Below, one piece after another: positions 1 to 64,000 of a DNA stretch of 64,000 nt. The position numbers and the translations under genes were made by a program. The stretch covers positions 215,106-279,105 of the forward strand of contig DYKG01000001.1 in NCBI GenBank assembly GCA_020722725.1. The letters are read 5' to 3'. Under the pieces are notes generated by a model. That model saw nothing but the letters and a program-made list of their open reading frames with translations. It was not told the DNA's origin and ran no database searches. This DNA comes from Candidatus Methylomirabilis sp. Its GTDB lineage: Bacteria > Muiribacteriota > Ozemobacteria > Ozemobacterales > Ozemobacteraceae. The first letter of the stretch is position 1. Every line of letters starts with the position of its first letter.

Positions 1-1
1 C

Positions 2-826
2 CACGAAAAAGAGCTTGAAGAAATTGCCCATGAGCTTGACCTGAAAAACCAGGCTTTACAGAATATGCTCGATGAACTGCATGACGATCTTGAAGCCGCA
101 GCCAGGATGCAGCGCAGTCTTTTGCCCGACCCGCTTTTTTCAATCTCAGGTTTTGATTTTGCCTGGTATTTTGAACCCTGTGAAACCATTGGCGGAGATT
201 TGTTGAATATTTTTCCGGCGGGTGAAAACGAGGTGGGCTTTTTCATTATCGATGTCTCAGGTCACGGAATTCAGTCGGCGATGCTTGCAGTAAGCGCTCA
301 TCGCATGCTTTCTGCCTGGGAAGGCAAAAACGGTATCATTCGTAACCCTGATGGAACAATGCGATCACCTGATCAGGTAGTTAATGAGCTTAATCGTGAA
401 TTTCTTCTGCAGAAGAACAATTACCAGTATTTCACCATGATTTACGGGGTGCTCGACCGCGAAAAACGCACCTTGAGTTATTGCCGTGCCGGGCACACCC
501 CTTTGGTTGTTCAGGGAGCCGATGGCAGTATAAAAGTATTTGAAGAGGGTAATATCCCGGTTGGGTTGAGTGAAGACTCAAGCTATGATCGATTTCAAAT
601 CGAGCTTGAGCCGCAAAGTCGCCTGATTCTTTTTTCAGACGGCATTACCGAGGCGCGCCAGGATTCATGCTTTTTCGGTGAGGAAAGGTTCTTTGATCTG
701 ATTCGCCAGAGTCGGGGTCTTGAGATCAATGATGCGGTTAAAGCGATTATTGCCGGTCTGAAAGCCTGGACCAGCGAAACCCCCCTGGCAGACGATATAA
801 CTCTTCTGATAATCGAAGCCTTGTGA
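2..826 (+). CDS. PP2C-family (SpoIIE/RsbU-type) serine phosphatase domain protein, 5' end truncated by the window edge
   Basis: The reading frame stays open back to nt 2, so the gene starts upstream of the window. The translation carries PPM/SpoIIE-like motifs (ETIGGDLLNIF, FIIDVSGHG, FSDGITEA, and DDITLLI near the C-terminus). Confidence 0.7.
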   Translation, partial: HEKELEEIAHELDLKNQALQNMLDELHDDLEAAARMQRSLLPDPLFSISGFDFAWYFEPCETIGGDLLNIFPAGENEVGFFIIDVSGHGIQSAMLAVSAHRMLSAWEGKNGIIRNPDGTMRSPDQVVNELNREFLLQKNNYQYFTMIYGVLDREKRTLSYCRAGHTPLVVQGADGSIKVFEEGNIPVGLSEDSSYDRFQIELEPQSRLILFSDGITEARQDSCFFGEERFFDLIRQSRGLEINDAVKAIIAGLKAWTSETPLADDITLLIIEAL

Positions 827-828
827 AA

Positions 829-1431
829 TCAGTATCCGTATTGGTTAAACCAGAGCTCAGCTTCTTTTAAAAGCTCCGGGGTATTGATGTTTTTCAAGAC
901 CCATTCATCTTCTGTCAGAACGTGGTTGATGCTATCGGGATTAAGTTGCAGTATTTTCCTTGCGCCTTCGTTTTCGGGCGCAGTAAAAAATTGTTCTCTG
1001 AAGCGGGCAGGGAAAATAGACGGGTGACCCCGATGCTGATGTATGGATGGAACCGTGATCAGTTCAGGGGCATTCAAAAAAGCCCGGCAAAGCGTTCTCA
1101 CTGTTGATTCTGCAATAAGTGGATGGTCAACAGGCCACAGCATTATCGCCGCTTCGGGTGGAATTTTTTCCAGCGCCAGCCTGATTGAACTCAAAGGCCC
1201 GCGCTCGGGGCAGGGGTTTTCGAGCCAGAGGAGGTTGCATGCGTCGGCAATTTCCCTGCTCAGATCGTCGCTTTTCTGGCCAACCAGTACAACCTGGTCG
1301 ATCAGATCGGCATTGCGTTGCAGATTATCAATGATGCGGGTCAGAAAAGTTTTTCTGCCCAGCATTAAATGCTGCTTTTGCTGCCCCATTCTTGAAGAAA
1401 GCCCGGCCAGTAAACATATCGTGCTGATCAA
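829..1431 (-). CDS. MobA/MocA-like nucleotidyltransferase (molybdenum cofactor nucleotidyltransferase family)
   Basis: N-terminal LLAGLSSRMG...K resembles the GT-A NTP-transferase signature (MobA/MocA LAGGxSxRMG), and the length fits at 200 aa. Confidence 0.55.
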   Translation of the reverse strand: MISTICLLAGLSSRMGQQKQHLMLGRKTFLTRIIDNLQRNADLIDQVVLVGQKSDDLSREIADACNLLWLENPCPERGPLSSIRLALEKIPPEAAIMLWPVDHPLIAESTVRTLCRAFLNAPELITVPSIHQHRGHPSIFPARFREQFFTAPENEGARKILQLNPDSINHVLTEDEWVLKNINTPELLKEAELWFNQYGY

Positions 1432-1574
1432 AACTTTTGCCCGCCCAAAGAATGAATTTTCCGAAACTGGTCAGCCCAGAATATCTGCTTTTGCCGCTGA
1501 TTGCAATAGTTGTTGAACGGCGGCGGGCAAATCTGTTATACCTATAAAAAACCTGAAAGCCAAAGGAGATTAAA

Positions 1575-2861
1575 ATGGCAGTTGATCTTAAGAGTTTGAT
1601 ACCCAAGCAGGCAAAGACTCTCTATGAGCTGAAAATAGATGAAGAAATCGTTACCAATCTTATCGTCAAAGAGCTTTATGTTCACGGCAAGGAAATTCCC
1701 CGTCGCCTCGGAAAAACTCTGAGAATCGATACCGAAATCATTCAGCAGGTTATCGCAGATCTGAAGAAGGGCGAAATCGTTGGCATGGTCGGTGGTTCAG
1801 GCATGGGATCAGATTATCAATACGGTCTCTACCCCAAGGGAACTGAGCGTGCAAAAAACATTCTTGACCGTGACCAGTATATTGGCCCCGCTCCGGTCAG
1901 CTTTGATGAATATCTGCGCGTGACTCGGGCGGTTCTCGATGAAAACAAGAAAAACTTTGCGATCAACCAGCGACTGATGGCCGAAAAATTTACGCATCAT
2001 CTGGGTTACAAAGACGTTCTTTTTCAGATCGGTCAGGCGATTTGCGCCCGTAAGCCGGCCTTTGTCTACGGGTTTCCGGGTAATGGTAAAACCTTTCTGT
2101 GCAGTTCGGTAGTTAAGCTTCTGCCCCCAATGGTCGTGCCATACGCCGTAGAAGTCAGTAATCAACTGGTTCGCATCTATGACCCGAGTTGTCATCACCC
2201 GATCGAAGATTTCGATATGGAAGGTCTCGACGAAAGATGGATTCCCATTTATCCGCCATTGATTACTGCCGGTGGTGAATTAACCCTGGAAGATCTTGAA
2301 GTCAAATTCAACAAGAAATTCGGCTGTTTCGATGCACCACCTCAGGTTAAAGCAACCGGCGGCGTTCTGCTCATCGATGACCTTGGGCGCCAGCGCTGTG
2401 AAGTCGAAGAAATTTTCAACCGTTTCATCATTCCCCTTGAAAATAAGGTCGATTACCTGGTTCTTGGTGGGCAGCGCATGGAAGTTCCCACCGATGAAAT
2501 CGTTCTGTTTTCAACCAACCTTGACCCGATGAAAATCGTCGATGACGCATTTCTTCGCCGTTTGCCCTATAAAATCAATGTTCGCAATCCGAATGTCGAT
2601 GAATACACCGAAATCTGGGCATCAACCTGTAAAAAACTTGGCCTGACTTTTGATAAAGCCAATATCGATCAGATTCTTGAGCTTTACAAGCGCGACAAGA
2701 GAGGTTTGCGAGCGGTGCACCCACGCGATGTTCTGACCATTATCAAAGATCGCAAGCGCTATCTTGAAAATGAAAAAGTCGATATCTCGATCGATGAAGT
2801 AAAAGAAGCCTACGGCATTTACTTTGTAAGCAACCTTACTCTGGTCGAAACCATCGAATAA
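1575..2861 (+). CDS. P-loop/AAA+-like ATPase of unknown function
   Basis: A GGAG Shine-Dalgarno precedes the start. Walker A is GFPGNGKTF, and a Walker B-like hhhhDD lies at VLLIDDLGRQ. About 170 aa of N-terminal region precede the ATPase core. Confidence 0.55.
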   Translation: MAVDLKSLIPKQAKTLYELKIDEEIVTNLIVKELYVHGKEIPRRLGKTLRIDTEIIQQVIADLKKGEIVGMVGGSGMGSDYQYGLYPKGTERAKNILDRDQYIGPAPVSFDEYLRVTRAVLDENKKNFAINQRLMAEKFTHHLGYKDVLFQIGQAICARKPAFVYGFPGNGKTFLCSSVVKLLPPMVVPYAVEVSNQLVRIYDPSCHHPIEDFDMEGLDERWIPIYPPLITAGGELTLEDLEVKFNKKFGCFDAPPQVKATGGVLLIDDLGRQRCEVEEIFNRFIIPLENKVDYLVLGGQRMEVPTDEIVLFSTNLDPMKIVDDAFLRRLPYKINVRNPNVDEYTEIWASTCKKLGLTFDKANIDQILELYKRDKRGLRAVHPRDVLTIIKDRKRYLENEKVDISIDEVKEAYGIYFVSNLTLVETIE

Positions 2862-2933
2862 TTGACCGTTTAAATTGCGGCGGGTCTGGTTTATACTTGT
2901 CCCTGCCGCAGTTTTATTTTACCAGGAGCTATT

Positions 2934-3812
2934 TTGAACTGGCTATTCTTTGTAGAAGTCGTAATTGCCGGTCTTTCGGCTGGTCTGTTTACCTGGATTG
3001 CGACTCCTGCCGGCAATCCATGGGATCTGCTTGAGAATTTCCAGACCAGCCTTTTGGCAACCGGTATCTTCTCGGGAATGTTCATCGGCCTTATTTCTGC
3101 TTTGCCGGTTCTGGTTATGGAAAAACGCCTGGTGAAAGCCGGCAGTTACTGGATATCTGCAACCTCGGTCGGTCTGGCAATCAACATGCTGGCTGCGGTA
3201 ATTTTTGCGATTATTGCGGAAGTGCTTCTCGAAAAATTTTCAATATCTCGCGGCCTGTTGCGCCTTTCATGGTGGATATTCATGTCTTTCAGCATTTCAG
3301 CATGCTTTGCCATTCTTCACCATAGCGTAAAAATAGGTTGTCGTGCTCTGATGGGCTTAACACCAGGTTTTATTGTTGCCGGCACCATGCTTGACCGGTT
3401 TCTTCTTATCGAAGAAAAATGGCTGATGGCCTATCTTTTCATGGGCGGTATCATCGGTTCCTGTCTTGCCCTTGCCTGGGAGATTCTCAAAGAAAGCTGG
3501 CTTGACGAAGATGCCGGCGGTTATCTCGTCTTTCGTTATTATATCGATGGGCCTGAATTCGTCGGTGGCGGTGCCGATGAATGCGACTTAAGCATTGATG
3601 GCATGCCCGATAATGTTTTTATGATTTCAGAAAGAGAAGGGCTTCATATTTTAGAGGTAGTTGACGATAAACAGGCTGTTCGCATTAATAATTGCCGGTT
3701 TAGATACCGAATATTATCTGACGGTGATCTGATTGCAGTCGGTGAAAGGTCGTTTGTCTACCATTCAAAGCTGGCCCGTTCGCGGGACATTCTGCCAGAA
3801 GCCGCTGCTTAA
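2934..3812 (+). CDS. Polytopic membrane protein with C-terminal FHA-like domain (TTG start)
   Basis: Five to six hydrophobic helices fill the first ~200 aa. The C-terminal ~90 aa (ECDLSIDGMPDNVFMISEREGLHILEVVDDKQAVRINNCRFRYRILSDGDLIAVGERSFVY) follows the FHA pattern. Confidence 0.5.
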   Translation: MNWLFFVEVVIAGLSAGLFTWIATPAGNPWDLLENFQTSLLATGIFSGMFIGLISALPVLVMEKRLVKAGSYWISATSVGLAINMLAAVIFAIIAEVLLEKFSISRGLLRLSWWIFMSFSISACFAILHHSVKIGCRALMGLTPGFIVAGTMLDRFLLIEEKWLMAYLFMGGIIGSCLALAWEILKESWLDEDAGGYLVFRYYIDGPEFVGGGADECDLSIDGMPDNVFMISEREGLHILEVVDDKQAVRINNCRFRYRILSDGDLIAVGERSFVYHSKLARSRDILPEAAA

Positions 3813-3975
3813 GGGGTGTGTCTGATGAAGGTTGATCTGGTATGTAATGGAAATGCTGCCGTTCTTCGGGTGATTGGCACGCTTAATCGGCATTCTCTAA
3901 AGGCGTAGGTAACATTAGCAACAGGGTCAATAGATTGTTTGACCAGATGCGACTTTTTGAAATTATTCCGAAAGT

Positions 3976-4704
3976 TTAAAGTGAACTTTTGAAATTTTCG
4001 ACCACTTCAGGTCTCTTTTCTTCCCTGATGAGATCGATTACCCATTCGAGACAGGCCGTATTTAGTATTAATCCCCTGGTTACGCCCAGTCGCAGGCTGC
4101 CTTTTTTGCCGACAGTGACCGTCATTGAGCCCAGTGGTGTGGTCACCACCCCTGAAACTGAATCTATGCCGTGATTGCGCGGGTCTATTATATTGTAATC
4201 GGTATAGCTTTCAATATGCCCGGCCAGTCGTGCTCTTCTTATTTCCTTTTCCTTAGGGTTGGTCACCACAATGGTTTTTATTTTTGCCATTCTTTCCTGA
4301 AGCTGGCTCAGCTGATTAAAATCAAACTCGAGCAGGGCAACCTCTCCACCTGTGATGCTTGAAAGAGCCATAGAAAGACCTTTGGCTGGTCCTGGGCGCC
4401 CCATCGTGAACATGGTGCGACCGGTTGCGATGAATTCGCAGCTTTCAATGCGCTTGAAAAGAGTTCTGGTAGTATTGCCTTCAACAAGGTGCTCGACCTC
4501 AAAGGGCACAATTCCGGAAAAATAACCTCTGAGAATCTCACCATCGCAATCGCAGTCGTGAAAACCGGGTATTTCACTTTCGAGATCGAATTGTTCGCCT
4601 TCCTGCATAATTCGGTCAAAAATTTTATTAACCTCTTCCATTTCAGCCTTCCAGCATTTCAGTGACAATGAAGAGCCGGCAATTTCGATTTCGTTGATGG
4701 GCAT
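3976..4704 (-). CDS. Hypothetical protein (242 aa), no recognisable domain
   Basis: Long ORF convergent with the FHA-domain gene. I see no motifs I can assign. Confidence 0.35.
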   Translation of the reverse strand: MPINEIEIAGSSLSLKCWKAEMEEVNKIFDRIMQEGEQFDLESEIPGFHDCDCDGEILRGYFSGIVPFEVEHLVEGNTTRTLFKRIESCEFIATGRTMFTMGRPGPAKGLSMALSSITGGEVALLEFDFNQLSQLQERMAKIKTIVVTNPKEKEIRRARLAGHIESYTDYNIIDPRNHGIDSVSGVVTTPLGSMTVTVGKKGSLRLGVTRGLILNTACLEWVIDLIREEKRPEVVENFKSSL

Positions 4705-4839
4705 GGCTATCCTCCGGAATTTGACTGAGTCACAGTATTTTAATGCAATCGGGGGTACATTACAACTTTATGCTCAGGCATTTTACATTTGCCTGCGCCT
4801 ATGGTACTCTTGCGGCAACAATGGATTTTGGAGAATGGC

Positions 4840-5229
4840 ATGTTCAATAATCGCCGGTTGATTGTTTTTGCTGTAATGCTGACCATCTCGGGTGTGCTTC
4901 TGGCGCAGACGCCGGGTACATCAGGCGACCCTCTGGTCAGTAAGAGTTATCTCGATCATTTTTTTCGTTTCCGTTCAGTGGTCGTTCCGAAAAACACATC
5001 ACTTAAACCCGAACCGGGAGCTCTGATCATCGTGCGCTCAGGGCAGATTGTTCTCGAAGGTTCGAAAGGCAAGACAATTGTTGATCTGACCGCAGGTAAA
5101 GAGATTGCAGTCGGTTCCGAACTACCCCTGAATCATCTGTTGATCATTTCTGATTCAGCTGAATATAAGCTCAATGCCAGAAAGCTGACTTTGATTCTGG
5201 CTTCATGCCTGCAACATGAAAATCCCTGA
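4840..5229 (+). CDS. Small secreted/membrane-anchored hypothetical protein
   Basis: A GGAGAA Shine-Dalgarno lies before ATG 4840. The N-terminus (MFNNRRLIVFAVMLTISGVLLAQT) looks like a signal peptide. The stop is 4 nt before the next gene. Confidence 0.4.
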   Translation: MFNNRRLIVFAVMLTISGVLLAQTPGTSGDPLVSKSYLDHFFRFRSVVVPKNTSLKPEPGALIIVRSGQIVLEGSKGKTIVDLTAGKEIAVGSELPLNHLLIISDSAEYKLNARKLTLILASCLQHENP

Positions 5230-5232
5230 TCG

Positions 5233-8200
5233 ATGCACTCTAAATCGGTAAAATTCAGCTTTCTTTTCATTGTTTTGCCCTTGATTCTTCCTGGGCTGCT
5301 GGTTGCGACCTGGCGTCTTGTTTTTCGTACGGTTGCTGAACAGAAAAACATCTATGTCGAAACGGTTGTGGATTTTGAAGAAATGCGCCAGCTTTCACGT
5401 GAAGAGGGCTGGAAACTGAAAGACCTGTGTTTTTCCATGAAAAAATCGGGGGTCAGTTCAGTCGCAATTTCTGAAGACACCCTGGCCTCCCTGGAATCAG
5501 AAGGCCGAATAACCGTCTTGAGTGCCAAAGAAATTAGAAAGCTTTCTCTTGACGAAGGTTTTCAACATGAATTGCCAGTGGAGCTGGCCTCGCCAGGCGG
5601 GTTATGGATCCATGCCGAAGACTCTGCTTTGCTTGATAGAATCGAACAGCATTTGAGCTGGCGTCTGGACCCGGGTAAAATTGTTCGGTTGCATCGAAAT
5701 TTTCTGTTGGTAAATAAATCTGCCCGCGGATTTCGCGAGCGGGTTGGCCTTGGTTTTTCAAACGAATATTTTGATTTGGCCAATGAGGCCGGTCTGGGCG
5801 TGGTGGTCAGAGTTTTCAATTACCCTGGCTTGAATGCCACCGATTCGGCCGGAATAATCAATGCAATCCCCAGCCCTGCGAGCATTTCCGCTCTTCTGTT
5901 CGCAGAAGAAGAGATGCTTGGCAACCGTGGTGATTTAAAAGGAATTATCGAGCTTTTCAAAAACCGTTCATACCGCATCGGATGGATTGAATTCAATACC
6001 CAGGAAGGTATTGATGCATATCTGCATGGCCTTTCCGATTCGCGGCCATTTGTCAGGGTTCACAGCATCAGTCGAAAGGAAATCGAGCAGAATTATAATG
6101 TTGATCGTGCAGTTGCCCGCTGGATTAGAGCGGTTAAAGACCGGTCGATGAAAATGCTTTATATCAGATGTTTTTTTCAGGACGATCAACGTTATGTTTC
6201 AGATCTTGTGCAATTCAATCTGAACTACATTAAGCGAATTGAAAATGGCCTTCAGGCATCAGGATTCAGGGTTGCCGTTGATTTGGCACAGCGTCTTAAT
6301 GAACCGCGACATATTGTTGGTTCCATGAGTGTCGCTGAGAAAATCGCCATAGCCCTGTCATTAATGCTGGGCTTGCCGCTTCTGTTAAAATTCAGCTTTG
6401 CCCCCGATCTTGATGATCGCTGGTTCTTCGCCGTTGCCATCCTGGTAATTCCGGGATTTTTTGTAACTGGAAATGAAACCTTCACGGGAATCTGTGGCCT
6501 GGCTGGTGCTTTTTCTTTTGCGTCGCTGGGTGTCATTCTTGCTTTTTCGAGCCTGGAAAAGACGGATCAGAATATTTCTGCGCTGGCCATGCTTAAATTT
6601 TTCGGGTTGCTGGTTACCCCTTCCATCATTGGAGGAATACTGGTGGCCGGGTTGTATTCTGAAATTGAATATCTGCTGAAATTCGAGCAATTCAGAGGCA
6701 TCAAGCTGGCATTCATATTGCCGGTTATCTGGGTATTTGTCTGGTCGCTGCGCCAATATGGCCATGGCATTCTCAACGTAATGAATCAGCCATTAACTCC
6801 GCTGATGGGTTTTCTTGGAATTGCGGTTGCATCAGCATTTGCCCTTTATCTGCTAAGGTCGGGAAACCTGACAATTGTTAAGCCTTCGGCTTTTGAAGAT
6901 TCATTTCGCACCTTTCTCGAGAATACTCTGGTTGCAAGGCCGAGGAACAAAGAATTCCTGATTGGTTATCCGGCAGCGGCCCTGTTTATTTTCTTTTACT
7001 TTCGTCGCTGCATGGCCATTTTGCCGTTAATTGCGGTTTTTGTTCAAATGGGGCAGGTATCGGTGGTTAACACCCTGTGTCATTTTCATTCGCCTCTGAC
7101 TTTGAGTTTGCTGCGCATCTTCAACGGATTATGGCTTGGGCTGGCGGTTGCATTGCCGGTTTTAGTTCTTGCGGCAATCTTCTGGCTGATAATGCTTGCC
7201 GGATCCCCTGATCGACGAAAAGTCATTCTTGCCGGTTATATTGGTTTTGGCAATTATGGTGATGAGCTTCTCTGGCAGACTTTTGTCGGGCGATTAAAAC
7301 AGGCCGGCAAAAAGCTCGAACCGGTAATTCTTTCAGCCAGGAAATTTGATAAGTTCAGCGAATGCCAGGTTATTCTTCGCTGTAACCTTTATGATCAGCT
7401 TGAAACAATGGCTGTCGCCAGAGCTCTGGTTTTTCCCGGAGGTGGAATCCTTCAGTCTGCAACCAGCATTGGCAGCTTGATCTACTATATGTGGCTGATT
7501 CTGCTGGCCAAAATTTTTGGCCTGAAAGTTATTCTGCCTGGGCAGGGAATCGGGCCATGGGGAGAAAATGAGAAGAGATTCCCATGGCTTTTCAGAGTTT
7601 TTGCCAGATTGATTCAATCAATTGATTATTTGACCGTCAGAGATGTTGAATCGCAGAAAATCATTAAAGAGCTGGCCGATATCGATGTTCCGGTTTCAGC
7701 TGATCTTGCATTTCTCGACAATCATGAGACGGTTCGCCGAATCGGACCGGCTACCGCAAATTTGAAAATTGCAGTGGTTTTGCGAAGCTCAGTCCCGGAA
7801 TCTGCTGCTATCTGCCGAACTATTGTTGAAATTGCTGAAGAAATGGAAAATCTCAAAGTCATTCCTGTTGCCATGCAGGCTGAAGATGCATTGATCTGGC
7901 AGAATTGCGGCTGGAAAGAGGCCGTTAGTCACGTTTCTGCCAGCGACCGTCTGTTTGCCGATGTTGATCTGGTTGTTTCCATGCGTCTGCATGGTTGTAT
8001 TGTGGCTACTCTCAGAGCTATCCCCTGGATTGGTATTGCGTATGATCCCAAAGTCACTGGTTTCGCCCAGGCCTGCGCATGGAAAAGCTGTTTCAGGCCT
8101 GACCAGATAAATAAAAAACTGCTTGAAGAGCAACTCAACCTTCTGGCGACCAAAAAAGTTGAATTTTCCGAAAAACTCGCCCGGCGTGCCAACGAAATGT

Positions 8201-8253
8201 CCCGTAGAGCTGAAGCAGATTTTAACGCAGTAATCGCCCGCCTAGAAGACTAA
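5233..8253 (+). CDS. Fusion protein: N-terminal polytopic membrane domain (about 640 aa) + C-terminal polysaccharide pyruvyl transferase (CsaB family)
   Basis: The C-terminal ~370 aa begin VILAGYIGFGNYGDELLWQTF, which is the CsaB/PS_pyruv_trans N-terminal signature, followed by GGGILQSATSIG and PGQGIGPW. The N-terminal part has a signal-anchor and about 10 transmembrane helices. Confidence 0.65.
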   Translation: MHSKSVKFSFLFIVLPLILPGLLVATWRLVFRTVAEQKNIYVETVVDFEEMRQLSREEGWKLKDLCFSMKKSGVSSVAISEDTLASLESEGRITVLSAKEIRKLSLDEGFQHELPVELASPGGLWIHAEDSALLDRIEQHLSWRLDPGKIVRLHRNFLLVNKSARGFRERVGLGFSNEYFDLANEAGLGVVVRVFNYPGLNATDSAGIINAIPSPASISALLFAEEEMLGNRGDLKGIIELFKNRSYRIGWIEFNTQEGIDAYLHGLSDSRPFVRVHSISRKEIEQNYNVDRAVARWIRAVKDRSMKMLYIRCFFQDDQRYVSDLVQFNLNYIKRIENGLQASGFRVAVDLAQRLNEPRHIVGSMSVAEKIAIALSLMLGLPLLLKFSFAPDLDDRWFFAVAILVIPGFFVTGNETFTGICGLAGAFSFASLGVILAFSSLEKTDQNISALAMLKFFGLLVTPSIIGGILVAGLYSEIEYLLKFEQFRGIKLAFILPVIWVFVWSLRQYGHGILNVMNQPLTPLMGFLGIAVASAFALYLLRSGNLTIVKPSAFEDSFRTFLENTLVARPRNKEFLIGYPAAALFIFFYFRRCMAILPLIAVFVQMGQVSVVNTLCHFHSPLTLSLLRIFNGLWLGLAVALPVLVLAAIFWLIMLAGSPDRRKVILAGYIGFGNYGDELLWQTFVGRLKQAGKKLEPVILSARKFDKFSECQVILRCNLYDQLETMAVARALVFPGGGILQSATSIGSLIYYMWLILLAKIFGLKVILPGQGIGPWGENEKRFPWLFRVFARLIQSIDYLTVRDVESQKIIKELADIDVPVSADLAFLDNHETVRRIGPATANLKIAVVLRSSVPESAAICRTIVEIAEEMENLKVIPVAMQAEDALIWQNCGWKEAVSHVSASDRLFADVDLVVSMRLHGCIVATLRAIPWIGIAYDPKVTGFAQACAWKSCFRPDQINKKLLEEQLNLLATKKVEFSEKLARRANEMSRRAEADFNAVIARLED

Positions 8254-8260
8254 GATTCCA

Positions 8261-8307
8261 AAAACAAAAACCCCGGTCCGGAATAAACCAGGCCGGGGTT
8301 TGTTTCT
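8261..8307. terminator. Bidirectional rho-independent terminator between convergent genes
   Basis: AAACCCCGG ... CCGGGGTTT stem, flanked by A-run/T-run on both sides (aaaaacaaaaaCCCCGG...CCGGGGtttgtttctc). Confidence 0.5.
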
Positions 8308-8357
8308 CATGGGAACGGCATGATTCAGAAAATCTGCCCGATCAGGCGAGATCAAAA

Positions 8358-9794
8358 TCAATAGCGATAATGATCGGGTTTATAGGGGCCTTCTTTATCT
8401 ACGCCGAGATAAGCAGCCTGCTCGTCGGAAAGCCTGGTGAGTTTCGCGCCAATTTTTTCCAGGTGTAATCTGGCAACTTCTTCATCGAGTTTCTTTGAAA
8501 GGGTGTAGACACCGATTTCTTTGGGGTTAGTCCACAGGTCAAGCTGTGCCAGGGTCTGATTCGAGAATGAGTTGCTCATTACAAAACTGGGGTGACCTGT
8601 AGCGCAGCCAAGATTAACCAGGCGGCCTTCGGCAAGAATGTAGATGCTGTGCCCATCTTTATAGGTATAGCGGTCAACTTGAGGCTTGATGTTGGTCTTT
8701 TTGATTTCAGGCCATTTTTCAATCTTAGCCATCTGAATTTCATTGTCGAAATGGCCAATATTGCAGACAATTGCCTGGTCTTTCATTTTTGCGCAATGGT
8801 CAGCGGTAATTACATCTCTGTTGCCGGTGGTGGTGATATAAATATCAGCGGCGCCAAGAGTATCTTCGACGGTCTTTACTTCGAAACCTTCCATCGCGGC
8901 CTGAAGAGCACAGATCGGGTCGATTTCGGTAACGATTACGCGGGCACCGAAATTGCGCATGCTCTGGGCACAGCCTTTGCCAACGTCACCGTAACCGCAG
9001 ACAACCGCAACTTTGCCGGCTACCATTACATCGGTGGCACGCTTGATGCCGTCCGCCAGACTCTCGCGGCAGCCATAAAGATTGTCGAATTTTGATTTGG
9101 TTACTGAATCGTTAACATTGATGGCGGGGAAAAGCAGGGTTTTGTTTTCCATCATCTTGTAAAGGCGATGAACACCAGTAGTGGTTTCTTCACTTACGCC
9201 TTTGATTTTTTTTGCCATTTTGGTCCATTTCTGGGGTTCGCTCTTGATGGTTTCTTTAAGAATTTTGAGAAGTTCTGCCTCGTCTTCGCCTTCAGCATGC
9301 CGATCGAGCACCGAATGATCTTTTTCTGCCTGGGCGCCGCGATGAACCATCAATGTGGCATCGCCACCGTCGTCGACAATAAGATCCGGGCCCTGTCCAT
9401 CAGGCCATACAATTGCTTCACGGGTGCACCACCAGTATTCCTTGAGGGTTTCGCCTTTCCAGGCAAAAACCGGAATGCCGCGCTTGGCAATTGCTGCAGC
9501 AGCGGTGTCCTGGGTTGAAAAAATGTTACAACTGCACCAGCGCACATCAGCGCCAAGTTCAGCCAGAGTTTCGATCAAAACAGCAGTCTGCACGGTCATG
9601 TGCAGTGAGCCCATTACTCTTGCCCCGCGCAGGGGTTTCTGAGAAGAATATTTATTGCGAATTGCCATCAGGCCAGGCATTTCGTGTTCAGCAATTTCGA
9701 TTTCCTTGCGGCCAAGCTGCCACAATTCGATGTCTTTTACTTTGTAGGGAAGTCGGTTAGTCACGGTTTCTTTCTCCATGGAAGTCTGGGTCAT
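8358..9794 (-). CDS. ahcY: Adenosylhomocysteinase (S-adenosyl-L-homocysteine hydrolase)
   Basis: Full-length 478 aa. The N-terminus ([27 protein letters not shown]) and the NAD-binding segment ([17 protein letters not shown]) are characteristic. Confidence 0.95.
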
Positions 9795-9895
9795 TGAAAA
9801 ACTCCTTGTGTACCCTTTAAGGGTGGCTAAAAACAGGTCTCAATTATCGCATCCGCGGGCGCAAAAGTCAAATGTCGCCGGGGGCAAAGTTGAAG

Positions 9896-11158
9896 CTATC
9901 TGCGGGTGAACGGAACTTCGTTCTGCAGACCCCAGGCTTCGACCTTAAGGCGAAGCTGTTGGTAATATTTGGCAAAAAGCCAGTCACCCTCGTTTATTAC
10001 CAGAAAAAGAAGCTTTTCCTGAAGGCCTCGCAGAAGCGGAATAAAAGCGGGGCGTTCTTCCTTTGCATGCTTATCGATGCGATTGATCACCAGATGAAAA
10101 AGTTTGAAGCTGTCGGAATTGAATTCGCGAAAGATTTTGCGCAAAATCAACTTTAGAGAATGATTGTAACGCTCAGCAGCCACCTGATCATTGGGATTCC
10201 TGGCAAGAATCTGGTGAAAGCGCAGCATTTTGTTTAAATCTCTGATGACCGGAAATTTAATTGTAAGCTGGTAAACTGCGGTAGAAGCAATATAAGAGAA
10301 AATCCGGCTGCCGACATAACCACCGATCATGGTGCCAATGCCGGGTGCAACAACCGACCCTACTGCCGAACCCAAAGAGGCGCCGGCTACGTTTACCAGG
10401 CTTTTGGCGGCGCTTTTAATTATGGACAGGCCGAGAAAGCTCAGAATCGAGTTATCGTTCATCGCTTCCTTTATCACCACTGAAAGTTTTTTATTATTCC
10501 CGGCTGCACTCAGAAGATCGGCGCCGGCCCTGGATATGGCTACTGAGCTGAAACTCTTGAGTGTGTCAGAAATGGCTTCTGAAAGAATGCCGATATTCAG
10601 TTTTTTCAACAACTCGGTCAAAAGATCAGCTGCCGGATCAAGGGCTCCCGATGCCGCCAGATGAGGAACAGTTTTCATTAATTCATAGGCAATCTGGTCG
10701 AGCGAGAAGACAATCGCCCCCGAAAATTTGAAGTTGAACCCGCTTTTCTGATACTTGATGTCTGAAATGTAAAAATCATAAGAAACTTCTTTTTCACAGC
10801 AAATCAAATATTCAGTTGCCTTCAAACGCTCTGGCAGACGCCCTTTGAATTGACCATCACCGCTGACTGAAATGAAATACCTTCTAATTTTTGCGTCATA
10901 GAAGTGTGAGTGAACTTTTATGTTGAGAACTTCTGATTTGTCGAGGCGGTCGATAAGCTTGAGAAAGCCCAGGTCAAGTGCATCCGCGGTAAATTTGAGC
11001 GATGCATCAACTTTTGCCGAAAACCATGACTGATTCGGCTTTGAATCAGGGGTTTCGTTGGCTAAAGCCGGAGCTATAGTCTGAATGACGAAAAGAAGAC
11101 CGATCAGAAACAGGCTAAACGGCAGATAGCTTTTCATTTTCCACATGTTTGCACCCAC
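9896..11158 (-). CDS. Hypothetical secreted protein (signal peptide)
   Basis: N-terminal MKSYLPFSLFLIGLLFVIQTIAPALA looks like a signal peptide. Nothing recognisable follows. Divergent from the HEAT-repeat gene. Confidence 0.4.
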   Translation of the reverse strand: MGANMWKMKSYLPFSLFLIGLLFVIQTIAPALANETPDSKPNQSWFSAKVDASLKFTADALDLGFLKLIDRLDKSEVLNIKVHSHFYDAKIRRYFISVSGDGQFKGRLPERLKATEYLICCEKEVSYDFYISDIKYQKSGFNFKFSGAIVFSLDQIAYELMKTVPHLAASGALDPAADLLTELLKKLNIGILSEAISDTLKSFSSVAISRAGADLLSAAGNNKKLSVVIKEAMNDNSILSFLGLSIIKSAAKSLVNVAGASLGSAVGSVVAPGIGTMIGGYVGSRIFSYIASTAVYQLTIKFPVIRDLNKMLRFHQILARNPNDQVAAERYNHSLKLILRKIFREFNSDSFKLFHLVINRIDKHAKEERPAFIPLLRGLQEKLLFLVINEGDWLFAKYYQQLRLKVEAWGLQNEVPFTRR

Positions 11159-11287
11159 TTGAAAGCAGATAATTTAGATAATTCTACACATTTTTCCCTG
11201 AATTTGTAAGCTTAATTCGACCGATTAGATTTTGGTTTTGTACAGACTATAGGTTATAATTGCAGCAGCAGGATGGTTTACTGAAAA

Positions 11288-14149
11288 ATGAAACGGGAAA
11301 ACGAATACGGCGGCAGATTGCCAGAAAAACTGGATCTTAACGACTGGATTCAGCATGCTCTTGATTCGGCTGAGGAAAACGACCGGCAGATTGCTCTTGA
11401 AGAGCTTTCATCCACCGGGGTTCCGCCTTATCTGCAAGCCCGTATTCGCGAGATTTCTGCGAGAGATCTTTCTTCGGTCTGCCGGCAGCTGGCTAACTGG
11501 ATAGACAGCGTTGATCGTGCCAGAGCTGAACTGAAGCCACAGCTGAAGAAACTCGAACTAAGCCCGGCAAATATCATAATGCTTCTTGAAAACGCCGAAC
11601 CGGCCATCGCCTCAGTTTTAACTCAAACCTTGCGCAAAGCGCCGGCAGAAGAGATCCTTGAACAATGGCGTATGGGGCTTAAAACCGAAACCAACCCAAG
11701 AATGCTACAGATAGGCCTTACCCTTCTGGGTAAATTTGGTAAGCCCGAAGATGCTTTTTCTGCTCTGCCATTTCTTGATAACTCAGATACCGAAGTAGTT
11801 TGCTCAGCCTTTGCGCTGTTGCAGAACCAGAATCAGGAAATTTTCAAACAGCATATTCGTAAAGGTTTGACTTCCCGTTCCTTCAAGATTCAAATGCATT
11901 CTGTGCATCTGTTGCGCTCTATCGATATCGATGAGGCGATTCAGTATATTCAGGCTTTTCTGTTCAGCAAAAACCCATTGATCAGGCAAAAAGCCCTGCG
12001 TGAACTGATGCTTCTGCCCTTCGAAAGAGTATCAGGTATTTTTCTGCAATACCTAAGTCGCGAGGTTCAGCCGCTTTTGCTGGTAAAGGCCGGCTTTGTA
12101 ATTGCTTTCAATCCGCTGCCTGATTTTCCGGTCAAACTTTTCGACATTTTCCAGTTTGCCCGTGACACCAAAAAACACATCCTGCAAATGGTTTTGAAAC
12201 AGCTGGTTGAATCGATTCAATCTGCCGGAATACTTAAACAGACATTTGAAGAATACTCGGTCGAGTTGAAGCAGAAAATTAGTTTCAAGCGCTCTGAACT
12301 CGTTATCAGATGTGCGCTCAAAGATCTTTCCAGTGAAGACAAAAACATGCGTCTTTCGGCGATCGATCGCCTTGCGCCTTATTCCGAATATCCATCCATT
12401 CTTCAGGCTCTGACCAGGCATTTGCAGACTGAAAAAAACGATGAAGTAAAAACTGCAATTGAGACAATAACCGGTCAGCAGAAACTTGCTCCGGTGCAGT
12501 TGAATAAAGGGTTCCCCGACGTGCGTGCTTTTGTTGCTCTTGATGTGAAAGAGCAGCGAAACTTTTTAAAACAGATTCGAAATGATGAAGACTGGTCTGC
12601 CCGCCGTAATTCTTTTGCTCAACTGCTTCAGGAAAATTTAAAAAAGAACATTCTTCTCGAAATCATTCGTCTTTACGGTAGATTTGGTTCACGAATCGAT
12701 TCACAGCCTTTGCTCAAATTTTTAGAGGATTCAGACCCTTCGGTGGTTGCAGGGGCAATAAAGACCCTTGGTAGTATAGATCTCGATGTGATGCTGCCTC
12801 ATCTTAACCGGTTTCTTGCCCATGAAGACCCGCGAATCAAATCTGCCGCCCTTGAAATCTATGTCCTGGCCGACAAAGAAGGCGCGATTCAGTATTTGTC
12901 ATCGATGCTCAGCTCAAGCGCCCTGAATACCAGAAAAGTCGGTCTGTCTCTGTTGCCGCAGATCGATTACTCTTCAGCCGAACCTTTAATCTGGCGACTG
13001 CTCAAATATGAAGGTAACCAGGAACTGAAAATTCAGGCGGCCTACATGGTTGCTGCCAATCCCACACAGGAAGGCCTTTACAAACTTTTTGCCATTTCCC
13101 ATAAAAAAGAAGGGCAGATGAAAGAAGGCTTTGAGGAATTGTGGAACCTTGCGCTGGTTTCGGCTGAAACAACGTTTGCCATGCCCCGCGACCAGATCGA
13201 GGCTCAATGCTGGGAGGCCTGCAAAGCCGAGGCTGAAAGACCACCAGAAGACAAATCTTCATACTCTTACAACAGCGTTGTGGGCGATTCTGATATTCTT
13301 GGTCTAACAAATCAGGAAGCCAGCTGCACTTTGATCGAAAATGTTTTTCTGCACCTGGCTGAGTTTAAAGTCTTTTATGCCATCGGCGTCGTGATTCTGG
13401 CGCCGTTGATGTATTTTCTGCTCTCATCAGATAATTCGGTTAAAAAAATTGTAAGAAAGAATACTGCCGTGCCTTCTTCTGAAGGGAATTTTTCACCCAA
13501 CGAAACCAATATTACGACCCAGGTCGGAAGTCCTGACTGGAAGGGAGCAATTAAATCAAAGGCCCGTGAAATGCTTTCCGGTGGTGCTTATAAGGCCGCT
13601 CTTGAAACTGCCGCCCGCGAAGTTGAAGACCTGCGCGATGATTATGACAAAAATTTTCAGCAGTATTATCTTGATGTTGTCAACAACCCGGAAGAGCCCG
13701 AAGAGGTCAGAAGCATGTGCGAAGCCCATCTGAATCCATCTTTTGCCAGCGCATTCAAAGCCTGGGAAGCGGGTGATATTTCGGCCGCCGAGCTTTATTT
13801 TGAACGTGCTGTCGAAGATCCGTCACTCAATGCGGTAGGAAAATGTTTCGCGCTGCAGAAGCTTGCCGAACTTGCCGAGTCGAAGCAGGATAAAGCAAAC
13901 TGGCTCAAATGGCAGGATCGGTTACTCAAAGAGTTGAAAAAAATGCCCGGCTACCAGGACGTTAGCGGACTGGAAAACTTTGGCCAGACTTTTATAAAAA
14001 TGGTCGAAATCAGTCAGCATCTTAACAATGGCGGTGATGCGGCACCGATAAAGAACCATCTGATGCAGACCGGCGAAAGTGCTGCTCAGGCACAGGAAAG
14101 TATCGATGCTCTGAAAAACATTGATTCATTTTTCCAAAAAAATCACTGA
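11288..14149 (+). CDS. HEAT-repeat protein with one internal transmembrane helix
   Basis: Repeated HEAT/PBS-lyase-like units (e.g. LEDSDPSVVAGAIKTLGSIDL, AHEDPRIKSAALEIYVLA). One hydrophobic helix (VFYAIGVVILAPLMYFLL) lies near residue 700. Confidence 0.6.
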   Translation: MKRENEYGGRLPEKLDLNDWIQHALDSAEENDRQIALEELSSTGVPPYLQARIREISARDLSSVCRQLANWIDSVDRARAELKPQLKKLELSPANIIMLLENAEPAIASVLTQTLRKAPAEEILEQWRMGLKTETNPRMLQIGLTLLGKFGKPEDAFSALPFLDNSDTEVVCSAFALLQNQNQEIFKQHIRKGLTSRSFKIQMHSVHLLRSIDIDEAIQYIQAFLFSKNPLIRQKALRELMLLPFERVSGIFLQYLSREVQPLLLVKAGFVIAFNPLPDFPVKLFDIFQFARDTKKHILQMVLKQLVESIQSAGILKQTFEEYSVELKQKISFKRSELVIRCALKDLSSEDKNMRLSAIDRLAPYSEYPSILQALTRHLQTEKNDEVKTAIETITGQQKLAPVQLNKGFPDVRAFVALDVKEQRNFLKQIRNDEDWSARRNSFAQLLQENLKKNILLEIIRLYGRFGSRIDSQPLLKFLEDSDPSVVAGAIKTLGSIDLDVMLPHLNRFLAHEDPRIKSAALEIYVLADKEGAIQYLSSMLSSSALNTRKVGLSLLPQIDYSSAEPLIWRLLKYEGNQELKIQAAYMVAANPTQEGLYKLFAISHKKEGQMKEGFEELWNLALVSAETTFAMPRDQIEAQCWEACKAEAERPPEDKSSYSYNSVVGDSDILGLTNQEASCTLIENVFLHLAEFKVFYAIGVVILAPLMYFLLSSDNSVKKIVRKNTAVPSSEGNFSPNETNITTQVGSPDWKGAIKSKAREMLSGGAYKAALETAAREVEDLRDDYDKNFQQYYLDVVNNPEEPEEVRSMCEAHLNPSFASAFKAWEAGDISAAELYFERAVEDPSLNAVGKCFALQKLAELAESKQDKANWLKWQDRLLKELKKMPGYQDVSGLENFGQTFIKMVEISQHLNNGGDAAPIKNHLMQTGESAAQAQESIDALKNIDSFFQKNH

Positions 14150-14179
14150 TTTTCACAACATTTTCATCCCGTTCATCGT

Positions 14180-16819
14180 ATGTTCAACAGAACAGGGTAC
14201 AAAACTCTGTTGGTCTGGCGAAATACAATGAGGTATTATGATAATAGTTTGAGGGCGTACAGGGGTAAAAATGTGAATAGAAGAAACATGCGAAAAAGCG
14301 GTTCGGCTTATCTGATGGCGCTCGGGGTTCTGGCTGTACTGGTGCTGATTGGCATCGCACTTTCGCGCATGACCCTGACCGGCCGATGGACAACCATTTT
14401 CAGCAGTAATGAAAAAAAGGCCGAAGAATGTGCCGAGTCGGCAGCTAACTTGACTTTCAAGGTTGTCAAAGACAACATGAACGATTACAGCGCATTCTGG
14501 CGTCTGTTTAACGACCCCGATGAGCTGTTGAAAAGCTGGTTCATGTATTTTCGTCTGCCTGCACCGGTTGCCGGCGCTTATGTTGACCCGGTAAGCTTTG
14601 AAAATGCCAGGGCAAACGGTGTGGATGTTCAGCTCGACCTTTTCAACAGCACGATTTTCAAGCCTTTATATGAAAAGGGTATCGTTTACATGTTCGATAC
14701 CATTTCACCTGATCCCAAGGCCCCCCTGGCACCTCTTAAGGGAATGTTCGACGCTCTTGGTGGCAGGGTCAGGGTTACCTGCACCGCGCGCATAAAAAAT
14801 GCTTTCGCCATTCTTGCCGATAATCCCGATTATGTCGTCGGTGGCGTGGAAGTGCCTTTGCGCAAGGTTACCGGCTTTCTTGGCAATATTTACGACAAGA
14901 TCAAAATCGGTGCTGCTGATGTAATTTCCGGTGATAAAGATTCAACCGACCCAACGGGTGAAGAAGACGCCGGTTTTCCCAACATCGATGTAATCAATTT
15001 TCTTCCCGATGATCCACTCTTGAAGGCTCCCGATATCAGTAATTTCACGATTATCGTGCAGGGAGTTCCGGTTCCGGTTGGCATAATTCTGCAAAAACCC
15101 CTCGATGCTATTTTTAACAAAATCGCCACATCTCTGGGTCTGACACCACGAAAGATTGCTAAAAAACTCTTTGGTGGTGCCCTTCAGTTCAAGATCGACT
15201 TTAGCGCAATCAACAAGCGCATTGAAGAAGCGATTCAGAATTGTCTGCCCAAGTTTCTCCAGGCTTTTGCCGGCAATGCTTCATTCGACATTACCGTTGA
15301 AAAGCAGGGTATCTTTGAAGTGGTTACCGAGGTTGAATACACCCCTAAGTATCCTGATGGTGCGACCATCAAAAAACGACTGGTCATGCAGCGCGAATTC
15401 CGCGTTGCCGATGTTCAGCCTATTGCTTCTGATTACACCTTTTTTGTCGCCAATTCAAAGCTGCTTTATGAAAAGGCTCTGGAAAATTTTGATAACTGGG
15501 GCGGCGATGACGAGATAAAATGGAATGAAGGCATGGGAACCATCGTAATTCACAATATGCCTTCACTTGAAAAAATATGGGATTCCCTGAAAAACATATT
15601 TTCATTTGAAATCAGAAAACTGGCCCAGAATCTTCAATTGCCAGGACTTGTGCGAATAAACGGCACCAAAGAGATGCTTCTTAAACTTACCATGTTCGAA
15701 AAATTTCCGGTAGGAGAAGGGGCTCTTGATGTTTTCAAGAAAATGGAAATAGCCGCTTTGCTGCTATCTCATCCCGATGGGCAGAAAACCGCCTGTGCCG
15801 ACGACCACCCTTCTGGTGGTAGCAGTCATAACATTATCCCCGGTTTGAAAAGTGTTACTTACAACTTCTGGGACAAAGGAAAGCCTTTTGACTGGGGCTA
15901 TTTCGGGGGCGGTGACCCCGGCGGATTGGGAACTTACTGGTTGCCTATTCCACCAATGTTCGCCAGAACCCTGCTTTTCGGCAACTTTCATCTCGAGTTC
16001 CCAATGTCTATGCGGGTAGAAGGCTATCTGAAGAAAGTTTATACGCATATCAAGCTTTTGCTGGTAAAAATTTACATTCCGCCAATTCCCATTATCGGCT
16101 TTCTTGGTATGGATATTCCTATTCCGTGGTTCTGGGCAGCGGCAAAGAAAGAGCCTTACGGGTTCTGCAAATGGCCGCCCTACAAAACAGAAGACGAAGG
16201 CAAAACCGCCTGGGACCCCAATAAAAAGGGAAACCTGCCGGCAAATGTCTATTCGCCGACCCAATATCTCAAAAAAGCCAGCTATTTCTATGCCTCTTCC
16301 CAGGAATTCAATAAAGACATTGAAAACCGCACGATCATTTACAATGGCAAAGAAACCTTCATTTGTGATGGCATTACTTTCGTAAACGACAATCTCTGGA
16401 TAACCAATCCACTGCATGTCATGGGGCGTGGAATAATAGTCGCCGCCGCCAATGTTCATCTCAACGCTGAAATTACCCGCGAAGACAAAGATGACAATGG
16501 CAACAACACGCTTTTTTCGATTGTGGCGCGAAATGGTGCAATCATTAACCATTATGGCAAACGCAGTGTTTCTGCCTGTCTCTATGGCGACAAGGGGCTA
16601 ATGAACCCAATCGGAGCCAGTCTGGATGTACACGGCAATCTCGTGGTCAATCGCTTTAACCGTAAAGACTGCCAGGGCGACCTGCATGTCTATTACGAAT
16701 CGAATCATTGCCGCAGTTCTCTGCTTTCAATGATCAGACCTGTGGCGAAATGGGATCCGACCAGATACTATGTTACCCTGAGTGCCCAGACCGCATTATT
16801 TCAGTTTGAGAAACTATAG
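14180..16819 (+). CDS. Giant GspK/PilX-like minor pseudopilin-like protein (module 1, K-like subunit)
   Basis: After a likely internal start near 14288 the N-terminus reads MRKSGSAYLMALGVLAVLVLIGIALSRMT. That is a GspK-type hydrophobic N-terminus lacking Glu5. The C-terminal half is clearly paralogous to the 42985-44940 protein (PANVYSPTQYLKKASYFYASSQEFNKDIENR vs PANYYSIEQYAKKSNYYYNSEENFLKDLPNR, VMGRGIIVAAANVHL vs VTGRGMIVVSGNVSL, and WDPTRYYVTLS vs YDPRRYYLALS). Confidence 0.5.
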   Translation: MFNRTGYKTLLVWRNTMRYYDNSLRAYRGKNVNRRNMRKSGSAYLMALGVLAVLVLIGIALSRMTLTGRWTTIFSSNEKKAEECAESAANLTFKVVKDNMNDYSAFWRLFNDPDELLKSWFMYFRLPAPVAGAYVDPVSFENARANGVDVQLDLFNSTIFKPLYEKGIVYMFDTISPDPKAPLAPLKGMFDALGGRVRVTCTARIKNAFAILADNPDYVVGGVEVPLRKVTGFLGNIYDKIKIGAADVISGDKDSTDPTGEEDAGFPNIDVINFLPDDPLLKAPDISNFTIIVQGVPVPVGIILQKPLDAIFNKIATSLGLTPRKIAKKLFGGALQFKIDFSAINKRIEEAIQNCLPKFLQAFAGNASFDITVEKQGIFEVVTEVEYTPKYPDGATIKKRLVMQREFRVADVQPIASDYTFFVANSKLLYEKALENFDNWGGDDEIKWNEGMGTIVIHNMPSLEKIWDSLKNIFSFEIRKLAQNLQLPGLVRINGTKEMLLKLTMFEKFPVGEGALDVFKKMEIAALLLSHPDGQKTACADDHPSGGSSHNIIPGLKSVTYNFWDKGKPFDWGYFGGGDPGGLGTYWLPIPPMFARTLLFGNFHLEFPMSMRVEGYLKKVYTHIKLLLVKIYIPPIPIIGFLGMDIPIPWFWAAAKKEPYGFCKWPPYKTEDEGKTAWDPNKKGNLPANVYSPTQYLKKASYFYASSQEFNKDIENRTIIYNGKETFICDGITFVNDNLWITNPLHVMGRGIIVAAANVHLNAEITREDKDDNGNNTLFSIVARNGAIINHYGKRSVSACLYGDKGLMNPIGASLDVHGNLVVNRFNRKDCQGDLHVYYESNHCRSSLLSMIRPVAKWDPTRYYVTLSAQTALFQFEKL

Positions 16820-16827
16820 GAGCAGTC

Positions 16828-17295
16828 ATGTCGAGAAGAGCAGTCACCCTGGTAGAGATAACTCTTGCTCTTGCCATTTTGATAATAGCGATTATTCCCT
16901 TGTTGAGAATGTCCTCTGATGATGCTGCCACCGCCATCGAAACCGAGAAAATTCAAATTGCTGAACGTATTCTTGAAAGCGTTAAAAGCGAATTATTCGC
17001 CCTGCCGTTCAAACGTTTTTATGAAAGAAGTGAAGCCGATGAAGCCGATGGAGAAGATAAGAATTTTGCCGGCCCATTTGAGCTTTCCGATGGGTTCTAC
17101 CCGATCAGCCTTGGCAAAGTTCTTGAAATTCAACAGAAATTCAAGGACTTCAAGGTTGTTGGCAGCTGGAGCTACCTTATGAAAGATGGAAAAATTGATA
17201 AAACCATGGTTCAGGCAGATGTTTCATGCTCTTTCAGCCGTGCCAGGGGCTCTGAAGTTCTGCGCAAAAAGTCCTTTTTGCTGGTTAAACCATGA
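16828..17295 (+). CDS. GspI-like type IV pilin-fold minor pseudopilin (module 1)
   Basis: A GGAG Shine-Dalgarno precedes the start. N-terminal MSRRAVTLVEITLALAILIIAIIPLL looks like a class III (prepilin) signal with Glu at +5. The size (155 aa) is GspI-like. Confidence 0.6.
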   Translation: MSRRAVTLVEITLALAILIIAIIPLLRMSSDDAATAIETEKIQIAERILESVKSELFALPFKRFYERSEADEADGEDKNFAGPFELSDGFYPISLGKVLEIQQKFKDFKVVGSWSYLMKDGKIDKTMVQADVSCSFSRARGSEVLRKKSFLLVKP

Positions 17296-17312
17296 ATAAT
17301 GGAGGAATAGAT

Positions 17313-18386
17313 ATGAAAAAATCTGGTGTTACTCTGGTTGAAATGATGGTAGCAACCTTCATTCTTTCTCTGATATCTGTTCCTCTTTACTACGTGTTGA
17401 AGCAGGCTCAGCATCGTGCTGCTCTGGCAGCCTGTAAAGACTATGTAAAACAGGAATCAAATAAAGTTTTGAAAATTGTTGAGCATGATCTGAGCCAGGC
17501 CCGCCGTGAAAGCTTCAGGCAGCCAAGCGATGATGTATTTGAAATCAAGGTTAAAAAACAGGGTGACGATAAAGATGTGTCTCTGCGTTATCTTTATATT
17601 AAACCAGATTTAAAAAGAATTTTTGATGGCAAGCAATGGCTGGTCAGCAATAATGTCGATGAATTCAATATTTCCACGACCCCGGATGCCCCGGGCAGGC
17701 TGGTTGTCAGCCTTAAAACCAAAGCAAATTTTGATGGAATCAGGGAAGAAGATGCCCCGGTTCTGTCACAGGAAAAACTGGTGGTTATGCGTGAAGATGC
17801 CGCTTTTGAAAAAGATGAACATTGGCGCGATGTTGGCGATGTGAATAAATTTTTTGCATCACAGGGCAGTCTGATGGGTGGAATCAAGGAAGATGCGGGC
17901 AAACTGGTTCAGGATTTCGCCAGCGAATGGAGCGCAGCGGCCGGTGATATTCAGAACATGACAATTGGCCAGCTTAAAAAGGTTAAAGATGACCTTTTCA
18001 ATGGCCTCAAAGACGTTGAAGACAGTATCAACAACCTTGATAAAGATATTCTCGATCTTGACCCGAAAGCGATGTTTGATGTCGGCTGCGATGGTAAACT
18101 TTCAGATTCTCAGAAAGAACGAGCCAAAGCGGTTAAAAATGCTCTGGCAAATATGAAAAACAAAGGCGATTTGAGTTGGCAGAAAGTGGTTGACTCTGGT
18201 GGCGGTGGCTTTTTTTCCTCAAAAATGAAAACCGGAGCAATTAAGGAATTTTACAATGCCAAGGCACAGCTTTTTAACTCTGGGCAGGAAGTCGTAAAAC
18301 AAATCGACAGTTTCAAAAAGATGTCGAGTGAAAAGGGCTTTGATTTCGATATCAGTCAGATCAATCGCGGCAAGTGGGGCCTTTAA
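17313..18386 (+). CDS. GspJ-like minor pseudopilin with long acidic C-terminal extension (module 1)
   Basis: A GGAGGA Shine-Dalgarno lies before ATG 17313. N-terminal MKKSGVTLVEMMVATFILSLISVPL looks like a prepilin signal with Glu+5. A pilin-sized domain of ~170 aa is followed by ~190 aa of D/E/K-rich sequence. Confidence 0.55.
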   Translation: MKKSGVTLVEMMVATFILSLISVPLYYVLKQAQHRAALAACKDYVKQESNKVLKIVEHDLSQARRESFRQPSDDVFEIKVKKQGDDKDVSLRYLYIKPDLKRIFDGKQWLVSNNVDEFNISTTPDAPGRLVVSLKTKANFDGIREEDAPVLSQEKLVVMREDAAFEKDEHWRDVGDVNKFFASQGSLMGGIKEDAGKLVQDFASEWSAAAGDIQNMTIGQLKKVKDDLFNGLKDVEDSINNLDKDILDLDPKAMFDVGCDGKLSDSQKERAKAVKNALANMKNKGDLSWQKVVDSGGGGFFSSKMKTGAIKEFYNAKAQLFNSGQEVVKQIDSFKKMSSEKGFDFDISQINRGKWGL

Positions 18387-19011
18387 GTCGCAGGCTCAGC
18401 CAGACCACCCAGAAAGCCGTCAGAAAAATGGTAAGCTTCTGAAACCATGGCAAAATTTCCTTGTGCCAGTTCAGATAGTAAATCAGGTTGCTGCCCTGAA
18501 TCATGATAAAAACGGTAATTCCTGCCGAAAAACCAGGATATTGGCGTGCCTCGGCCAGAATTATCAGTGCAGTCAAAATGGTTAGAAAAGTGAAAATGCT
18601 GAAGCCAAGCAGCATTACGTGGTGGTAACCAGTAAAAAGAAGGCATGCGAATGTGCTGGCAATTAGCGAGCAGAACCTTACAATCATCTGCTGACCTTTG
18701 GTGGTGGGGCAATAGACCGGCAGAGAATAAAAAAATGCCGACATAGAAATCCCTAGAAAGCACATGCCGATTGCAGCAAAAGGCATACCTGGGTTAGGCT
18801 GGCCGTTCGCGGCTTGAGAGTTGAGAAGCTCGCACCAGTAATTATGCTGCCAGCTGAAGCCTGCAGTGTTCGGGTCGATCTGGGTTCCGCCCGGATAAAG
18901 CAGAATCGCAACAAATGAAAGTACAAAAAACCAGAAAGCCGCAAATGTCGGTAAATACTTGAAAAAGCGGTTGCCTGGCTTTTTTTCCGGTTCAGGATTT
19001 TGCAGATTCAA
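18361..19011 (-). CDS. Hypothetical polytopic membrane protein (216 aa)
   Basis: About six hydrophobic helices. Its 3' end overlaps the end of the convergent pilin gene by ~25 nt. Confidence 0.4.
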   Translation of the reverse strand: MNLQNPEPEKKPGNRFFKYLPTFAAFWFFVLSFVAILLYPGGTQIDPNTAGFSWQHNYWCELLNSQAANGQPNPGMPFAAIGMCFLGISMSAFFYSLPVYCPTTKGQQMIVRFCSLIASTFACLLFTGYHHVMLLGFSIFTFLTILTALIILAEARQYPGFSAGITVFIMIQGSNLIYYLNWHKEILPWFQKLTIFLTAFWVVWLSLRLKGPTCRD

Positions 19012-19618
19012 TTTTTTTGCTTTCGATCAGTTTTACCCCGGCTTTCTGTATTTCTGCCAGGGCTTTTTCAACATCTCCGAGCTGAAGATTCACGCCCCGG
19101 CAACCATCAGTGACCAGCCAGGTGACAAAACCTTCTGAAACTGCGTCGAGGGCAGTGAATTTTACGCAATAATCAGTTGCCAGACCCATTACATAGACTT
19201 CTTTGACCTGCTTTTCGCGCAGCCAGTCGCCGAGACCGGTGGCCTGACGTTGCTGATTATCGTAAAAGCCGCTGTAAGAATCAACTTTGGGATTGGTTCC
19301 TTTGCAAAATACTCGGGTGATGAGATTTTGTTTGAGTTTCGGGTGAAACTCTGCCCCGGTAGTGTTTTGGACACAGTGGTTGGGCCAGAGAATCTGGTCG
19401 AGTCCGTCAAGTTTAGTCATCTCACCTGGTTTGCGGTTCGAATGATTCGAGGCGAAACTGCCGTGGTCTGCCGGGTGCCAGTCCTGGGTGGCAATTACCA
19501 GCTCAAATTTTTCGGCCAGGCGATTGGCCGGTTCGATGACCAGATTGCCTTCATTTACGGCCAAAGCGCCGCCCGGCATGAAATCGTTCTGCAGGTCAAC
19601 CAAAATCAGTGCTTTCAT
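18992..19618 (-). CDS. pncA: Nicotinamidase/pyrazinamidase (isochorismatase family)
   Basis: MKALILVDLQNDF start and the catalytic-Cys region VMGLATDYCV. The length (208 aa) is typical. Confidence 0.85.
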   Translation of the reverse strand: MKALILVDLQNDFMPGGALAVNEGNLVIEPANRLAEKFELVIATQDWHPADHGSFASNHSNRKPGEMTKLDGLDQILWPNHCVQNTTGAEFHPKLKQNLITRVFCKGTNPKVDSYSGFYDNQQRQATGLGDWLREKQVKEVYVMGLATDYCVKFTALDAVSEGFVTWLVTDGCRGVNLQLGDVEKALAEIQKAGVKLIESKKIESAKS

Positions 19619-19838
19619 TTTAATTCTCCAATTTAAAGCCTTTCCTGGCCGCCATCAGCATAAAGAAAACTCAATGGGAAAAGCATGATAAACACAAATA
19701 CCAGAAACTTTTTCATCGTAAAATCCCCTTGGAACTATTCAGGCAATATACCGGACAAACTGAATTTGTTCAATTCAAAATTTTATTGGAATTGCCCGGC
19801 AGGGAAAATTTGAAAGGCGGGTTCATTAATGCTACAAT

Positions 19839-21845
19839 GTGCAATCCATAGAGAAGCTTATGTCATTACAAGTTCAAAATCTCAGTAAATCATTCAGCGT
19901 CAGAAAATTGTTTTCTAACGTGACTTTTGCCGTCAACCCCGGTGATCGGGTCGCCCTGGTGGGTAGCAACGGGTCTGGCAAGACCACGATGATGAAGATA
20001 ATTCTTGGCTGGGAACACTCAGATACAGGCTCGGTCACCAGCCCGAAAGAGAGTCGTATTGGTTACCTGCCCCAGGAGATTTTCCTCGGTGAAAACACTG
20101 CCTGGGATAAAGAAAAAGAAACACTTTCACTCTGGGAACTAGTTACCCAGGCTTTTCCCCGGCTTGACGAAATCAGGGCGAAACTTGATAAAATCGAAGC
20201 AGAAATGGCATCGGGTAACGCTTCTGCCACAATTCAGGATGAATACGAACGCCTGATGCATGCCTTCGAACGAGCCGGCGGCTATTCGTGGCAGGCCAAA
20301 ACGATCAGACTGCTCAAGGGCTTTGGGTTTCCCGAAAGTCGCTTTTATGACGCACTCAAGACTTTCTCGGGCGGCTGGCAGATGCGCGCTTTCTTTGTCA
20401 GGCTGCTGCTGACCGAACCAGACTACCTGCTGCTCGACGAACCGACCAACTATCTCGATATTTCATCAATAGCCTTTCTCGAAGACTATCTTGCCAACTA
20501 TGAAGGTGGCATTCTCGTGGTTTCCCATGACCGCTATTTCCTCGATTCGCTGGCCAATTCGGTTGTGGCAATCGTTCCAGAGGGTGCCAGGGTCTTCAGA
20601 GGCAATTACTCTCAGTTTCTCGAAGCCAGAGAAGTCTGGGCCCAGGAAGCCGAAGCGGCCCAGGAACGTCAGGACCGCGAGCGAAAGCGGGTAGAGCGCT
20701 TTATCGATCGGTTTCGTTACAAAGCCAGCAAGGCTTCGCAGGTGCAAAGCCGCATTAAACAGCTTGAAAAGATGGAAACGGTCGAGCAGATTCGCTCGAT
20801 TCCCAAGCTCAATTTCAGTTTCCCAAAATGCGAAAGCAGCGGGGAAGTGGTGCTGCGTGGCCAGGAAATCAGCAAAAGCTACGGCGACCACCAGGTTCTG
20901 CGCGGTCTCGATTTTTCAATAAACCGTGGTGACCGCCTGGCAATAATCGGCGAAAACGGCGCGGGAAAAACCACTCTGATGCGTATCATCGCCGGCGAAG
21001 ACAACGCCTGGGGCGGCCAGCTCGAATTTGGTTACCGGGTTCATTTCGGCTATTTTGCCCAGGATGAAGAAATCAGCTTTGAAGGCGAAGAATCGGTATG
21101 GGATCGCATGATGCGTGATACTCCCTTTGATATGGTGCCAAACCTGCGCAGCCTGCTGGGAGCTTTTCTTTTTTCGGGCGATGACATAGAAAGGAAGGTA
21201 AAAGTGCTTTCGGGTGGCGAAAAAAGCCGACTGGGGATTGCCCGCATGATGCTTAGACCCTGTAACCTGCTTCTGCTTGATGAACCAACCAACCATCTCG
21301 ACCTTAACAGTCGCGAAGCTTTGCTCAACGCTCTCGACGATTTCCCCGGTACCATTATTATCGTTTCGCATGACCGTTTTTTTCTCGACAGCCTCGCAAC
21401 TAGAGTGCTGGCCATTGAAAACGGTCGAGCCGGCATGTATGAGGGCAACTACAGTCAGTATCTCTGGTCGCGCAAATTTTATCAGGGCGAAACTGCCGAA
21501 GCTGAAAATTCTTCGACGACGCAAAACGTTTCTGATAAAAAGCAGCAGGCCCGCGAAACGGTAAAACTGCAGAAACAGATCAGTAACAAAATCCAGCGAC
21601 TAAAACGTGATATTGTTGAAAACGAAAGTGAAATTTCGGTTTTCGAAAGCGAAATTGCGCAGATTGAAGAGATTCTTGCCTGTCCGCCCACCGATTTCGA
21701 TGCGGCAAGAATCGCAGAAATTTCATTGAGGCATTCAGATTTAAATGAAAATTTAAATCATGCATTGGAAAACTGGGAAACTCTTCATAATGAGTTGAGC
21801 CAGAACGAGGCGGAACTCGAACGACTCAGGGAGGTTAGCTGCTGA
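19839..21845 (+). CDS. ABC-F family ATPase (two tandem ABC domains, no transmembrane domain; EttA/Uup-like translation factor)
   Basis: Two Walker A motifs (GSNGSGKTT and GENGAGKTT), two ABC signatures (FSGGWQMR and LSGGEKSRL), an inter-domain linker and a C-terminal coiled coil. Confidence 0.9.
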   Translation: MQSIEKLMSLQVQNLSKSFSVRKLFSNVTFAVNPGDRVALVGSNGSGKTTMMKIILGWEHSDTGSVTSPKESRIGYLPQEIFLGENTAWDKEKETLSLWELVTQAFPRLDEIRAKLDKIEAEMASGNASATIQDEYERLMHAFERAGGYSWQAKTIRLLKGFGFPESRFYDALKTFSGGWQMRAFFVRLLLTEPDYLLLDEPTNYLDISSIAFLEDYLANYEGGILVVSHDRYFLDSLANSVVAIVPEGARVFRGNYSQFLEAREVWAQEAEAAQERQDRERKRVERFIDRFRYKASKASQVQSRIKQLEKMETVEQIRSIPKLNFSFPKCESSGEVVLRGQEISKSYGDHQVLRGLDFSINRGDRLAIIGENGAGKTTLMRIIAGEDNAWGGQLEFGYRVHFGYFAQDEEISFEGEESVWDRMMRDTPFDMVPNLRSLLGAFLFSGDDIERKVKVLSGGEKSRLGIARMMLRPCNLLLLDEPTNHLDLNSREALLNALDDFPGTIIIVSHDRFFLDSLATRVLAIENGRAGMYEGNYSQYLWSRKFYQGETAEAENSSTTQNVSDKKQQARETVKLQKQISNKIQRLKRDIVENESEISVFESEIAQIEEILACPPTDFDAARIAEISLRHSDLNENLNHALENWETLHNELSQNEAELERLREVSC

Positions 21846-22160
21846 ATGGCCGATCAGGAAAATAACCCGCAACGCGGGATCATGGAAAAAACCAGGCATA
21901 AAACCACTAAACCGCCGATGTATAAGGTTTATCTGCTCAATGATGATTATACCACCATGGAATTTGTGGTTGAGGTGCTCGAACGGGTGTTCGGCAAGGG
22001 AAAAGTTGAGGCGACCCGGATAATGCTGCACGTTCACCGCAACGGCAAAGGTCTGGCCGGTGTTTACGCCCGAGACATCGCTGAAACGAAAATTTCCCAG
22101 GTTCACAATCTTGCCCGCGACAACGGGTTTCCGCTCAAATGCGATATGGAGAAAGAATGA
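21846..22160 (+). CDS. clpS: ATP-dependent Clp protease adaptor ClpS
   Basis: 104 aa. [24 protein letters not shown] is the ClpS core. Confidence 0.9.
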
Positions 22161-24424
22161 TCAGCAAAGATTTGGATATAATACTTCAGGCCGTCATTGA
22201 AGAAGCTTCGAAACGGCGCCACGAATACCTTACCGTTGAGCATCTGCTCTATGGCATCGCTTTTGACCAGATTGGCATCAAAATTCTCAAAGCCTGTGAC
22301 TGCAACATTGAAGAGCTGCGCCACGACCTCGAAGACTATTTCGAGAAAGGCATACCGAGAATTGCGGCAAATCTTAACGTTGAGCCGGTGCCAACCCTTG
22401 GCTTTCAGCGGGTTTTTCAGCGCATGATCGTTCAGGCACAGGCTTCTGAAAAAAAAGAAGCTACCGCCGGCGACCTGCTCGCCGCCATTTTCACCGAAAA
22501 AGACGCCCACGCCGTGTTTTTTCTGCAGAAGCAGAAAGTCAGTCAGCTCGATGTGCTTAATTTCATTTCCCACGGCATTGTCAAAGCCAGGGAAGAGGGT
22601 GATGAAGGCTATTCTGAAGCTGATGCCCCTGAAGCTGGTGATGCCGCCGAAACTGAAGGCGTAAAAGATCCGTTGCGCCACTTCGCCGAATGCCTTAACG
22701 ATAAGGCGGCCCGTGGGTCTATCGACCCACTGATCGGCAGGCGCAGCGAAGTTTCGCGTGCGGTTGTAATTCTTAACCGGCGCAAAAAAAACAACATTAT
22801 TTTTGTCGGTGAGCCTGGTGTCGGCAAAACCGCATTGGTAGAGGGTATTGCTTTGCGCATTCACAACGGAGAAGTGCCTGCAACTCTTAAAGATACCAAA
22901 ATCTATTCGCTGGATATGGGTGCACTGCTTGCCGGAACCCGCTATCGCGGCGATTTCGAAGCCAGGCTGAAAGCGACAATCAAGAGCCTTGAAAAGATTC
23001 CCAATGTGGTTTTGTTTATCGATGAAATTCATACAATCATTGGAGCAGGTGCGGTAAGTGGCGGAGCGCTGGACGCAGCCAACATTCTCAAGCCAGCCCT
23101 GGGGTCGGGCAAGTTTCGCTGTATTGGCACCACCACTTTTGAAGAATACAAAAGCTTCGATAAAGACCGGGCATTTTCAAGGCGCTTTCAGAAAATCGAC
23201 CTGTACGAACCGACGGTTGCCGAAACCCGGAAAATTCTTCTTGGTCTGCGCCCGGTTTACGAAAAATTTCATGGAGTTAAATACAGCAAAGGGGCGATTA
23301 AAGCCGCTGCCGAGCTCTCGGCAAAATACATTCAGGAGCATTTTCTGCCCGATAAAGCCATTGATGTGCTTGATGAGTCGGCCACCATTCTGAAACTTTC
23401 ACCGCGTTTCAAAAAGCGCCAGTGCGTGGTTACCGCCGACATTGAAAAAGCCGTGGCGCGCATTGCCCAAATTCCGCCCAAGCGCATTTCCACTTCTGAT
23501 CTGGAAAAACTGCAGAACCTTCAGTCTGAGCTGCAGAAGGTGATTTTCGGCCAGGATCAGGCAATTGAAGCCATGGTCAGAGCGATCAAGATTTCACGGG
23601 CAGGCATGACCAGCCATACCCGGCCCATCGGCTCGTTTCTCTTCACTGGCCCGACCGGGGTTGGAAAAACTGAAGTGGCAAAACAGCTGGCCCTGCAACT
23701 GGGGGTTAACTTCCTGCGCTTCGACATGAGTGAATACATGGAAAAGCATTCAGTGGCCCGGTTCATTGGCGCGCCTCCGGGTTATATTGGTTATGAGCGG
23801 GGTGGAGCATTGACCGATTCGATTCGCAAGCATCCATACTCGGTGCTGCTGCTCGATGAAATTGAAAAAGCCCACGAAGACGTTTTCAACATTCTTCTGC
23901 AGATCATGGATTATGCGACGCTTACCGACAATACGGGCAAAAAGGCCGATTTCCGCAATGTCATTGTCATTATGACCTCGAATGCCGGGGCTCGCGAAAT
24001 GGCAAAAGGCTCGATCGGCTTTTCCCACAATGACAAAGACGTTGAGTGGAGGGGCAAAGCAGCAATTGAGAAGCTTTTCTCTCCAGAATTCCGCAACCGC
24101 CTCGACGGCATTATTTCCTTTCAGGCTCTAACTGAATCGATCATGGAAATGGTGGTCGATAAGTTTATCGGTGAGCTCAATCAGCAGCTGCTTGAGCGCG
24201 AAGTCGAGCTCAGACTTGATGCAGGCGGGCGACACTGGCTGGCTGAAAAAGGCTACGACGCCGCGCATGGTGCCAGGCCCCTTGCCCGGGTTATTCAGAA
24301 GGAAATCAAAGATGCGCTGGCCGAAGAAATTCTTTTTGGCAAGCTTAAGCATGGCGGCCATGTCGAAATTGGCGCTGATGCCAAAGGTCTGACTTTCAAC
24401 GTCGTTGCAAAAATTTTAAATTAA
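22157..24424 (+). CDS. clpA: ATP-dependent Clp protease ATP-binding subunit ClpA
   Basis: The start overlaps the clpS stop (ATGA). There are two AAA+ modules (GEPGVGKT and GPTGVGKT), and a ClpA-type N-domain without the ClpB middle domain. Confidence 0.9.
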
Positions 24425-24638
24425 TTGTTATCAATTCTTTAATACCTGCCGATGAGACACGCGGCGTATCATACAAATCACAGAAAATATACTCGCAGGG
24501 GCCGACCTCCGTGTCGGCCAGCTTCAGACAGTAGTAATAAGTGCGAATTTAATGCGATTGGTATCATACGCTGTAAAATGTTCGTCGGATAAAGGTAGCG
24601 GTGCTGCCGGCTTCTGACGGGCTAAAAAGGAGCTGGGT

Positions 24639-25925
24639 ATGAAAAGAAATACCGCAATAGTCGCATTGGCAGCCTGGCTGTTAACGGCCCCGGTCTGGGC
24701 TCAGCAGGGCTATGCCGCTCGGCAGTTGAAGCAGAATGGTTTCAGCGCCGGAATGCAGCAGGCTCTGACGCGAAGCGCCGACCCATACCGCGAAACCGTT
24801 GACGCCCCCGAATACTACGGGCAAAGTCAGGTTCTGCCGCCAATTACCGTTCCAGCAAACGGCAGTGGGCCATCACCGCAGATGAGCCTGCCGCCGATAA
24901 CCGGAAGCATTGATACTACATGTGATTCTGGCTTGACCTCTCAGGTTGCTGCGCCGATTCAAAGGCCTTCTCCGGCTCCGGTAGTCAAAAGCGGTGCCCG
25001 TCGGGCAACCGGCGGCAGCGAAATATATTCGCAGGAACCGCTGAATCTGCCACCGGTGACCACTTTGCCGGTTCCGTCAAGAACTGCTCTGCCGCCGATT
25101 TCTGATGACACCATGATGATGGTGCCGCTCGAAGAAGCGGTTAGCCGGGTACTTGCCTGTAACTTCAGAGGTTTCACCGGTCTGATTCATACTACTTCGG
25201 CTGATGTGAGCAAAGCCGGTTCATTCAAGATGGGCTTTCATTCAAGCTGGTTTCCGCTTGACCGCGTCTATGACAGGGTTCTGGCCAGCGGCGAAAGTGG
25301 CGACATGCTCGAACTGCCGATTTTCTTCAACTATTCGGTGACCGATGATCTTGAAATTATTTACACCATTCCGGTAATCGATTACTCGATCAAGTCAAGA
25401 ATTCTTTGGACTCGTGACATCTCTGAATCGGGTGCCGGCGATTCGCATCTCGGTTTCAAATACCGAATTTTTGATAATCCCAAATATCAGATGCGCGGAG
25501 CGTTTGGACTTGATTTCAAATTCCCCACCGGAAACGACGACAAAGGTCTGGGCACAGGCAAAACCGACTTCGAAATTTTTACTGCCTTCAGCAAGAATTT
25601 CGAAAAGATTGTGGCACATCTGAACCTCGGATATGTTATGACCGGCGATCCCAACACCCAGTTTTACCCCGATGGACTTGCCGATAAGTTTTATTACAAC
25701 ATCGGCATCGAATACCCGCATACTCACAACGTGACGGTTATGGCCGAAGTTAACGGTGAAGACTGGGGTGCCGAAGGCATGAAGGTCGATGTTACCCCGG
25801 GTCTGCGCTACACTCCCACCGAAAACTTTGCTCTCGAAGTAGGCGTGCCGATCGCCGTGACCAACGATCAGCGCTACGGCTACAATTACCGTCTGGTAAT
25901 CGGCCTGACCACTTTCTTTCAGTAA
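24639..25925 (+). CDS. Putative outer-membrane beta-barrel protein with Pro-rich N-terminal repeat region
   Basis: Signal peptide MKRNTAIVALAAWLLTAPVWAQQ. LPP[IV][TS] repeats occur in the first 170 aa. The C-terminal ~250 aa alternate hydrophobic and polar residues and end in an aromatic-rich strand (GLTTFFQ). Confidence 0.4.
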   Translation: MKRNTAIVALAAWLLTAPVWAQQGYAARQLKQNGFSAGMQQALTRSADPYRETVDAPEYYGQSQVLPPITVPANGSGPSPQMSLPPITGSIDTTCDSGLTSQVAAPIQRPSPAPVVKSGARRATGGSEIYSQEPLNLPPVTTLPVPSRTALPPISDDTMMMVPLEEAVSRVLACNFRGFTGLIHTTSADVSKAGSFKMGFHSSWFPLDRVYDRVLASGESGDMLELPIFFNYSVTDDLEIIYTIPVIDYSIKSRILWTRDISESGAGDSHLGFKYRIFDNPKYQMRGAFGLDFKFPTGNDDKGLGTGKTDFEIFTAFSKNFEKIVAHLNLGYVMTGDPNTQFYPDGLADKFYYNIGIEYPHTHNVTVMAEVNGEDWGAEGMKVDVTPGLRYTPTENFALEVGVPIAVTNDQRYGYNYRLVIGLTTFFQ

Positions 25926-25953
25926 ACCAACCCGCGACTGTTGCTTTACCGAA

Positions 25954-25995
25954 GCAGTTTCGCCGCATTCAAGGCTGCGAAGCTGCTTTTTTATT
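25954..25995 (+). terminator. Rho-independent terminator
   Basis: GCAGtTTCGCcGC ... GCtGCGAAgCTGC imperfect stem followed by TTTTTTATT. Confidence 0.5.
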
Positions 25996-26172
25996 CTCTC
26001 TGAATTCTGGTTTGATTAAGAGAGCTTCTGGGCGGTTTGCCCGAAGTAACCGGCTGGAATGAACCGGTTTTGCCGGCAACGGTGCCAGCCGGCTTCAGAA
26101 AGCTGTGATGCGTGGTATTAAATGTTATTGGTATTATAGATATTTTACGACTCGGAAAAGAATGGAAGTTGG

Positions 26173-27708
26173 TCAGGAGATTCTATCCCTGTTGTCAGCG
26201 ACCATCTGTGCCTGGGTCATTTTTCTTATTTCGCCGCGATATTCATTGATTTGAGCTTTATCGAACCCTCTGCTTTCTAGAAAAGCGATTTCCCAGAGGT
26301 TGTAGTCCTGGTGAACTGGCATCGTGGCAGATCTCAGATAAATCTGGTTCATTTGTGCTGAGGCTTCTTTCCAGTCCATGGTTGAATGAGACCACAGAAG
26401 TCCGTTGCCCTTTAGAGAATATTTTTCAGCGTCTCTGGCAATGGGCGTATGGTGCAGATAATAAAACAGCTGCATGAAATAATAATCAAGGCCTGCATTT
26501 TCGATGAATTCTTCAGTTAAAGCCAGGGTTTCCTGAGTTTCTCCCGGAAATCCAATCACGAAAGAACCGACCGTAGTGATTCCGGCGTTTTTAAGCCATT
26601 TTATCCCACGGCGATAATGCTCTACCGAAGCTCCTTTACCAATATTTTCCAGAATCTGGTCTGCGCCGCTCTCAATTCCAAGAAAAACCCCGCAGCAACC
26701 ACTAAGACGCATCTTTTCAACGATTACCTCATCGATGAATTGGCAACGCAAAAAAGAATACCAGGGAATCTTAATTTCAAGCTGAATCATTCGGTCGAGA
26801 AGGCTGGCAAAACGGTTCTGTGGAACATTAAAAGTATCATCGGAAAAAATAACCGACTTTACCCCGATGCTTTGTGCCTGTTTGAGCATGATTATGACAT
26901 TTTCAATATCCATAAGTTCGCGTTTTCCCCAGATAACCGGATAAGAGCAGAAAGCGCATTTGAAGCTGCATCCTCTTCCTGAGTGCAGATGAATAACCGA
27001 ACCTTCAGGAATTCCGCGCAGATCGACGGGGGCATCGATATCGTTATTCTCTGGAACCCGGCTGGTTTCAAGTATTTCGCCACTATCGTTTTTATACAGT
27101 AGGTTTGGAACTGATTCTATCTTATCCGGGAATTGCTTTATAAGCTGCAGAAGGCTTTCCTGCCCCTGAGCATCGTTAATAAAAGCATTAAGTGAAGTTG
27201 CTTTGAGGTAAGAACGCTTCTGTTTTTCATTCATGTGCAGTAGCGTAGTAAAAATATGTTGTCCGCCTGCAACGATAAAGATATCGGGGAATTCATGCCG
27301 AAGAAGTCTGGCCGCCTGATTGAGCTGCGCCGGCGATAGAATGAAGGTGGTGCCCAGACAAATCATTTCTGGGGCAAAGTCTTTGATTTGTTCAAATCTT
27401 TTTTTGATGTTGCACTCATCGATGTGGTTGATCAGCAAAACCTCAATTCCCGATTTTTCAAGATGGCTTTTAACGACCAGAGGTCCATTCAAAAACATTT
27501 CCCAGACGCTGAAACAATCATCAGAAGGAAGCTGCATGCGCATTTTCAACCATTCAAGATGGCCGATCATCGATCCGTCCTGTTGAAGAACACGGTTGAA
27601 GTTGTAGCCCCAACGCTCAGATTGGGTAGGGAAAATTTTGCCCGGAACCGTTATGATATGCCCGATCAGAGCAACTCTGGGCTGGCGTTTGCTGATCACG
27701 CGTTGCAT
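26173..27708 (-). CDS. B12-binding domain-containing radical SAM protein (class B)
   Basis: CxxxCxxC cluster (GCSFKCAFCSYP) in the central radical SAM domain, with an N-terminal Rossmann-like B12-binding region. It overlaps the upstream carrier-protein gene by 13 nt. Confidence 0.8.
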   Translation of the reverse strand: MQRVISKRQPRVALIGHIITVPGKIFPTQSERWGYNFNRVLQQDGSMIGHLEWLKMRMQLPSDDCFSVWEMFLNGPLVVKSHLEKSGIEVLLINHIDECNIKKRFEQIKDFAPEMICLGTTFILSPAQLNQAARLLRHEFPDIFIVAGGQHIFTTLLHMNEKQKRSYLKATSLNAFINDAQGQESLLQLIKQFPDKIESVPNLLYKNDSGEILETSRVPENNDIDAPVDLRGIPEGSVIHLHSGRGCSFKCAFCSYPVIWGKRELMDIENVIIMLKQAQSIGVKSVIFSDDTFNVPQNRFASLLDRMIQLEIKIPWYSFLRCQFIDEVIVEKMRLSGCCGVFLGIESGADQILENIGKGASVEHYRRGIKWLKNAGITTVGSFVIGFPGETQETLALTEEFIENAGLDYYFMQLFYYLHHTPIARDAEKYSLKGNGLLWSHSTMDWKEASAQMNQIYLRSATMPVHQDYNLWEIAFLESRGFDKAQINEYRGEIRKMTQAQMVADNRDRIS

Positions 27709-27944
27709 TCGCTTTCCACCAGGCTGGAAATGCTTTCTACTGAATCAAAGTTTTCCTGGTTGAAAAGATCTTCGGAGACATCGTAATTGAACTCGCGCTC
27801 AAGAAAGCCAACGATTTCAAGAACGTTTAAAGAGTCGATTCTGCCAACCAGTAGTAGCGAATCATCATCGCTGAATGGCTCTGAATCGCCCTTTCTTTGA
27901 AGTATTGAAGCAATGAATTTTCTTATTTTTTCATGTTTTTCCAT
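27696..27944 (-). CDS. Acyl/peptidyl carrier protein-like (DltC-like) protein
   Basis: 82 aa with an acidic, four-helix-sized sequence. It has a DSL phosphopantetheine-attachment motif (GRIDSLNVLEIVGFLE). Confidence 0.6.
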   Translation of the reverse strand: MEKHEKIRKFIASILQRKGDSEPFSDDDSLLLVGRIDSLNVLEIVGFLEREFNYDVSEDLFNQENFDSVESISSLVESECNA

Positions 27945-27947
27945 GGA

Positions 27948-29438
27948 TTACCTCGAATAAGGAACGAACAAATGTAACATAAAGGTCGCATAATCAGCAA
28001 TGGTTCGAGAGCGAATCGGGTCATCGAGAACCATTATCAGGCAATAGAACAATAATACCAGCAAAGTGGACATGACGCTTCGTTTTCTGTATGGGGAATT
28101 CATTGAGCGTATCTGCGAAATCCCAATCGATATGCCAAGAATCAAGGAATAGAGAAGGTAAACCCGAAAGCCCACCAATGCCTTCCAGAAACCCAATTCA
28201 ATAATCAGATCGATGTCGCGAAGGAAATGAAAAAGTGCATTGCCAAAGCCTGCTGCGGCAACGGTTGCAAAAAATACACGAAATCTGGGGTAATTTTTGA
28301 AAAACCTGAAATAGGCCGGGTAAAAGAAGAAATCGACGAGCAATTCTTTGAAGTAGTAGTACAGACGGTTATAAAACTCAGCGATAGTTTTTGCATACAA
28401 TGGCTTGTAAGTGTTTCTCAGGGCATTAAACCCCGCCATGCGGCAGGTTGCAATAATTATGCCGCCGTTGCTGGAAATCGCAAAAATCTTGTCAATGAAA
28501 TTGAAAATGAGCACAAGCCAACAGACATGCTGAGGAAAAGGCCTTCCTGCAATAGAGGCCTGAATTGCCATTTCCAGGCTTGGAATCGCGGGGAAATGAG
28601 CCAGAAATGGTTCGAGAAAACCCACGTCTCCGAATGCCACCTGCCGGAATATCATGTGTGCGAAAAGTAAAAACATTGACCAGAAAATCAATTTTAGCCC
28701 TTTAATCTGGGCGATTGCCAATTCGTAAGAAGTCTTCGCTTCAATTTTTCTGAGGTAAGCTTCACCTTTCGGGTAAGGAACATTTGAACTACCCCAGAAA
28801 GGCTGAAAATGAAAGATTTCGGTCAGCGAGAATGGCTTTGTCGCCCGGGATTTGTCGGTTAGTGAATATGCGATGAACCACAGATATTTTCCGGAAATGA
28901 TCAGGAAAAGCCAGATAAACCATGACAAATGGGTTGGTAAAGAAGCATGAGAGGCAAGCAGAAGGGAGCCAATGTAAAAAATCAGCAGGTTGCGTACTGG
29001 CCTGCGGAAAAACCAGTGTTCAGGAAATCGGCGCGCCAGATAAATCAAAAGGCTTGTCAGAAAAAAAAATGCCGCGAGACATGCCAATTTATAATATGAG
29101 TCGCCAGACATCGGAAGATGCCTGGAAAACCAGGTAAAATCCCTTTCGAAACAGGGGAATCTGATTGCCCAGAAGAGAGATGTCAGGGCGATGAGAGGCC
29201 TGCGGTAATCAGGCAGAAGCGTAATCATTGATAAAGCAACGAAAAGCTCGACAAACCTTTCTGTGTACAGACACGACATGGTGGAAAAAATTATTACAAA
29301 TATTATTTTCCCAAAGGTGGTCTGGCCAAATTTAAGAAGCGTGGGAATCGTTTCAAGGCGCGGAAGGTTCAGACTTGTCACTGTTTGGGCTCCTTTCTGA
29401 AAGAAGCTTGACAAGAGCTTTTCTGTCGATTTTTCCAT
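27948..29438 (-). CDS. MBOAT-like polytopic membrane protein (DltB/AlgI-like, tentative); start codon uncertain
   Basis: About 10-12 transmembrane helices. The segment EFYNRLYYYFKELLVDFFFYPAYF follows the MBOAT core pattern (FWRRWHxSLSxWLRDYLYIP), but the invariant His is replaced by Tyr. The annotated ORF overlaps the ligase gene by 86 nt, so the true start is probably internal. Confidence 0.4.
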   Translation of the reverse strand: MEKSTEKLLSSFFQKGAQTVTSLNLPRLETIPTLLKFGQTTFGKIIFVIIFSTMSCLYTERFVELFVALSMITLLPDYRRPLIALTSLFWAIRFPCFERDFTWFSRHLPMSGDSYYKLACLAAFFFLTSLLIYLARRFPEHWFFRRPVRNLLIFYIGSLLLASHASLPTHLSWFIWLFLIISGKYLWFIAYSLTDKSRATKPFSLTEIFHFQPFWGSSNVPYPKGEAYLRKIEAKTSYELAIAQIKGLKLIFWSMFLLFAHMIFRQVAFGDVGFLEPFLAHFPAIPSLEMAIQASIAGRPFPQHVCWLVLIFNFIDKIFAISSNGGIIIATCRMAGFNALRNTYKPLYAKTIAEFYNRLYYYFKELLVDFFFYPAYFRFFKNYPRFRVFFATVAAAGFGNALFHFLRDIDLIIELGFWKALVGFRVYLLYSLILGISIGISQIRSMNSPYRKRSVMSTLLVLLFYCLIMVLDDPIRSRTIADYATFMLHLFVPYSR

Positions 29439-30948
29439 TTGCGGTGAGTGGAATCTCTTCTAGAGATAGAATTTCTCTCGGCAAAACCCAGGGTGGAAGA
29501 TTTTCCCTGAGAATGGATTGAATTTTATTCAAACAAACTTTTGATTGAGACACAAAAGCGACGATGCCTTCCGCCAGGCCCTCTTTAATCGGCCAGGCAA
29601 CTGTTGCCACGGTATCTACACCGCAAATCCTTCGCAATTGAGCATCCAATTCTTCAAGTTCAACTCGGTGACCAAGTATCTTAACCTGGTTATCAATTCT
29701 TCCCAGATGGTGAAATTCGCCGTTTTTATCTTCAAAAGCCAGATCACCAGTGAGATACCAGGTCATTGGGCCGTATAAGGGATGGTTGAGAACCTTTAAG
29801 CGTTTTGAAGTCAATGTCTCGTCTTCCAGATACCCCGAGGTTAGCTGTGGACCGGCAATGACAAGTTCTCCCTTTGCCGGGGCAGAAAGGAATCGTTTTT
29901 CATCATCGACAATCGCCATTCTCATTTCCGGGTATGGTTTCCCAATTGAGATGATGTCGCGGCCATTGGCAAGAAAAGAGTTATCTGAGAGCCGATGCAT
30001 TGAACATGCCACCGTTGCTTCGGTTGGGCCATAATGATTGTCAATTACACTGTTGGGAGCAGCTTTTTTCCAGGCCTTCGCAGAAGAAAATGGCAATGGT
30101 TCTCCACAAAAATAAGACACACGCAAAGATGGAAAGCAGCCTTCTTTCAATAGCCCAAGCCGGGTTAGAAAGGTTATTGCAGAAGGAACCGATGCCCAGA
30201 AAGTAAGCTTCTGCTGCTGAATGAACCTGGAGGGTGCCATGATCTGCGATGATGGAACCACATGCAAAGATGCCCCTGAGAACCATGTCAGCCATAAATC
30301 CAGAACCGAAAAATCAAATGAAACCTCAGAAAAATTTGAAATTCTGTCTTCTGAACCAATCTGATAAAGGGTCTGCATATAACCGATAAATTTATACAGG
30401 CTGCCGGTACGTATCATCACTCCTTTGGGAACGCCGGTGGTTCCTGAGGTGAAGATTATGTAAGCGATTTCATCGGCGCTCAAACTTTGGGGCTCACTAA
30501 TTTCCCGGGCATAGTTTCCCTGGCGGACATCGTTTGGCAGCAATGCCTTGAATTCATCTGGATAAAGAACCTTACAATTTGCTGGAATTTCAATTTCAGA
30601 AAGCTTTTTTACCCCGTTTTCATCAACAATTAAGGCTGTGGGGCTGGTTTGTTCGAGAACGCTTTTTAAGGATGCTGCAGAAGCTTTGATGCTGATTGGT
30701 ATGTAAGTCGCGCCCGCCCAGCAGGTTCCCAGAATTCCCGCATAGGTTTCAAGGGAGCGCGAAGCCAGAATTGCAACTTTAAATCCATTGCCGGGATCCT
30801 GAAAGACATTCCTTAGCCAGGCAGAAACTGATGAGGCATAAGCGCCAAGTTCGAAATAGCTGTATTCCTTTTCGTTGACAAAAAGTGCAACGTTGTCAGG
30901 GGTTGTTCGAGAATAGCGGAAAAATGGCATTGTGGGATTAAAATTCAT
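29353..30948 (-). CDS. AMP-dependent ligase / adenylation-domain protein (DltA-like carrier-protein ligase)
   Basis: IFTSGTTGVPKGV (A3 motif), YGPTE and GELVIAGPQLTSGY adenylation motifs. It is a stand-alone domain of 531 aa. Confidence 0.8.
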   Translation of the reverse strand: MNFNPTMPFFRYSRTTPDNVALFVNEKEYSYFELGAYASSVSAWLRNVFQDPGNGFKVAILASRSLETYAGILGTCWAGATYIPISIKASAASLKSVLEQTSPTALIVDENGVKKLSEIEIPANCKVLYPDEFKALLPNDVRQGNYAREISEPQSLSADEIAYIIFTSGTTGVPKGVMIRTGSLYKFIGYMQTLYQIGSEDRISNFSEVSFDFSVLDLWLTWFSGASLHVVPSSQIMAPSRFIQQQKLTFWASVPSAITFLTRLGLLKEGCFPSLRVSYFCGEPLPFSSAKAWKKAAPNSVIDNHYGPTEATVACSMHRLSDNSFLANGRDIISIGKPYPEMRMAIVDDEKRFLSAPAKGELVIAGPQLTSGYLEDETLTSKRLKVLNHPLYGPMTWYLTGDLAFEDKNGEFHHLGRIDNQVKILGHRVELEELDAQLRRICGVDTVATVAWPIKEGLAEGIVAFVSQSKVCLNKIQSILRENLPPWVLPREILSLEEIPLTANGKIDRKALVKLLSERSPNSDKSEPSAP

Positions 30949-31339
30949 TTTTTAAAATGCCTTTCGAACTTTAGATAAAAGCTTTGTATATTTACTTAAA
31001 GACGAATTGGAACCAGGCCGTCAAGGCGATAAAGAAGAGGTAAAAACATTCAATGGGCTTTCGTATAACATATCATGGTTAAACATTGGCAGCAATATTG
31101 TCAACTCAAGTTTGTCGGTGTCAGTAATTCCAGGCCAGGCATTATTTTCACTATAAACGGCCACATCAATTTGCATAATATATAAAAGCTCATTGACTAT
31201 TTCTCAAATGCGGGCATTTCGACAAGCTCAATGACCGCATTTTTTCGGTCGCTGAGGCAGCGTAGCTGGTCGAAGCGGTGTAAAAAATTTGATTTTTTCA
31301 ACGTCAGGTTTCGATCAGTTAACCCTGGAAATCAGGCAA

Positions 31340-31370
31340 ATAAAAAAGCTGCCGCGATTTCGCAGCAGCT
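31340..31370 (-). terminator. Rho-independent terminator downstream of the SPFH/DUF4339 gene
   Basis: On the minus strand: GCTGCTGCGAAATCGCGGCAGC hairpin followed by TTTTTTATTT. Confidence 0.45.
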
Positions 31371-31432
31371 GAACCAACTTAACTTAAAACTTTTTCGTCA
31401 ATAAGCCGTTTAACGGCTACCTTGAACCGGAA

Positions 31433-32569
31433 TTACATTGGAGGAGGCGGCGGAGGTGGGGTGTGCGCAAAGAGTCCGCTGAGATTCGGGACTTCTGCTG
31501 CTTTTTTCCAGCCATCCTGCCCGGCGGTCCAAACCATGGTTGCGGGGGTAAGCTGGCCATTGGCGGCCAAATTCTGTAGATCAGCCTGGCTGAACGGGCC
31601 CTGGGTCTGCCCGTTGACTGCGACATGCCACTGAGCTCCACCAGGAAGCGGAGGGGGGGCCATCGGAGCAGCCATTCCCGGATTCATCATGCCGGCCATT
31701 CCCATTCCCATTCCCATGCCCATGCCTACACCGGCTCCAGCCATGCCGTTGGGATTGGCGGCTGCGGTGTTGAGGGCATTGAGTCTTTCAATGGTGGCAT
31801 AGGCGTTAAGGCCCTGAGTATTGATCGAACCCATGGCATTGATTGCGTGTGCATCAGCCATCTTGTCAGAGATTTTATCGATGCGTTCCTGGGTCTTTTC
31901 ATCGAAATCGGTGTTTTCGATACGGAAATCGCTCATTTCAAAGCCAAGCGGTGCAAATTCAGCGGCTACCAGCTCGGTTAGCTTCTTAGACAGCTCAAGG
32001 CGGTGTTTGTCGATTTCGGCATAGCTAAAACCGGCTTCGGCGAAAACATCGGCCAGCGGGGTCATGATGCGGTCAACGATAACGTTGCGAACCGAGCTTA
32101 TCGGCACTGCTTCCTGGTTGCTGGCAATTTCGGTGAAGAATTTGCGAACATCGGTGATGTGGAACGAGAAATTACCGAAAGCCCGCATGCCAACCGGAAA
32201 TTTATAAACCGGGTCATTATATTTGATTGGGGACTTGGTACCCCATTTCTGATTCAGGAATTCAGTAATGCGAACGAAATAAATTCTGGCTTTGTGTTCA
32301 GACTGAAAGCCCTGCATGATTTTGCTGATGGTGGTCCAGAAGGGAAGGTTGGCGGTTCGCAGTTCGAACATGCCGGGGTAATCATGAATTGCCTTTACCT
32401 GACCTTCATAGATAAACACTGCTGCCTGACCGGGGTTGATGATCAGCTTGGAGGCGTTTTTCAATTCATCGGTGCTGCCCTGCCATTGCCAGATCAGCAG
32501 ATCAGGGTCGGCGTCGACCCACTCAATAACCGATTTGACCTGGCCCTTAACGAAATCCATAATTCCCAT
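31433..32569 (-). CDS. SPFH-like domain protein with C-terminal GYF-like (DUF4339-type) domain
   Basis: The N-terminal ~270 aa resemble the SPFH/virion-core-like family. Then come a (GM)n low-complexity run, a Pro-rich stretch and GQTQGPFSQADLQNLAANGQLTPATMVWTAGQDGWKKAAEVPNL (DUF4339/GYF-like). The last residues are a poly-Pro run. Confidence 0.55.
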   Translation of the reverse strand: MGIMDFVKGQVKSVIEWVDADPDLLIWQWQGSTDELKNASKLIINPGQAAVFIYEGQVKAIHDYPGMFELRTANLPFWTTISKIMQGFQSEHKARIYFVRITEFLNQKWGTKSPIKYNDPVYKFPVGMRAFGNFSFHITDVRKFFTEIASNQEAVPISSVRNVIVDRIMTPLADVFAEAGFSYAEIDKHRLELSKKLTELVAAEFAPLGFEMSDFRIENTDFDEKTQERIDKISDKMADAHAINAMGSINTQGLNAYATIERLNALNTAAANPNGMAGAGVGMGMGMGMGMAGMMNPGMAAPMAPPPLPGGAQWHVAVNGQTQGPFSQADLQNLAANGQLTPATMVWTAGQDGWKKAAEVPNLSGLFAHTPPPPPPPM

Positions 32570-32675
32570 GTTTAATTTTCCTCCCGCGAAATCAGATAAA
32601 ACCCGTACTTGAGAAGCAGGTTTTTAACAGTATAATGTTTTTTGTATAAAATTTACAATAGGTTGACGCAATAAT

Positions 32676-33263
32676 TTGAAAAGGAAGAAAAATATGGCAG
32701 TTCCCCAAATCAGCCTGCTTGAAGCAGTGAATCAGAAAAATTCAGAACTGGCGCTTGCTTTGATCGAAGCCGGTGCCGATGTCTGCCAGACCGACGAAAT
32801 TGGGGTAACCCCTCTGCATCAGGCAGGAAAATTCGGCATGATGGAAGTAGTGCATGCGCTGCTTGCTGCCGGCGCCAATGTTAATGCAGTGAACCGTGAC
32901 GGGGTAACCCCCCTGATCTGGGCTTCCGCCAGATCAAAACCGGAAAGTTTCAAAATTCTGCTTGAGCATGGCGCAATAATTACCTGCATAGATTGCGATG
33001 GCTGGTCGGCTTTTCACTGGGCCGCCTTTCGTGGTTGCCTGCCGATCGTCGAAATTTGCATCGCCAAAGGTTTGAAACCGAATCAGCCCGATAAAGATGG
33101 CTGGACAACTCTGCACCTGGCCGCCCAGCAGGGCTACCCGGATGTGGTCAAAGCATTACTGCATGCTGGTGCCGACAAGTCGCTGAAAAACGACAGTGGC
33201 CAGACCGCTGCCGATCTGGCCACTATGCAAAAACATGAAAACGTGACTGCTATTCTGCTCTGA
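32676..33263 (+). CDS. Ankyrin-repeat protein (about 5 repeats)
   Basis: Repeated G-TPLH-A-----G---vv--LL--GA--n motif (e.g. GVTPLHQAGKFGMMEVVHALLAAGANVNA). Confidence 0.85.
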   Translation: MKRKKNMAVPQISLLEAVNQKNSELALALIEAGADVCQTDEIGVTPLHQAGKFGMMEVVHALLAAGANVNAVNRDGVTPLIWASARSKPESFKILLEHGAIITCIDCDGWSAFHWAAFRGCLPIVEICIAKGLKPNQPDKDGWTTLHLAAQQGYPDVVKALLHAGADKSLKNDSGQTAADLATMQKHENVTAILL

Positions 33264-34143
33264 CCGCCGTTGTGCCATCCTGGGCGTCAAGATGCGAGAT
33301 TCCCGTGACTCTTGAGAATTCGCCGTCGCGAACCCAATTATCAAGATGCTTGGCACGCAGAATCAGAAATGGATGGGTCATTTTGGCTGAAATAAGCGCG
33401 GTATAGGTTTTGTTGATGAAAGAATAGTCGGTCGCTTCTTCAAAAGAGCGAATTTGCTTTAAGAATTCACCTTCATCCATTTCATCATAAAGCCTGGGTG
33501 AGCCGGCGCCCAGTTTCATGAACGAGCGGTTGGCCGATGTCTGGCTTTGAATGCAGATCAGCCCACAGCGGTCGCATGAAAGCTCAGATTTCCTTTCCCA
33601 GTCGAATAGTGCAAGTTGCAGCCCGGTGCTGAGAAGGCTGGACAGGCCGAGGGTCGCCGATGCGGCAATTTCAAGTACCAGTTTGAAATTTCGGGCCATG
33701 GTTTTGTAGAGAACGTGGCCGCATTTGATGTGTCCAAGCTCGTGGCCGAGAACGAAAAACAGCTCTTCGTCACCCATGGTTTCGACCAGGCCTGAGGTCA
33801 GAACGATGAAAGGCTTGGTGTGCCCGTAGGTGTAAGCATTTGGCATCGGATCAGTGGTGATGTAGAGATCCGGTTCATCCATGTCGAGAATGCGTGTGGC
33901 CAGACGCAGCATTTCACGCAGACGCGGAAACATTTTCCCCTTAACCTGCACGTTGCTGGCAAGGTTGGTAATTCTGAAAAACTGCTCGAAACCGTGTTCC
34001 ATCAGTTTGGAAATCAGGAATTCGAAGCCGGGAATTGCCTGCAACGTGCTTACGGCCTGGCGATCCCATGGGTGCTGAAAATCTTCTGCCTTCAGATTCG
34101 GGAAGGTGCGGAGTCGTCGTTGAAATATCTGTTCCTGTTCCAT
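33250..34143 (-). CDS. M48-family zinc metallopeptidase
   Basis: HELGH zinc-binding motif with a downstream Glu. The probable start is MEQEQ at 34143, with a GAGAGG Shine-Dalgarno 5 nt upstream. The ORF extends 18 nt further. Confidence 0.7.
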   Translation of the reverse strand: MEQEQIFQRRLRTFPNLKAEDFQHPWDRQAVSTLQAIPGFEFLISKLMEHGFEQFFRITNLASNVQVKGKMFPRLREMLRLATRILDMDEPDLYITTDPMPNAYTYGHTKPFIVLTSGLVETMGDEELFFVLGHELGHIKCGHVLYKTMARNFKLVLEIAASATLGLSSLLSTGLQLALFDWERKSELSCDRCGLICIQSQTSANRSFMKLGAGSPRLYDEMDEGEFLKQIRSFEEATDYSFINKTYTALISAKMTHPFLILRAKHLDNWVRDGEFSRVTGISHLDAQDGTTAVRAE

Positions 34144-34285
34144 GTTGCCTCTCTTAACCAAAGATGAATTACTGTCACTCTGACAGCATATAGTAGAATC
34201 ATCAGTTTTTCAAATTTAGCCGGATTGAAAGAATCGGCATAGCGTGTTAAATATTTATTCATCAGACAACCGTGGGAGATTTTTG

Positions 34286-35323
34286 ATGTCATCGAACCAC
34301 TCGGCTGTAGAAGAATCAAGAAAATTCGGCACTTTCGGCGGGGTCTTTACTCCGAGCATTCTGACCATTTTCGGTGTCATCATGTTCATGCGTGCCAATT
34401 ATGTCACCGGCCAGGCCGGGGTGCTTAATGCCATTCTGATACTTGTGTTGGCGCAGTCAATCACACTGCTTACCACCCTTTCAGTTGGAGCCATTTCGAG
34501 CAATATTCCGGTTAAAGGCGGCGGCGCATATTTTCTGGTTTCCCGGGTGCTGGGACCGGAATTTGGTGGCGCAATCGGCATAACCCTGTTTCTGGCACAG
34601 GTTGTTTCAATCTCGTTTTACATGCTGGGTTTTTCTGAAGCGGTGATTAAGGCATTCCCAGCGCTTGCGCCTTATTTCCTTCATATCGGCCTGTCAGTAT
34701 CTACAATTCTATTCGTGATAGCTATGATTGGGGCAGATCTTGCAATTAAGACCCAATATTTTATCATGGCGATTTTGTTTGCTTCGATTTTTGTATTTCT
34801 GGGTGGTGCTACTCAGAATTTTTCTATGGAGCGTCTTTATGAGAACTGGAAACCCGCCCCGGCTTATATCACGAAACACGGATTTTGGTGGCTTTACGCC
34901 ATCTATTTTCCATCGGTCACCGGTTTTATAGCTGGTATTAACATGTCTGGTGACCTGCGTGATCCGGGTGAAAGCATGGTGAAGGGAACCCTATATTCTT
35001 TGTTGGTCTGCTTCATCGTCTATTTTCTTGAAATAATCCTTTATGGCGGTGGATTTGCCCGCTCGTCACTGATCGATATGCCCTTTCGAACAATGGTAAA
35101 TAATGCTTTGTGGAATGCTGATTTTATGGTCATTGCCGGGGTTTATGCCGCTGCGCTTTCGAGTGCCCTGGGGCGTTTTGTTGGGGCTCCCAGAGTTTTG
35201 CAGGCCATTTCCAGCGATGAGATCATACCGCTTCTGCGCCCTTTTGCCAAAGGTTACGGGCCAAACAATGAGCCGAGACCTGCTTTGATCTTTTGTGGCG
35301 TTTCAACCATGAATAAGCTATGA
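34286..35323 (+). CDS. SLC12/cation-chloride-cotransporter-like APC permease, apparently truncated after ~10 transmembrane helices (possible pseudogene)
   Basis: A GGGAGA Shine-Dalgarno precedes ATG 34286. The N-terminus (FGTFGGVFTPSILTIFGVIMFMR) and FAKGYGPNNEPRPALIF match the KCC/NKCC FGHGKxNGEPTWALLLT loop between TM10 and TM11. The ORF stops right after it, and no continuation appears in any frame. Confidence 0.55.
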   Translation: MSSNHSAVEESRKFGTFGGVFTPSILTIFGVIMFMRANYVTGQAGVLNAILILVLAQSITLLTTLSVGAISSNIPVKGGGAYFLVSRVLGPEFGGAIGITLFLAQVVSISFYMLGFSEAVIKAFPALAPYFLHIGLSVSTILFVIAMIGADLAIKTQYFIMAILFASIFVFLGGATQNFSMERLYENWKPAPAYITKHGFWWLYAIYFPSVTGFIAGINMSGDLRDPGESMVKGTLYSLLVCFIVYFLEIILYGGGFARSSLIDMPFRTMVNNALWNADFMVIAGVYAAALSSALGRFVGAPRVLQAISSDEIIPLLRPFAKGYGPNNEPRPALIFCGVSTMNKL

Positions 35324-35536
35324 AAGCAATTCGAAAAGGTCGGTTATCAGACTGTAGATGCCGCCTCCGATAATCAATATCCAGAACGGCAGGCGATAGT
35401 TAAAGGTGTCAAAACGGTCGGTGGCCGGTTCTTCTTCGTCTGGCTCGTTTATTAGATGGCTCCAGTGTTTAAGCCCGTAAATGAAAAAACTTGCGAGCAG
35501 CACCAGAAAAAAGAAATTTAAAATTACGATCCACAT
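35318..35536 (-). CDS. Small two-transmembrane-helix hypothetical protein (72 aa)
   Basis: Two hydrophobic helices separated by an acidic loop. Low certainty that it is expressed. Confidence 0.25.
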   Translation of the reverse strand: MWIVILNFFFLVLLASFFIYGLKHWSHLINEPDEEEPATDRFDTFNYRLPFWILIIGGGIYSLITDLFELLS

Positions 35537-35571
35537 TATGCAATCAGCATAAGCTCAAAACGGGTCAAATT

Positions 35572-36888
35572 TCAACTGGTTCCCGCAGCGATTTCGATCA
35601 GCTCGGGAATGGTTATAAAACGATAGCCGTTGCTTTTGCAGGCATTGATCAAAGTCTGCAGCATGCCCGCCGCACCGGGGTGAATGTCGTGAAACAGAAC
35701 AATGCTGCCCGGGGCAATGGTTTTCATTACCCGATAAAGAATGCGGTCGGGGTTCTTGTTTTCCCAGTCGCGACTGTCGCTGTCCCACATTACTTCGTGC
35801 CAGCCCTGCTCGTGAATAAGTTTTTTAACTCTTTGAGAAGTGTGTCCAAAGGGGGGGCGCACGATCATGCATGGCTTGCCGGTCAGGCCGCTGATCAGTT
35901 CACTGGTTCTTTTCAATGAATCAATGGCTTCCGCCGTCGATGATTTGGCAAGCGATTTATGGTTCCATGTGTGGTTTCCCACCGCATGGCCCTGCCTGGC
36001 CATCTGGGCAATGAGGTCAGGGTAGGCTTCAGCCCTGGTTCCGATGACGAAAAACGTCGCCCGGGCCTGATTTTTTCTCAATATTTCCAGAATCTCCGGG
36101 GTGTAAGTGCTGTGTGGGCCATCGTCGAAGGTCAGGGCGATATAACGATCTTTGGCAGGGGCTTTAAGATCTGCGATAATCTGGGTGCATGAAGCCTGCG
36201 AAAGGGGGTTAAATGTCCTGGCAAAATTATTACGACCCGATTTTCCATAAACCGATTTATAACTAGTGTTTTTTTCAGGCCAGTCACCACCCGGATACAT
36301 TGGCTTCAGATCTATCTCATCGATAGAAACCGGGGGTTTGTAGCTGCCGACGCTCATCGGGCGCTGGACGCGGTTTATTGGCGGGTATGTGGGGTTGTAA
36401 CCCAGCTCGGAAAGCCTGGTGGCTGCTGATTGAAAGCCGGGGTTGAGCTGCAGGGCTTTCTTGAAGCATTTGCTTGCGGCGACGATGTTTCCCTCTTCTT
36501 TCTCTAAAAGTCCAAGATTGTAGTGTATCCAGTATGAGTTGGAAATGGCCAGCCCGGTTTGGAAAATCAGGCGTGCGTCACTGCGCCGGCCGAGCTGCTT
36601 GAGAGCTGAGCCGAGGTTGTTGTAAAGGTGAACGTAAGAACGATCTAATTCGAGAGCATATTGCCATAGTTTGATTGCATCTTCAATTCGCCCGGAGCGG
36701 GCGTACAGGATGCCCATCGAGTTGAGGGCGGGTACATCTCGCGGGTTTTGTCGGATTTTTTCGCGCAAAACATTGTAATCTTTCATCAGATCTGGTGGAC
36801 TGTTTTCTTCAAAACTGGCGGCCAATGCCGAATAGACTGGTGAAAGGACAAAAATTATCAGTAAAACAGGCAGAAATTTTCGCTTCAT
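35572..36888 (-). CDS. Secreted TPR-repeat + polysaccharide deacetylase (NodB/CE4 domain) protein
   Basis: Signal peptide, then 4-5 TPR units. The C-terminal CE4 domain carries the NodB motifs ALTFDDGPHSTYT, R.TFFV.G and HTWNH. Confidence 0.8.
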   Translation of the reverse strand: MKRKFLPVLLIIFVLSPVYSALAASFEENSPPDLMKDYNVLREKIRQNPRDVPALNSMGILYARSGRIEDAIKLWQYALELDRSYVHLYNNLGSALKQLGRRSDARLIFQTGLAISNSYWIHYNLGLLEKEEGNIVAASKCFKKALQLNPGFQSAATRLSELGYNPTYPPINRVQRPMSVGSYKPPVSIDEIDLKPMYPGGDWPEKNTSYKSVYGKSGRNNFARTFNPLSQASCTQIIADLKAPAKDRYIALTFDDGPHSTYTPEILEILRKNQARATFFVIGTRAEAYPDLIAQMARQGHAVGNHTWNHKSLAKSSTAEAIDSLKRTSELISGLTGKPCMIVRPPFGHTSQRVKKLIHEQGWHEVMWDSDSRDWENKNPDRILYRVMKTIAPGSIVLFHDIHPGAAGMLQTLINACKSNGYRFITIPELIEIAAGTS

Positions 36889-37065
36889 ATACCCTTAATA
36901 TCGGTTCTTGTACGCCTTTTGTCGAGCAACAAAATTATCTGACAAAAAAAGTTGTTATTTCTCAGAATTTTTATGCGTATAAATGTTAGAATTGTGCGAA
37001 ATTTATTTCAAGGGGCAAATTTATGAGAAAGTTCAGAAAGCCGGTCTTCACGCTATGCCAACTGC

Positions 37066-37197
37066 ATGCGATATAAAAATGACCCCGATCGGTTTGCCCG
37101 GGAACTGCAGAAAGCTGGTTATGCAACTGATCCTTCCTATGCTTCGAAGCTGATCAGCATCATGAAAAGTAACAATCTCTACGCTTACAATAATTAA
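37066..37197 (+). pseudogene. Remnant of a glucosaminidase-domain (FlgJ/endo-beta-N-acetylglucosaminidase) gene: only the last ~40 codons
   Basis: Translation MRYKNDPDRFARELQKAGYATDPSYASKLISIMKSNNLYAYNN* matches the conserved C-terminal end of the glucosaminidase (PF01832-type) domain (AGYATDPxYAxKLxxI). In-frame stops lie immediately upstream, and no catalytic part exists. Confidence 0.45.
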
Positions 37198-37211
37198 TTG
37201 GGAGTAATTAA

Positions 37212-37817
37212 ATGAAAAAGTTAACCATTGCCTTCCTGTTTGCTATTGCGCTTGGCTCGCCTGTAATTGCTGCCGAAAAGGAAATTCTGAAAAGTGCAAG
37301 CCTTAAACTTGATGTTGTGGGTGAACTCACTATCAATAAATTTAAAGCCGCTGATGCGGTTGGCGTGGAAATTCTCGATAAAGCAGGCAACAAACTTCTC
37401 GATATGCCCTCAATTGGAAGCACCGAAAAGATGTTCTCGTTTAATGATGCAGCTACTAGCCTCGCTGTGGTTGACCTGACCGGCGATGGTGTTGCCGAAG
37501 TCGTTGCCTCTGCGTTTTTCGGCCCCGGAAGCGCTCTTTATGTTTTCAGATTTGACTCTGAAAGCAAAAAGTTTGTGCCGATCAAGTTCGACGACAATAC
37601 TGACCCCGAAATGCACCGTGAATTCATGGTCTCAGACCTGCCGTCAGATGATGGAAAAGATATGGCGATTCTGCCCGACCTTACTTTGAAAGCCCGGGGA
37701 AAAATTTATCCCGCTTCTGCCGAAGATGATGCCAAAGAAGGCGAATATTTCTTCAAATACGCTGATGGCACTTTCAAACTTACCGAAACACGCTCAGCTG
37801 AACCTTTCGAAGAATGA
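37212..37817 (+). CDS. Secreted hypothetical protein (201 aa) with FG-GAP/VCBS-like segment
   Basis: Signal peptide MKKLTIAFLFAIALGSPVIAA, followed by VVDLTGDGVAEVVASAFFGPG. Confidence 0.45.
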   Translation: MKKLTIAFLFAIALGSPVIAAEKEILKSASLKLDVVGELTINKFKAADAVGVEILDKAGNKLLDMPSIGSTEKMFSFNDAATSLAVVDLTGDGVAEVVASAFFGPGSALYVFRFDSESKKFVPIKFDDNTDPEMHREFMVSDLPSDDGKDMAILPDLTLKARGKIYPASAEDDAKEGEYFFKYADGTFKLTETRSAEPFEE

Positions 37818-37821
37818 GCCT

Positions 37822-39027
37822 TTAAGGCTGGCTCCGTAAAATTCTGATCAGATTCAGCCAGATTTTTTGTGATAATGTTTGATTGGCCGTCTGCAGCAGT
37901 TTAATCTGCTGCAGACCTTTTTCATTGTTCATTTTTGCCATGATCAATGCTGAAATTGCCGCGCAATCGGGTCGGCTGGCCTGACTTTCGGTCTGTTGCC
38001 ATTGCAGCATTGAATTGAGAACGGGCTGAATCTGTTGATCGGAAATTTGACCAAAGTAGGGTAGTCCCAGCAAAATAACCAGGTTTTGGCTAAACGGCAT
38101 TGCCAGATCGATTTTGAATCGTTGGTCTAGATGAATCAATCGTTGTCTTAGCTCTTCATCAGGTATTTCTGAGTTTATTGCAGTCTGATGGTAATAAAGA
38201 GCCGCAATAATCATGGATTCGAAAAGAGCAGAAGTTACTTTTCCTAAAAAAAGCGGTCTGAAGAAAAAATCCGATTTCATGTCGTTTTCCTCATCTGTCC
38301 AGCCTGATAACAGGCGTTTTAATCGCTGTAGATTTACAATCAAGCGCCGGTCGAAACGGAGCAGTAGCGAAAAAACCGCTCCGGCACAAAGACTGGTTGT
38401 GATTTTTCCATAATCAGGCTGCTCGGGAAAGAAAAAACTGCCGTCCAGGTTTTGCATAGCAGTAAGGCTTTCGCCGATTTTTTCAATTTCCTCCAGCGGA
38501 ATCCCGATTCCTTTTTTGTCGGCTTCGTTTATCGAAATTGCAAGAGGCAGCAGGGTGTGGCATGAAAAACATCGGTTTTTTTCATGAAACTGTAAAATAT
38601 CGCGGGATTGCTGGAAAAGTTCGAGCTCAGTTCTTCTAATTTCTGCATTTCTTGCTTCAAAGTAAGCCGGGTTGTCGCCTTGTTTTTCGGTCGCTTCGAG
38701 AAAAACCGGCGTCAAAAATGCTTCCCGGCAGATCTGGTGATCGAGCTTAAAGGTTAAAAAAGCTTCGCCGGGTTTTGCCGAGGCAATGAAACTCTGATCG
38801 TTGATTCTCAGGGTTGCGGCCCGGCATGCCATATTTCGACCCCATACAGAGGTTGAAATTACTGGTATTTTTACCAGGCTGACAGCGATATCTTCAGAAA
38901 ACCTGATTTTAATCTTTTCTCCATCATGGCTGAAAAAGGCCGGCCATTCTTTTGCCGGTGCCGATAAAGCAAGGCAAAGCATGAGAAGCACTGAAAAAAA
39001 GGTTTTAATCTTCTTTGCTGATGCCAT
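37822..39027 (-). CDS. Secreted hypothetical protein (401 aa)
   Basis: Signal peptide (LLMLCLALSAPAKE). No assignable motif. Confidence 0.4.
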   Translation of the reverse strand: MASAKKIKTFFSVLLMLCLALSAPAKEWPAFFSHDGEKIKIRFSEDIAVSLVKIPVISTSVWGRNMACRAATLRINDQSFIASAKPGEAFLTFKLDHQICREAFLTPVFLEATEKQGDNPAYFEARNAEIRRTELELFQQSRDILQFHEKNRCFSCHTLLPLAISINEADKKGIGIPLEEIEKIGESLTAMQNLDGSFFFPEQPDYGKITTSLCAGAVFSLLLRFDRRLIVNLQRLKRLLSGWTDEENDMKSDFFFRPLFLGKVTSALFESMIIAALYYHQTAINSEIPDEELRQRLIHLDQRFKIDLAMPFSQNLVILLGLPYFGQISDQQIQPVLNSMLQWQQTESQASRPDCAAISALIMAKMNNEKGLQQIKLLQTANQTLSQKIWLNLIRILRSQP

Positions 39028-40351
39028 ATTTTTTCAGCTTGTAATGAAGATTCTGCCTGGTAATACCAAGGCTTGAGGCAGCTTTTGAATAATTCCATCC
39101 CGCCGTATCGAGAGCTTGCAGAATGATATTTTCTTCAATTTTATTGATAGTCTCCTGCAAAGGCATATTGGCCAGGTTGTCATGAATAAACGAACTGTTG
39201 TTATTGCTTTCGCCTGCCGGAAGATTGAGGTCGGAGGCCTCAAGCTGCCCTGAACGTTTCATGATAACGGCTCTTTCTATGCAGTTTTCCAGTTGACGAA
39301 TATTTCCCGGCCATTCATAAGCGGCAAGCAGGTCAAAGAATTCTTTGCTGCCCTGATTAATCATACGGCCATGTCGGCGGGAAAATCTGTCGATAAAATG
39401 TTCTGCCAGCTCGCGGATATCTTCTTTTCTTTTTCGCAGCGGTGGTATCAGGATTTCGACGATATTGATTCGATAAAGCAGATCTTCTCTGAAATTGCCG
39501 GCTTTAACCTCTTCTTTCAAATTCTTGTTTGAGGCTGCAATAATTCTTACGTCAGCTTTTATACTGATATTCGCACCAACCGGCCTGAAAATTCCGTCTT
39601 GCAGCACTCTAAGGAGTTTGGCCTGGTTGGGAAGGGTAAGGTCGCCGATTTCATCGAGAAACAGGGTGCCACACTCGGCGTCGGCAAAAATTCCAGGTTT
39701 GTCTGCAATTGCACCGGTAAAACTGCCGCGTTTGTGGCCAAACATTTCGCTTTCAAAAAGGCTTTCAGGAATAGCACTGCAGTTAACCGGCACGAACGGC
39801 AGGTTCGCTCTTTTGGAACTGCGGTGAATGGCATGGGCCACCAGTTCTTTTCCGGTTCCCGATTCGCCGCTGATTAAAACAGTGCTGTCTGTGTCTGAAA
39901 TATTTTCAATTATTCGTTTTACATCTTTTATGCCGGGGGAAATGCCAATAAGAACCTGAACGTTTTCCGGTGCTTCATCAGGCTCAAAAGTCCTTTGCAG
40001 GGCCTTCTTTATGGCACTTCGGAAATCTTCAAGCTCAAAGGGTTTTAGAAGATAGTCTATCGCCCCTAATTTTACAGCGGTTACTGCAGTTTCGACCGAA
40101 GAAAATGCGGTCATCAGAATGCACGGTGGTGTTTTTTGCTTCAGACCTTTAATGTGTTTAAGCAATTCCATGCCGCTCATTCCGCTCATACGAATATCAG
40201 ACACCACCAGATCAACCGGTCGTTTTTGCAGAAATTCAAGGGCTGAAATCGGGCTGGGAAAATCGAAAACTTCATATCCATCATTTTCAAGTGATTTTTT
40301 AAGTGCTTTCAACAGTTTGATTTCGTCATCAACTAATACTATTTTATGCAT
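39005..40351 (-). CDS. Sigma-54-dependent response regulator (NtrC/PilR family: REC + AAA+ sigma-54 activator + Fis-type HTH)
   Basis: REC domain (VLVDDE...D), GESGTGKE Walker A, a GAFTGA-like GSFTGA motif, and a C-terminal HTH (AASSLGITRQNLHYKLKKYGI). Confidence 0.9.
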   Translation of the reverse strand: MHKIVLVDDEIKLLKALKKSLENDGYEVFDFPSPISALEFLQKRPVDLVVSDIRMSGMSGMELLKHIKGLKQKTPPCILMTAFSSVETAVTAVKLGAIDYLLKPFELEDFRSAIKKALQRTFEPDEAPENVQVLIGISPGIKDVKRIIENISDTDSTVLISGESGTGKELVAHAIHRSSKRANLPFVPVNCSAIPESLFESEMFGHKRGSFTGAIADKPGIFADAECGTLFLDEIGDLTLPNQAKLLRVLQDGIFRPVGANISIKADVRIIAASNKNLKEEVKAGNFREDLLYRINIVEILIPPLRKRKEDIRELAEHFIDRFSRRHGRMINQGSKEFFDLLAAYEWPGNIRQLENCIERAVIMKRSGQLEASDLNLPAGESNNNSSFIHDNLANMPLQETINKIEENIILQALDTAGWNYSKAASSLGITRQNLHYKLKKYGISKED

Positions 40352-42023
40352 TATCCTGTTCCCCGATGTTTGAATTTTGCTGAATCAGCGGCATCATTAT
40401 CAAAAACTCTGTGGTGCCATTTTTGCGGCTGGCAGAAATTTTTCCCGAATGTCCCTCGATTATTGCCTGGCAAATGATCAACCCCAGACCTGTGCCTTGT
40501 GGTTTGGTGGTAGAAAGAGGCTCGAAAACCAGTTCAGGTTCGCATTCAAATCCTGATCCGAAGTCTATGAAGCTTATTTCACAATGATCAGAAAGAGCCC
40601 GGGCAGAAATTGCAAGATGTGCATTCTTTAGGTCGTGCATGGCTTCAGCTGCATTTCTGGTGAGATTGTAGAATACCTGCTGCATCGCCTCGATGTCGAT
40701 CTTTATCTGTCCTTCACCATCGATGTTAAGGTCAATCTCAAGAAGAGAAAACTCTGAGTTCTGTCTGACAAATTCAAACAGAGATTTAACCGCATCGGTA
40801 AAATTCATTGTTGTAAGATGTGGTCTGGCCTTTGAAGTATAAGTTCTTAAAGTGCTGATAATGTTTTTGCACCGTTTGACTTCGGCAATGATTTCTTCAA
40901 TTTCTTCGGCACTGACCTCCTGACCTTTTTGCAACGCTTCTTTAAGCAGGCCGGCATTGGCTAGAATGGTGCCAAGCGGGTTATTTATTTCATGGGCTAT
41001 ACCTGCCGAAAACCGGCCGAGAGCTGCAAGTTTGTCTTTCTTGGCAAGCTCTTTCTGCACTTCGATCAGTCGGTTCTGAGCAATTGAAAGTTCTTTAACC
41101 ATACGGTTGAAACTTCGGGCAACCGATTCTATTTCTACACCGCTGTTAACCATTGGTGGCTGATCGAGAGGAATTTCCTTCCAGTTGCCCTGCGCAACTT
41201 TTTCGATGCCCTGCCCCAGAGCCTGCAAGGGTAGAAACAGGCGGCGGCCCAGAAAATACCCAAGAATAAGCAGTCCGATGACTTGCAAAATCGTCAGTCT
41301 GATCATCAGATTATCGATATCCAGCCGCGAGATAATCGTGCGCTGTGCCGGATACCCGGTCAGTAGTTTCATATCATCTGAGATGTTGAATGCGCGAACC
41401 CTGAAAATTTCGCCGCCGCTTCTTATTTCTCCAGAAAGGTTTTCTCCAATAAGTTTTTGCAAAAACTGCAGATCCTGCGAAAACTCTCGCTGGTCAAATA
41501 TTCCAAAAGCATCGAAAAAACAGAACATAGGTACTGCTGATCTTGATAAATCGGGCCGGCGCGCAATAAAAAGCCGAGTGTTGCTGGCAATCTCACTCTC
41601 AGAAAGAATATAGCCCTGATAAGAATAAGGCCCGGAGCGACTCAAGCGGCAAATTGAACCCGTCGACCGGCGAGGCTTCGGCAGACTACCACTGAGCAGA
41701 GGTGCATCATTAACGAAAATATCCAGCCAATCGATGTTCATGCTGCTTTTGATGCTTTCGCTTATTCTCTGCTGCTCGACCGGGGTTTTGTTGAGCATGT
41801 CAAGATTGCGAAAAGCGGTCGCCAGTTCGTCGGCAGTTCGATCCAATGATGTCTGTTCAAGTTTGAGCACGGTAGTAAGCTGGTTTTTCAGTGAAACCAG
41901 CTTCTCATAATCCGAGCTGTCGATAGACAAGCCAAGACTCTGGGCCGCCCAGAACGAGACCGATGAAATAATTACCACGGTCAATAGAACAAAGCCCATC
42001 GTTATTTTTATTCTAATCCCCAT
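40344..42023 (-). CDS. Sensor histidine kinase (two transmembrane helices, HAMP-like, HisKA, HATPase_c)
   Basis: H-box FSAGIAHEINNPL and a G1/G2 ATP-lid (GSGF..GTGLGL). It overlaps the response-regulator gene by 8 nt. Confidence 0.85.
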   Translation of the reverse strand: MGIRIKITMGFVLLTVVIISSVSFWAAQSLGLSIDSSDYEKLVSLKNQLTTVLKLEQTSLDRTADELATAFRNLDMLNKTPVEQQRISESIKSSMNIDWLDIFVNDAPLLSGSLPKPRRSTGSICRLSRSGPYSYQGYILSESEIASNTRLFIARRPDLSRSAVPMFCFFDAFGIFDQREFSQDLQFLQKLIGENLSGEIRSGGEIFRVRAFNISDDMKLLTGYPAQRTIISRLDIDNLMIRLTILQVIGLLILGYFLGRRLFLPLQALGQGIEKVAQGNWKEIPLDQPPMVNSGVEIESVARSFNRMVKELSIAQNRLIEVQKELAKKDKLAALGRFSAGIAHEINNPLGTILANAGLLKEALQKGQEVSAEEIEEIIAEVKRCKNIISTLRTYTSKARPHLTTMNFTDAVKSLFEFVRQNSEFSLLEIDLNIDGEGQIKIDIEAMQQVFYNLTRNAAEAMHDLKNAHLAISARALSDHCEISFIDFGSGFECEPELVFEPLSTTKPQGTGLGLIICQAIIEGHSGKISASRKNGTTEFLIMMPLIQQNSNIGEQDNA

Positions 42024-42158
42024 TGTTCCAATATTTTAACCTGTTGACACTTTAAATAAAAGTGGCAAATTGTTATATCAACAAGTTTTTTGCTCAGGTT
42101 AACCTTAGAATAAACGTTTAAATTTGCTATACCTATCATATATAGGGGTACATTAACA

Positions 42159-42971
42159 GTGCAAAAAGAGATCAAAGAGTTCTTCTCTGAACTTGACCTG
42201 AGTGATTTCAGGTTGATGTTTGTCGGCATGTTGCTTTTGCTGTTACCCCTCGCATATCTCTACCGGGTGACCGGTTCTTCGCCTGACCAGCAGCAGCAAA
42301 GAAGATATGCCACCAATGTCAGCAGGCAGTCGGCTTTTAACCTTGCCCCTGGCAAGAACAGCCTTCTATCTTCACCGGAAGCAAAAAAGCAATCTTTCAG
42401 CGTTAGCCCCCGGGTTGAAAAAATAGATTCAGAACTTGATCGAGCCTGGGCAAAAATACAAGCCACCCCAAGAGCCCGCAACATTCCTTCCGATGTTCCC
42501 CCTGAAACCCGGCAGATGATCGAAGCTGAAGATCACGAATTTCTTACCGAGGGCAATACCCTTCTCGACAGCGGAGATTTTGTGGCCGCTGAAACTGCTT
42601 TTGAGAAGGCAATCAAGAGTTCAGGGGGCAATCCTTTTGTTGAGCTTTATGCCTGGGGCGGCCTCATGGAAGCTTATGAAAAGACGGGAAACGTCATAAA
42701 ATTTCGCGAAGCATTTTCCAATTATGTCAAAAAAGCTCAGGAACTCAAGCACGTTTATGGGCCGCTGGCAGATAACATCGCACGGGCTCAGCAGATGTTC
42801 GAGCAACTGGCTCAGGCTGATCCAGCGAAGATCAGAGAGCATCTGCTCAAGCACAATCTCGCCAATAAGTCCAATATTACTTATGATCAGCTTTCTCGAC
42901 AAAGTACTTCGCGCCCTTTTTCATCGTATTCTCGACAAACCCCAGTTCTATCCGATCAAGATCTTTTTTGA
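42159..42971 (+). CDS. Membrane-anchored TPR-like hypothetical protein (GTG start)
   Basis: N-terminal transmembrane helix FRLMFVGMLLLLLPLAYLY, then a helical TPR-like region. It sits immediately upstream of pilin module 2. Confidence 0.4.
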   Translation: MQKEIKEFFSELDLSDFRLMFVGMLLLLLPLAYLYRVTGSSPDQQQQRRYATNVSRQSAFNLAPGKNSLLSSPEAKKQSFSVSPRVEKIDSELDRAWAKIQATPRARNIPSDVPPETRQMIEAEDHEFLTEGNTLLDSGDFVAAETAFEKAIKSSGGNPFVELYAWGGLMEAYEKTGNVIKFREAFSNYVKKAQELKHVYGPLADNIARAQQMFEQLAQADPAKIREHLLKHNLANKSNITYDQLSRQSTSRPFSSYSRQTPVLSDQDLF

Positions 42972-42984
42972 CAAAGATTTTTTT

Positions 42985-44940
42985 ATGCAGGCGGCAGACC
43001 TTTGGCCTGCTGGAGTTAAAGTTCCGGCAGACCACAGCCGTTATGTCGAAAAGTACGGAACTCTGAAAGTCACATCAATTGCACGTATTAATTTCAATGA
43101 TGGAACTTTCTCAGAGCGGCGCATTGATGCAACCAAGGATTTCAAAGTCTCTGATACCGAGCCGATGGCACCTTTATACAGTTTCTTCTGTGCCAATACT
43201 ACCAATGACCGAATAAATTTTAATGATAACGGTGGTCAGTTTTATGTTAACAACAGTTCGGGTCGATTACTCAGCCGTGAAGAACGCGAAACCCGCAAAG
43301 AACTCGCCGGTCAGATCAGGGTTAATTTCAAACCTGAAGATTACGTCGACGAGTCAACGCCGGGCACCCCGCTGGTAATAAACACTTCTCTCATGGGTCA
43401 TTATGATGGCCCCAAGCTTACTGAAAGCGAATTCGGTAACCGGGCGGTCAATCTTTCGGCGGGAACCGATGGTCTTATAATGCTTGGCCGAACCAAGACC
43501 ATGATTATTTCAAAAGCTTCTTACAATATTGATACCACTATCAATTCCAAAAATGTAAACACCAAAAAGGGAAGTCCGCTGCCCAGGGAACTGAAATTCT
43601 CACGTGGTCCGGTGCGACATGGTTTTCAGCTTTCATCAACAGCCCTTCCAAATGTTAAATGGCTGGCGCGAGATGCGGAATATCAGAAGAATCGCAAACA
43701 ATATCAGAGCAGCGCTTTAAAACAGCGCAACGATTCTTACCAGTGGTGGGCGCAGGATCCCCACAAAATGAAGCATGAAGATTATCTTAAGAAAAAGGCG
43801 GAAAGCATAAATTTCCTTCCCGATCCTGAAAAAATCAGTTCAAATATCATCCTTTTCGGGATAAGCATGGCAATTCGCGGAATGGGAAAATCAATCACTA
43901 TTCCACCTGCCGGAACGGTAACTTTTGGTTCCACCCCTCCGGTTGATGCTTTCGCCCGCATGATGCTGCCATGGATGGGCACGCGAAACAGCTATTATTG
44001 CCTGCCTTCACTAGGCTGGGGCCAGAACAAGACCCATCTATTCGGCAATTTCGCCTGGTATCCAACGCTTTCGCGTGATATCGAAGGCATGGTGGCCAAA
44101 CGCTATCGCCAGTGGCATGTAACCATAATCGGCCTGTTTGCCAAAGACCGTTTTCCTTTGTTGCCTTTCCCGCCGCCCTGGTGTTTCGTTCCGCCAATAC
44201 CGGTGCCTTTCTGGTTTGCCGACCAGATCATCAACAAATATGATTACAACATGTTTTTCATGAAAGCCTATGATCCTGATGACGACGCGGCAGACGGCAG
44301 TCTGTCGATGTATGACCCCGATTATATGATGAATATGCCGGCCAACTATTATTCGATCGAACAATACGCCAAGAAATCAAATTATTATTACAATAGCGAA
44401 GAAAATTTTCTCAAAGATCTACCAAACCGCATGATCGATATTGACGGCAAAAGGGCTTTGCAACTTAACGGGGTAACCTTCATTGCAGGATCTCCGGGCG
44501 CAGACAGCAGGCCTTTCGTTCCTCCCGAGGGCGGCGATACTTTCTACGTCACCGGCCGAGGCATGATCGTTGTTTCCGGTAATGTAAGTCTGGGTTGTAA
44601 CATTAAATGTATCGATGAACCTGAGAGAAGAACGATTTTCAGTCTGGTTGTGCGAAATGGCGGCCTGATTGTAACCAATAACGGCAACTTCTTTTTTGAA
44701 GGCTCTCTCTATACTAATCGCGGTTTGTATGTTGGTTCAAATACTAATTTGAATATTCAGGGAAACTGGGTCACCAACGAATTTGCCAAGCATCGAATGC
44801 GTGGCGAGGTCATGATTGATTACGTCGCTTCGCGAGTTAGATCTTCCCTCGGAAGTCTGCACCCGGTAACTGGAAAATACGACCCGCGCCGCTATTATCT
44901 TGCCCTGTCGCCGCGCTGGAACGCCTGGAAGGTTGATTGA
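42985..44940 (+). CDS. Giant GspK-like minor pseudopilin-like protein, paralog of 14180-16819 (module 2); start uncertain
   Basis: The C-terminal 400 aa are clearly paralogous to the module 1 K-like protein (shared LFGNF, PANxYSxxQYxKKxxYxYxSxExFxKDxxNR, GRGxIVxxxNVxL and YDPRRYY motifs). The long ORF begins at 42724 and overlaps the upstream gene. The first ATG after that gene's stop is 42985, and it has no Shine-Dalgarno. Confidence 0.5.
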   Translation: MQAADLWPAGVKVPADHSRYVEKYGTLKVTSIARINFNDGTFSERRIDATKDFKVSDTEPMAPLYSFFCANTTNDRINFNDNGGQFYVNNSSGRLLSREERETRKELAGQIRVNFKPEDYVDESTPGTPLVINTSLMGHYDGPKLTESEFGNRAVNLSAGTDGLIMLGRTKTMIISKASYNIDTTINSKNVNTKKGSPLPRELKFSRGPVRHGFQLSSTALPNVKWLARDAEYQKNRKQYQSSALKQRNDSYQWWAQDPHKMKHEDYLKKKAESINFLPDPEKISSNIILFGISMAIRGMGKSITIPPAGTVTFGSTPPVDAFARMMLPWMGTRNSYYCLPSLGWGQNKTHLFGNFAWYPTLSRDIEGMVAKRYRQWHVTIIGLFAKDRFPLLPFPPPWCFVPPIPVPFWFADQIINKYDYNMFFMKAYDPDDDAADGSLSMYDPDYMMNMPANYYSIEQYAKKSNYYYNSEENFLKDLPNRMIDIDGKRALQLNGVTFIAGSPGADSRPFVPPEGGDTFYVTGRGMIVVSGNVSLGCNIKCIDEPERRTIFSLVVRNGGLIVTNNGNFFFEGSLYTNRGLYVGSNTNLNIQGNWVTNEFAKHRMRGEVMIDYVASRVRSSLGSLHPVTGKYDPRRYYLALSPRWNAWKVD

Positions 44941-44941
44941 T

Positions 44942-45409
44942 ATGAGAAGTGGTTGGTCGCTGGTTGAAGTTCTTATTGCTGCCGGAGTTATAGTCATTGC
45001 ATTCATTCCGCTGGTAAATCTGGTCAGCACAAATGCGGTTTCAACTGCTAAGATGGGCTATTACTCGATGGCTTCAGGAGTCCTTACCAAATTCATGGAA
45101 GAAGTTAAGCATGTGCCGTTCAGCCGTTATCAGACTGAGTGTCCCGAGTTGTCAGGCGGCACACCAATAAAAGTGCCCGAAAAATTTTTTCCTGACACCA
45201 TCGCAAGTTTGAATGAGTTGAAAAAAGACAAGGAATTCTGGCTTGAGCACTCGATGAAAGCCGCGAAAAATGAATACGGGCAACTGGTTGAAATCGCTTT
45301 TACCTGTGAAATCAGATGGCATGAAAAGGGTGATAAATCTGCCACCGGTCAGGAAGAAAGAAAACTGCGTGATTATGCGCTGATCTTTAATCCTGAATCA
45401 CGCTACTAA
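44942..45409 (+). CDS. GspI-like minor pseudopilin (module 2)
   Basis: ATG 44942 lies 2 nt after the upstream stop. N-terminal MRSGWSLVEVLIAAGVIVIAFIPLV looks like a prepilin signal with Glu+5, and the protein is 155 aa. Confidence 0.55.
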   Translation: MRSGWSLVEVLIAAGVIVIAFIPLVNLVSTNAVSTAKMGYYSMASGVLTKFMEEVKHVPFSRYQTECPELSGGTPIKVPEKFFPDTIASLNELKKDKEFWLEHSMKAAKNEYGQLVEIAFTCEIRWHEKGDKSATGQEERKLRDYALIFNPESRY

Positions 45410-45430
45410 GGATCTTAGGAGGAACGAAAG

Positions 45431-46945
45431 ATGCCGGCAAAAAATAAAGGAGCAACCCTGATCGAAGTGGTTGTGGTAACCGTTCTGGCATCTATGATCT
45501 TTGGCTCAGCCATGGGAATCTGGAGCTATGCCAGGCGAAACATGTCAAGAACTGCTACCCGGCAGACCCTGCAACAGGATGCCAGCCGAATTCTGACTCA
45601 TCTTTCAGCCGACCTCAAGGCCGCCAAGGGTGAAACTTTTTCATCGACTGAAGATCCTATGGCTCTTGAGTTTACCCGTTATTGTGTTAATTCTGAAGAT
45701 AACAGCAGGCTTTCCAGTGAAATGACCCAGAAAGTTAAATATGTATTTAAAAAGCCGGTTTTGCGTCGCTATGTTGATGGAAAACTTGAAAATTCTCTTT
45801 CATACAGTGTTGAGAATATTCAGGTTAAACGTAAAGAGATTTCTGAAGAAGTCAGAAAAAGCGATCCCTATCTCGAAGCCCGCGTCGATATAATGCTCGA
45901 AATGGGCCAGCGTGCCCCTGGAACATCTTCTGATGAGCATTTTATCAAGCATACTTCGGCAGTTATTCGCGATGAGTTTTATGCCCTCGCCAATAAAGAA
46001 AGAGCTGATGTTTTCGATGAAGCTGACAAGGCTGCCGAAGAAATGGTTAAAGACAATGATTCCAGCTTTTTTTCTGACACTTTCGATGCTGATTCGCTAA
46101 AAAGCCTTACCGATGAGCAGCTCAATGACCTCGAAAAAACTCAGGAAGTAAATCTGGCTGATGCCAAAAAGGGACTCGACGAGATTGAAAAGCAGATTAA
46201 AAAAGTAGATTCTGGCGATGGTTTTTTCAACATGTGGTGGTGGAAAAGCGAAGAAGCGGAGCAGGTCGAAGAGTTGAAGCAGGAACTGATGGATATCGGA
46301 TGCCCTGACAGCGGCATTCCTCCTAAAGACTCTGGCAATCGGGCTTCCCAGAAGGCGGAAAAAATTGTGACAAAGCTCGATGATCAGATAAAAACTATGG
46401 AAAAGCGTTTCATGGAGAAAGCTTTCGCCTGCAGTTATGCTAGTCCTGACAGTACCGACCCCGCAGTAAAAGAAAAAGCAGATCTGCAAAAACGTGCCTA
46501 TGACATGAAAGTCATGGATCGTCAGGTAGAAAATGCGCTTAAAGAGATGAGCGACGAAGAAAAGGCTGAGGCTGAGGCCAATGGCTCGATTCCGCGCAGG
46601 ATGATCGACCAGTATTCGCGCAGCGACGAAGAAATCCGTCGTGAAATCGTCAGCTCCGGCATTGCTCCTGAGGGCTCTGCTGAACTTGAAGAAATGGTGC
46701 AGAAAGAGATTGCCAAAGTTAACGCTTTGAAGGCTGAATATAATAGCTGCAATGTCGAATTTCTTGATGATGGTTCAGAAAACGAACGCACCATTCAGGC
46801 ATATGATGCTGCAAAACAGCTGAAAAGTCTGGCTCAGAGCAAAAGCGATACCTTTGAACTGAAAGAACTGGCGATTGATAACCTGGCAGAAATTGAAGAA
46901 GCAAGAAAGCTCAAGAAAGAGCAACTGCAGGATACCAATAATTAA
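45431..46945 (+). CDS. GspJ-like minor pseudopilin with ~310-aa acidic coiled-coil C-terminal extension (module 2)
   Basis: An AGGAGG Shine-Dalgarno precedes the start. MPAKNKGATLIEVVVVTVLASMIFG looks like a prepilin signal with Glu+5. A pilin-sized domain is followed by a long D/E/K-rich predicted helical region. Confidence 0.55.
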   Translation: MPAKNKGATLIEVVVVTVLASMIFGSAMGIWSYARRNMSRTATRQTLQQDASRILTHLSADLKAAKGETFSSTEDPMALEFTRYCVNSEDNSRLSSEMTQKVKYVFKKPVLRRYVDGKLENSLSYSVENIQVKRKEISEEVRKSDPYLEARVDIMLEMGQRAPGTSSDEHFIKHTSAVIRDEFYALANKERADVFDEADKAAEEMVKDNDSSFFSDTFDADSLKSLTDEQLNDLEKTQEVNLADAKKGLDEIEKQIKKVDSGDGFFNMWWWKSEEAEQVEELKQELMDIGCPDSGIPPKDSGNRASQKAEKIVTKLDDQIKTMEKRFMEKAFACSYASPDSTDPAVKEKADLQKRAYDMKVMDRQVENALKEMSDEEKAEAEANGSIPRRMIDQYSRSDEEIRREIVSSGIAPEGSAELEEMVQKEIAKVNALKAEYNSCNVEFLDDGSENERTIQAYDAAKQLKSLAQSKSDTFELKELAIDNLAEIEEARKLKKEQLQDTNN

Positions 46946-46959
46946 GCTTTGCCATTTCT

Positions 46960-48471
46960 TTACTGGTTTTTTCTCTTAAAAATGCCGAATCTTTCGGTTT
47001 GCAGGGTAATTTCGTAATTTTCAAACAAAAAGCGGCCAAGCTCTGGAAAATCCTGGGCAGTGTCAGGGCCGCTGACTCTTGATTTTAAAAAGACATAGAT
47101 AAACAGGTCAGGCGGTGATTTTTTGAGGGTTTCTATAAATTCGCTTCTCAGACCAGCGATGAATGGGTTTGATACGTGGTGAAAAAAATGGTAATCGTAA
47201 AGAAATCTCGACGCAGTCTGAACTTTTGCCAGAAGCATGCCGTGAATTGCGCCATTTACCCAGTCAAGCGACTGAACTTTCATTCCTGGTTTTAAATTTT
47301 GTTTTAAATAGCTGCAAATTTGATCGGGCACTCCTCCCAGAGGAGGGGAAGGTAATTCGCCCTTGAGCTGTGCCGAAAATTCTGAAGAAATCCCAGTCTG
47401 CGCAACCAGTATAAGAATGGCTCCAAAGGTAAGCATTTTAGCCGGCCTGGTTGGAAAGGATTGGATCAGAAAAACTGAAAATGAGCAGCTGATACAGGCG
47501 AAAAGCAAAAAGGGCGACCAGTGATAAAACCAGAATTGACCTGAAATTGCCGGGTAAAAAAAGCCCAGGGCGCTGAGCAATACAATAACTTTAAAATCAT
47601 TTTTTGATTGGCTGTCGATAAGCCGGTTTGCCAGAAGTAAAATAACCAGAGTTGCCAGAGTAAGGGGCAGAAAATCATTCAGCAGAAATATCCCTGAAAG
47701 GCAATACCAGAATTTTTGCGGCCATTGAATTATGGTAAAATCATGACTGATTTGTGTGTGCAACGGCAGATAGTTAAAAAATATTTTAAAAAAATCATTC
47801 AAACCACCAAGATGAAAAACCCATAGTAACGGAATTGAAAAGCTGGTTGCTGACCCGGAAATAACTGCAAGAATTGAGCTGAATCCGCGGCTGTTAAGCC
47901 AGAGAAGTGGAACAATAAAAACGATCAAATGTGGTTTGAAACAGGCACCGATTCCAACTAGAAATCCAAAAAAAAATATTTTAATCAAAGGGTTCAGATG
48001 TGAAAGTCGCTGACCAGCCAAAATTAAAGCAGCAAGCACGGCGATGATACCAATAAAATCTCTTTGCAGAGCCATCTGGGGCCCCAGTGACTGGTAGGTA
48101 AGGCCGAAAAGAAGGGCTCCAAAGACTCCCTGAGTCCGGGAAAAACGCGAAAGAAAAAAGTAAATCAAAAAAACTGCAAGCACTAGAAAGGCAGAGTCCA
48201 GAATTCTTACTGCCAGATCAGAATAACCGAATAATTTTCCGATAAGACTGTGAAACAAAAGGGTGCCTGGCATGCTGGTTTCAAAAATATCTCGATATGG
48301 AGTCAGTCCGTGCTCATTGATCAGATAGCCTGCATAATTCAACAGGGGGGTATCAAGGTATTGACGCCACTGCAGGCTGGCAAGCAGTTGGGCTGAAAAG
48401 ACCAGCCCCATGATTAAACAGAGCAGTTTAATCGCCGGTTTTAAATAATTGTTTTGTTCGGTTTGTTCCAT
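46960..48471 (-). CDS. Polytopic membrane protein, probable GT-C-type glycosyltransferase (ArnT/PMT-like, family 39/83-like)
   Basis: About 11-12 transmembrane helices with an early DxD-like loop and a C-terminal soluble domain of ~120 aa. The assignment rests on architecture only. Confidence 0.4.
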   Translation of the reverse strand: MEQTEQNNYLKPAIKLLCLIMGLVFSAQLLASLQWRQYLDTPLLNYAGYLINEHGLTPYRDIFETSMPGTLLFHSLIGKLFGYSDLAVRILDSAFLVLAVFLIYFFLSRFSRTQGVFGALLFGLTYQSLGPQMALQRDFIGIIAVLAALILAGQRLSHLNPLIKIFFFGFLVGIGACFKPHLIVFIVPLLWLNSRGFSSILAVISGSATSFSIPLLWVFHLGGLNDFFKIFFNYLPLHTQISHDFTIIQWPQKFWYCLSGIFLLNDFLPLTLATLVILLLANRLIDSQSKNDFKVIVLLSALGFFYPAISGQFWFYHWSPFLLFACISCSFSVFLIQSFPTRPAKMLTFGAILILVAQTGISSEFSAQLKGELPSPPLGGVPDQICSYLKQNLKPGMKVQSLDWVNGAIHGMLLAKVQTASRFLYDYHFFHHVSNPFIAGLRSEFIETLKKSPPDLFIYVFLKSRVSGPDTAQDFPELGRFLFENYEITLQTERFGIFKRKNQ

Positions 48472-48483
48472 TTTGGTGGCCAG

Positions 48484-48528
48484 GTAAAAAAGCTCGCCCG
48501 ATCAGCCCCCCTGGGCTGACCGGGCGAG
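48484..48528 (-). terminator. Rho-independent terminator of the gap-pgk-tpiA operon
   Basis: On the minus strand: CTCGCCCGGTCAGCCC ... GGGCTGATCGGGCGAG stem followed by CTTTTTTAC. Confidence 0.55.
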
Positions 48529-48558
48529 TTGCGATTATTTCTTTGCGGAAAACAGACT

Positions 48559-49311
48559 TCAGTAATTGATCAATGACAGAAATGAATCGGGCTGCAGGCT
48601 TGCCCCGCCGACCAGAGCGCCGTCAATGCCTTCCTGTTCCATGTATGATTTAACGTTTTCAGGCTTAACCGAACCGCCGTAGAGAATTTTTACCTTTTCT
48701 GCGGCGCTTACACCATAGCGGCTGTGAATGAATTCGCGAATCAAAGCGATTGCTTCTTTGGCGTCTTTGGTTGTTGCATTCTTGCCGGTACCGATTGCCC
48801 AGACCGGTTCATAAGCAATCACCAGGCGGTTCACAAATTCTTCTGAAATGCCTTTGAGGTTTTTTTCCATCTGGTTGAGAATGACCTGGTCAGTCATTTT
48901 CTTTTCCCGTTCTTCAAGCTTCTCGCCAACGCAAAGAACTGGAATCAGCCCATTGGTAAAAGCTGCCAGAACCTTTTTGTTGATCATTTCATCAGTTTCA
49001 CCGAAAACCCAGCGGCGTTCAGAATGCCCGAGAATTACGAATTCGCAGTTCAGTTCCTTAAGCATCTGGGGCGCGATTTCACCGGTGAAAGCGCCCTTTT
49101 CTTCAAAATACATGTTCTGGGCACCAAGCAGCACGTTGCTGCCATCACGGGCCTGATCAACGGCGTTAATCAGGGTGAAGGGCGGGCAAATGAGGATGTC
49201 GCGATCTTTTACATCGGCAACTTTAGGCAGCAGCTCGCTCATGAAGCTTTTTGCCTCCTGAGTGGTTTTGTGCATTTTCCAGTTGGCGGCGATCAGAGGT
49301 CGTCTGCTCAT
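48559..49311 (-). CDS. tpiA: Triosephosphate isomerase
   Basis: IAYEPVWAIGTG and GHSERR motifs, 250 aa. Confidence 0.95.
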   Translation of the reverse strand: MSRRPLIAANWKMHKTTQEAKSFMSELLPKVADVKDRDILICPPFTLINAVDQARDGSNVLLGAQNMYFEEKGAFTGEIAPQMLKELNCEFVILGHSERRWVFGETDEMINKKVLAAFTNGLIPVLCVGEKLEEREKKMTDQVILNQMEKNLKGISEEFVNRLVIAYEPVWAIGTGKNATTKDAKEAIALIREFIHSRYGVSAAEKVKILYGGSVKPENVKSYMEQEGIDGALVGGASLQPDSFLSLINY

Positions 49312-50519
49312 TTTCCTGCTCCTTCGGCCATTTCCTTGATGTCGCGTGAAAAAATTTCGATGCCGGGCAGAACCTGGCCTTCGAGGAATTCGAGGCAGGC
49401 TCCGCCGCCGGTTGATACGTGAGAAACCTTGTCGGCAGCGCCCATCTGTTCGATGGCAGCCACTGAATCGCCGCCGCCAACAACGGTGGTAGCTTTCAGG
49501 GTGGTCAGAAGCTCAGCAATTTTGCGGGTTCCAACATCAAATGGCGCAGTTTCGAAAACGCCCATCGGGCCGTTCCAAAGAACGGTTTTGGCCTTTCTAA
49601 GCTCAGCGGCGAAAGCCTTGATGGTGTCGGGGCCAATGTCGAGACCGAGTTCGTCGGCGGGCATATTTTTGATCGAGAGGGTTTTGATGGCAACTCCTTC
49701 TTTAATTTCTCTGGCAGTAACCACATCGGTTGGCAGAAGCAGAGTTTTGCCGGTTGCTTTGGCTTTTTCCATCAGTTTGAGAGCCAGCTCAAGCTTGTCT
49801 TCTTCACATATAGATTTGCCGATGTTGTAACCAAGAGCTTTCAAAAAAGTGAAGGCCATGCCGCCGCCGATCAACAGTGAATCAACTTTCTGCAGCAGGT
49901 TTTCAATAACCAGAATCTTATCGCTTACTTTGGCGCCGCCCATAACGGCAACCAGCGGGCGATCGGGAGAATTGGTAACTTTTCCCAGATAATTGATTTC
50001 TTTTTCCATCAGGAACCCGGCATAGGCGGGAAGGGTGTCGGCGATACCTGCAGTTGAAGCGTGTGCGCGGTGCGCGGTGCCGAATGCGTCACTGACGAAA
50101 ATGTCGCCAAGAGCAGCCAGAGCTTTGCTGAAAGTTGGATCATTCTTTTCTTCTTCTTTATGGAAGCGAAGGTTTTCGAGCAATGCAACCTCGCCGTTTT
50201 TCAGGCTGTTTACAACGGTCTGAGCTTTTTCGCCGATACAATCATCAGCAAATTTAACTGGTTTGCCCAGCAGCTGGCTCAAATGTGAAACCAATGATTT
50301 AAGTGAATATTTGTCAACCGGCTGACCTTTGGGGCGGCCGAGGTGGCTCATAACAACAAGTCTGCCACCCTTTTCCATGATATGTTTAAGGGTGGGAACT
50401 GCCATGCGCATTCTGGTGTCGTCGGTGATTTTCAGGTTCTCATCGAGAGGAACGTTGAAATCAACGCGAACAAGAACACGGCGGCCGGTAAAATCGATGT
50501 CTCTAATAGTTCTGAACAT
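49308..50519 (-). CDS. pgk: Phosphoglycerate kinase
   Basis: VRVDFNVPLD N-terminus and GGGA...GG hinge motifs, 403 aa. It overlaps tpiA by 4 nt. Confidence 0.95.
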   Translation of the reverse strand: MFRTIRDIDFTGRRVLVRVDFNVPLDENLKITDDTRMRMAVPTLKHIMEKGGRLVVMSHLGRPKGQPVDKYSLKSLVSHLSQLLGKPVKFADDCIGEKAQTVVNSLKNGEVALLENLRFHKEEEKNDPTFSKALAALGDIFVSDAFGTAHRAHASTAGIADTLPAYAGFLMEKEINYLGKVTNSPDRPLVAVMGGAKVSDKILVIENLLQKVDSLLIGGGMAFTFLKALGYNIGKSICEEDKLELALKLMEKAKATGKTLLLPTDVVTAREIKEGVAIKTLSIKNMPADELGLDIGPDTIKAFAAELRKAKTVLWNGPMGVFETAPFDVGTRKIAELLTTLKATTVVGGGDSVAAIEQMGAADKVSHVSTGGGACLEFLEGQVLPGIEIFSRDIKEMAEGAGK

Positions 50520-50560
50520 TTATAAATGCCTCCTTGTGCGGAAGTTTGAGTCACATTATA

Positions 50561-50604
50561 CCTGAAAAAACAAAAACAGGAAACCCGCATTTAAGGGTTT
50601 CCTG
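50561..50604 (-). terminator. Intra-operon hairpin (partial terminator/attenuator) between gap and pgk
   Basis: 10-bp perfect stem CAGGAAACCC/GGGTTTCCTG. On the minus strand it is followed by TTTTTGTTTTTTCAGG. Confidence 0.4.
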
Positions 50605-50630
50605 CTTAGCGTTAAACAACAAGTTTGCCG

Positions 50631-51695
<1,065 letters not shown>

Positions 51696-51722
51696 TTAAT
51701 GTCAAGCAACAATTTGCAATTA

Positions 51723-54437
51723 TTACTTATCGAGCTTCTTTTTGAAAGATTCGAGCTGTTCTTTAAGCAGATCGCCAATGGTATCAGAGAAACCAGTATT
51801 GGATTCAGCCTGGTATTTCTGCAGTTCCCTGGCATCACTGTCCATGGAAGCTTCTTTGATCGAGAGTTTCAGACGGCGGTTCTTGCGATCGAGTTCAAGA
51901 ACTTTGAAAGTTACGGCCTGGCCTTCTCTAACCACTTCTGAAGGGCTGTTCACGCGCTGGGCTGAAAGCTGAGAGATGTGGATGAAGCCAGAGATGCCGT
52001 CGGCAACTTCAACTTCGGCTCCGTTTTCAACGATAGCGCTGATTTTGCCTTCGTGAATGCTTTCTTTTGAATATTTGCGTTCAATTTCCTTCCAGGGGTC
52101 ATCCTGGAGGCGGCGCATTGACAGGCCGATTTTCTGCTTGTTCTTGTCGATTTCATAAACCATTACGTTTACCTGATCGCCGACTTTAAGGACTTCAGAG
52201 GGGTCAGAAACTTCTGACTGCCACGAAATTTCAGAAATGTGCAGCAGACCTTCGAGACCGTTTTCCAGCTGAACGAAAGCACCATAGGGAACCAGGTTCT
52301 TAACTACGCCGGTAACCTGCTGGCCAGGTTTATAATCGCCTTCAACTGCTTCCCATGGGTCGGTGGTTGTCTGTTTCAGGCCCAGAGACAGGCGGTGATT
52401 GGACATGTCGATGTTGAGAATCTTGACTTTGACCTGCTGGCCTTTTTCAAGAATTTCTTTGGGGTGGTTGACCTTTTTAACCCAGTCCATGTCGGAAACA
52501 TGCAGCAGGCCTTCAATACCCTGATCGATTTCGATGAAAGCACCGAAGTCGGTCATATTGTTAACTTTGCCGTTAACCACATCGCCGATTTTGTAGCGTT
52601 TTTCGATATCCTGCCAGGGGTGTGGCTGGCTTTCTTTGTAAGAGAGAGAGATTCTTTTCTTTTCCTGGTCGATTTCTTTGATTACGACCTGAATTTCATC
52701 ACTTGATTTAACTATTTCCGAGGGGTGTTTCACATTGCGTGACCATGAAAGGTCAGAAATGTGAACCAGGCCTTCAACACCTTCTTCGAGTTCGACGAAT
52801 GCGCCGAATTCCATAAGGTTTTTAACTTTACCCTGGTATTTCTGGCCGACCTTGTAACGGTTGGCAACGCTTTCCCAGGGGTTTTCTTTTTTCTGTTTGA
52901 GGCCGAGGCTGATTTTTTTCTTTTCAACATCGAGTTTTAGAATCTTGGCTTCAATTTCTTCGCCTGGCTGAACTACTTCGCGGGGGTTTGAAATAACTGA
53001 CCAGCTCAGGTCATTGCGGTGAATGAGGCCTTCAACGCCATCGCCGAGGTCAACAAAAGCGCCGTATTCAACGATTCTTGAAACGGTTCCCTTGATCACA
53101 TCATCAACCTTGAAACTGTTGAAAATTTCATCGCATTTGCGGTCGCGCAATTTATCGAGGATGGCGCGTTCAGATACGACGACATTCTTGCGTTTGCGGT
53201 CAAATTCAGTCACCATCATCGGGAAAGCTTTACCGATGTTTTCTTTGGCATTTTTGCCGTGTGAAAGCTGACTCTGGGGCAGGAACGCTCTGACGCCACG
53301 GATGCTGACATTGTAGCCGCCTTTGATGCGTTCTTTGAGCACGCCTTCAATTGGGGTTTTGCGCTTAAAAGCTTCGTCGATTTCATCCCATGCGCCCAGT
53401 TCCTTTGCCCTTTGGAATGAGAGCAAAAGCTGGCCGTGACCATCGTCTACCTTTTTCACATAAACCCTGATTTCATCGCCAACATTGAAGTTGCCTTCTT
53501 CGCCACCGAATTCTTCGATGGGAACAATTCCGTCTGATTTGTAGCCCAAATCGACGTAGATACCGGATTGATTTTTTTCGATGATGGTCCCGGTTACAAT
53601 TGCTCCCTTGGAGATGGTTCGGAACTCTCCATTCAGAGCTTCCTCCATGGTCATCTGATTGTCCATGGTCTCTGAATTCTGTTCCTGATCTGTGTTTGTC
53701 ATATTGACTTGGTCCATATTTTCCTCCGATGGGATCTTCTTGTCCCGGGTATTAGTAACAATTTCGATAATCCGCTCAATTACCTGATCGATGGAAAGAG
53801 CGGTTGTATCCAGATAAACGGCGCCATCAGCCTGAATGAGTGGTGCAACTTCACGATTTGAATCGATCTCGTCACGGCGGGCAATTTCCTGCTTGAGTGA
53901 ATCAAGATCGGCTTCAATGCCTTTTTGTTGAAAATCGAGCAGGCGTCGCTGCGCCCTTTCCTCGATCGATGCAGTAAGAAAAATCTTGGCGCGGGCATTG
54001 GGGAACACGACTGAACCGATATCACGGCCGTCGACTACCCATTTGCCACGTTGCCCGATTTTGCGCTGCAGATTGGTCATGCACTCGCGAACTTCGGGGA
54101 CTGCGGCAACGAAAGAGACGTTGCGGGCAACCTCAGGCTTGCGAATTTCGAGAGTGACGTTAGCGTTATTCAAATAAACTTCTGGAAGAATGGAATTGCG
54201 GCTTTCTTTAAAACTGATGCTGCTTTCTTGTGCGCAACGGGAAATCGCTGGCTTGTCTTCAAATGAAATGTTTTCCTGAAGTGCTTTCAGGGTGACAGCG
54301 CGATACATGGCCCCGGTGTCAAGATAGTTGTAACCAAGCTTTTCAGCCACCCGTCTGGCGACCGTACTCTTGCCGGCCCCGGCGGGACCATCGATTGCGA
54401 CTACTTCGCAGGTATTCTGTCTAGGGCTGGAATTCAA
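51723..54437 (-). CDS. Bifunctional cytidylate kinase / 30S ribosomal protein S1 fusion
   Basis: The N-terminal ~220 aa are Cmk (VVAIDGPAGAGKSTVAR...LDTGAMYRA). Six S1 domains follow, with repeated F..G..V.G.V..i..fGaFV.L..g.eGLlHiS units. Confidence 0.9.
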   Translation of the reverse strand: MNSSPRQNTCEVVAIDGPAGAGKSTVARRVAEKLGYNYLDTGAMYRAVTLKALQENISFEDKPAISRCAQESSISFKESRNSILPEVYLNNANVTLEIRKPEVARNVSFVAAVPEVRECMTNLQRKIGQRGKWVVDGRDIGSVVFPNARAKIFLTASIEERAQRRLLDFQQKGIEADLDSLKQEIARRDEIDSNREVAPLIQADGAVYLDTTALSIDQVIERIIEIVTNTRDKKIPSEENMDQVNMTNTDQEQNSETMDNQMTMEEALNGEFRTISKGAIVTGTIIEKNQSGIYVDLGYKSDGIVPIEEFGGEEGNFNVGDEIRVYVKKVDDGHGQLLLSFQRAKELGAWDEIDEAFKRKTPIEGVLKERIKGGYNVSIRGVRAFLPQSQLSHGKNAKENIGKAFPMMVTEFDRKRKNVVVSERAILDKLRDRKCDEIFNSFKVDDVIKGTVSRIVEYGAFVDLGDGVEGLIHRNDLSWSVISNPREVVQPGEEIEAKILKLDVEKKKISLGLKQKKENPWESVANRYKVGQKYQGKVKNLMEFGAFVELEEGVEGLVHISDLSWSRNVKHPSEIVKSSDEIQVVIKEIDQEKKRISLSYKESQPHPWQDIEKRYKIGDVVNGKVNNMTDFGAFIEIDQGIEGLLHVSDMDWVKKVNHPKEILEKGQQVKVKILNIDMSNHRLSLGLKQTTTDPWEAVEGDYKPGQQVTGVVKNLVPYGAFVQLENGLEGLLHISEISWQSEVSDPSEVLKVGDQVNVMVYEIDKNKQKIGLSMRRLQDDPWKEIERKYSKESIHEGKISAIVENGAEVEVADGISGFIHISQLSAQRVNSPSEVVREGQAVTFKVLELDRKNRRLKLSIKEASMDSDARELQKYQAESNTGFSDTIGDLLKEQLESFKKKLDK

Positions 54438-54577
54438 ACTATCACAAGCTCCTGAGTTGATGATTGCCTGAAAAAATTTACAAGCAACTAGTGGCCGTTA
54501 GTGTACAACATTTCAAGGAAAGATGCAACAAAAAAAAGATGATTAATTTTGTTTTGTCAGGCGCATAAATTCATGCT

Positions 54578-55897
54578 TTACCAGCATAAATCATTTTTTG
54601 CTTCAAAAAAAGTTTCAGGCGAAAATGTCTGGAAAAAATCCGAAAATTCTGGAAACGAAATTTTGACGCATTGGTGATTGGCAATAAGCATGCCCTGCTC
54701 AGAAGCCAGGGCCATAACCGCCATGGTTGCTGCAATTCGATGATCCCCTGCCGGTTCTACAGTATGCCTTTTCGTAATTTTAGCGGGCCCGGTTATGCAA
54801 TAACCATCTTCAAGCTCTTCAACCGCTACTCCAATTTGCTTTAACAGGCGACAAATACTGGAAATTCTGTCTGATTCTTTTATTCGTAGTTGCGCTGCTC
54901 CTCTTACCGATGAAGTTCCAATCGCAAAAGCCATTACTGCTGCAAGAACCGGAAGTTCATCGATCAGGCCCGGCACTTCATGACCTTCAATGTTGACCGC
55001 TTTCAGATCAGGGCTGAAGCCTGCATGGATCGTACCTGACTCTTCAAACTCTGAAGATTCAACTTTCCAGTTCAGTTGCGCGCCCATCTGTTTGAGCTTG
55101 TGAAGAAAAGCGATTCTCTGCGGGTTCAGCAGAACGTTGTTTATTTCAATTTTTGAGCCAGGTAACAGCGTTGCCGCTGCAACAATAAAAGCGGCGGAGC
55201 TGGTGTCACCGGGAACCTTGAACGAGAAATCGCCGGCTGAGTTGAAAGGGCCTCTGAGAGTGATTCTGCCGGCATCGGCAGTGATTTCTGCGCCAAGTTC
55301 CCTGAGCAATATCTCGCTGTGGTTACGGCTCTGCAGCGGTTCTTCAATTGTTGTCAGACCTTCAGCACGGGTCGCTGCAAGAAGAATGGCTGATTTTACC
55401 TGGGCCGAAGCTACCTGCAGATTGTGACTGATCGGGTCTAGTTTTGCACTGCCGGTAATGGTCAGCGGTAATCTGCCATCATTACATGAAAAACCTGCTC
55501 CCATCTTTTCCAGCGGCTCGATTACCCGGCGCATCGGTCGTCGGCTCAGCGATTCGTCGCCGGTCAGCCTGAAGGAAAAGGGCAAACCGGCTAGAATGCC
55601 ACATAGTAGCCGTGCAGTTGTGCCCGAGTTGCCGCAGAAAATTTCTGAGCGGCGCAAGTCTGAGATTTCAGCTGGACTTTCAAGGCACAGGCGCTTATCT
55701 GGCAGCGTTTCGATTCTTCCGCCTGCCTGTTCGAAAATTTTCAGGCTGGTCTTCACATCATCGCATTGCGAAATATTCTCGATGATGAATCGCCCGTGAT
55801 GCTGTAGGGCGAAGAGAAGCAGCCGGTGTGAAATCGATTTGTCGCCACCCAGACTGATCGCGCCTTGCCAGCCTCGACCCGGCCTGAACAGCTTCAT
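54578..55897 (-). CDS. aroA: 3-phosphoshikimate 1-carboxyvinyltransferase (EPSP synthase)
   Basis: LGGDKSISHR N-terminal motif. 439 aa, two-domain EPSP synthase pattern. Confidence 0.9.
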   Translation of the reverse strand: MKLFRPGRGWQGAISLGGDKSISHRLLLFALQHHGRFIIENISQCDDVKTSLKIFEQAGGRIETLPDKRLCLESPAEISDLRRSEIFCGNSGTTARLLCGILAGLPFSFRLTGDESLSRRPMRRVIEPLEKMGAGFSCNDGRLPLTITGSAKLDPISHNLQVASAQVKSAILLAATRAEGLTTIEEPLQSRNHSEILLRELGAEITADAGRITLRGPFNSAGDFSFKVPGDTSSAAFIVAAATLLPGSKIEINNVLLNPQRIAFLHKLKQMGAQLNWKVESSEFEESGTIHAGFSPDLKAVNIEGHEVPGLIDELPVLAAVMAFAIGTSSVRGAAQLRIKESDRISSICRLLKQIGVAVEELEDGYCITGPAKITKRHTVEPAGDHRIAATMAVMALASEQGMLIANHQCVKISFPEFSDFFQTFSPETFFEAKNDLCW

Positions 55898-57204
55898 TGC
55901 CGTTTTAATGGTTTGCCAAGCATGATAGCCAGAATCTGGTCATCGGTTTCTAACATGCCAGGAGCGGCTATCAGGCCTATGTTGGCCAGGCTAGATTCGA
56001 GATTTTCACCAAGAACCCCATTGGTCGTCGGCAATTTCAGGCCTCGCATTGCCATCAGCGCGGCTTGAAACGCTGAATCTACCGCACAGACGAGTTTAAT
56101 TGAACAGCCGACTTTGGCGCCATCACAGATAATGCCGGTTATGCTTCCAACCATATTATTAACCGCTGCCGTGGCTATTTCGAGAGTTCCGCCGAGCAGA
56201 TAAACTGCCCCGGCTGTCAAACCTGTGCCTGAGCAGACTACACAGCCGCACATTGCTGAAAGGGTGCCGGTATGGTGCTTGAGAATGCTGGTTATGCCAT
56301 GGGCTATTGCCAGTGCTTCGGCAAGCTTTTCCTGGTCAGCTTTTAGATGTTCTGCCAGCACATAGAGCGGCAGACTTATGGTGAGCCCCTGGTTGCCAGA
56401 CCCGGCGGAGGTCATTACTGCCAGGTTGCAACCCGACATTCTGGCATCAACCGCCGCAGAGGTAAGTGCCTTGGCTTTGTTGATCACGTCGTTGCCGAGC
56501 CAGCCGTCAGCGATGAGGTTGTTGTAGATGTTGCCGATATTGAGAAAACCGTCCTTATTCATGCCGGCCTGAGCTACCTTCAAGTTCATCTCGATGCCGT
56601 TCAAAAGCAGAGCGCGGGTTTCTTTCGACAGATCCTTCACGCTGTTCCAGATTTTGGCAAACGAGGTTTCAGCAAGTTTCCGGCGCTGCTTCAAAAGTTT
56701 GTCTGAGCCCTCCATGCCTGTTTTTTTCGAGGTAAAAAGAACTTCGTCGTTTTTCTGCAGGTGGGTAAGGTTTTCATGACTGCCTGAAATAACTGCTATG
56801 CCGGTATTGCCCTTTTTATCGATTACTCTCGCTTCAACGAAAAGACCATGCTTTCCCGAGGCAAGATCGATGCTGATTGCCTCTCGGGTTACCAGCCTGC
56901 CGGCCTTTTCCAGCCATTTTTCATCTACCCCTTCAAGTAGTGTCAGATCTGGTTCCTCCATGGTGGTAAAACAGCCAAGCGCTGCAGCCAGAGGAATGCC
57001 ACGGTCGCCCCTGGTGCCGGGAATGCCCACTTCCATTGCATTCTTAAGTAGATTGGTCGAGAGTTTCAGCTCTATTTTTTCTATATCCCTGCCGACCAGA
57101 CGTCTGGCCTTGCAGGTTGCCAGTGCGATGGCTATAGGCTCAGTGCAGCCGAGCGCTGCCTTGATGTCGAGTTTAAGAGTGTTTTCAAGTGTTGCAAGGC
57201 TCAT
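55894..57204 (-). CDS. Serine dehydratase-alpha-like / L-cysteine desulfidase-like (UPF0597 family) protein
   Basis: N-terminal KAALGCTEPIAIALA and Cys-containing segments (AMCGCVVCSG). 436 aa. Its stop overlaps the aroA start by 4 nt. Confidence 0.5.
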   Translation of the reverse strand: MSLATLENTLKLDIKAALGCTEPIAIALATCKARRLVGRDIEKIELKLSTNLLKNAMEVGIPGTRGDRGIPLAAALGCFTTMEEPDLTLLEGVDEKWLEKAGRLVTREAISIDLASGKHGLFVEARVIDKKGNTGIAVISGSHENLTHLQKNDEVLFTSKKTGMEGSDKLLKQRRKLAETSFAKIWNSVKDLSKETRALLLNGIEMNLKVAQAGMNKDGFLNIGNIYNNLIADGWLGNDVINKAKALTSAAVDARMSGCNLAVMTSAGSGNQGLTISLPLYVLAEHLKADQEKLAEALAIAHGITSILKHHTGTLSAMCGCVVCSGTGLTAGAVYLLGGTLEIATAAVNNMVGSITGIICDGAKVGCSIKLVCAVDSAFQAALMAMRGLKLPTTNGVLGENLESSLANIGLIAAPGMLETDDQILAIMLGKPLKRQ

Positions 57205-57371
57205 GCTTTCCTCCGGACATTTTTGTCGAATGATCGATTGAACCGAATTCTAGCAGCATGCGACCCGATATGTCCATAGTTCCGGATCAATCATGGAAAT
57301 TCCCGGCAAAGAGCTGATTGTGCTTTCACCGCAAATCACGGGGCAAACAAAACCTGTTGCATTGATAAAAA

Positions 57372-59282
57372 TTACATCTTGTTCAGAATTCTGGCGCTGT
57401 TAACGATTACAAAAAGAGTCCCCAAATTGTGGGCGATCGCACCCCAGACCGGGGTTATCATTCCTGCTGAAGCCAGAACTATCATGAGAAGGCTGAAGCC
57501 TCCACCAATGATGACGTTCTCATGAATTGTTCTGATAATTCTTCGCGAAAGACTGAACATGAACGGAATATGGATCAGACTGTCGTCGCGCAGAGTGACA
57601 TCAGAGCTTTGAATTGCAATGTCAGCGCCGCCCGAACCAAAGGCAATCCCGATGTCGCTGGCCTTGAGTGCCAGGGCGTCGTTTATTCCATCGCCGATGA
57701 ACATAACTTTCTTGCCTTGTTTTTTGCAGGTCTGCACGAAATCAAGTTTATCCTGTGGCAGACATTCTGCCTTAACCACATCAAATTTGAACAATCTGCC
57801 GATCTGCCCGGCTACATTGCTCTTGTCACCGGTGAGTAAAACCATTTCTTTAACGCCTTTTTCCCGACTCTTCTGAAGAACTGTCTGCAGTTCCTTGCGT
57901 GGAAGGTCAGCCAGCGTAATTTTGCCGAGAATTCTGTTTCCTGATGAAACCCAGACTGCACTTGAGTTGTCTTCCTGGTCTTCACGGGGAGGCTTCAGGC
58001 CAAGCTCGGGGAAAATCCATTGCGCCTTGCCCAGTCGGAATTGGATATCGCCGCTTTCGGCCAGCACGCCTTTACCATGCAGTTCCATCTGGCGTTCTGC
58101 TTTGAGGTAGCCAAGATTCTTTTCTTCGCAGAGTCTTACGATTGCCTGGGAAACCGGATGCATCGAACCACTGGCGCAAACAGCAGCGGCGGCAATGACT
58201 TCATCTTTTTCATTCATTTTTTCAGGAAAAACATCGATCACCTGGAAAATGCCAGAAGTAATGGTTCCGGTTTTATCGAAAATCATGGTATCGACTTCTG
58301 AGATCGATTCGAGGAAGGTCGAGTTGCGAATCATGATTCCCCTCCTGGAAGCGACAACCAGAGCGGCAATCATGGCTGTGGGACTTGCCAGAACAAACGA
58401 GCAGGGGCAACTGATAACCAGAACGGTTACCAGTCTTGAAATTTCGTGGGTGAGAAAAAGTGCTGAAGCCGCTACCATGATTACCGTCGGGAAATAAAGA
58501 TCCAAATATTTTTCAATCATCTTGATTGCTGGAATTTTGGTTCTTCCTGCCTGGTCAAGCAGAGAAGCAATATTGTGAAGAAGGGTGTTTTCTGAAGTAC
58601 GACTCACTTCGACAATCAATTTTCCGTTTAAATTGATGGTTCCGGCAAAAATTTCTGAATCTTTGGCCGCCTCAACCGGGGATGATTCACCGGTAAGATG
58701 CGCCTGGTTAACCATTGACTGGCCCTTGATTACCCGCCCGTCAATCGGCACGGTTTCACCGGGATAAATTACGACATGATCGTTGATCTTCAGTTCGGTT
58801 ATCGCAACATCGGATTCTTTTCCATCTGAAGTTCGGTGCGCCATTTTTGATGCCAGATTTTTTAACGAATTTATCGCCTCTTCGATTCCGATTATGCTTT
58901 TTTCTTCCAGGATATGGCCGACTACCATGATAATCGGGATAATGGTTGCCGCCAGCATTTCTCCACTGACCATCAAAGCCATGGTAGCGAACATTACCAG
59001 TTGCTCGGTCATGAAACGGTTGCTTTTTTCAAAAAAACCTTTCAAACCATTGATTAAAATTGGAATGAAAACTGATATTGCCGCAATGAATATCAGCAGA
59101 TCACCAACCTGTGTCTGATCGGGAAAAGCCTGTTTGAAAATAAAACCGGCCAGGAGGAAAACTATTGCCAGCAAAGCATTGACGATTTTCAACTGAACAA
59201 TTTTGCCCAGGCCGCCGGCGTAGTCGGAAGAATCGATTGGGCTTGCAGGCATATTAACATTTGACGAAATGGCGTGTTTCAT
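57372..59282 (-). CDS. Heavy-metal-translocating P1B-type ATPase without N-terminal metal-binding (HMA) domain
   Basis: CPC transmembrane motif (VISCPCSFVLASP), DKTGTIT phosphorylation site and GDGINDA hinge. The 636-aa protein starts directly at the membrane domain. Confidence 0.85.
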   Translation of the reverse strand: MKHAISSNVNMPASPIDSSDYAGGLGKIVQLKIVNALLAIVFLLAGFIFKQAFPDQTQVGDLLIFIAAISVFIPILINGLKGFFEKSNRFMTEQLVMFATMALMVSGEMLAATIIPIIMVVGHILEEKSIIGIEEAINSLKNLASKMAHRTSDGKESDVAITELKINDHVVIYPGETVPIDGRVIKGQSMVNQAHLTGESSPVEAAKDSEIFAGTINLNGKLIVEVSRTSENTLLHNIASLLDQAGRTKIPAIKMIEKYLDLYFPTVIMVAASALFLTHEISRLVTVLVISCPCSFVLASPTAMIAALVVASRRGIMIRNSTFLESISEVDTMIFDKTGTITSGIFQVIDVFPEKMNEKDEVIAAAAVCASGSMHPVSQAIVRLCEEKNLGYLKAERQMELHGKGVLAESGDIQFRLGKAQWIFPELGLKPPREDQEDNSSAVWVSSGNRILGKITLADLPRKELQTVLQKSREKGVKEMVLLTGDKSNVAGQIGRLFKFDVVKAECLPQDKLDFVQTCKKQGKKVMFIGDGINDALALKASDIGIAFGSGGADIAIQSSDVTLRDDSLIHIPFMFSLSRRIIRTIHENVIIGGGFSLLMIVLASAGMITPVWGAIAHNLGTLFVIVNSARILNKM

Positions 59283-60349
59283 TTCCCCTGCTCCTGTTCC
59301 TGTTGCTGTTCTTCTGAATACAGCTGTTCCATATCCAACTGCGGGAGTGACGAACCTCTACTGTTGTCAAGAACGGTTGTGATGTAAGATGGGCAGTTTT
59401 GTGCATCGGGAATCAAGACCAGGCTGCTTATGGCAGCAAAAACCTTTTTACGTGCTTTTTCAAGCAGATCCCGGCGAATCTGTTCGGGGTTGCTTTTATA
59501 TGCCTCTGCCAGTTTGGTAAATGAAGTCGCCTTGGATTGTGCATCTGCTGTTATGTTCTGGCTGTAAGAATAGGCTTCATTGAGAATGCGGTCTTTTGAT
59601 GCCGATGCTTTTGGCAACAGTTCTTCTTTTCGACCGTTTGCCTCAGCGACAAATTTTTTGCTCTGAATGAAAGCGGTATTTACCTCTTCGAAGTCTTCTT
59701 TCAGTGGTGCCGGAGGTGTTACTTCGGTCAGTTCGAAAGAAATCAGAGTTATCCCGGTTTCGAGAGAATCAAGTTGCTGCTGGATCTGGTTTCTGGCAAG
59801 AACTGCAATTTTTTCCTTGCTTTCTGTCAGAATTCCATCAATATCAAAACCTGCAGCAATCTGAGATAGCTTCTGCACTGCGATGTCATGCAGCAGTTTA
59901 TCGAGGGTGAGAAAATCATTATGAAAATGAAAAATGGCTTTCACCGGCTCAGAAATTTGAAACTTGGCAATGGCTTTTACCTGGAAAATATTGCTGTCGC
60001 CACTTATGCAATAACCCTCGGTGGTCGCATCGATTGATTGCTGTTCTTTTGCATTCGGCTTATCGCTACCTGAAAGTTCAAGAATTTTAACCTCTCTGAT
60101 TCCTTTTTCCGAAATTCTGATAACTTCATCAAAAGGGTAGGGAAAAGCGAAAAGCCAGCCGGCACGATGAAGTTGCTCGGCCGGGTTGCTGCCGACCAGG
60201 CGGCCGAACCTCAGAACCATACCCACCTCTCCCGGTTTGATGAGAGAAACACCTGAAAATGTGTAGGCGATGAAAATAAGAACAATCAAAACCTTGACCA
60301 GGTTCATCAGATCATCGAAAGTTTCGTAAAACGCTCGACTTGGTTTCAT
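59279..60349 (-). CDS. SPFH/band-7 protein (HflK/HflC-like) paralog 3
   Basis: N-terminal transmembrane helix, PGEVGMVLRFGRL SPFH start, and a C-terminal coiled coil with an acidic QQQEQEQ tail. It overlaps the ATPase gene by 4 nt. Confidence 0.7.
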   Translation of the reverse strand: MKPSRAFYETFDDLMNLVKVLIVLIFIAYTFSGVSLIKPGEVGMVLRFGRLVGSNPAEQLHRAGWLFAFPYPFDEVIRISEKGIREVKILELSGSDKPNAKEQQSIDATTEGYCISGDSNIFQVKAIAKFQISEPVKAIFHFHNDFLTLDKLLHDIAVQKLSQIAAGFDIDGILTESKEKIAVLARNQIQQQLDSLETGITLISFELTEVTPPAPLKEDFEEVNTAFIQSKKFVAEANGRKEELLPKASASKDRILNEAYSYSQNITADAQSKATSFTKLAEAYKSNPEQIRRDLLEKARKKVFAAISSLVLIPDAQNCPSYITTVLDNSRGSSLPQLDMEQLYSEEQQQEQEQGK

Positions 60350-61239
60350 TTGGCCCCTTCCTCTTCTTCGCCTAACAGGGTTTTGAAAGGTTGCTGATCG
60401 CTGCGCAGAACGAAAATCGATCCTGCTCCTGAAACTTTTTCCGCGGCTTCCAATGACTTCACGAATTTGAAAAAATCTTTGCTTTCAAGATGAGCCCTGG
60501 CAAGAATTTCTGCCGATTCGCGGTCAGCCTGTCCCTTTATTTCGGCCGCTTTTCTGGTTGCTTCAGCCTTGATTTTTGCGATTTCAAGATCAGTTTCAGA
60601 AAGAATGATTGCGGCCTTCATTCTGCCTTCTGCCCGGTACTTTGAGGCGGCCTGATTGCGCTCGGCCCTCATCTGGCCAAAGATCGCCTCGACGTTTTTT
60701 TCAGGATACGCAAGCCTTTTGATTCCCAGTTCAGAAATTCTTATGCCGAAATCTTTCATGGCGCTTTCAGATATATCTTCTTTGATCTGGGTTTCGATCT
60801 GTCCAAGCTTTAGCTGCCGGGTGTCGGTAGAAACCAGATTTACCAGCTCGTAGCCGCCTATGACATTGTTTTTCGAACTTGAGATGAGGCTGTCTAGCTT
60901 TTCTTCAGCATTTCTGACATTTCCCAGGGCCTGAAGATATGCTAATGGATCATCGATCTGCCAGACGATATAAGTTAAAAGAATAATTGATTTTTTATCT
61001 CTGGTCAGGGTCTGGGTAAATCTAGTGTTATAAACTCTCTTTCTTGCATCGAAAACGTAGCTTTTGCCGATTGGCCAGGGCCATACAAAGTGTGGGCCAG
61101 ATTCTCGAATTATTTTATCTGGCTTGCCAAGACGGGTGGTAACAGCGAAATACCCCTGCGGAACCGGCAGAATAACAGCCTTGAAAATAAGCAGAGACAG
61201 TATCATCAGGCCGAGGCCCATTCTTAAAATGTAGTTCAT
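60346..61239 (-). CDS. SPFH/band-7 protein (HflC-like) paralog 2
   Basis: N-terminal transmembrane helix, an SPFH core, and an Ala/Lys/Glu-rich helical C-terminus (AASKYRAEGRMKAAI...). 4-nt overlap with the downstream gene. Confidence 0.7.
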   Translation of the reverse strand: MNYILRMGLGLMILSLLIFKAVILPVPQGYFAVTTRLGKPDKIIRESGPHFVWPWPIGKSYVFDARKRVYNTRFTQTLTRDKKSIILLTYIVWQIDDPLAYLQALGNVRNAEEKLDSLISSSKNNVIGGYELVNLVSTDTRQLKLGQIETQIKEDISESAMKDFGIRISELGIKRLAYPEKNVEAIFGQMRAERNQAASKYRAEGRMKAAIILSETDLEIAKIKAEATRKAAEIKGQADRESAEILARAHLESKDFFKFVKSLEAAEKVSGAGSIFVLRSDQQPFKTLLGEEEEGAK

Positions 61240-61249
61240 TCCGCTTCTC

Positions 61250-63016
61250 CTATTCTGTAATTCTTAAAATCAGGCGGTCCGAAGGCCTTAATAGACTTGG
61301 GTCGACAACAAAAAGCTTTTTGTTTTCTACCAATTTCTGCAGGCTTTCAAGTTTTAAACGAAATTTTGATAAATCCGGTGCGGCATTGAAACCGATTGAC
61401 TGACTGATAAAAGCCTGCCCCTGACCGGTGGCTTCGGCAATAGAGGTCAATGCCTGTCCCCTTGCTGCAAAAATTTCTCCCGCGGCAAAGGCTTTGTGCA
61501 TGTAACGGTTGTGAATTGATTCAGTCAAAGCGGCAAGTTCTGATGTGTTTTTATCGATCTGGGCGCTGATAACGTCTTCGAACACTGGCGCAACCTCAAT
61601 TGGCGGGTGCATGGCGAGAAAAACTATTTTTACTATGCGAATTCCGGTTTTTTTCTCATCAAGTTCTTTTTGAATGAGAGTTTTCAATGTTTCTGCAAAT
61701 TCGCGGCGGTCGCGGCCCATTATTGAGTCAAAGCTGCTGCAGACTGTTTCCCGGGTGACATAACGATAGGCGGCGGCGGTCAATAATTCGTCAGGATTCT
61801 GATAATTCATCAGGTAATCCCGCACCTGATCGATCTTATACATTATCTGACAATCAATTGAAATCAATTCAAGCCCGTCGCCTGCTACCAGATTGAAGTT
61901 TTCCTTGGCGTGGGATTTTGTCCAGATAATGTGGTTGGTTCCCTTGACCGGTTCAAACCCTATATTGGCAACACGAACTTCATCTTTTTTTATCAGTCGG
62001 TATTCACCGAAAGGCCAGGGCAACTTTGTTGTGATGCCAGGTTCAGCGAAATTCTCCGTGGTCATGCTGCCAAATCGATAAATGATTCCGGCTTCGTCAG
62101 GACCCACGATTACAAAAGAGGTAAGCAGCCATGCGAGTATCGTGGAAAAAAGTATTGCCGGTTCGAATACACTGAAAAGAAAAGCAACAACCCGGGATTG
62201 CTTCAGATCCAGTCCAAGTAAATCTTGAGAGAATCTGGAAAGGCTGGCAGCAAAAGATTCTTCGGCAAAAAATGCTCTTATCAGATATGATTCTTCCATG
62301 GGCTCAATACTGGCTGAAAAACTGGCCATGGAGCGGATTCGCCTGAGCGTGCCGATCAATGATTCAAAAGTTATGATTAAAACCGAAATGGTCATTCCTA
62401 TGAAAATTCCATCAGTAATTTGAAAAATTCGCAAATTGTAATAAAGCATTTCGCCGAAATAGTTCAATCCCTGTTGCAGTGACAGATTAAATATGTTGAT
62501 CAGAATGAAGAAATTCATGAAGCGCAGACGACAAAGCAATTTTTCTTCATACTGACTGACTTCTGATTGCTGAATCAATCGGCGTTCATACCTTATGCTG
62601 GTAAGCAGGGCAATATTGATTATCAGATTGAAAATGAAAACACCTGATGTTTCCGGATTAGCGTTTATTGAACCATTCAGTATTTTAAAAAGAGCGAGAA
62701 AGGCATAGACAAAGAGAATCAGCAAAGCAATGGTCGTGAAGACAAAGAGCAGTTTTCTTGCCTGTAAAATGTCCTTTTCATCAAGTTCGTTGGGGGCTGG
62801 CTTATCAAGGTGAAAACGAATGAGTCCTTGAATCGGTCTGGGAAAGCTTTCCAGGTAGAAGGGATCGAAGGAAAGGGTCGTGAACTTTTTTATGATTCCG
62901 TTGATCAGAAAGGGTAACAGGGCCAGCAGAAGAATATGCATTGAGGCGAGACCTGCCTGAACTGACAGGAACAGAAAACCGACCGTTCCCAGAAAAAAAG
63001 AAGTTTTTCTTGTCAT
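61250..63016 (-). CDS. SPFH/band-7 protein (HflK-like) with ~300-aa polytopic N-terminal membrane extension, paralog 1
   Basis: An SPFH core (GPDEAGIIYRFGS...) follows about eight N-terminal hydrophobic helices. Confidence 0.6.
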   Translation of the reverse strand: MTRKTSFFLGTVGFLFLSVQAGLASMHILLLALLPFLINGIIKKFTTLSFDPFYLESFPRPIQGLIRFHLDKPAPNELDEKDILQARKLLFVFTTIALLILFVYAFLALFKILNGSINANPETSGVFIFNLIINIALLTSIRYERRLIQQSEVSQYEEKLLCRLRFMNFFILINIFNLSLQQGLNYFGEMLYYNLRIFQITDGIFIGMTISVLIITFESLIGTLRRIRSMASFSASIEPMEESYLIRAFFAEESFAASLSRFSQDLLGLDLKQSRVVAFLFSVFEPAILFSTILAWLLTSFVIVGPDEAGIIYRFGSMTTENFAEPGITTKLPWPFGEYRLIKKDEVRVANIGFEPVKGTNHIIWTKSHAKENFNLVAGDGLELISIDCQIMYKIDQVRDYLMNYQNPDELLTAAAYRYVTRETVCSSFDSIMGRDRREFAETLKTLIQKELDEKKTGIRIVKIVFLAMHPPIEVAPVFEDVISAQIDKNTSELAALTESIHNRYMHKAFAAGEIFAARGQALTSIAEATGQGQAFISQSIGFNAAPDLSKFRLKLESLQKLVENKKLFVVDPSLLRPSDRLILRITE

Positions 63017-63102
63017 CGATGTTTCCCGGTTTATTGTTAAGTTGAGGATTCAGATTTAACTGAGAGGAATGGAGAAAATACAAAAAGACTAAAAGGGAGA
63101 AA

Positions 63103-63747
63103 TTAACTCTGAAAAGGTGGACTGCGAGCAATCAATTGTCGGAAAAGGCAATTGATAATCGTTGATATTGCAATCCAAGGCAAAAGACTGAAGCTATTCG
63201 ATACTTTTAAGAAAAACTGGTAACTGCTGAAAGAGGTTTTTTCCAGTGCGGTTAGAAAAGAGTTGAACGGGCACTGCCGGGATTTAACAAATTTTACCGG
63301 GCTGCAGATTGCTTCAACAGAAGTCTGCAAAGCTTTCAGCAAAAAACAGCCATCAGCTTCTTCGGGTAAAACATCGTGAAAAAAGTGTTCAGTGGTAGAT
63401 TCAAAAAATACCAGTGAAAATGTAATGAGAATTATGGCACAAATAAAGGCTTTCAGGTTTCGTATTTCTTTCACCCCGACATTATAATTGGCGCTCAGAT
63501 GCCTGTCAATAAACTTATAATATCCAGTTCGACGGGTGATTTTACTGTTTCTCTGTCTCTTGAATTGATTGAAAATTAGTTTTGTGGCACTCTGTTTAAA
63601 ATTGCTTAATACAGAAGGAATAGTATGAAAAAAAACAGGTTGGGAAAAACCGGCATCGAAGTTTCGCAACTGGCACTGGGAACTCTTACCATGAGTCCAA
63701 TGCAGCGTGGTTTGAGTGTTGATGATGGCTCGGCAGTCATTTTGCAT
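63103..63747 (-). CDS. Doubtful hypothetical ORF (214 aa)
   Basis: Long ORF, but it overlaps the 5' end of the convincing aldo/keto reductase gene on the other strand and has no recognisable motif. It may be non-coding. Confidence 0.15.
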   Translation of the reverse strand: MQNDCRAIINTQTTLHWTHGKSSQCQLRNFDAGFSQPVFFHTIPSVLSNFKQSATKLIFNQFKRQRNSKITRRTGYYKFIDRHLSANYNVGVKEIRNLKAFICAIILITFSLVFFESTTEHFFHDVLPEEADGCFLLKALQTSVEAICSPVKFVKSRQCPFNSFLTALEKTSFSSYQFFLKVSNSFSLLPWIAISTIINCLFRQLIARSPPFQS

Positions 63748-64000
63748 GCCCTGACCAAAGGAATCAATTTTATCGACACCGCCCAGATGTATGGCTCTTA
63801 TCCGCAGGTTGGAGCCGCATTACAGAAATGGCTCGGGCCTGAACCGGTAATTGCCTCAAAGTCTGCTATCAAGACCTATGACGGAATGATGCAGGCGATT
63901 GAAGACTGCTGTAAAGCCCTGCATCGCAAAACTATTGATATTTTTCTGCTGCATGCGGTTCGTGATGCTGCTGATCTTCAGTCTCGCGAAGGGGCTTTGA
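63625..64000 (+). CDS. Aldo/keto reductase, 3' end beyond the window
   Basis: A GAAGGA Shine-Dalgarno precedes ATG 63625. MKKNRLGKTGIEVSQLALGT...INFIDTAQMYG is the AKR N-terminal signature. The frame is open to the window end. Confidence 0.8.
   Translation, partial: MKKNRLGKTGIEVSQLALGTLTMSPMQRGLSVDDGSAVILHALTKGINFIDTAQMYGSYPQVGAALQKWLGPEPVIASKSAIKTYDGMMQAIEDCCKALHRKTIDIFLLHAVRDAADLQSREGAL

What the first reader, a model, noticed from the sequence alone, without database searches (positions are those of the whole stretch)
17313..18386. GspJ-like pilins carrying long acidic coiled-coil C-terminal extensions (both modules)
The third gene of each module (17313-18386, 357 aa; 45431-46945, 504 aa) has a pilin-sized N-domain followed by 190-310 aa of D/E/K-rich, predicted helical sequence. 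Examples are DEADKAAEEMVKDNDSSFFSD and LNDLEKTQEVNLADAKKGLDEIEKQIKK. Minor pseudopilins are normally compact. A long charged helical extension on a pilus-tip subunit could reach beyond the filament or bind cations or partners. The extensions differ in length and sequence between the paralogs, which suggests diversifying evolution.
Basis: seen in the sequence. Interest (0 to 1): 0.55.

Follow-up and report, generated by a model that had tools for sequence, protein, structure and literature searches.

The report
GspJ-fold pilins with helical-bundle tails
Two paralogous minor pilins in a Riflebacteria genome each carry a conserved, folded all-helical domain after a GspJ-type pilin domain, which makes them an undescribed variant of the known "modular pilin" design, not disordered or fast-evolving tails.

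Summary
Genes 17313-18386 (357 aa) and 45431-46945 (504 aa) are intact ORFs. Each has a prepilin signal peptide, a pilin domain of 160-182 aa and a helical tail of 197 or 322 aa.

The tails are not artefacts. There are 41 and 30 homologues, and 23 species-level genomes, all Riflebacteria, carry the 357-aa type as one ORF in the same gene order.

The tails are not diversifying. Their length is nearly fixed within each orthologue group, their identity is close to that of the pilin domain, and dN/dS is 0.03-0.05.

Only the 504-aa tail is acidic (net -29). The 357-aa tail is about neutral (-4).

AlphaFold2 predicts compact three- and four-helix bundles, not one long coiled coil.

Each gene ends a four-gene module that is specific to the phylum: a TM/TPR-like protein, a giant GspK-position protein, a GspI-like pilin and this GspJ-fold pilin. 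A third paralogous module in a relative has a compact 208-aa GspJ-like pilin, and another relative has an 881-aa version.

Best reading: these are modular minor pilins that sit in a pilus or pseudopilus tip complex and display or dock a helical module. That function is inferred. No assembly machinery was found in the DNA I hold.

The parts
17313..18386 (+). 357-aa modular minor pilin of module A. Leader MKKSG (17313-17327). GspJ-fold pilin module, residues 6-160 (17328-17792). Most conserved junction motif, residues 161-205 (17793-17927; ...REDAxxExDxHWRDVGDVNKFFATQGS...). Helical three-helix-bundle-like module, residues 206-357 (17928-18383), ending in a conserved KWGL.
45431..46945 (+). 504-aa modular minor pilin of module B. 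Leader MPAKNKG. GspJ-fold pilin module, residues 1-182 (45431-45976). Acidic multi-helix module, residues 183-504 (45977-46942), with a terminal helix of 52 residues.
16828..17295 (+). 155-aa small pilin of module A (MSRRA|VTLVE), GspI-like.
   Evidence: Class III signal motif. TIGR01707 gspI 20 bits, below the 44.35 cutoff. Syntenic in all loci. Paralogue of 44942-45409.
14180..16819 (+). Giant protein of module A. The ORF is 879 aa; the likely start is near 14288, giving about 843 aa. It has a hydrophobic pilin-like N-terminus without Glu+5 (MRKSGSAYLMALGVLAVLVLIG). It sits in the GspK/PilX position.
   Evidence: ORF. No Pfam or NCBIfam family. 56 homologues, none given a functional name by any source and the taxon-labelled ones Riflebacteria. 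It is the most conserved gene of the module, 57-97% identity across the loci (74-89% in most full-length matches). Its 'K-like' nature is inferred from position and N-terminus only.
11288..14149 (+). 953-aa HEAT-repeat protein, the first gene of module A. It has an internal hydrophobic segment, and its C-terminal region is homologous to the TPR protein of module B.
   Evidence: HEAT_2 1.7e-20. BLASTP against 42159-42971, E 3e-6. Syntenic where the contig reaches it, in 19 of the 23 loci of the genome scan; not detected upstream in L023 and L024.
42159..42971 (+). 270-aa TM/TPR protein, the first gene of module B. Its last ~25 codons are out-of-frame read-through, because 951 bp present in relatives is missing here.
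   Evidence: TPR_19 3.6e-5. tblastn and blastn against L002 and L003.
42892..44940 (+). Giant protein of module B, 5'-truncated in this window. It corresponds to residues 279-959 of the intact 959-961-aa orthologues and lacks the hydrophobic N-terminus.
   Evidence: Paralogue of the module A giant protein, E 1e-33.
44942..45409 (+). 155-aa small pilin of module B (MRSG|WSLVE), GspI/PilV-like.
   Evidence: Class III motif. Weak gspI and PilV matches. Paralogue of 16828-17295, E 7e-12.
39005..42023 (-). Histidine kinase (40344-42023) and sigma-54-type response regulator (39005-40351), divergent from module B. A candidate regulator only.
   Evidence: ORFs. Same arrangement with Pfam domains in L002 and L003. 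No sigma-54 promoter found.

Best explanation
Both genes encode modular minor pilins. A prepilin-type signal peptide and a GspJ-fold pilin module are followed, through a highly conserved acidic junction motif, by a folded all-alpha module. That module is a bundle of about three helices in the 357-aa protein and a larger, acidic multi-helix bundle in the 504-aa protein.

Each gene is the last in a four-gene module specific to Riflebacteria: a TM/TPR-like protein, a giant protein with a pilin-like N-terminus lacking Glu5, a small GspI-like pilin, and this GspJ-like pilin.

By analogy with GspI-J-K and PilV-W-X, the three pilin-like products would be cut by a prepilin peptidase and form the priming or tip complex of a type 4 filament. 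In that complex the bulky helical module can only be placed at the tip. There it would either bind a ligand or dock onto the giant subunit.

Paralogous modules with tails of about 25, 197, 322 and about 690 aa would give alternative tips.

Shown: the gene structure, the signal motif, the fold, the conservation and the synteny. Inferred: processing, incorporation into a filament, tip location and the role of the tail.
For: - Class III signal with invariant Glu+5. N_methyl above its cutoff for the 357-aa protein.
- I-like and K-position genes lie directly upstream, separated by 8-31 bp. All three gene pairs are paralogous between the two modules, as are the first genes.
- The tails are ordered in the models, apart from the junction and a few loops.
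- The tails are amphipathic-helical and under strong purifying selection, and they are about as conserved as the pilin domains.
- An exhaustive profile search with the tail alone found 28 cluster representatives among 1.84 billion. The complete proteins with confident matches all have the tail starting at residue ~160-195 of a pilin-sized N-domain; the rest are short fragments or two weak matches.
- Gene order is the same in 23 species-level genomes.
- A compact 208-aa paralogue ends inside the junction motif. An 881-aa variant occupies the same gene position.
- The modular-pilin concept, with tip placement, is established for PilB, CofB, ComZ and GspK (PMC8179133).
Against: - No T2SS or T4P assembly gene (ATPase, platform, prepilin peptidase, secretin) and no major pilin lies in the 64-kb window. 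A crude motif scan found none next to the modules in 534 kb of related DNA.
- Sequence scores against GspJ, GspI and GspK families are all below threshold or absent.
- The giant protein's fold was not tested.
- The most conserved stretch, the junction at residues 162-203, is modelled with pLDDT below 50, and pTM is only 0.41-0.47, so the arrangement of the domains is unknown.
- In this window the giant gene of module B lacks its 5' end. If that is real, module B may not work here.
Confidence: 0.6

Rival explanations
1. The proteins are membrane-anchored scaffold or sensor proteins outside the cytoplasm, and they are never polymerised. The pilin-like N-terminal helix would serve only as an inner-membrane anchor. 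The helical bundle would work in the periplasm, for example as a ligand-sensing four-helix bundle or as a spacer, together with the TM/TPR and giant proteins.
For: - No filament machinery or major pilin lies near any module.
- The first gene of each module is a TM protein with solenoid repeats.
- A two-component system lies next to module B.
Against: - The invariant Glu+5 and the Gly/Ala at -1 are features selected for prepilin processing and filament assembly.
- The co-occurrence of I-, J- and K-type partners mirrors known tip complexes.
Confidence: 0.2
2. The tails would be long, acidic, extended coiled coils or disordered segments that reach beyond the filament, bind cations and evolve under diversifying selection.
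For: - The 504-aa tail is strongly acidic in every family member, net -15 to -48.
- Tail length differs among paralogous modules: about 25, 197, 322 and about 690 aa.
- The tails of the two window paralogues are barely alignable on their own: hhalign 23.5% probability.
Against: - dN/dS is 0.029 and 0.051.
- Length is nearly fixed within orthologue groups.
- The tails contain many invariant residues.
- The 357-aa tail is not acidic.
- The models give folded bundles with pLDDT 70-90, not disorder or one long rod.
- No 3.5-residue periodicity shows over the whole tail.
Confidence: 0.05
3. The tails are an annotation or assembly artefact: a missed stop, a frameshift, or a fusion of a pilin gene with a separate downstream gene.
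For: The window does carry one structural oddity nearby, a 951-bp gap relative to close relatives at 42893/42894. Assembly errors are therefore conceivable in this MAG-like sequence.
Against: - Single uninterrupted ORFs of the same length occur in 71 homologous clusters and in 23 independent genomes.
- Synonymous divergence far exceeds non-synonymous divergence across the junction and the tail.
- The junction is the most conserved part of the protein.
Confidence: 0.01

Closest known systems
T2SS minor pseudopilin GspJ (XcpW, EpsJ; PDB 3nje, 2ret, 3ci0_J) within the GspI-GspJ-GspK tip complex
   Same: - Prepilin signal with Glu+5.
- Encoded next to a small I-like pilin and a large subunit that lacks Glu5.
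   Different: - Sequence is below the family cutoffs: TIGR01711 scores 30 bits against 64.85 for one protein and gives no hit for the other, and there is no Pfam T2SSJ hit.
- A C-terminal helical module of 197-322 aa is absent from GspJ.
- Gene order is giant-I-J, not H-I-J-K.
- The large subunit is 843-961 aa, against about 330 aa for GspK (from my own knowledge).
- No T2SS core genes lie nearby.
T4aP minor pilins PilV-PilW-PilX (+PilY1) and Thermus thermophilus TTHA1219 (PDB 5g23)
   Same: - A set of minor pilins plus one very large partner forms a priming or tip complex.
- In Pseudomonas the minor-pilin operon is under two-component control (from my own knowledge). Here a two-component system is adjacent to module B.
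   Different: - There are no PilW or PilX family matches.
- The large partner here itself has a pilin-like N-terminus.
- The helical tail has no counterpart.
Modular type IV pilins (S. sanguinis PilB and PilC; CofB; ComZ; GspK), as defined in PMC8179133
   Same: - A pilin module carries an extra grafted module and is expected to sit at the filament tip.
- As in CofB, ComZ and GspK, the extra module has no database signature.
   Different: - The described C-terminally grafted modules are vWA, lectin, beta-repeat/beta-sandwich or beta-solenoid. GspK carries an alpha-domain, but it is inserted within the pilin beta-sheet.
- Here the module is an all-alpha bundle appended C-terminally to a GspJ-type pilin.
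- It comes in a paralogue series of different lengths confined to one phylum.
Verru_Chthon cassette proteins A-D (TIGR02596-TIGR02600)
   Same: A multi-gene cassette of prepilin-like proteins that includes a very large member and occurs in several copies per genome.
   Different: Only weak matches to the N-terminus: E 0.019 for protein C and E 0.1 for protein B, far below the cutoffs. These proteins are not members.

Membership tests
Type IV pilin / pseudopilin superfamily (class III signal peptide) | Short basic leader, Gly/Ala at -1, hydrophobic alpha1N with Glu at +5 (PF07963 / TIGR02532) | tested here: met
   MKKSG|VTLVE and NKG|ATLIE, with Glu+5 invariant in 30 and 29 aligned sequences. 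PF07963 scores 26.3 bits against a cutoff of 21.2 for the 357-aa protein, and 18.0 bits (below the cutoff) for the 504-aa protein. TIGR02532 scores 17.9 against 16.3.
Type IV pilin / pseudopilin superfamily (class III signal peptide) | Pilin fold: a long N-terminal helix packed on an antiparallel beta-sheet | tested here: met
   [not shown]
Type IV pilin / pseudopilin superfamily (class III signal peptide) | Processing by a prepilin peptidase and assembly by a type 4 filament machine | not testable with these tools
   No such genes lie in the window. A crude motif scan of 534 kb was negative. The rest of the genome is not available.
GspJ (TIGR01711 / Pfam T2SSJ) | Sequence score above the curated family cutoff | tested here: not met
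   TIGR01711 scores 30.1 bits against a cutoff of 64.85 (residues 5-82 only) for the 357-aa protein and gives no hit for the 504-aa protein. No Pfam T2SSJ hit at E<=1.
GspJ (TIGR01711 / Pfam T2SSJ) | GspJ-type three-dimensional fold | tested here: met
   [not shown]
GspJ (TIGR01711 / Pfam T2SSJ) | Encoded within a T2SS gsp operon, with GspI and GspK partners | tested here: inconclusive
   An I-like pilin and a giant protein lacking Glu5 are adjacent. There is no gsp operon, and the giant protein matches no GspK model.
Modular pilins (PMC8179133) | An N-terminal pilin module plus a distinct extra module joined to its C-terminus | tested here: met
   The models give two parts: a pilin domain, then helical bundles after residue ~160 or ~182. 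A compact 208-aa paralogue ends at the junction.
Modular pilins (PMC8179133) | The extra module is a recognisable functional domain not specific to pilus biology | tested here: not met
   No Pfam, NCBIfam or PDB sequence match for the tails. This is the same situation as for CofB, ComZ and GspK, as discussed.
Coiled coil | Sustained heptad (3.5-residue) periodicity over long uninterrupted helices | tested here: inconclusive
   Over the whole tail the peak is at 3.6, not 3.5. Local windows cannot separate 3.5 from 3.6. Helices are mostly ~15-33 residues (up to 52 in the 504-aa tail) and fold back into bundles resembling spectrin repeats and three- or four-helix bundles. No dedicated coiled-coil predictor was available.

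The most novel reading that the evidence does not exclude
The four-gene units would be interchangeable tip cassettes specific to the phylum. In this reading the helical tail of the GspJ-fold pilin is the effector. It would be an amphipathic bundle, distantly resembling AhlB/Hbl-type alpha-pore-forming toxin components and four-helix-bundle sensors, that is carried to a target surface on the tip of a type 4 filament and there opens, inserts or binds. Tail length (about 25 to 690 aa) would set reach or specificity.
Probability: 0.07. Interest if true: 0.8.

Novelty: new variant of a known kind. Interest (0 to 1): 0.4.

Why it matters
How minor pilins give type 4 filaments their many functions is an open question, and modular pilins are one established answer. 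Here the grafted module is an all-alpha bundle on a GspJ-type subunit. It occurs in a graded series of paralogues (208, 357, 504 and 881 aa) inside a conserved four-gene module. The module is found only in Riflebacteria, a phylum noted for the highest density of unknown gene families (PMC10849945).

If the proteins do sit at a filament tip, they give a natural series for asking what a tip module does and how much bulk the GspI-J-K-type cap can carry. The practical value is modest until the assembly machinery and a phenotype are known.

Tried and rejected
- Profile searches of both families against PDB sequences found no relative. The giant protein also found none.
- Pfam and NCBIfam gave no family for the tails or the giant proteins.
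- I looked for a sigma-54 promoter between the two-component system and module B. Matches to TGGCAC-N5-TTGC are at the chance level (76 observed against 73 expected) and none lies in that spacer. The spacer aligned across three genomes shows no conserved -24/-12 element.
- Sigma-70 and terminator scans were at background.
- Literature searches for pilins or type IV pili in Riflebacteria found nothing relevant.
- A motif scan for the GspE/PilB Walker A, the prepilin peptidase and the secretin signature in all 534 kb held was negative. It is crude.
- The register bookkeeping in my first heptad scan was faulty, so I use only its scores and shuffle comparison, not the registers.
- An hhalign of the two tails alone is only suggestive (23.5%, 47 columns). 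I do not claim that the tails are homologous.

Full report
**What is there**

The window carries two ORFs on the + strand exactly as described: 17313-18386 (357 aa) and 45431-46945 (504 aa). Each ATG lies 6-8 nt after a GGAGGA Shine-Dalgarno sequence.

Both proteins open with a prepilin (class III) signal: MKKSG|VTLVE and MPAKNKG|ATLIE. A scan of all six frames finds only four such N-termini in the 64 kb: these two genes and the 155-aa genes directly upstream of each. Pfam N_methyl passes its cutoff for the 357-aa protein (26.3 against 21.2 bits). It is just below the cutoff for the 504-aa protein (18.0 bits).

Homologue names place the window in Candidatus Riflebacteria (Rifleibacteriota).

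**Pilin domain**

AlphaFold2 models were built on alignments of 30 and 29 sequences (mean pLDDT 74 and 77). They give a long N-terminal helix followed by a beta-sheet, at residues 1-160 and 1-182.

By sequence the link is weak. TIGR01711 gspJ scores 30.1 bits against a cutoff of 64.85 for one protein and nothing for the other, and there is no Pfam T2SSJ hit. So 'GspJ-like' is right as a statement about fold. Membership of the GspJ sequence family is not met.

**Tails**

After the last strand, both models are almost entirely helical.
- 357-aa protein: helices 182-211, 218-247, 265-279 and 307-339.
- 504-aa protein: nine main helices between residues 183 and 502, the last one 52 residues long.

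The structural neighbours of the tails are generic helical bundles.

Hydrophobic periodicity in 35-residue windows peaks near 3.6 residues, with z 7.5 and 4.0 against shuffles. Over the whole tail the 3.5-residue signal is at background. I therefore call the tails amphipathic helical bundles. An extended coiled coil is not shown.

Charge differs between the two tails. The 504-aa tail has net charge -29 and 23.8% D+E, and every family member is acidic (-15 to -48). The 357-aa tail has net charge -4, with a family median of -2. Both example peptides quoted in the finding come from the 504-aa protein.

**Real genes under constraint**

The word-indexed search found 41 homologues of the 357-aa protein, 37 of them 340-363 aa long. 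It found 30 homologues of the 504-aa protein, 28 of them 497-512 aa long. All that carry a taxon label are Riflebacteria or likely mis-binned.

A scan of one genome per GTDB species found 23 loci. None is assigned to another phylum except one labelled Erysipelotrichia, which is likely mis-binned. Each holds a single ORF, cut only where a contig ends.

Mean pairwise identity:

| Family | Region | Identity |
|---|---|---|
| 357 aa | tail | 0.53 |
| 357 aa | pilin domain | 0.57 |
| 357 aa | junction, residues 161-205 | 0.69 |
| 504 aa | tail | 0.56 |
| 504 aa | pilin domain | 0.65 |

The junction (...REDAxxExDxHWRDVGDVNKFFATQGS...) is the most conserved part of the 357-aa protein.

Against close relatives, the tails show dN/dS of 0.029 (dS 0.51) and 0.051 (dS 0.28). 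That is the same as or lower than in the pilin domains. This rules out a frameshift or fusion artefact and argues against diversifying selection within orthologues.

An exhaustive HMMER search with a tail-only profile found only 28 cluster representatives among 1.84 billion proteins. In the complete proteins with confident matches, the tail begins at residue ~160-195 of a pilin-sized N-domain; the remaining matches are short fragments or two weak hits. The tail is a private module of this pilin family.

**Context: a four-gene module in several paralogous copies**

Upstream of the 357-aa gene lie three genes:
- a 155-aa pilin (weak gspI match);
- an ORF of 843-879 aa with a hydrophobic pilin-like N-terminus that lacks Glu5;
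- a 953-aa HEAT-repeat protein.

Upstream of the 504-aa gene lie their counterparts. All are paralogous between the two modules:

| Gene pair | Evidence |
|---|---|
| giant proteins | E 1e-33 |
| small pilins | E 7e-12 |
| long pilins | hhalign 98.8%, E 1e-16 |
| first genes (C-terminus of the HEAT protein against the 270-aa TPR protein) | E 3e-6 |

The homology signal between the long pilins sits in the pilin domain. The tails alone align only weakly: 23.5% probability over 47 columns at the same relative position.

The giant-small-long gene order is identical in all 23 species loci where the contig allows. The HEAT gene precedes it in 19 of them and was not detected in L023 and L024. The giant protein is the most conserved member, at 57-97% identity across the loci. 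It has no Pfam family. All 56 of its homologues are unnamed, and those that carry a taxon label are Riflebacteria.

The 5.2-Mb Ozemobacteraceae genome has a third module (278, 845, 150 and 208 aa). Its GspJ-like pilin is compact and stops about 25 residues after the last strand, inside the junction motif (...IIAIRQVETKEGHKDWKQRIDG...). Another relative has, at the module A position, an 881-aa version with a K/E/A-rich helical tail of about 690 aa.

Tail length therefore varies between paralogues and deep lineages, and it is fixed within orthologue groups.

**Mechanism**

A small pilin with Glu5, a GspJ-fold pilin with Glu5 and a large subunit without Glu5 mirror GspI-GspJ-GspK of type II secretion and PilV-PilW-PilX of type IVa pili. 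In those systems the minor pilins form the complex that primes assembly and caps the filament. This rests on established knowledge of those families and on PMC8179133.

A pilin that carries a folded extra module of 20-35 kDa fits the 'modular pilin' design. Such a pilin is expected to sit at the tip. I infer that the helical module either binds an external ligand or packs against the giant subunit.

The invariant acidic junction is modelled with low confidence (pLDDT below 50 at residues 162-203) even though it is the most conserved stretch. It looks like an interface, or possibly a metal site, that needs a partner. This is inference.

**What weakens the mechanism**

- No assembly ATPase, platform protein, prepilin peptidase, secretin or major pilin is in the window.
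- A crude motif scan found none next to any module in the 534 kb I hold.
- A non-filament role as a membrane-anchored periplasmic scaffold or sensor remains possible.

**Comparison and novelty**

The closest known things are GspJ-family pseudopilins (by fold and gene neighbourhood) and modular pilins (by architecture). The described C-terminally grafted modules are vWA, lectin, beta-sandwich or beta-solenoid domains. GspK has an inserted alpha-domain.

A C-terminal all-alpha bundle on a GspJ-type pilin, in a graded paralogue series confined to one phylum, has not been described as far as I could find. I rate it a new variant of a known kind. It is of moderate interest.

Noticed in passing
window 42893/42894 (between 42159-42971 and 42892-44940): Compared with two relatives (L003, 89-92% DNA identity, and L002), 951 bp is missing here. 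The gap removes the last ~33 codons of the TPR gene, the spacer and the first ~279 codons of the module B giant gene, including its pilin-like hydrophobic N-terminus. Relatives encode 959-961 aa; here only residues 279-959 remain. There is no long direct repeat at the junction. I cannot tell whether this is a real deletion or an assembly artefact.
   Followed up: yes
window 39005-42023 (- strand), and 37822-39027: A HAMP/HisKA histidine kinase, a sigma-54-activator response regulator and an unknown 401-aa gene are transcribed divergently from module B. The arrangement is conserved in L002 and L003. It recalls two-component control of pilin operons, but no sigma-54 promoter was found in the spacer.
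   Followed up: partly
L027 9165-13597 (OZ223236.1-type 5.2-Mb genome): A third paralogous module (278, 845, 150 and 208 aa). Its GspJ-like pilin is compact and ends within the junction motif, which gives the ancestral-looking, tail-less state.
   Followed up: yes
L028 4025-12646: The same HEAT-giant-small-long gene order, but the long pilin is 881 aa. Its K/E/A-rich helical tail of about 690 aa has faint apolipoprotein-like matches. Two SpoIIE-domain genes follow.
   Followed up: partly
window 18372-18383 (C-terminus of the 357-aa protein): The extreme C-terminus ...(K/T)WG(L/M) is conserved in nearly all full-length homologues (G356 is >=90% conserved). It could be an interaction or sorting motif. 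One divergent homologue (P0040, 455 aa) continues past it with an acidic extension of about 100 aa.
   Followed up: no
L002 16783-17553 (- strand) and neighbours 14837-21533: A further pilin-like gene (256 aa, N_methyl 20.8 bits) sits in a cluster of unknown genes next to a protein of more than 1470 aa, a few kb downstream of module B in a relative. Riflebacteria seem to hold many pilin-like gene sets.
   Followed up: partly
window 46946-46968 vs L003 9516-10576: The close relative L003 has an extra 300-aa gene on the - strand between the 504-aa pilin gene and the PMT_2 glycosyltransferase gene. The window lacks it.
   Followed up: no
window 59279-63016 and 31433-32569: Three consecutive SPFH/Band 7 genes (356, 297 and 588 aa) lie on the - strand. 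A fourth SPFH gene, fused to a GYF_2 domain, lies elsewhere in the window.
   Followed up: no
window 18361-19011 (- strand): A 216-aa hydrophobic ORF with a TTG start overlaps the last 26 nt of the 357-aa pilin gene in convergent orientation. Its true start and status were not checked.
   Followed up: no

Follow-up and report, generated by a model that had tools for sequence, protein, structure and literature searches.

The four co-directional minus-strand genes at positions 26173-30948 of the window (the whole 64,000-nucleotide stretch of Candidatus Methylomirabilis sp. DNA analysed here) would form a self-contained, carrier-dependent aminoacyl-transfer cassette that follows the logic of Dlt with different protein families, a reading to which we assign a probability of roughly 55%. 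According to the ORF calls in the window, a ligase is followed by a membrane protein, a carrier and a radical SAM enzyme (rSAM), and the genes and motifs located below all lie on the minus strand. The ligase gene (29353-30948) encodes a 531-aa stand-alone NRPS-type adenylation (A) domain, and the carrier gene (27696-27944) an 82-aa phosphopantetheine carrier protein. The rSAM gene (26173-27708) encodes a 511-aa class-B (cobalamin-type), PhpK-like enzyme. For the membrane protein, the longest ORF (27948-29438) has 496 aa, and the true start is probably the GTG at 29381, giving a gene at 27948-29381 and a product of 477 aa, since AAAGGAG precedes this codon, the JGI gene call agrees and the N-termini of homologues fit. 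The ligase and membrane-protein genes overlap by 29 nt, the membrane-protein and carrier genes are separated by 3 nt, and the last 13 nt of the carrier gene are shared with the start of the rSAM gene. An earlier note on this DNA had described four tightly coupled genes with this 13-nt overlap, and the junctions proved to be as it stated or tighter; its identification of all four components was also right, including that of the membrane protein as MBOAT-like. Upstream of the ligase gene, the intergenic region (30949-31432, minus strand) contains a strong terminator-like hairpin at 31347-31370 (a 10-bp stem followed by a T-run), which closes the preceding SPFH/GYF gene, and two weak sigma-70-like sites at 31141-31169 and 31097-31124. 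Shuffled sequence yields such promoter matches at least as often, which leaves the hairpin as the one feature of note. A DltX-like small ORF was found neither in 30949-31432 nor elsewhere beside the operon.

The ligase matches Pfam AMP-binding (E 8e-69) plus AMP-binding_C. The core motifs of an NRPS-type A domain were located: A3, IFTSGTTGVPKGV (30418-30456); A4, FDFSVLDLW (30292-30318); A5, NHYGPTEATVA (30007-30039); and A10, NGKIDR (29422-29439), together with the stretch SYFCGE (30100-30117). Asp235 and Lys517, which complete this set of features, are present, as for alpha-amino acid substrates. Against the NCBIfam AA-adenyl-dom model TIGR01733 the protein scores 308.7 bits, just below the cut-off of 317, and the DltA equivalog level is not reached with either TIGR01734 (262 bits, cut-off 560) or NF003417 (282 bits, cut-off 476). 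Its nearest single-domain solved match is AlmE (4oxi, 264 bits), with DltA at 185-187 bits. The earlier note had proposed reading the specificity pocket of the A domain. The code, read from an alignment that returned the canonical DAWTIAAICK for GrsA and DLM[TVI][LFVM]CTVAK for six real DltA proteins as controls, is DFLAYCHVAK, which resembles the DLMxxCTVAK of DltA but is not identical to it. Asp235, Cys301, Val330, Ala331 and Lys517 are common to both pockets, and the remaining positions are occupied by bulky Phe, Leu, Tyr and His. Because the pocket is DltA-like with these bulky residues elsewhere, the substrate is probably an Ala/D-Ala-sized or small polar residue.

The carrier matches Pfam PP-binding (E 9.4e-8), and alignment places its attachment serine, Ser38, in the motif IDSLN (27825-27839). 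The earlier note had made a conserved serine a check on the carrier assignment; all 84 family carriers compared have Ser38, in the same alignment column as the serine of DltC. Among NCBIfam models generic ACPs match best, and the DltC model gives 15 bits against a cut-off of 68.

The membrane protein matched no Pfam or NCBIfam model even at E=10, and at that threshold neither Pfam MBOAT nor NCBIfam DltB matched any of 56 family members. With HMM searches blank, its assignment rests on structure prediction and profile-profile comparison, which give the protein an MBOAT fold with DltB as the top structural and profile match; lipid-acylating MBOATs (MBOAT7, LPCAT3, DGAT1 and ACAT) form a second tier of fold matches. 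The description of this protein as MBOAT-like in the earlier note thus holds at the level of fold and profile but not at that of HMM models. An hhalign comparison of the family with 11 MBOATs gave 95.4% (E 1.7e-8, 234 columns), so that homology of the core is detectable, and tblastn queries with DltB produced weak matches on that same core region in many family members. Conservation within the family marks out a core, CRMAGFNALRNTYKPLYAKTIAEFYNRLYYYFKE (28344-28445), a loop, PFWGSSNVPYPKGEAYLRKIEAK (28734-28802), and the motif GFGNALFHF (28224-28250), in which N400 and H404 are invariant. In the profile alignment both canonical MBOAT histidines face residues other than histidine (WH reads YY, and G-x-W-H reads G-x-W followed by a variable residue), and Asn357 of EFWNR is retained. 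With the canonical histidines replaced, catalysis by this protein is not guaranteed. The N400/H404 pair lies 12-15 residues upstream, at the end of the preceding helix, and we assume that H404 is within the active site. The C-terminal Tyr483 is not conserved, being found in 29 of the 56 family members.

The rSAM is recognized by Pfam Radical_SAM (E 2e-22); its match to B12-binding is weak (E 3.8e-4) and below the cut-off, and most of its homologues carry B12-binding PF02310. The CxxxCxxC motif of the [4Fe-4S] cluster is CSFKCAFC (26947-26970), in which C247, C251 and C254 do not vary across 20 homologues. The AF2 model (pLDDT 86) has an N-terminal beta-alpha domain, and the top fold matches are TsrM, MgmA, AprD4, OxsB, CysS and TokK. 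The CxxxCxxC core thus follows what homologues, model and fold matches indicate to be an N-terminal cobalamin-binding Rossmann domain, as in class-B enzymes. By far the closest characterized family is that of PhpK (NCBIfam TIGR04479), which aligns over the full length at 347 bits, below the family cut-off of 600, with the next model at 110 bits. Weaker NCBIfam matches include the lipid-acting class-B enzymes HpnR, HpnJ and ladderane-type rSAMs. The class-B enzymes characterized are mostly methylases, and some perform non-methylating chemistry, a difference that sequence does not reveal. Among the best fold matches, CysS and TokK are methylases crystallized with pantetheinylated substrates, AprD4 is a dehydratase and OxsB catalyses a ring contraction.

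Ligase, MBOAT-like protein and carrier form an unannotated module of about 1000 clusters at 50% identity in at least 410 species, and in the 80 species examined the named hosts are all diderm lineages. The carrier gene directly follows the membrane-protein gene in nearly all of these 80 species-level genomes, and the ligase gene directly precedes it in most. In about 70 of the 80 species the trio stands alone, most lacking a fourth gene, and the neighbourhoods of the 80 genomes contained no recurrent family beyond the trio except two tailoring enzymes, a methyltransferase or the rSAM. Most family members, then, work without a tailoring enzyme. No phosphonate-biosynthesis genes accompanied the cassettes in the neighbourhood survey, and the cassette has no glycan-synthesis neighbours. 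Ligase codes are highly variable across the family, with about 30 besides DFLA[YF]CHV[AG]K. We read the trio as the ancestral, widespread module and the rSAM as a clade-specific tailoring add-on. The proposal of the earlier note that the rSAM occupies the position of DltD, and so replaces it, had to be abandoned: the trio mostly stands alone, and tblastn searches with five DltD and five DltX queries (E<=0.1) found neither protein in the window or in 143 related loci (L001-L143). As the trio has neither DltD nor DltX nearby in these loci, the rSAM is not a DltD substitute.

The earlier note had further suggested a survey of genomes for the four-gene synteny. The complete set, in unchanged order, was found on at least 10 independent contigs from Bryobacteraceae, Verrucomicrobiae and several metagenomes, which makes the arrangement more than chance. 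The rSAM gene lies directly 3' of the carrier gene in the window, in L003/L009, L010, L089, L090, L091, L093, L094, L096, L136 and L152, and in a JGI contig. This holds even where the order differs: in L090 it is membrane protein, ligase, carrier and rSAM, and in the short contig L089 the ligase gene directly precedes the carrier gene with no membrane-protein gene between them. Linked pairs have diverged to about 50% identity for the rSAM and 45% for the membrane protein, and the linkage spans Acidobacteriota, Verrucomicrobiota and the lineage of the window, with contigs at 50-80% identity. The linkage also follows the ligase code. DFLA[YF]CHVAK occurs in nine of 69 aligned ligases; in eight of these loci an intact rSAM gene adjoins the carrier gene, and the other 60 ligases, which have about 30 different codes, all lack an rSAM, a correlation drawn from a single clade whose members are not phylogenetically independent. 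The ninth locus (L011) retains an rSAM remnant. L152 and the window also combine this code with an adjacent rSAM. In a Riflebacteria MAG whose ligase code is DFLAYCHVGK, the rSAM orthologue is on a different contig from the trio, beside two-component sensor genes. Every DFLA[YF]CHV[AG]K ligase is therefore accompanied by the rSAM: next to the carrier, in remnant form or, in one case, at another genomic site. A protein with AMP-binding_C and Methyltransf_12 domains (NRPS M-domain type) was found in 16 of 80 loci, directly after the carrier gene in 13 of them. The position after the carrier gene is a variable tailoring slot, filled by the rSAM in one clade and by an NRPS-type methyltransferase in others. 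More distant PhpK-like rSAMs were found in cassettes of an FkbH-like loader, a PP-binding carrier and a Pfam MBOAT, with GDSL present or absent (L133, L104, L097, L134, L137 and L130), and also in carrier-containing NeuB sugar clusters.

The cassette could operate in three steps. The ligase, whose motifs are in place, would adenylate a small alpha-amino acid and load it as a thioester on the phosphopantetheine of carrier Ser38. The rSAM would then act on the aminoacyl group before it leaves the pantetheine arm, most likely by C-methylation; we place this step on the carrier because the rSAM gene is so closely joined to the carrier gene and occurs with a single ligase code. Finally, at the cytoplasmic face, the MBOAT-fold protein would accept the modified group from the carrier and pass it across the membrane to an acceptor in the diderm envelope, for example a lipid, LPS or another glycan. 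Since a DltX shuttle peptide and a DltD/SGNH partner are both missing from the family, this transfer may be direct, without shuttle or relay, and it would use a rewired active site in which the invariant Asn400/His404 pair replaces the two canonical MBOAT histidines. On sequence and comparative grounds, a carrier-bound small amino acid would thus be tailored by the rSAM, probably by methylation, before MBOAT-like transfer. Tailoring of a carrier-tethered group had been suggested in the earlier note, and it is the reading that the comparative data favour.

Other roles for the rSAM have to be weighed against tailoring on the carrier. The enzyme could belong to the pathway without acting on the carrier thioester, either making a free amino acid or precursor before loading or modifying the acceptor or a lipid-linked product at the cytoplasmic face. 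The unique ligase code would be equally expected if the rSAM supplied a non-standard free amino acid, the gene is unlinked from the trio in one MAG, and lipid-acting class-B enzymes appear among its weaker matches. We nevertheless regard this as unlikely: the gene stays after the carrier gene despite rearrangement in L089 and L090 and overlaps the carrier stop in the window; CysS and TokK bind pantetheinylated substrates; and relatives accompany carriers loaded by a quite different enzyme, FkbH, which points to a carrier-bound species as the common feature. If the rSAM does act on the carrier, its chemistry might be something other than C-methylation: methylation of a phosphonate or phosphinate amino acid at phosphorus, which is the PhpK reaction, or epimerization, dehydration or rearrangement. 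TIGR04479 is the closest family by far (347 bits against at most 110), the top fold matches include AprD4 and OxsB, and His322 of the ligase pocket, which we take to be typical of acidic side chains (compare the Asp-activating code DLTKVGHIGK), could fit a phosphono or phosphino amino acid. Such chemistry seems improbable given that the score is well under the PhpK cut-off, that neither phosphonate-biosynthesis genes nor any other recurrent gene accompanies the cassettes and that characterized class-B enzymes are mostly methylases. Moreover, the accessory in the same slot of most methyltransferase-bearing loci is a plain SAM methyltransferase, which suggests that methylation is the selected modification. 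That the rSAM is a chance neighbour of unrelated function is very hard to sustain. Most family members lack it, and in one MAG it lies beside two-component sensor genes, but the same adjacency on at least 10 independent contigs at 50-80% identity across phyla, the stop/start overlap and the exclusive association with one ligase specificity code speak against it.

A further alternative concerns the acceptor. Instead of modifying an envelope polymer, the cassette could be a minimal pathway for a natural product or lipid. Its MBOAT-like enzyme would then attach the aminoacyl group by an ester bond to a lipid inside the bilayer, yielding an aminoacyl-lipid with no transmembrane transfer, as eukaryotic MBOATs acylate lipids; this differs from the main explanation only in acceptor and topology. 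The lack of a DltD/SGNH partner and of a shuttle motif (Tyr483 in 29/56), the lipid-acylating second-tier fold matches and the lack of glycan-synthesis neighbours would all fit. We find it improbable as well, as DltB is clearly the top structural and profile match and no route other than the Dlt-type transmembrane one is known to use a carrier protein as donor.

With transmembrane transfer of a tailored residue preferred, the cassette looks like a new Dlt-like route by which double-membraned bacteria place a (probably methylated) amino acid on their envelope. More tentatively, and short of an even chance, the trio as a whole may represent an unrecognized, widespread, tRNA-independent aminoacylation of envelope lipids or glycans in diderms, with a relocated catalytic histidine, no DltX/DltD relay and, in view of more than 30 specificity codes, a lineage-specific amino acid. 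In the window clade this would be a non-proteinogenic residue made by on-carrier C-methylation by the rSAM, and PhpK-like class-B rSAMs would generally be dedicated tailoring enzymes of carrier-dependent MBOAT systems. The diderm groups named for the trio are Acidobacteriota, Desulfobulbia, Gammaproteobacteria, Verrucomicrobiota, Planctomycetota and others. To our knowledge, Dlt of Firmicutes, which controls surface charge, antimicrobial-peptide resistance and autolysis, is essentially the one established case of carrier-dependent MBOAT transfer. Our literature search found no published description of a ligase/MBOAT-like/carrier/rSAM system of this kind, as the earlier note had supposed for dlt-type systems with a radical SAM partner. 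For diderm bacteria of soil and sediment this adds an unannotated MBOAT-fold family coupled to a dedicated ligase and carrier, which would mean that major environmental phyla, above all Acidobacteria, decorate their envelope in an undescribed way. Apparent function without a DltX/DltD relay and without the canonical histidines bears on the acyl-Tyr shuttle model for bacterial MBOATs. In so compact a four-gene system, the substrate of a PhpK-like cobalamin enzyme could be read off the carrier by mass spectrometry. The association of rSAM, carrier and MBOAT with two types of loader and two MBOAT families suggests a general, undescribed role for a large uncharacterized rSAM subfamily.

Several known systems share parts of this arrangement. 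DltXABCD, which D-alanylates teichoic acids in Firmicutes, includes DltX and DltD, both absent from the window and the 143 loci. Orthology with dlt was rejected: DltA and DltC HMM scores are far below the cut-offs, DltB and MBOAT HMMs gave no match, and the host lineages are diderms, which lack teichoic acids. The window family also differs in the replacement of both canonical MBOAT histidines, in about 85 extra N-terminal residues, in its highly variable ligase codes and in the optional rSAM or SAM methyltransferase. AlmEFG of Vibrio cholerae, which attaches glycine to lipid A, likewise uses a stand-alone A-domain ligase and a small carrier to decorate a Gram-negative envelope. Its transferase AlmG is an LpxL-type acyltransferase, not an MBOAT, and it has no rSAM component; no LpxL-type AlmG gene was found among the recurrent neighbours of ligase and carrier. 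The MBOAT-SGNH systems of polymer O-acylation (PatA/PatB, AlgI/J/X and WssH/I) share an MBOAT-fold transmembrane acyltransferase, whose '...P..a..i.EFWNR' core aligns with that of the family. These systems draw on acyl-CoA, shuttle the acyl group on the tyrosine of a C-terminal FxYxxF motif and work with an SGNH partner (PMC12148441); in the window family the donor is a carrier protein, the C-terminal Tyr is not conserved and an SGNH partner is missing. CysS, TokK/ThnK and PhpK resemble the rSAM in their CxxxCxxC radical-SAM core after a Rossmann-type cobalamin domain; unlike them, it is partnered with an MBOAT transfer system and not an antibiotic assembly line, and it differs from PhpK in its sub-cut-off score and in having no phosphonate pathway nearby. 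The FkbH-carrier-rSAM-MBOAT cassettes of L133, L104, L097 and L134, apparently undescribed, differ in having an FkbH-like glyceryl loader in place of the A domain and a canonical MBOAT that matches Pfam PF03062, sometimes with a GDSL/SGNH protein, whereas the MBOAT of the window matches no Pfam model. Their rSAMs are 32-49% identical to that of the window, and with a loader, a small carrier, a PhpK-like class-B rSAM and an MBOAT they contain the same four roles.

The cassette consists of four minus-strand genes encoding an adenylating ligase, an MBOAT-like membrane protein, a PP-binding carrier and a class-B (cobalamin-type) radical SAM enzyme (rSAM). The ligase (29353-30948, minus strand, 531 aa) matches Pfam AMP-binding (8e-69) and AMP-binding_C. 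Among NCBIfam models, it falls slightly below the cut-off for amino-acid adenylation domains (308.7 bits versus 317) and far below those for DltA (262-282 bits versus 476-560). The carrier (27696-27944, minus strand, 82 aa) matches PP-binding (9e-8) and reaches only 15 bits against the DltC model; its Ser38, invariant in 84 sequences, aligns with the DltC serine. The rSAM (26173-27708, minus strand, 511 aa) contains a Radical_SAM core with the motif CSFKCAFC and a weak Pfam match to B12-binding. The longest ORF of the membrane gene spans 27948-29438 (minus strand); translation probably begins at the GTG at 29381 (477 aa), as AAAGGAG lies ahead of this codon, the JGI gene call is the same and the homologues have compatible N-termini. 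All junctions overlap or almost abut (29 nt, 3 nt and 13 nt).

Upstream, a strong intrinsic-terminator-like hairpin with a T-run (31347-31370, minus strand; a 10-bp stem, 7 of its pairs GC, followed by TTTTTATTTG) stands immediately 3' of an SPFH/GYF-domain gene (31433-32569) and parts that gene from the cassette. Downstream lies a convergent gene for an outer-membrane-type beta-barrel. Further neighbours (ClpA/B-like, ABC-F, ankyrin, M48 peptidase and permease) bear no relation to the cassette, and a promoter scan returned matches no commoner than in shuffled sequence. About 16 kb away on either side are genes for an S-adenosylhomocysteine hydrolase (8358-9794, minus strand) and a PMT_2/ArnT-like GT-C glycosyltransferase (46960-48471, minus strand), conceivably relevant to SAM recycling and envelope modification, respectively; both are unlinked in other genomes. 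The window sequence is present in NCBI MAG GCA_975247535.1 and JGI metagenome 3300000227, and its nearest named relatives are Candidatus Riflebacteria. The window also encodes a 195-aa bacterial ankyrin-repeat protein and several large ORFs (504-879 aa) without any Pfam match (32676-33263, 42724-44940, 45431-46945 and 14180-16819, all plus strand).

The membrane protein is a divergent MBOAT, related to DltB and other MBOATs by fold and by profile. It has no Pfam or NCBIfam match up to E=10, and nothing was found when all 56 aligned members of its family were compared with Pfam or when the family profile was compared with PDB sequences. Every one of its more than 900 homologues is annotated as 'hypothetical', none with a Pfam domain. 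A family profile search of 1.8 billion representatives retrieved 1017 clusters at 50% identity (E below 1e-30 for 425) and did not reach the canonical MBOATs. Because HMM recognition failed, structure prediction and hhalign were used. The AlphaFold model built from the 56-sequence alignment was confident (pLDDT 89.3, pTM 0.87), and Foldseek against the PDB ranked DltB first (8jem, 6bug; E 4e-6), with all remaining matches also being MBOATs (HHAT, PORCN, LPCAT3, DGAT1, ACAT and MBOAT7). Reference profiles were built from six authentic dltXABCD operons on Firmicute plasmid records. With hhalign, the family profile aligned to the six DltB proteins with 94.3% probability, and to DltB plus five other Pfam-positive MBOATs with 95.4% (E 1.7e-8, 234 columns).

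In this alignment, the family core CRMAGFNALRNTYxPLxSxTIAEFWNR was matched to the MBOAT core MGxxTPxNFNKPFxAxNIKEFWNRWH. Both His residues that are invariant across the MBOAT reference set are absent from the family at the aligned columns, RWH corresponding to RYY and GxWH to GxW followed by a variable residue. Invariant in the family instead are N357, R358, Y362, K364, E365, N400 and H404, the last of which is placed at the end of the helix before the canonical His position, where we infer a role for it. The C-terminal FxYxxF acyl-shuttle motif, a feature of bacterial MBOATs (PMC12148441), is missing from the family C-terminus. A C-terminal DYxxF initially looked promising as a fused shuttle motif and was rejected, Tyr483 being kept in only 29 of the 56 members. 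According to hhalign, the added length of the family is N-terminal and does not consist of two additional C-terminal helices.

The conserved unit is the trio of ligase, membrane protein and carrier. In a scan with one genome per GTDB species, the family was encoded in at least 410 species. The best 80 of these are MAGs, all from diderm lineages: Acidobacteriota, Desulfobulbia/Desulfuromonadia, Gammaproteobacteria, Verrucomicrobiota, Planctomycetota, Methylomirabilota, Binatia, Alphaproteobacteria and Riflebacteria. At almost every one of these 80 loci, the carrier gene is directly 3' of the membrane gene; the ligase gene is directly 5' of it in most, and occasionally comes after the carrier gene or a few kb away. 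All-against-all clustering of the neighbourhood ORFs revealed no further recurrent family beyond two tailoring enzymes. The earlier note had described a dlt operon in which the rSAM replaces DltD, a view not borne out by the conservation of the trio or by tblastn queries with genuine DltD and DltX sequences (five DltX), which had no match at E<=0.1 in either the window or 143 related loci. Small ORFs flanking the operon were considered as DltX-like microproteins and showed no resemblance to DltX.

One of the two tailoring enzymes, a protein of ~520 aa, occurs in 16 of the 80 loci (L032:4702-6261, L037:9710-11287, L071:3535-5103 and 13 more among L008-L087), all in other clades. It starts with an AMP-binding_C (A-sub) segment, carries a Methyltransf_12 insertion and ends in an A9/A10-like tail; it is a stand-alone protein with the architecture of an NRPS-embedded M domain or 'interrupted A domain' lacking the A-core. 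In 13 of the 16 loci, it lies directly 3' of the carrier gene, the very slot held by the rSAM in the window; this position is a tailoring slot.

The rSAM itself is an accessory of one clade, tied to the carrier and to a single ligase specificity. Within the species set, it is restricted to the closest clade, namely Bryobacteraceae (L003/L009) and Verrucomicrobiae (L010), with a remnant in a Bryobacterales MAG (L011:9705-10100), where ~130 rSAM residues are left after the carrier gene beside an intact trio with the ligase code DFLAYCHVAK. In this last genome, the accessory gene appears to be decaying. The four-gene synteny that the earlier note suggested looking for recurs in other genomes: locus L152 and a JGI contig have the same ligase-membrane-carrier-rSAM order (rSAM 50-51% and membrane protein 44-45% identity), and rSAM homologues of at least 55% identity have the carrier gene immediately 5' at seven loci (L089, L090, L091, L093, L094, L096 and L136). 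The adjacency to the carrier persists where the order differs, as in L090 (membrane-ligase-carrier-rSAM) and on the short contig L089, where the ligase gene is directly 5' of the carrier gene with no membrane gene between and the rSAM follows the carrier. In the closest named relative, the Candidatus Riflebacteria MAG GCA_015233155.1 (L007/L008, L088), the rSAM orthologue (65%) is on a separate contig, after two large PAS/histidine-kinase genes, and frameshifts or sequencing errors break both the ligase gene and the membrane gene into a pair of ORFs. At L092:6632-8653, one ORF of 673 aa consists of an N-terminal piece of the ligase (AMP-binding profile positions 46-178) running directly into a complete B12-rSAM; the membrane and carrier genes are lacking, as is the remainder of the ligase. 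Given that only a ligase fragment is present, a designed A-domain-rSAM fusion was rejected in favour of a deletion remnant or misassembly.

The ten Stachelhaus specificity positions of the ligases were read from an alignment in which the GrsA fragment gives the canonical DAWTIAAICK. Six real DltA proteins yield DLM[TVI][LFVM]CTVAK. The window ligase yields DFLAYCHVAK, sharing with DltA D235, V330, A331, K517 and C301, the counterpart of the Cys by which DltA selects D-Ala; F/L, L/M and Y/F are conservative changes. No match to this code was found among known Stachelhaus codes, and the string was not found in the literature searched. Naming the amino acid from it was rejected; the code shows only that the pocket is DltA-like and crowded. 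The pattern DFLA[YF]CHVAK occurs in 9 of the 69 family ligases, eight of them with an intact rSAM and the ninth (L011) with the remnant; none of the other 60, which have ~30 other codes, is accompanied by an rSAM. The L152 ligase has a code identical to that of the window, and GCA_015233155.1, despite its unlinked rSAM, retains the rSAM-associated code as DFLAYCHVGK. As the rSAM is linked exclusively to one code, it travels with one particular substrate choice, although these instances are not independent events, all belonging to one clade. The other codes in the family (e.g. DIFFFALVVK, DNFYAALVVK, DHFFLALVDK, DLFFLCLVAK and DFLNVGLVSK among L008-L087) cluster by lineage. With ~30 codes distributed in this way, the amino acid that is transferred probably differs between clades.

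The association of the rSAM family with carrier-MBOAT systems extends more widely. Relatives at 32-49% identity adjoin canonical, Pfam-positive MBOATs at L097, L104, L130, L133 and L137. These distant cassettes (L133:4117-9602, L104:6983-13660, L097:1846-8551, L134:6779-10290, L137:9-3544 and L130:12-3199) draw on a PhpK-like rSAM, an FkbH-like loader, a PP-binding carrier, MaoC/SDR proteins and a canonical Pfam MBOAT. L133 has the order FkbH-like loader, PP-binding carrier, B12-rSAM, MBOAT; L104 has rSAM, MBOAT, a 74-aa ORF, FkbH-like and MaoC/SDR; and L137 has a GDSL protein in addition. The FkbH-carrier-rSAM-MBOAT set is a second, apparently undescribed arrangement of rSAM, carrier and MBOAT. 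At L122, a candidate carrier directly 5' of a distant rSAM was rejected, the 78-aa ORF not being a carrier. Homologues at 46-48% were also seen in large NeuB/DegT/CTP-transferase sugar clusters of the nonulosonic-acid type (P0206 and P0165, contigs of JGI 3300072015, available as gene tables only). These clusters also carry a PP-binding protein, a MaoC/SDR protein and an unannotated ~617-aa protein that may be FkbH-like.

We propose that the ligase would load a small alpha-amino acid onto the carrier, that the rSAM would alter it while it is bound to the pantetheine arm, C-methylation being the most probable reaction, and that the MBOAT-like protein would pass the modified aminoacyl group to an acceptor in the envelope, with no need for a DltX/DltD relay. 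The AF2 model of the rSAM (pLDDT 86) matches TsrM, MgmA, AprD4, OxsB, CysS and TokK, the matched CysS and TokK entries being complexes with pantetheinylated substrates; alternatively, its action may precede loading or target the product. Its chemistry may also be non-methylating or P-methylating. The top NCBIfam match is TIGR04479 (PhpK P-methyltransferase), full length at 347 bits versus a cut-off of 600, with the second-best family at 110 bits. Transfer may also be to a membrane lipid inside the bilayer. It is very unlikely that the rSAM adjoins the carrier by chance.

No description of such a cassette was found in the full-text literature on MBOAT, DltB, carrier, adenylation, rSAM, PhpK and FkbH, subscription-only papers being outside this scope. 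The carrier weakly matches 'ACP_for_OlsHI', pointing to the ornithine-lipid OlsHI pathway, which was rejected, OlsH being GH3-like and OlsI belonging to the alpha/beta hydrolases (PMC12493201). Like AlmEFG, the cassette is a ligase and carrier system that would decorate a Gram-negative envelope, and among solved single-domain proteins AlmE matches the ligase best; however, there is no AlmG-type transferase. Like Dlt, it pairs a carrier-thioester donor with an MBOAT, but it fails the DltA, DltB and DltC models, has neither DltD nor DltX, and its membrane protein does not keep the canonical MBOAT histidines. For these reasons, the cassette belongs to neither system. Its logic is Dlt-like; it differs in having an unannotated MBOAT family, in lacking relay proteins and in having a cobalamin rSAM as tailoring enzyme.
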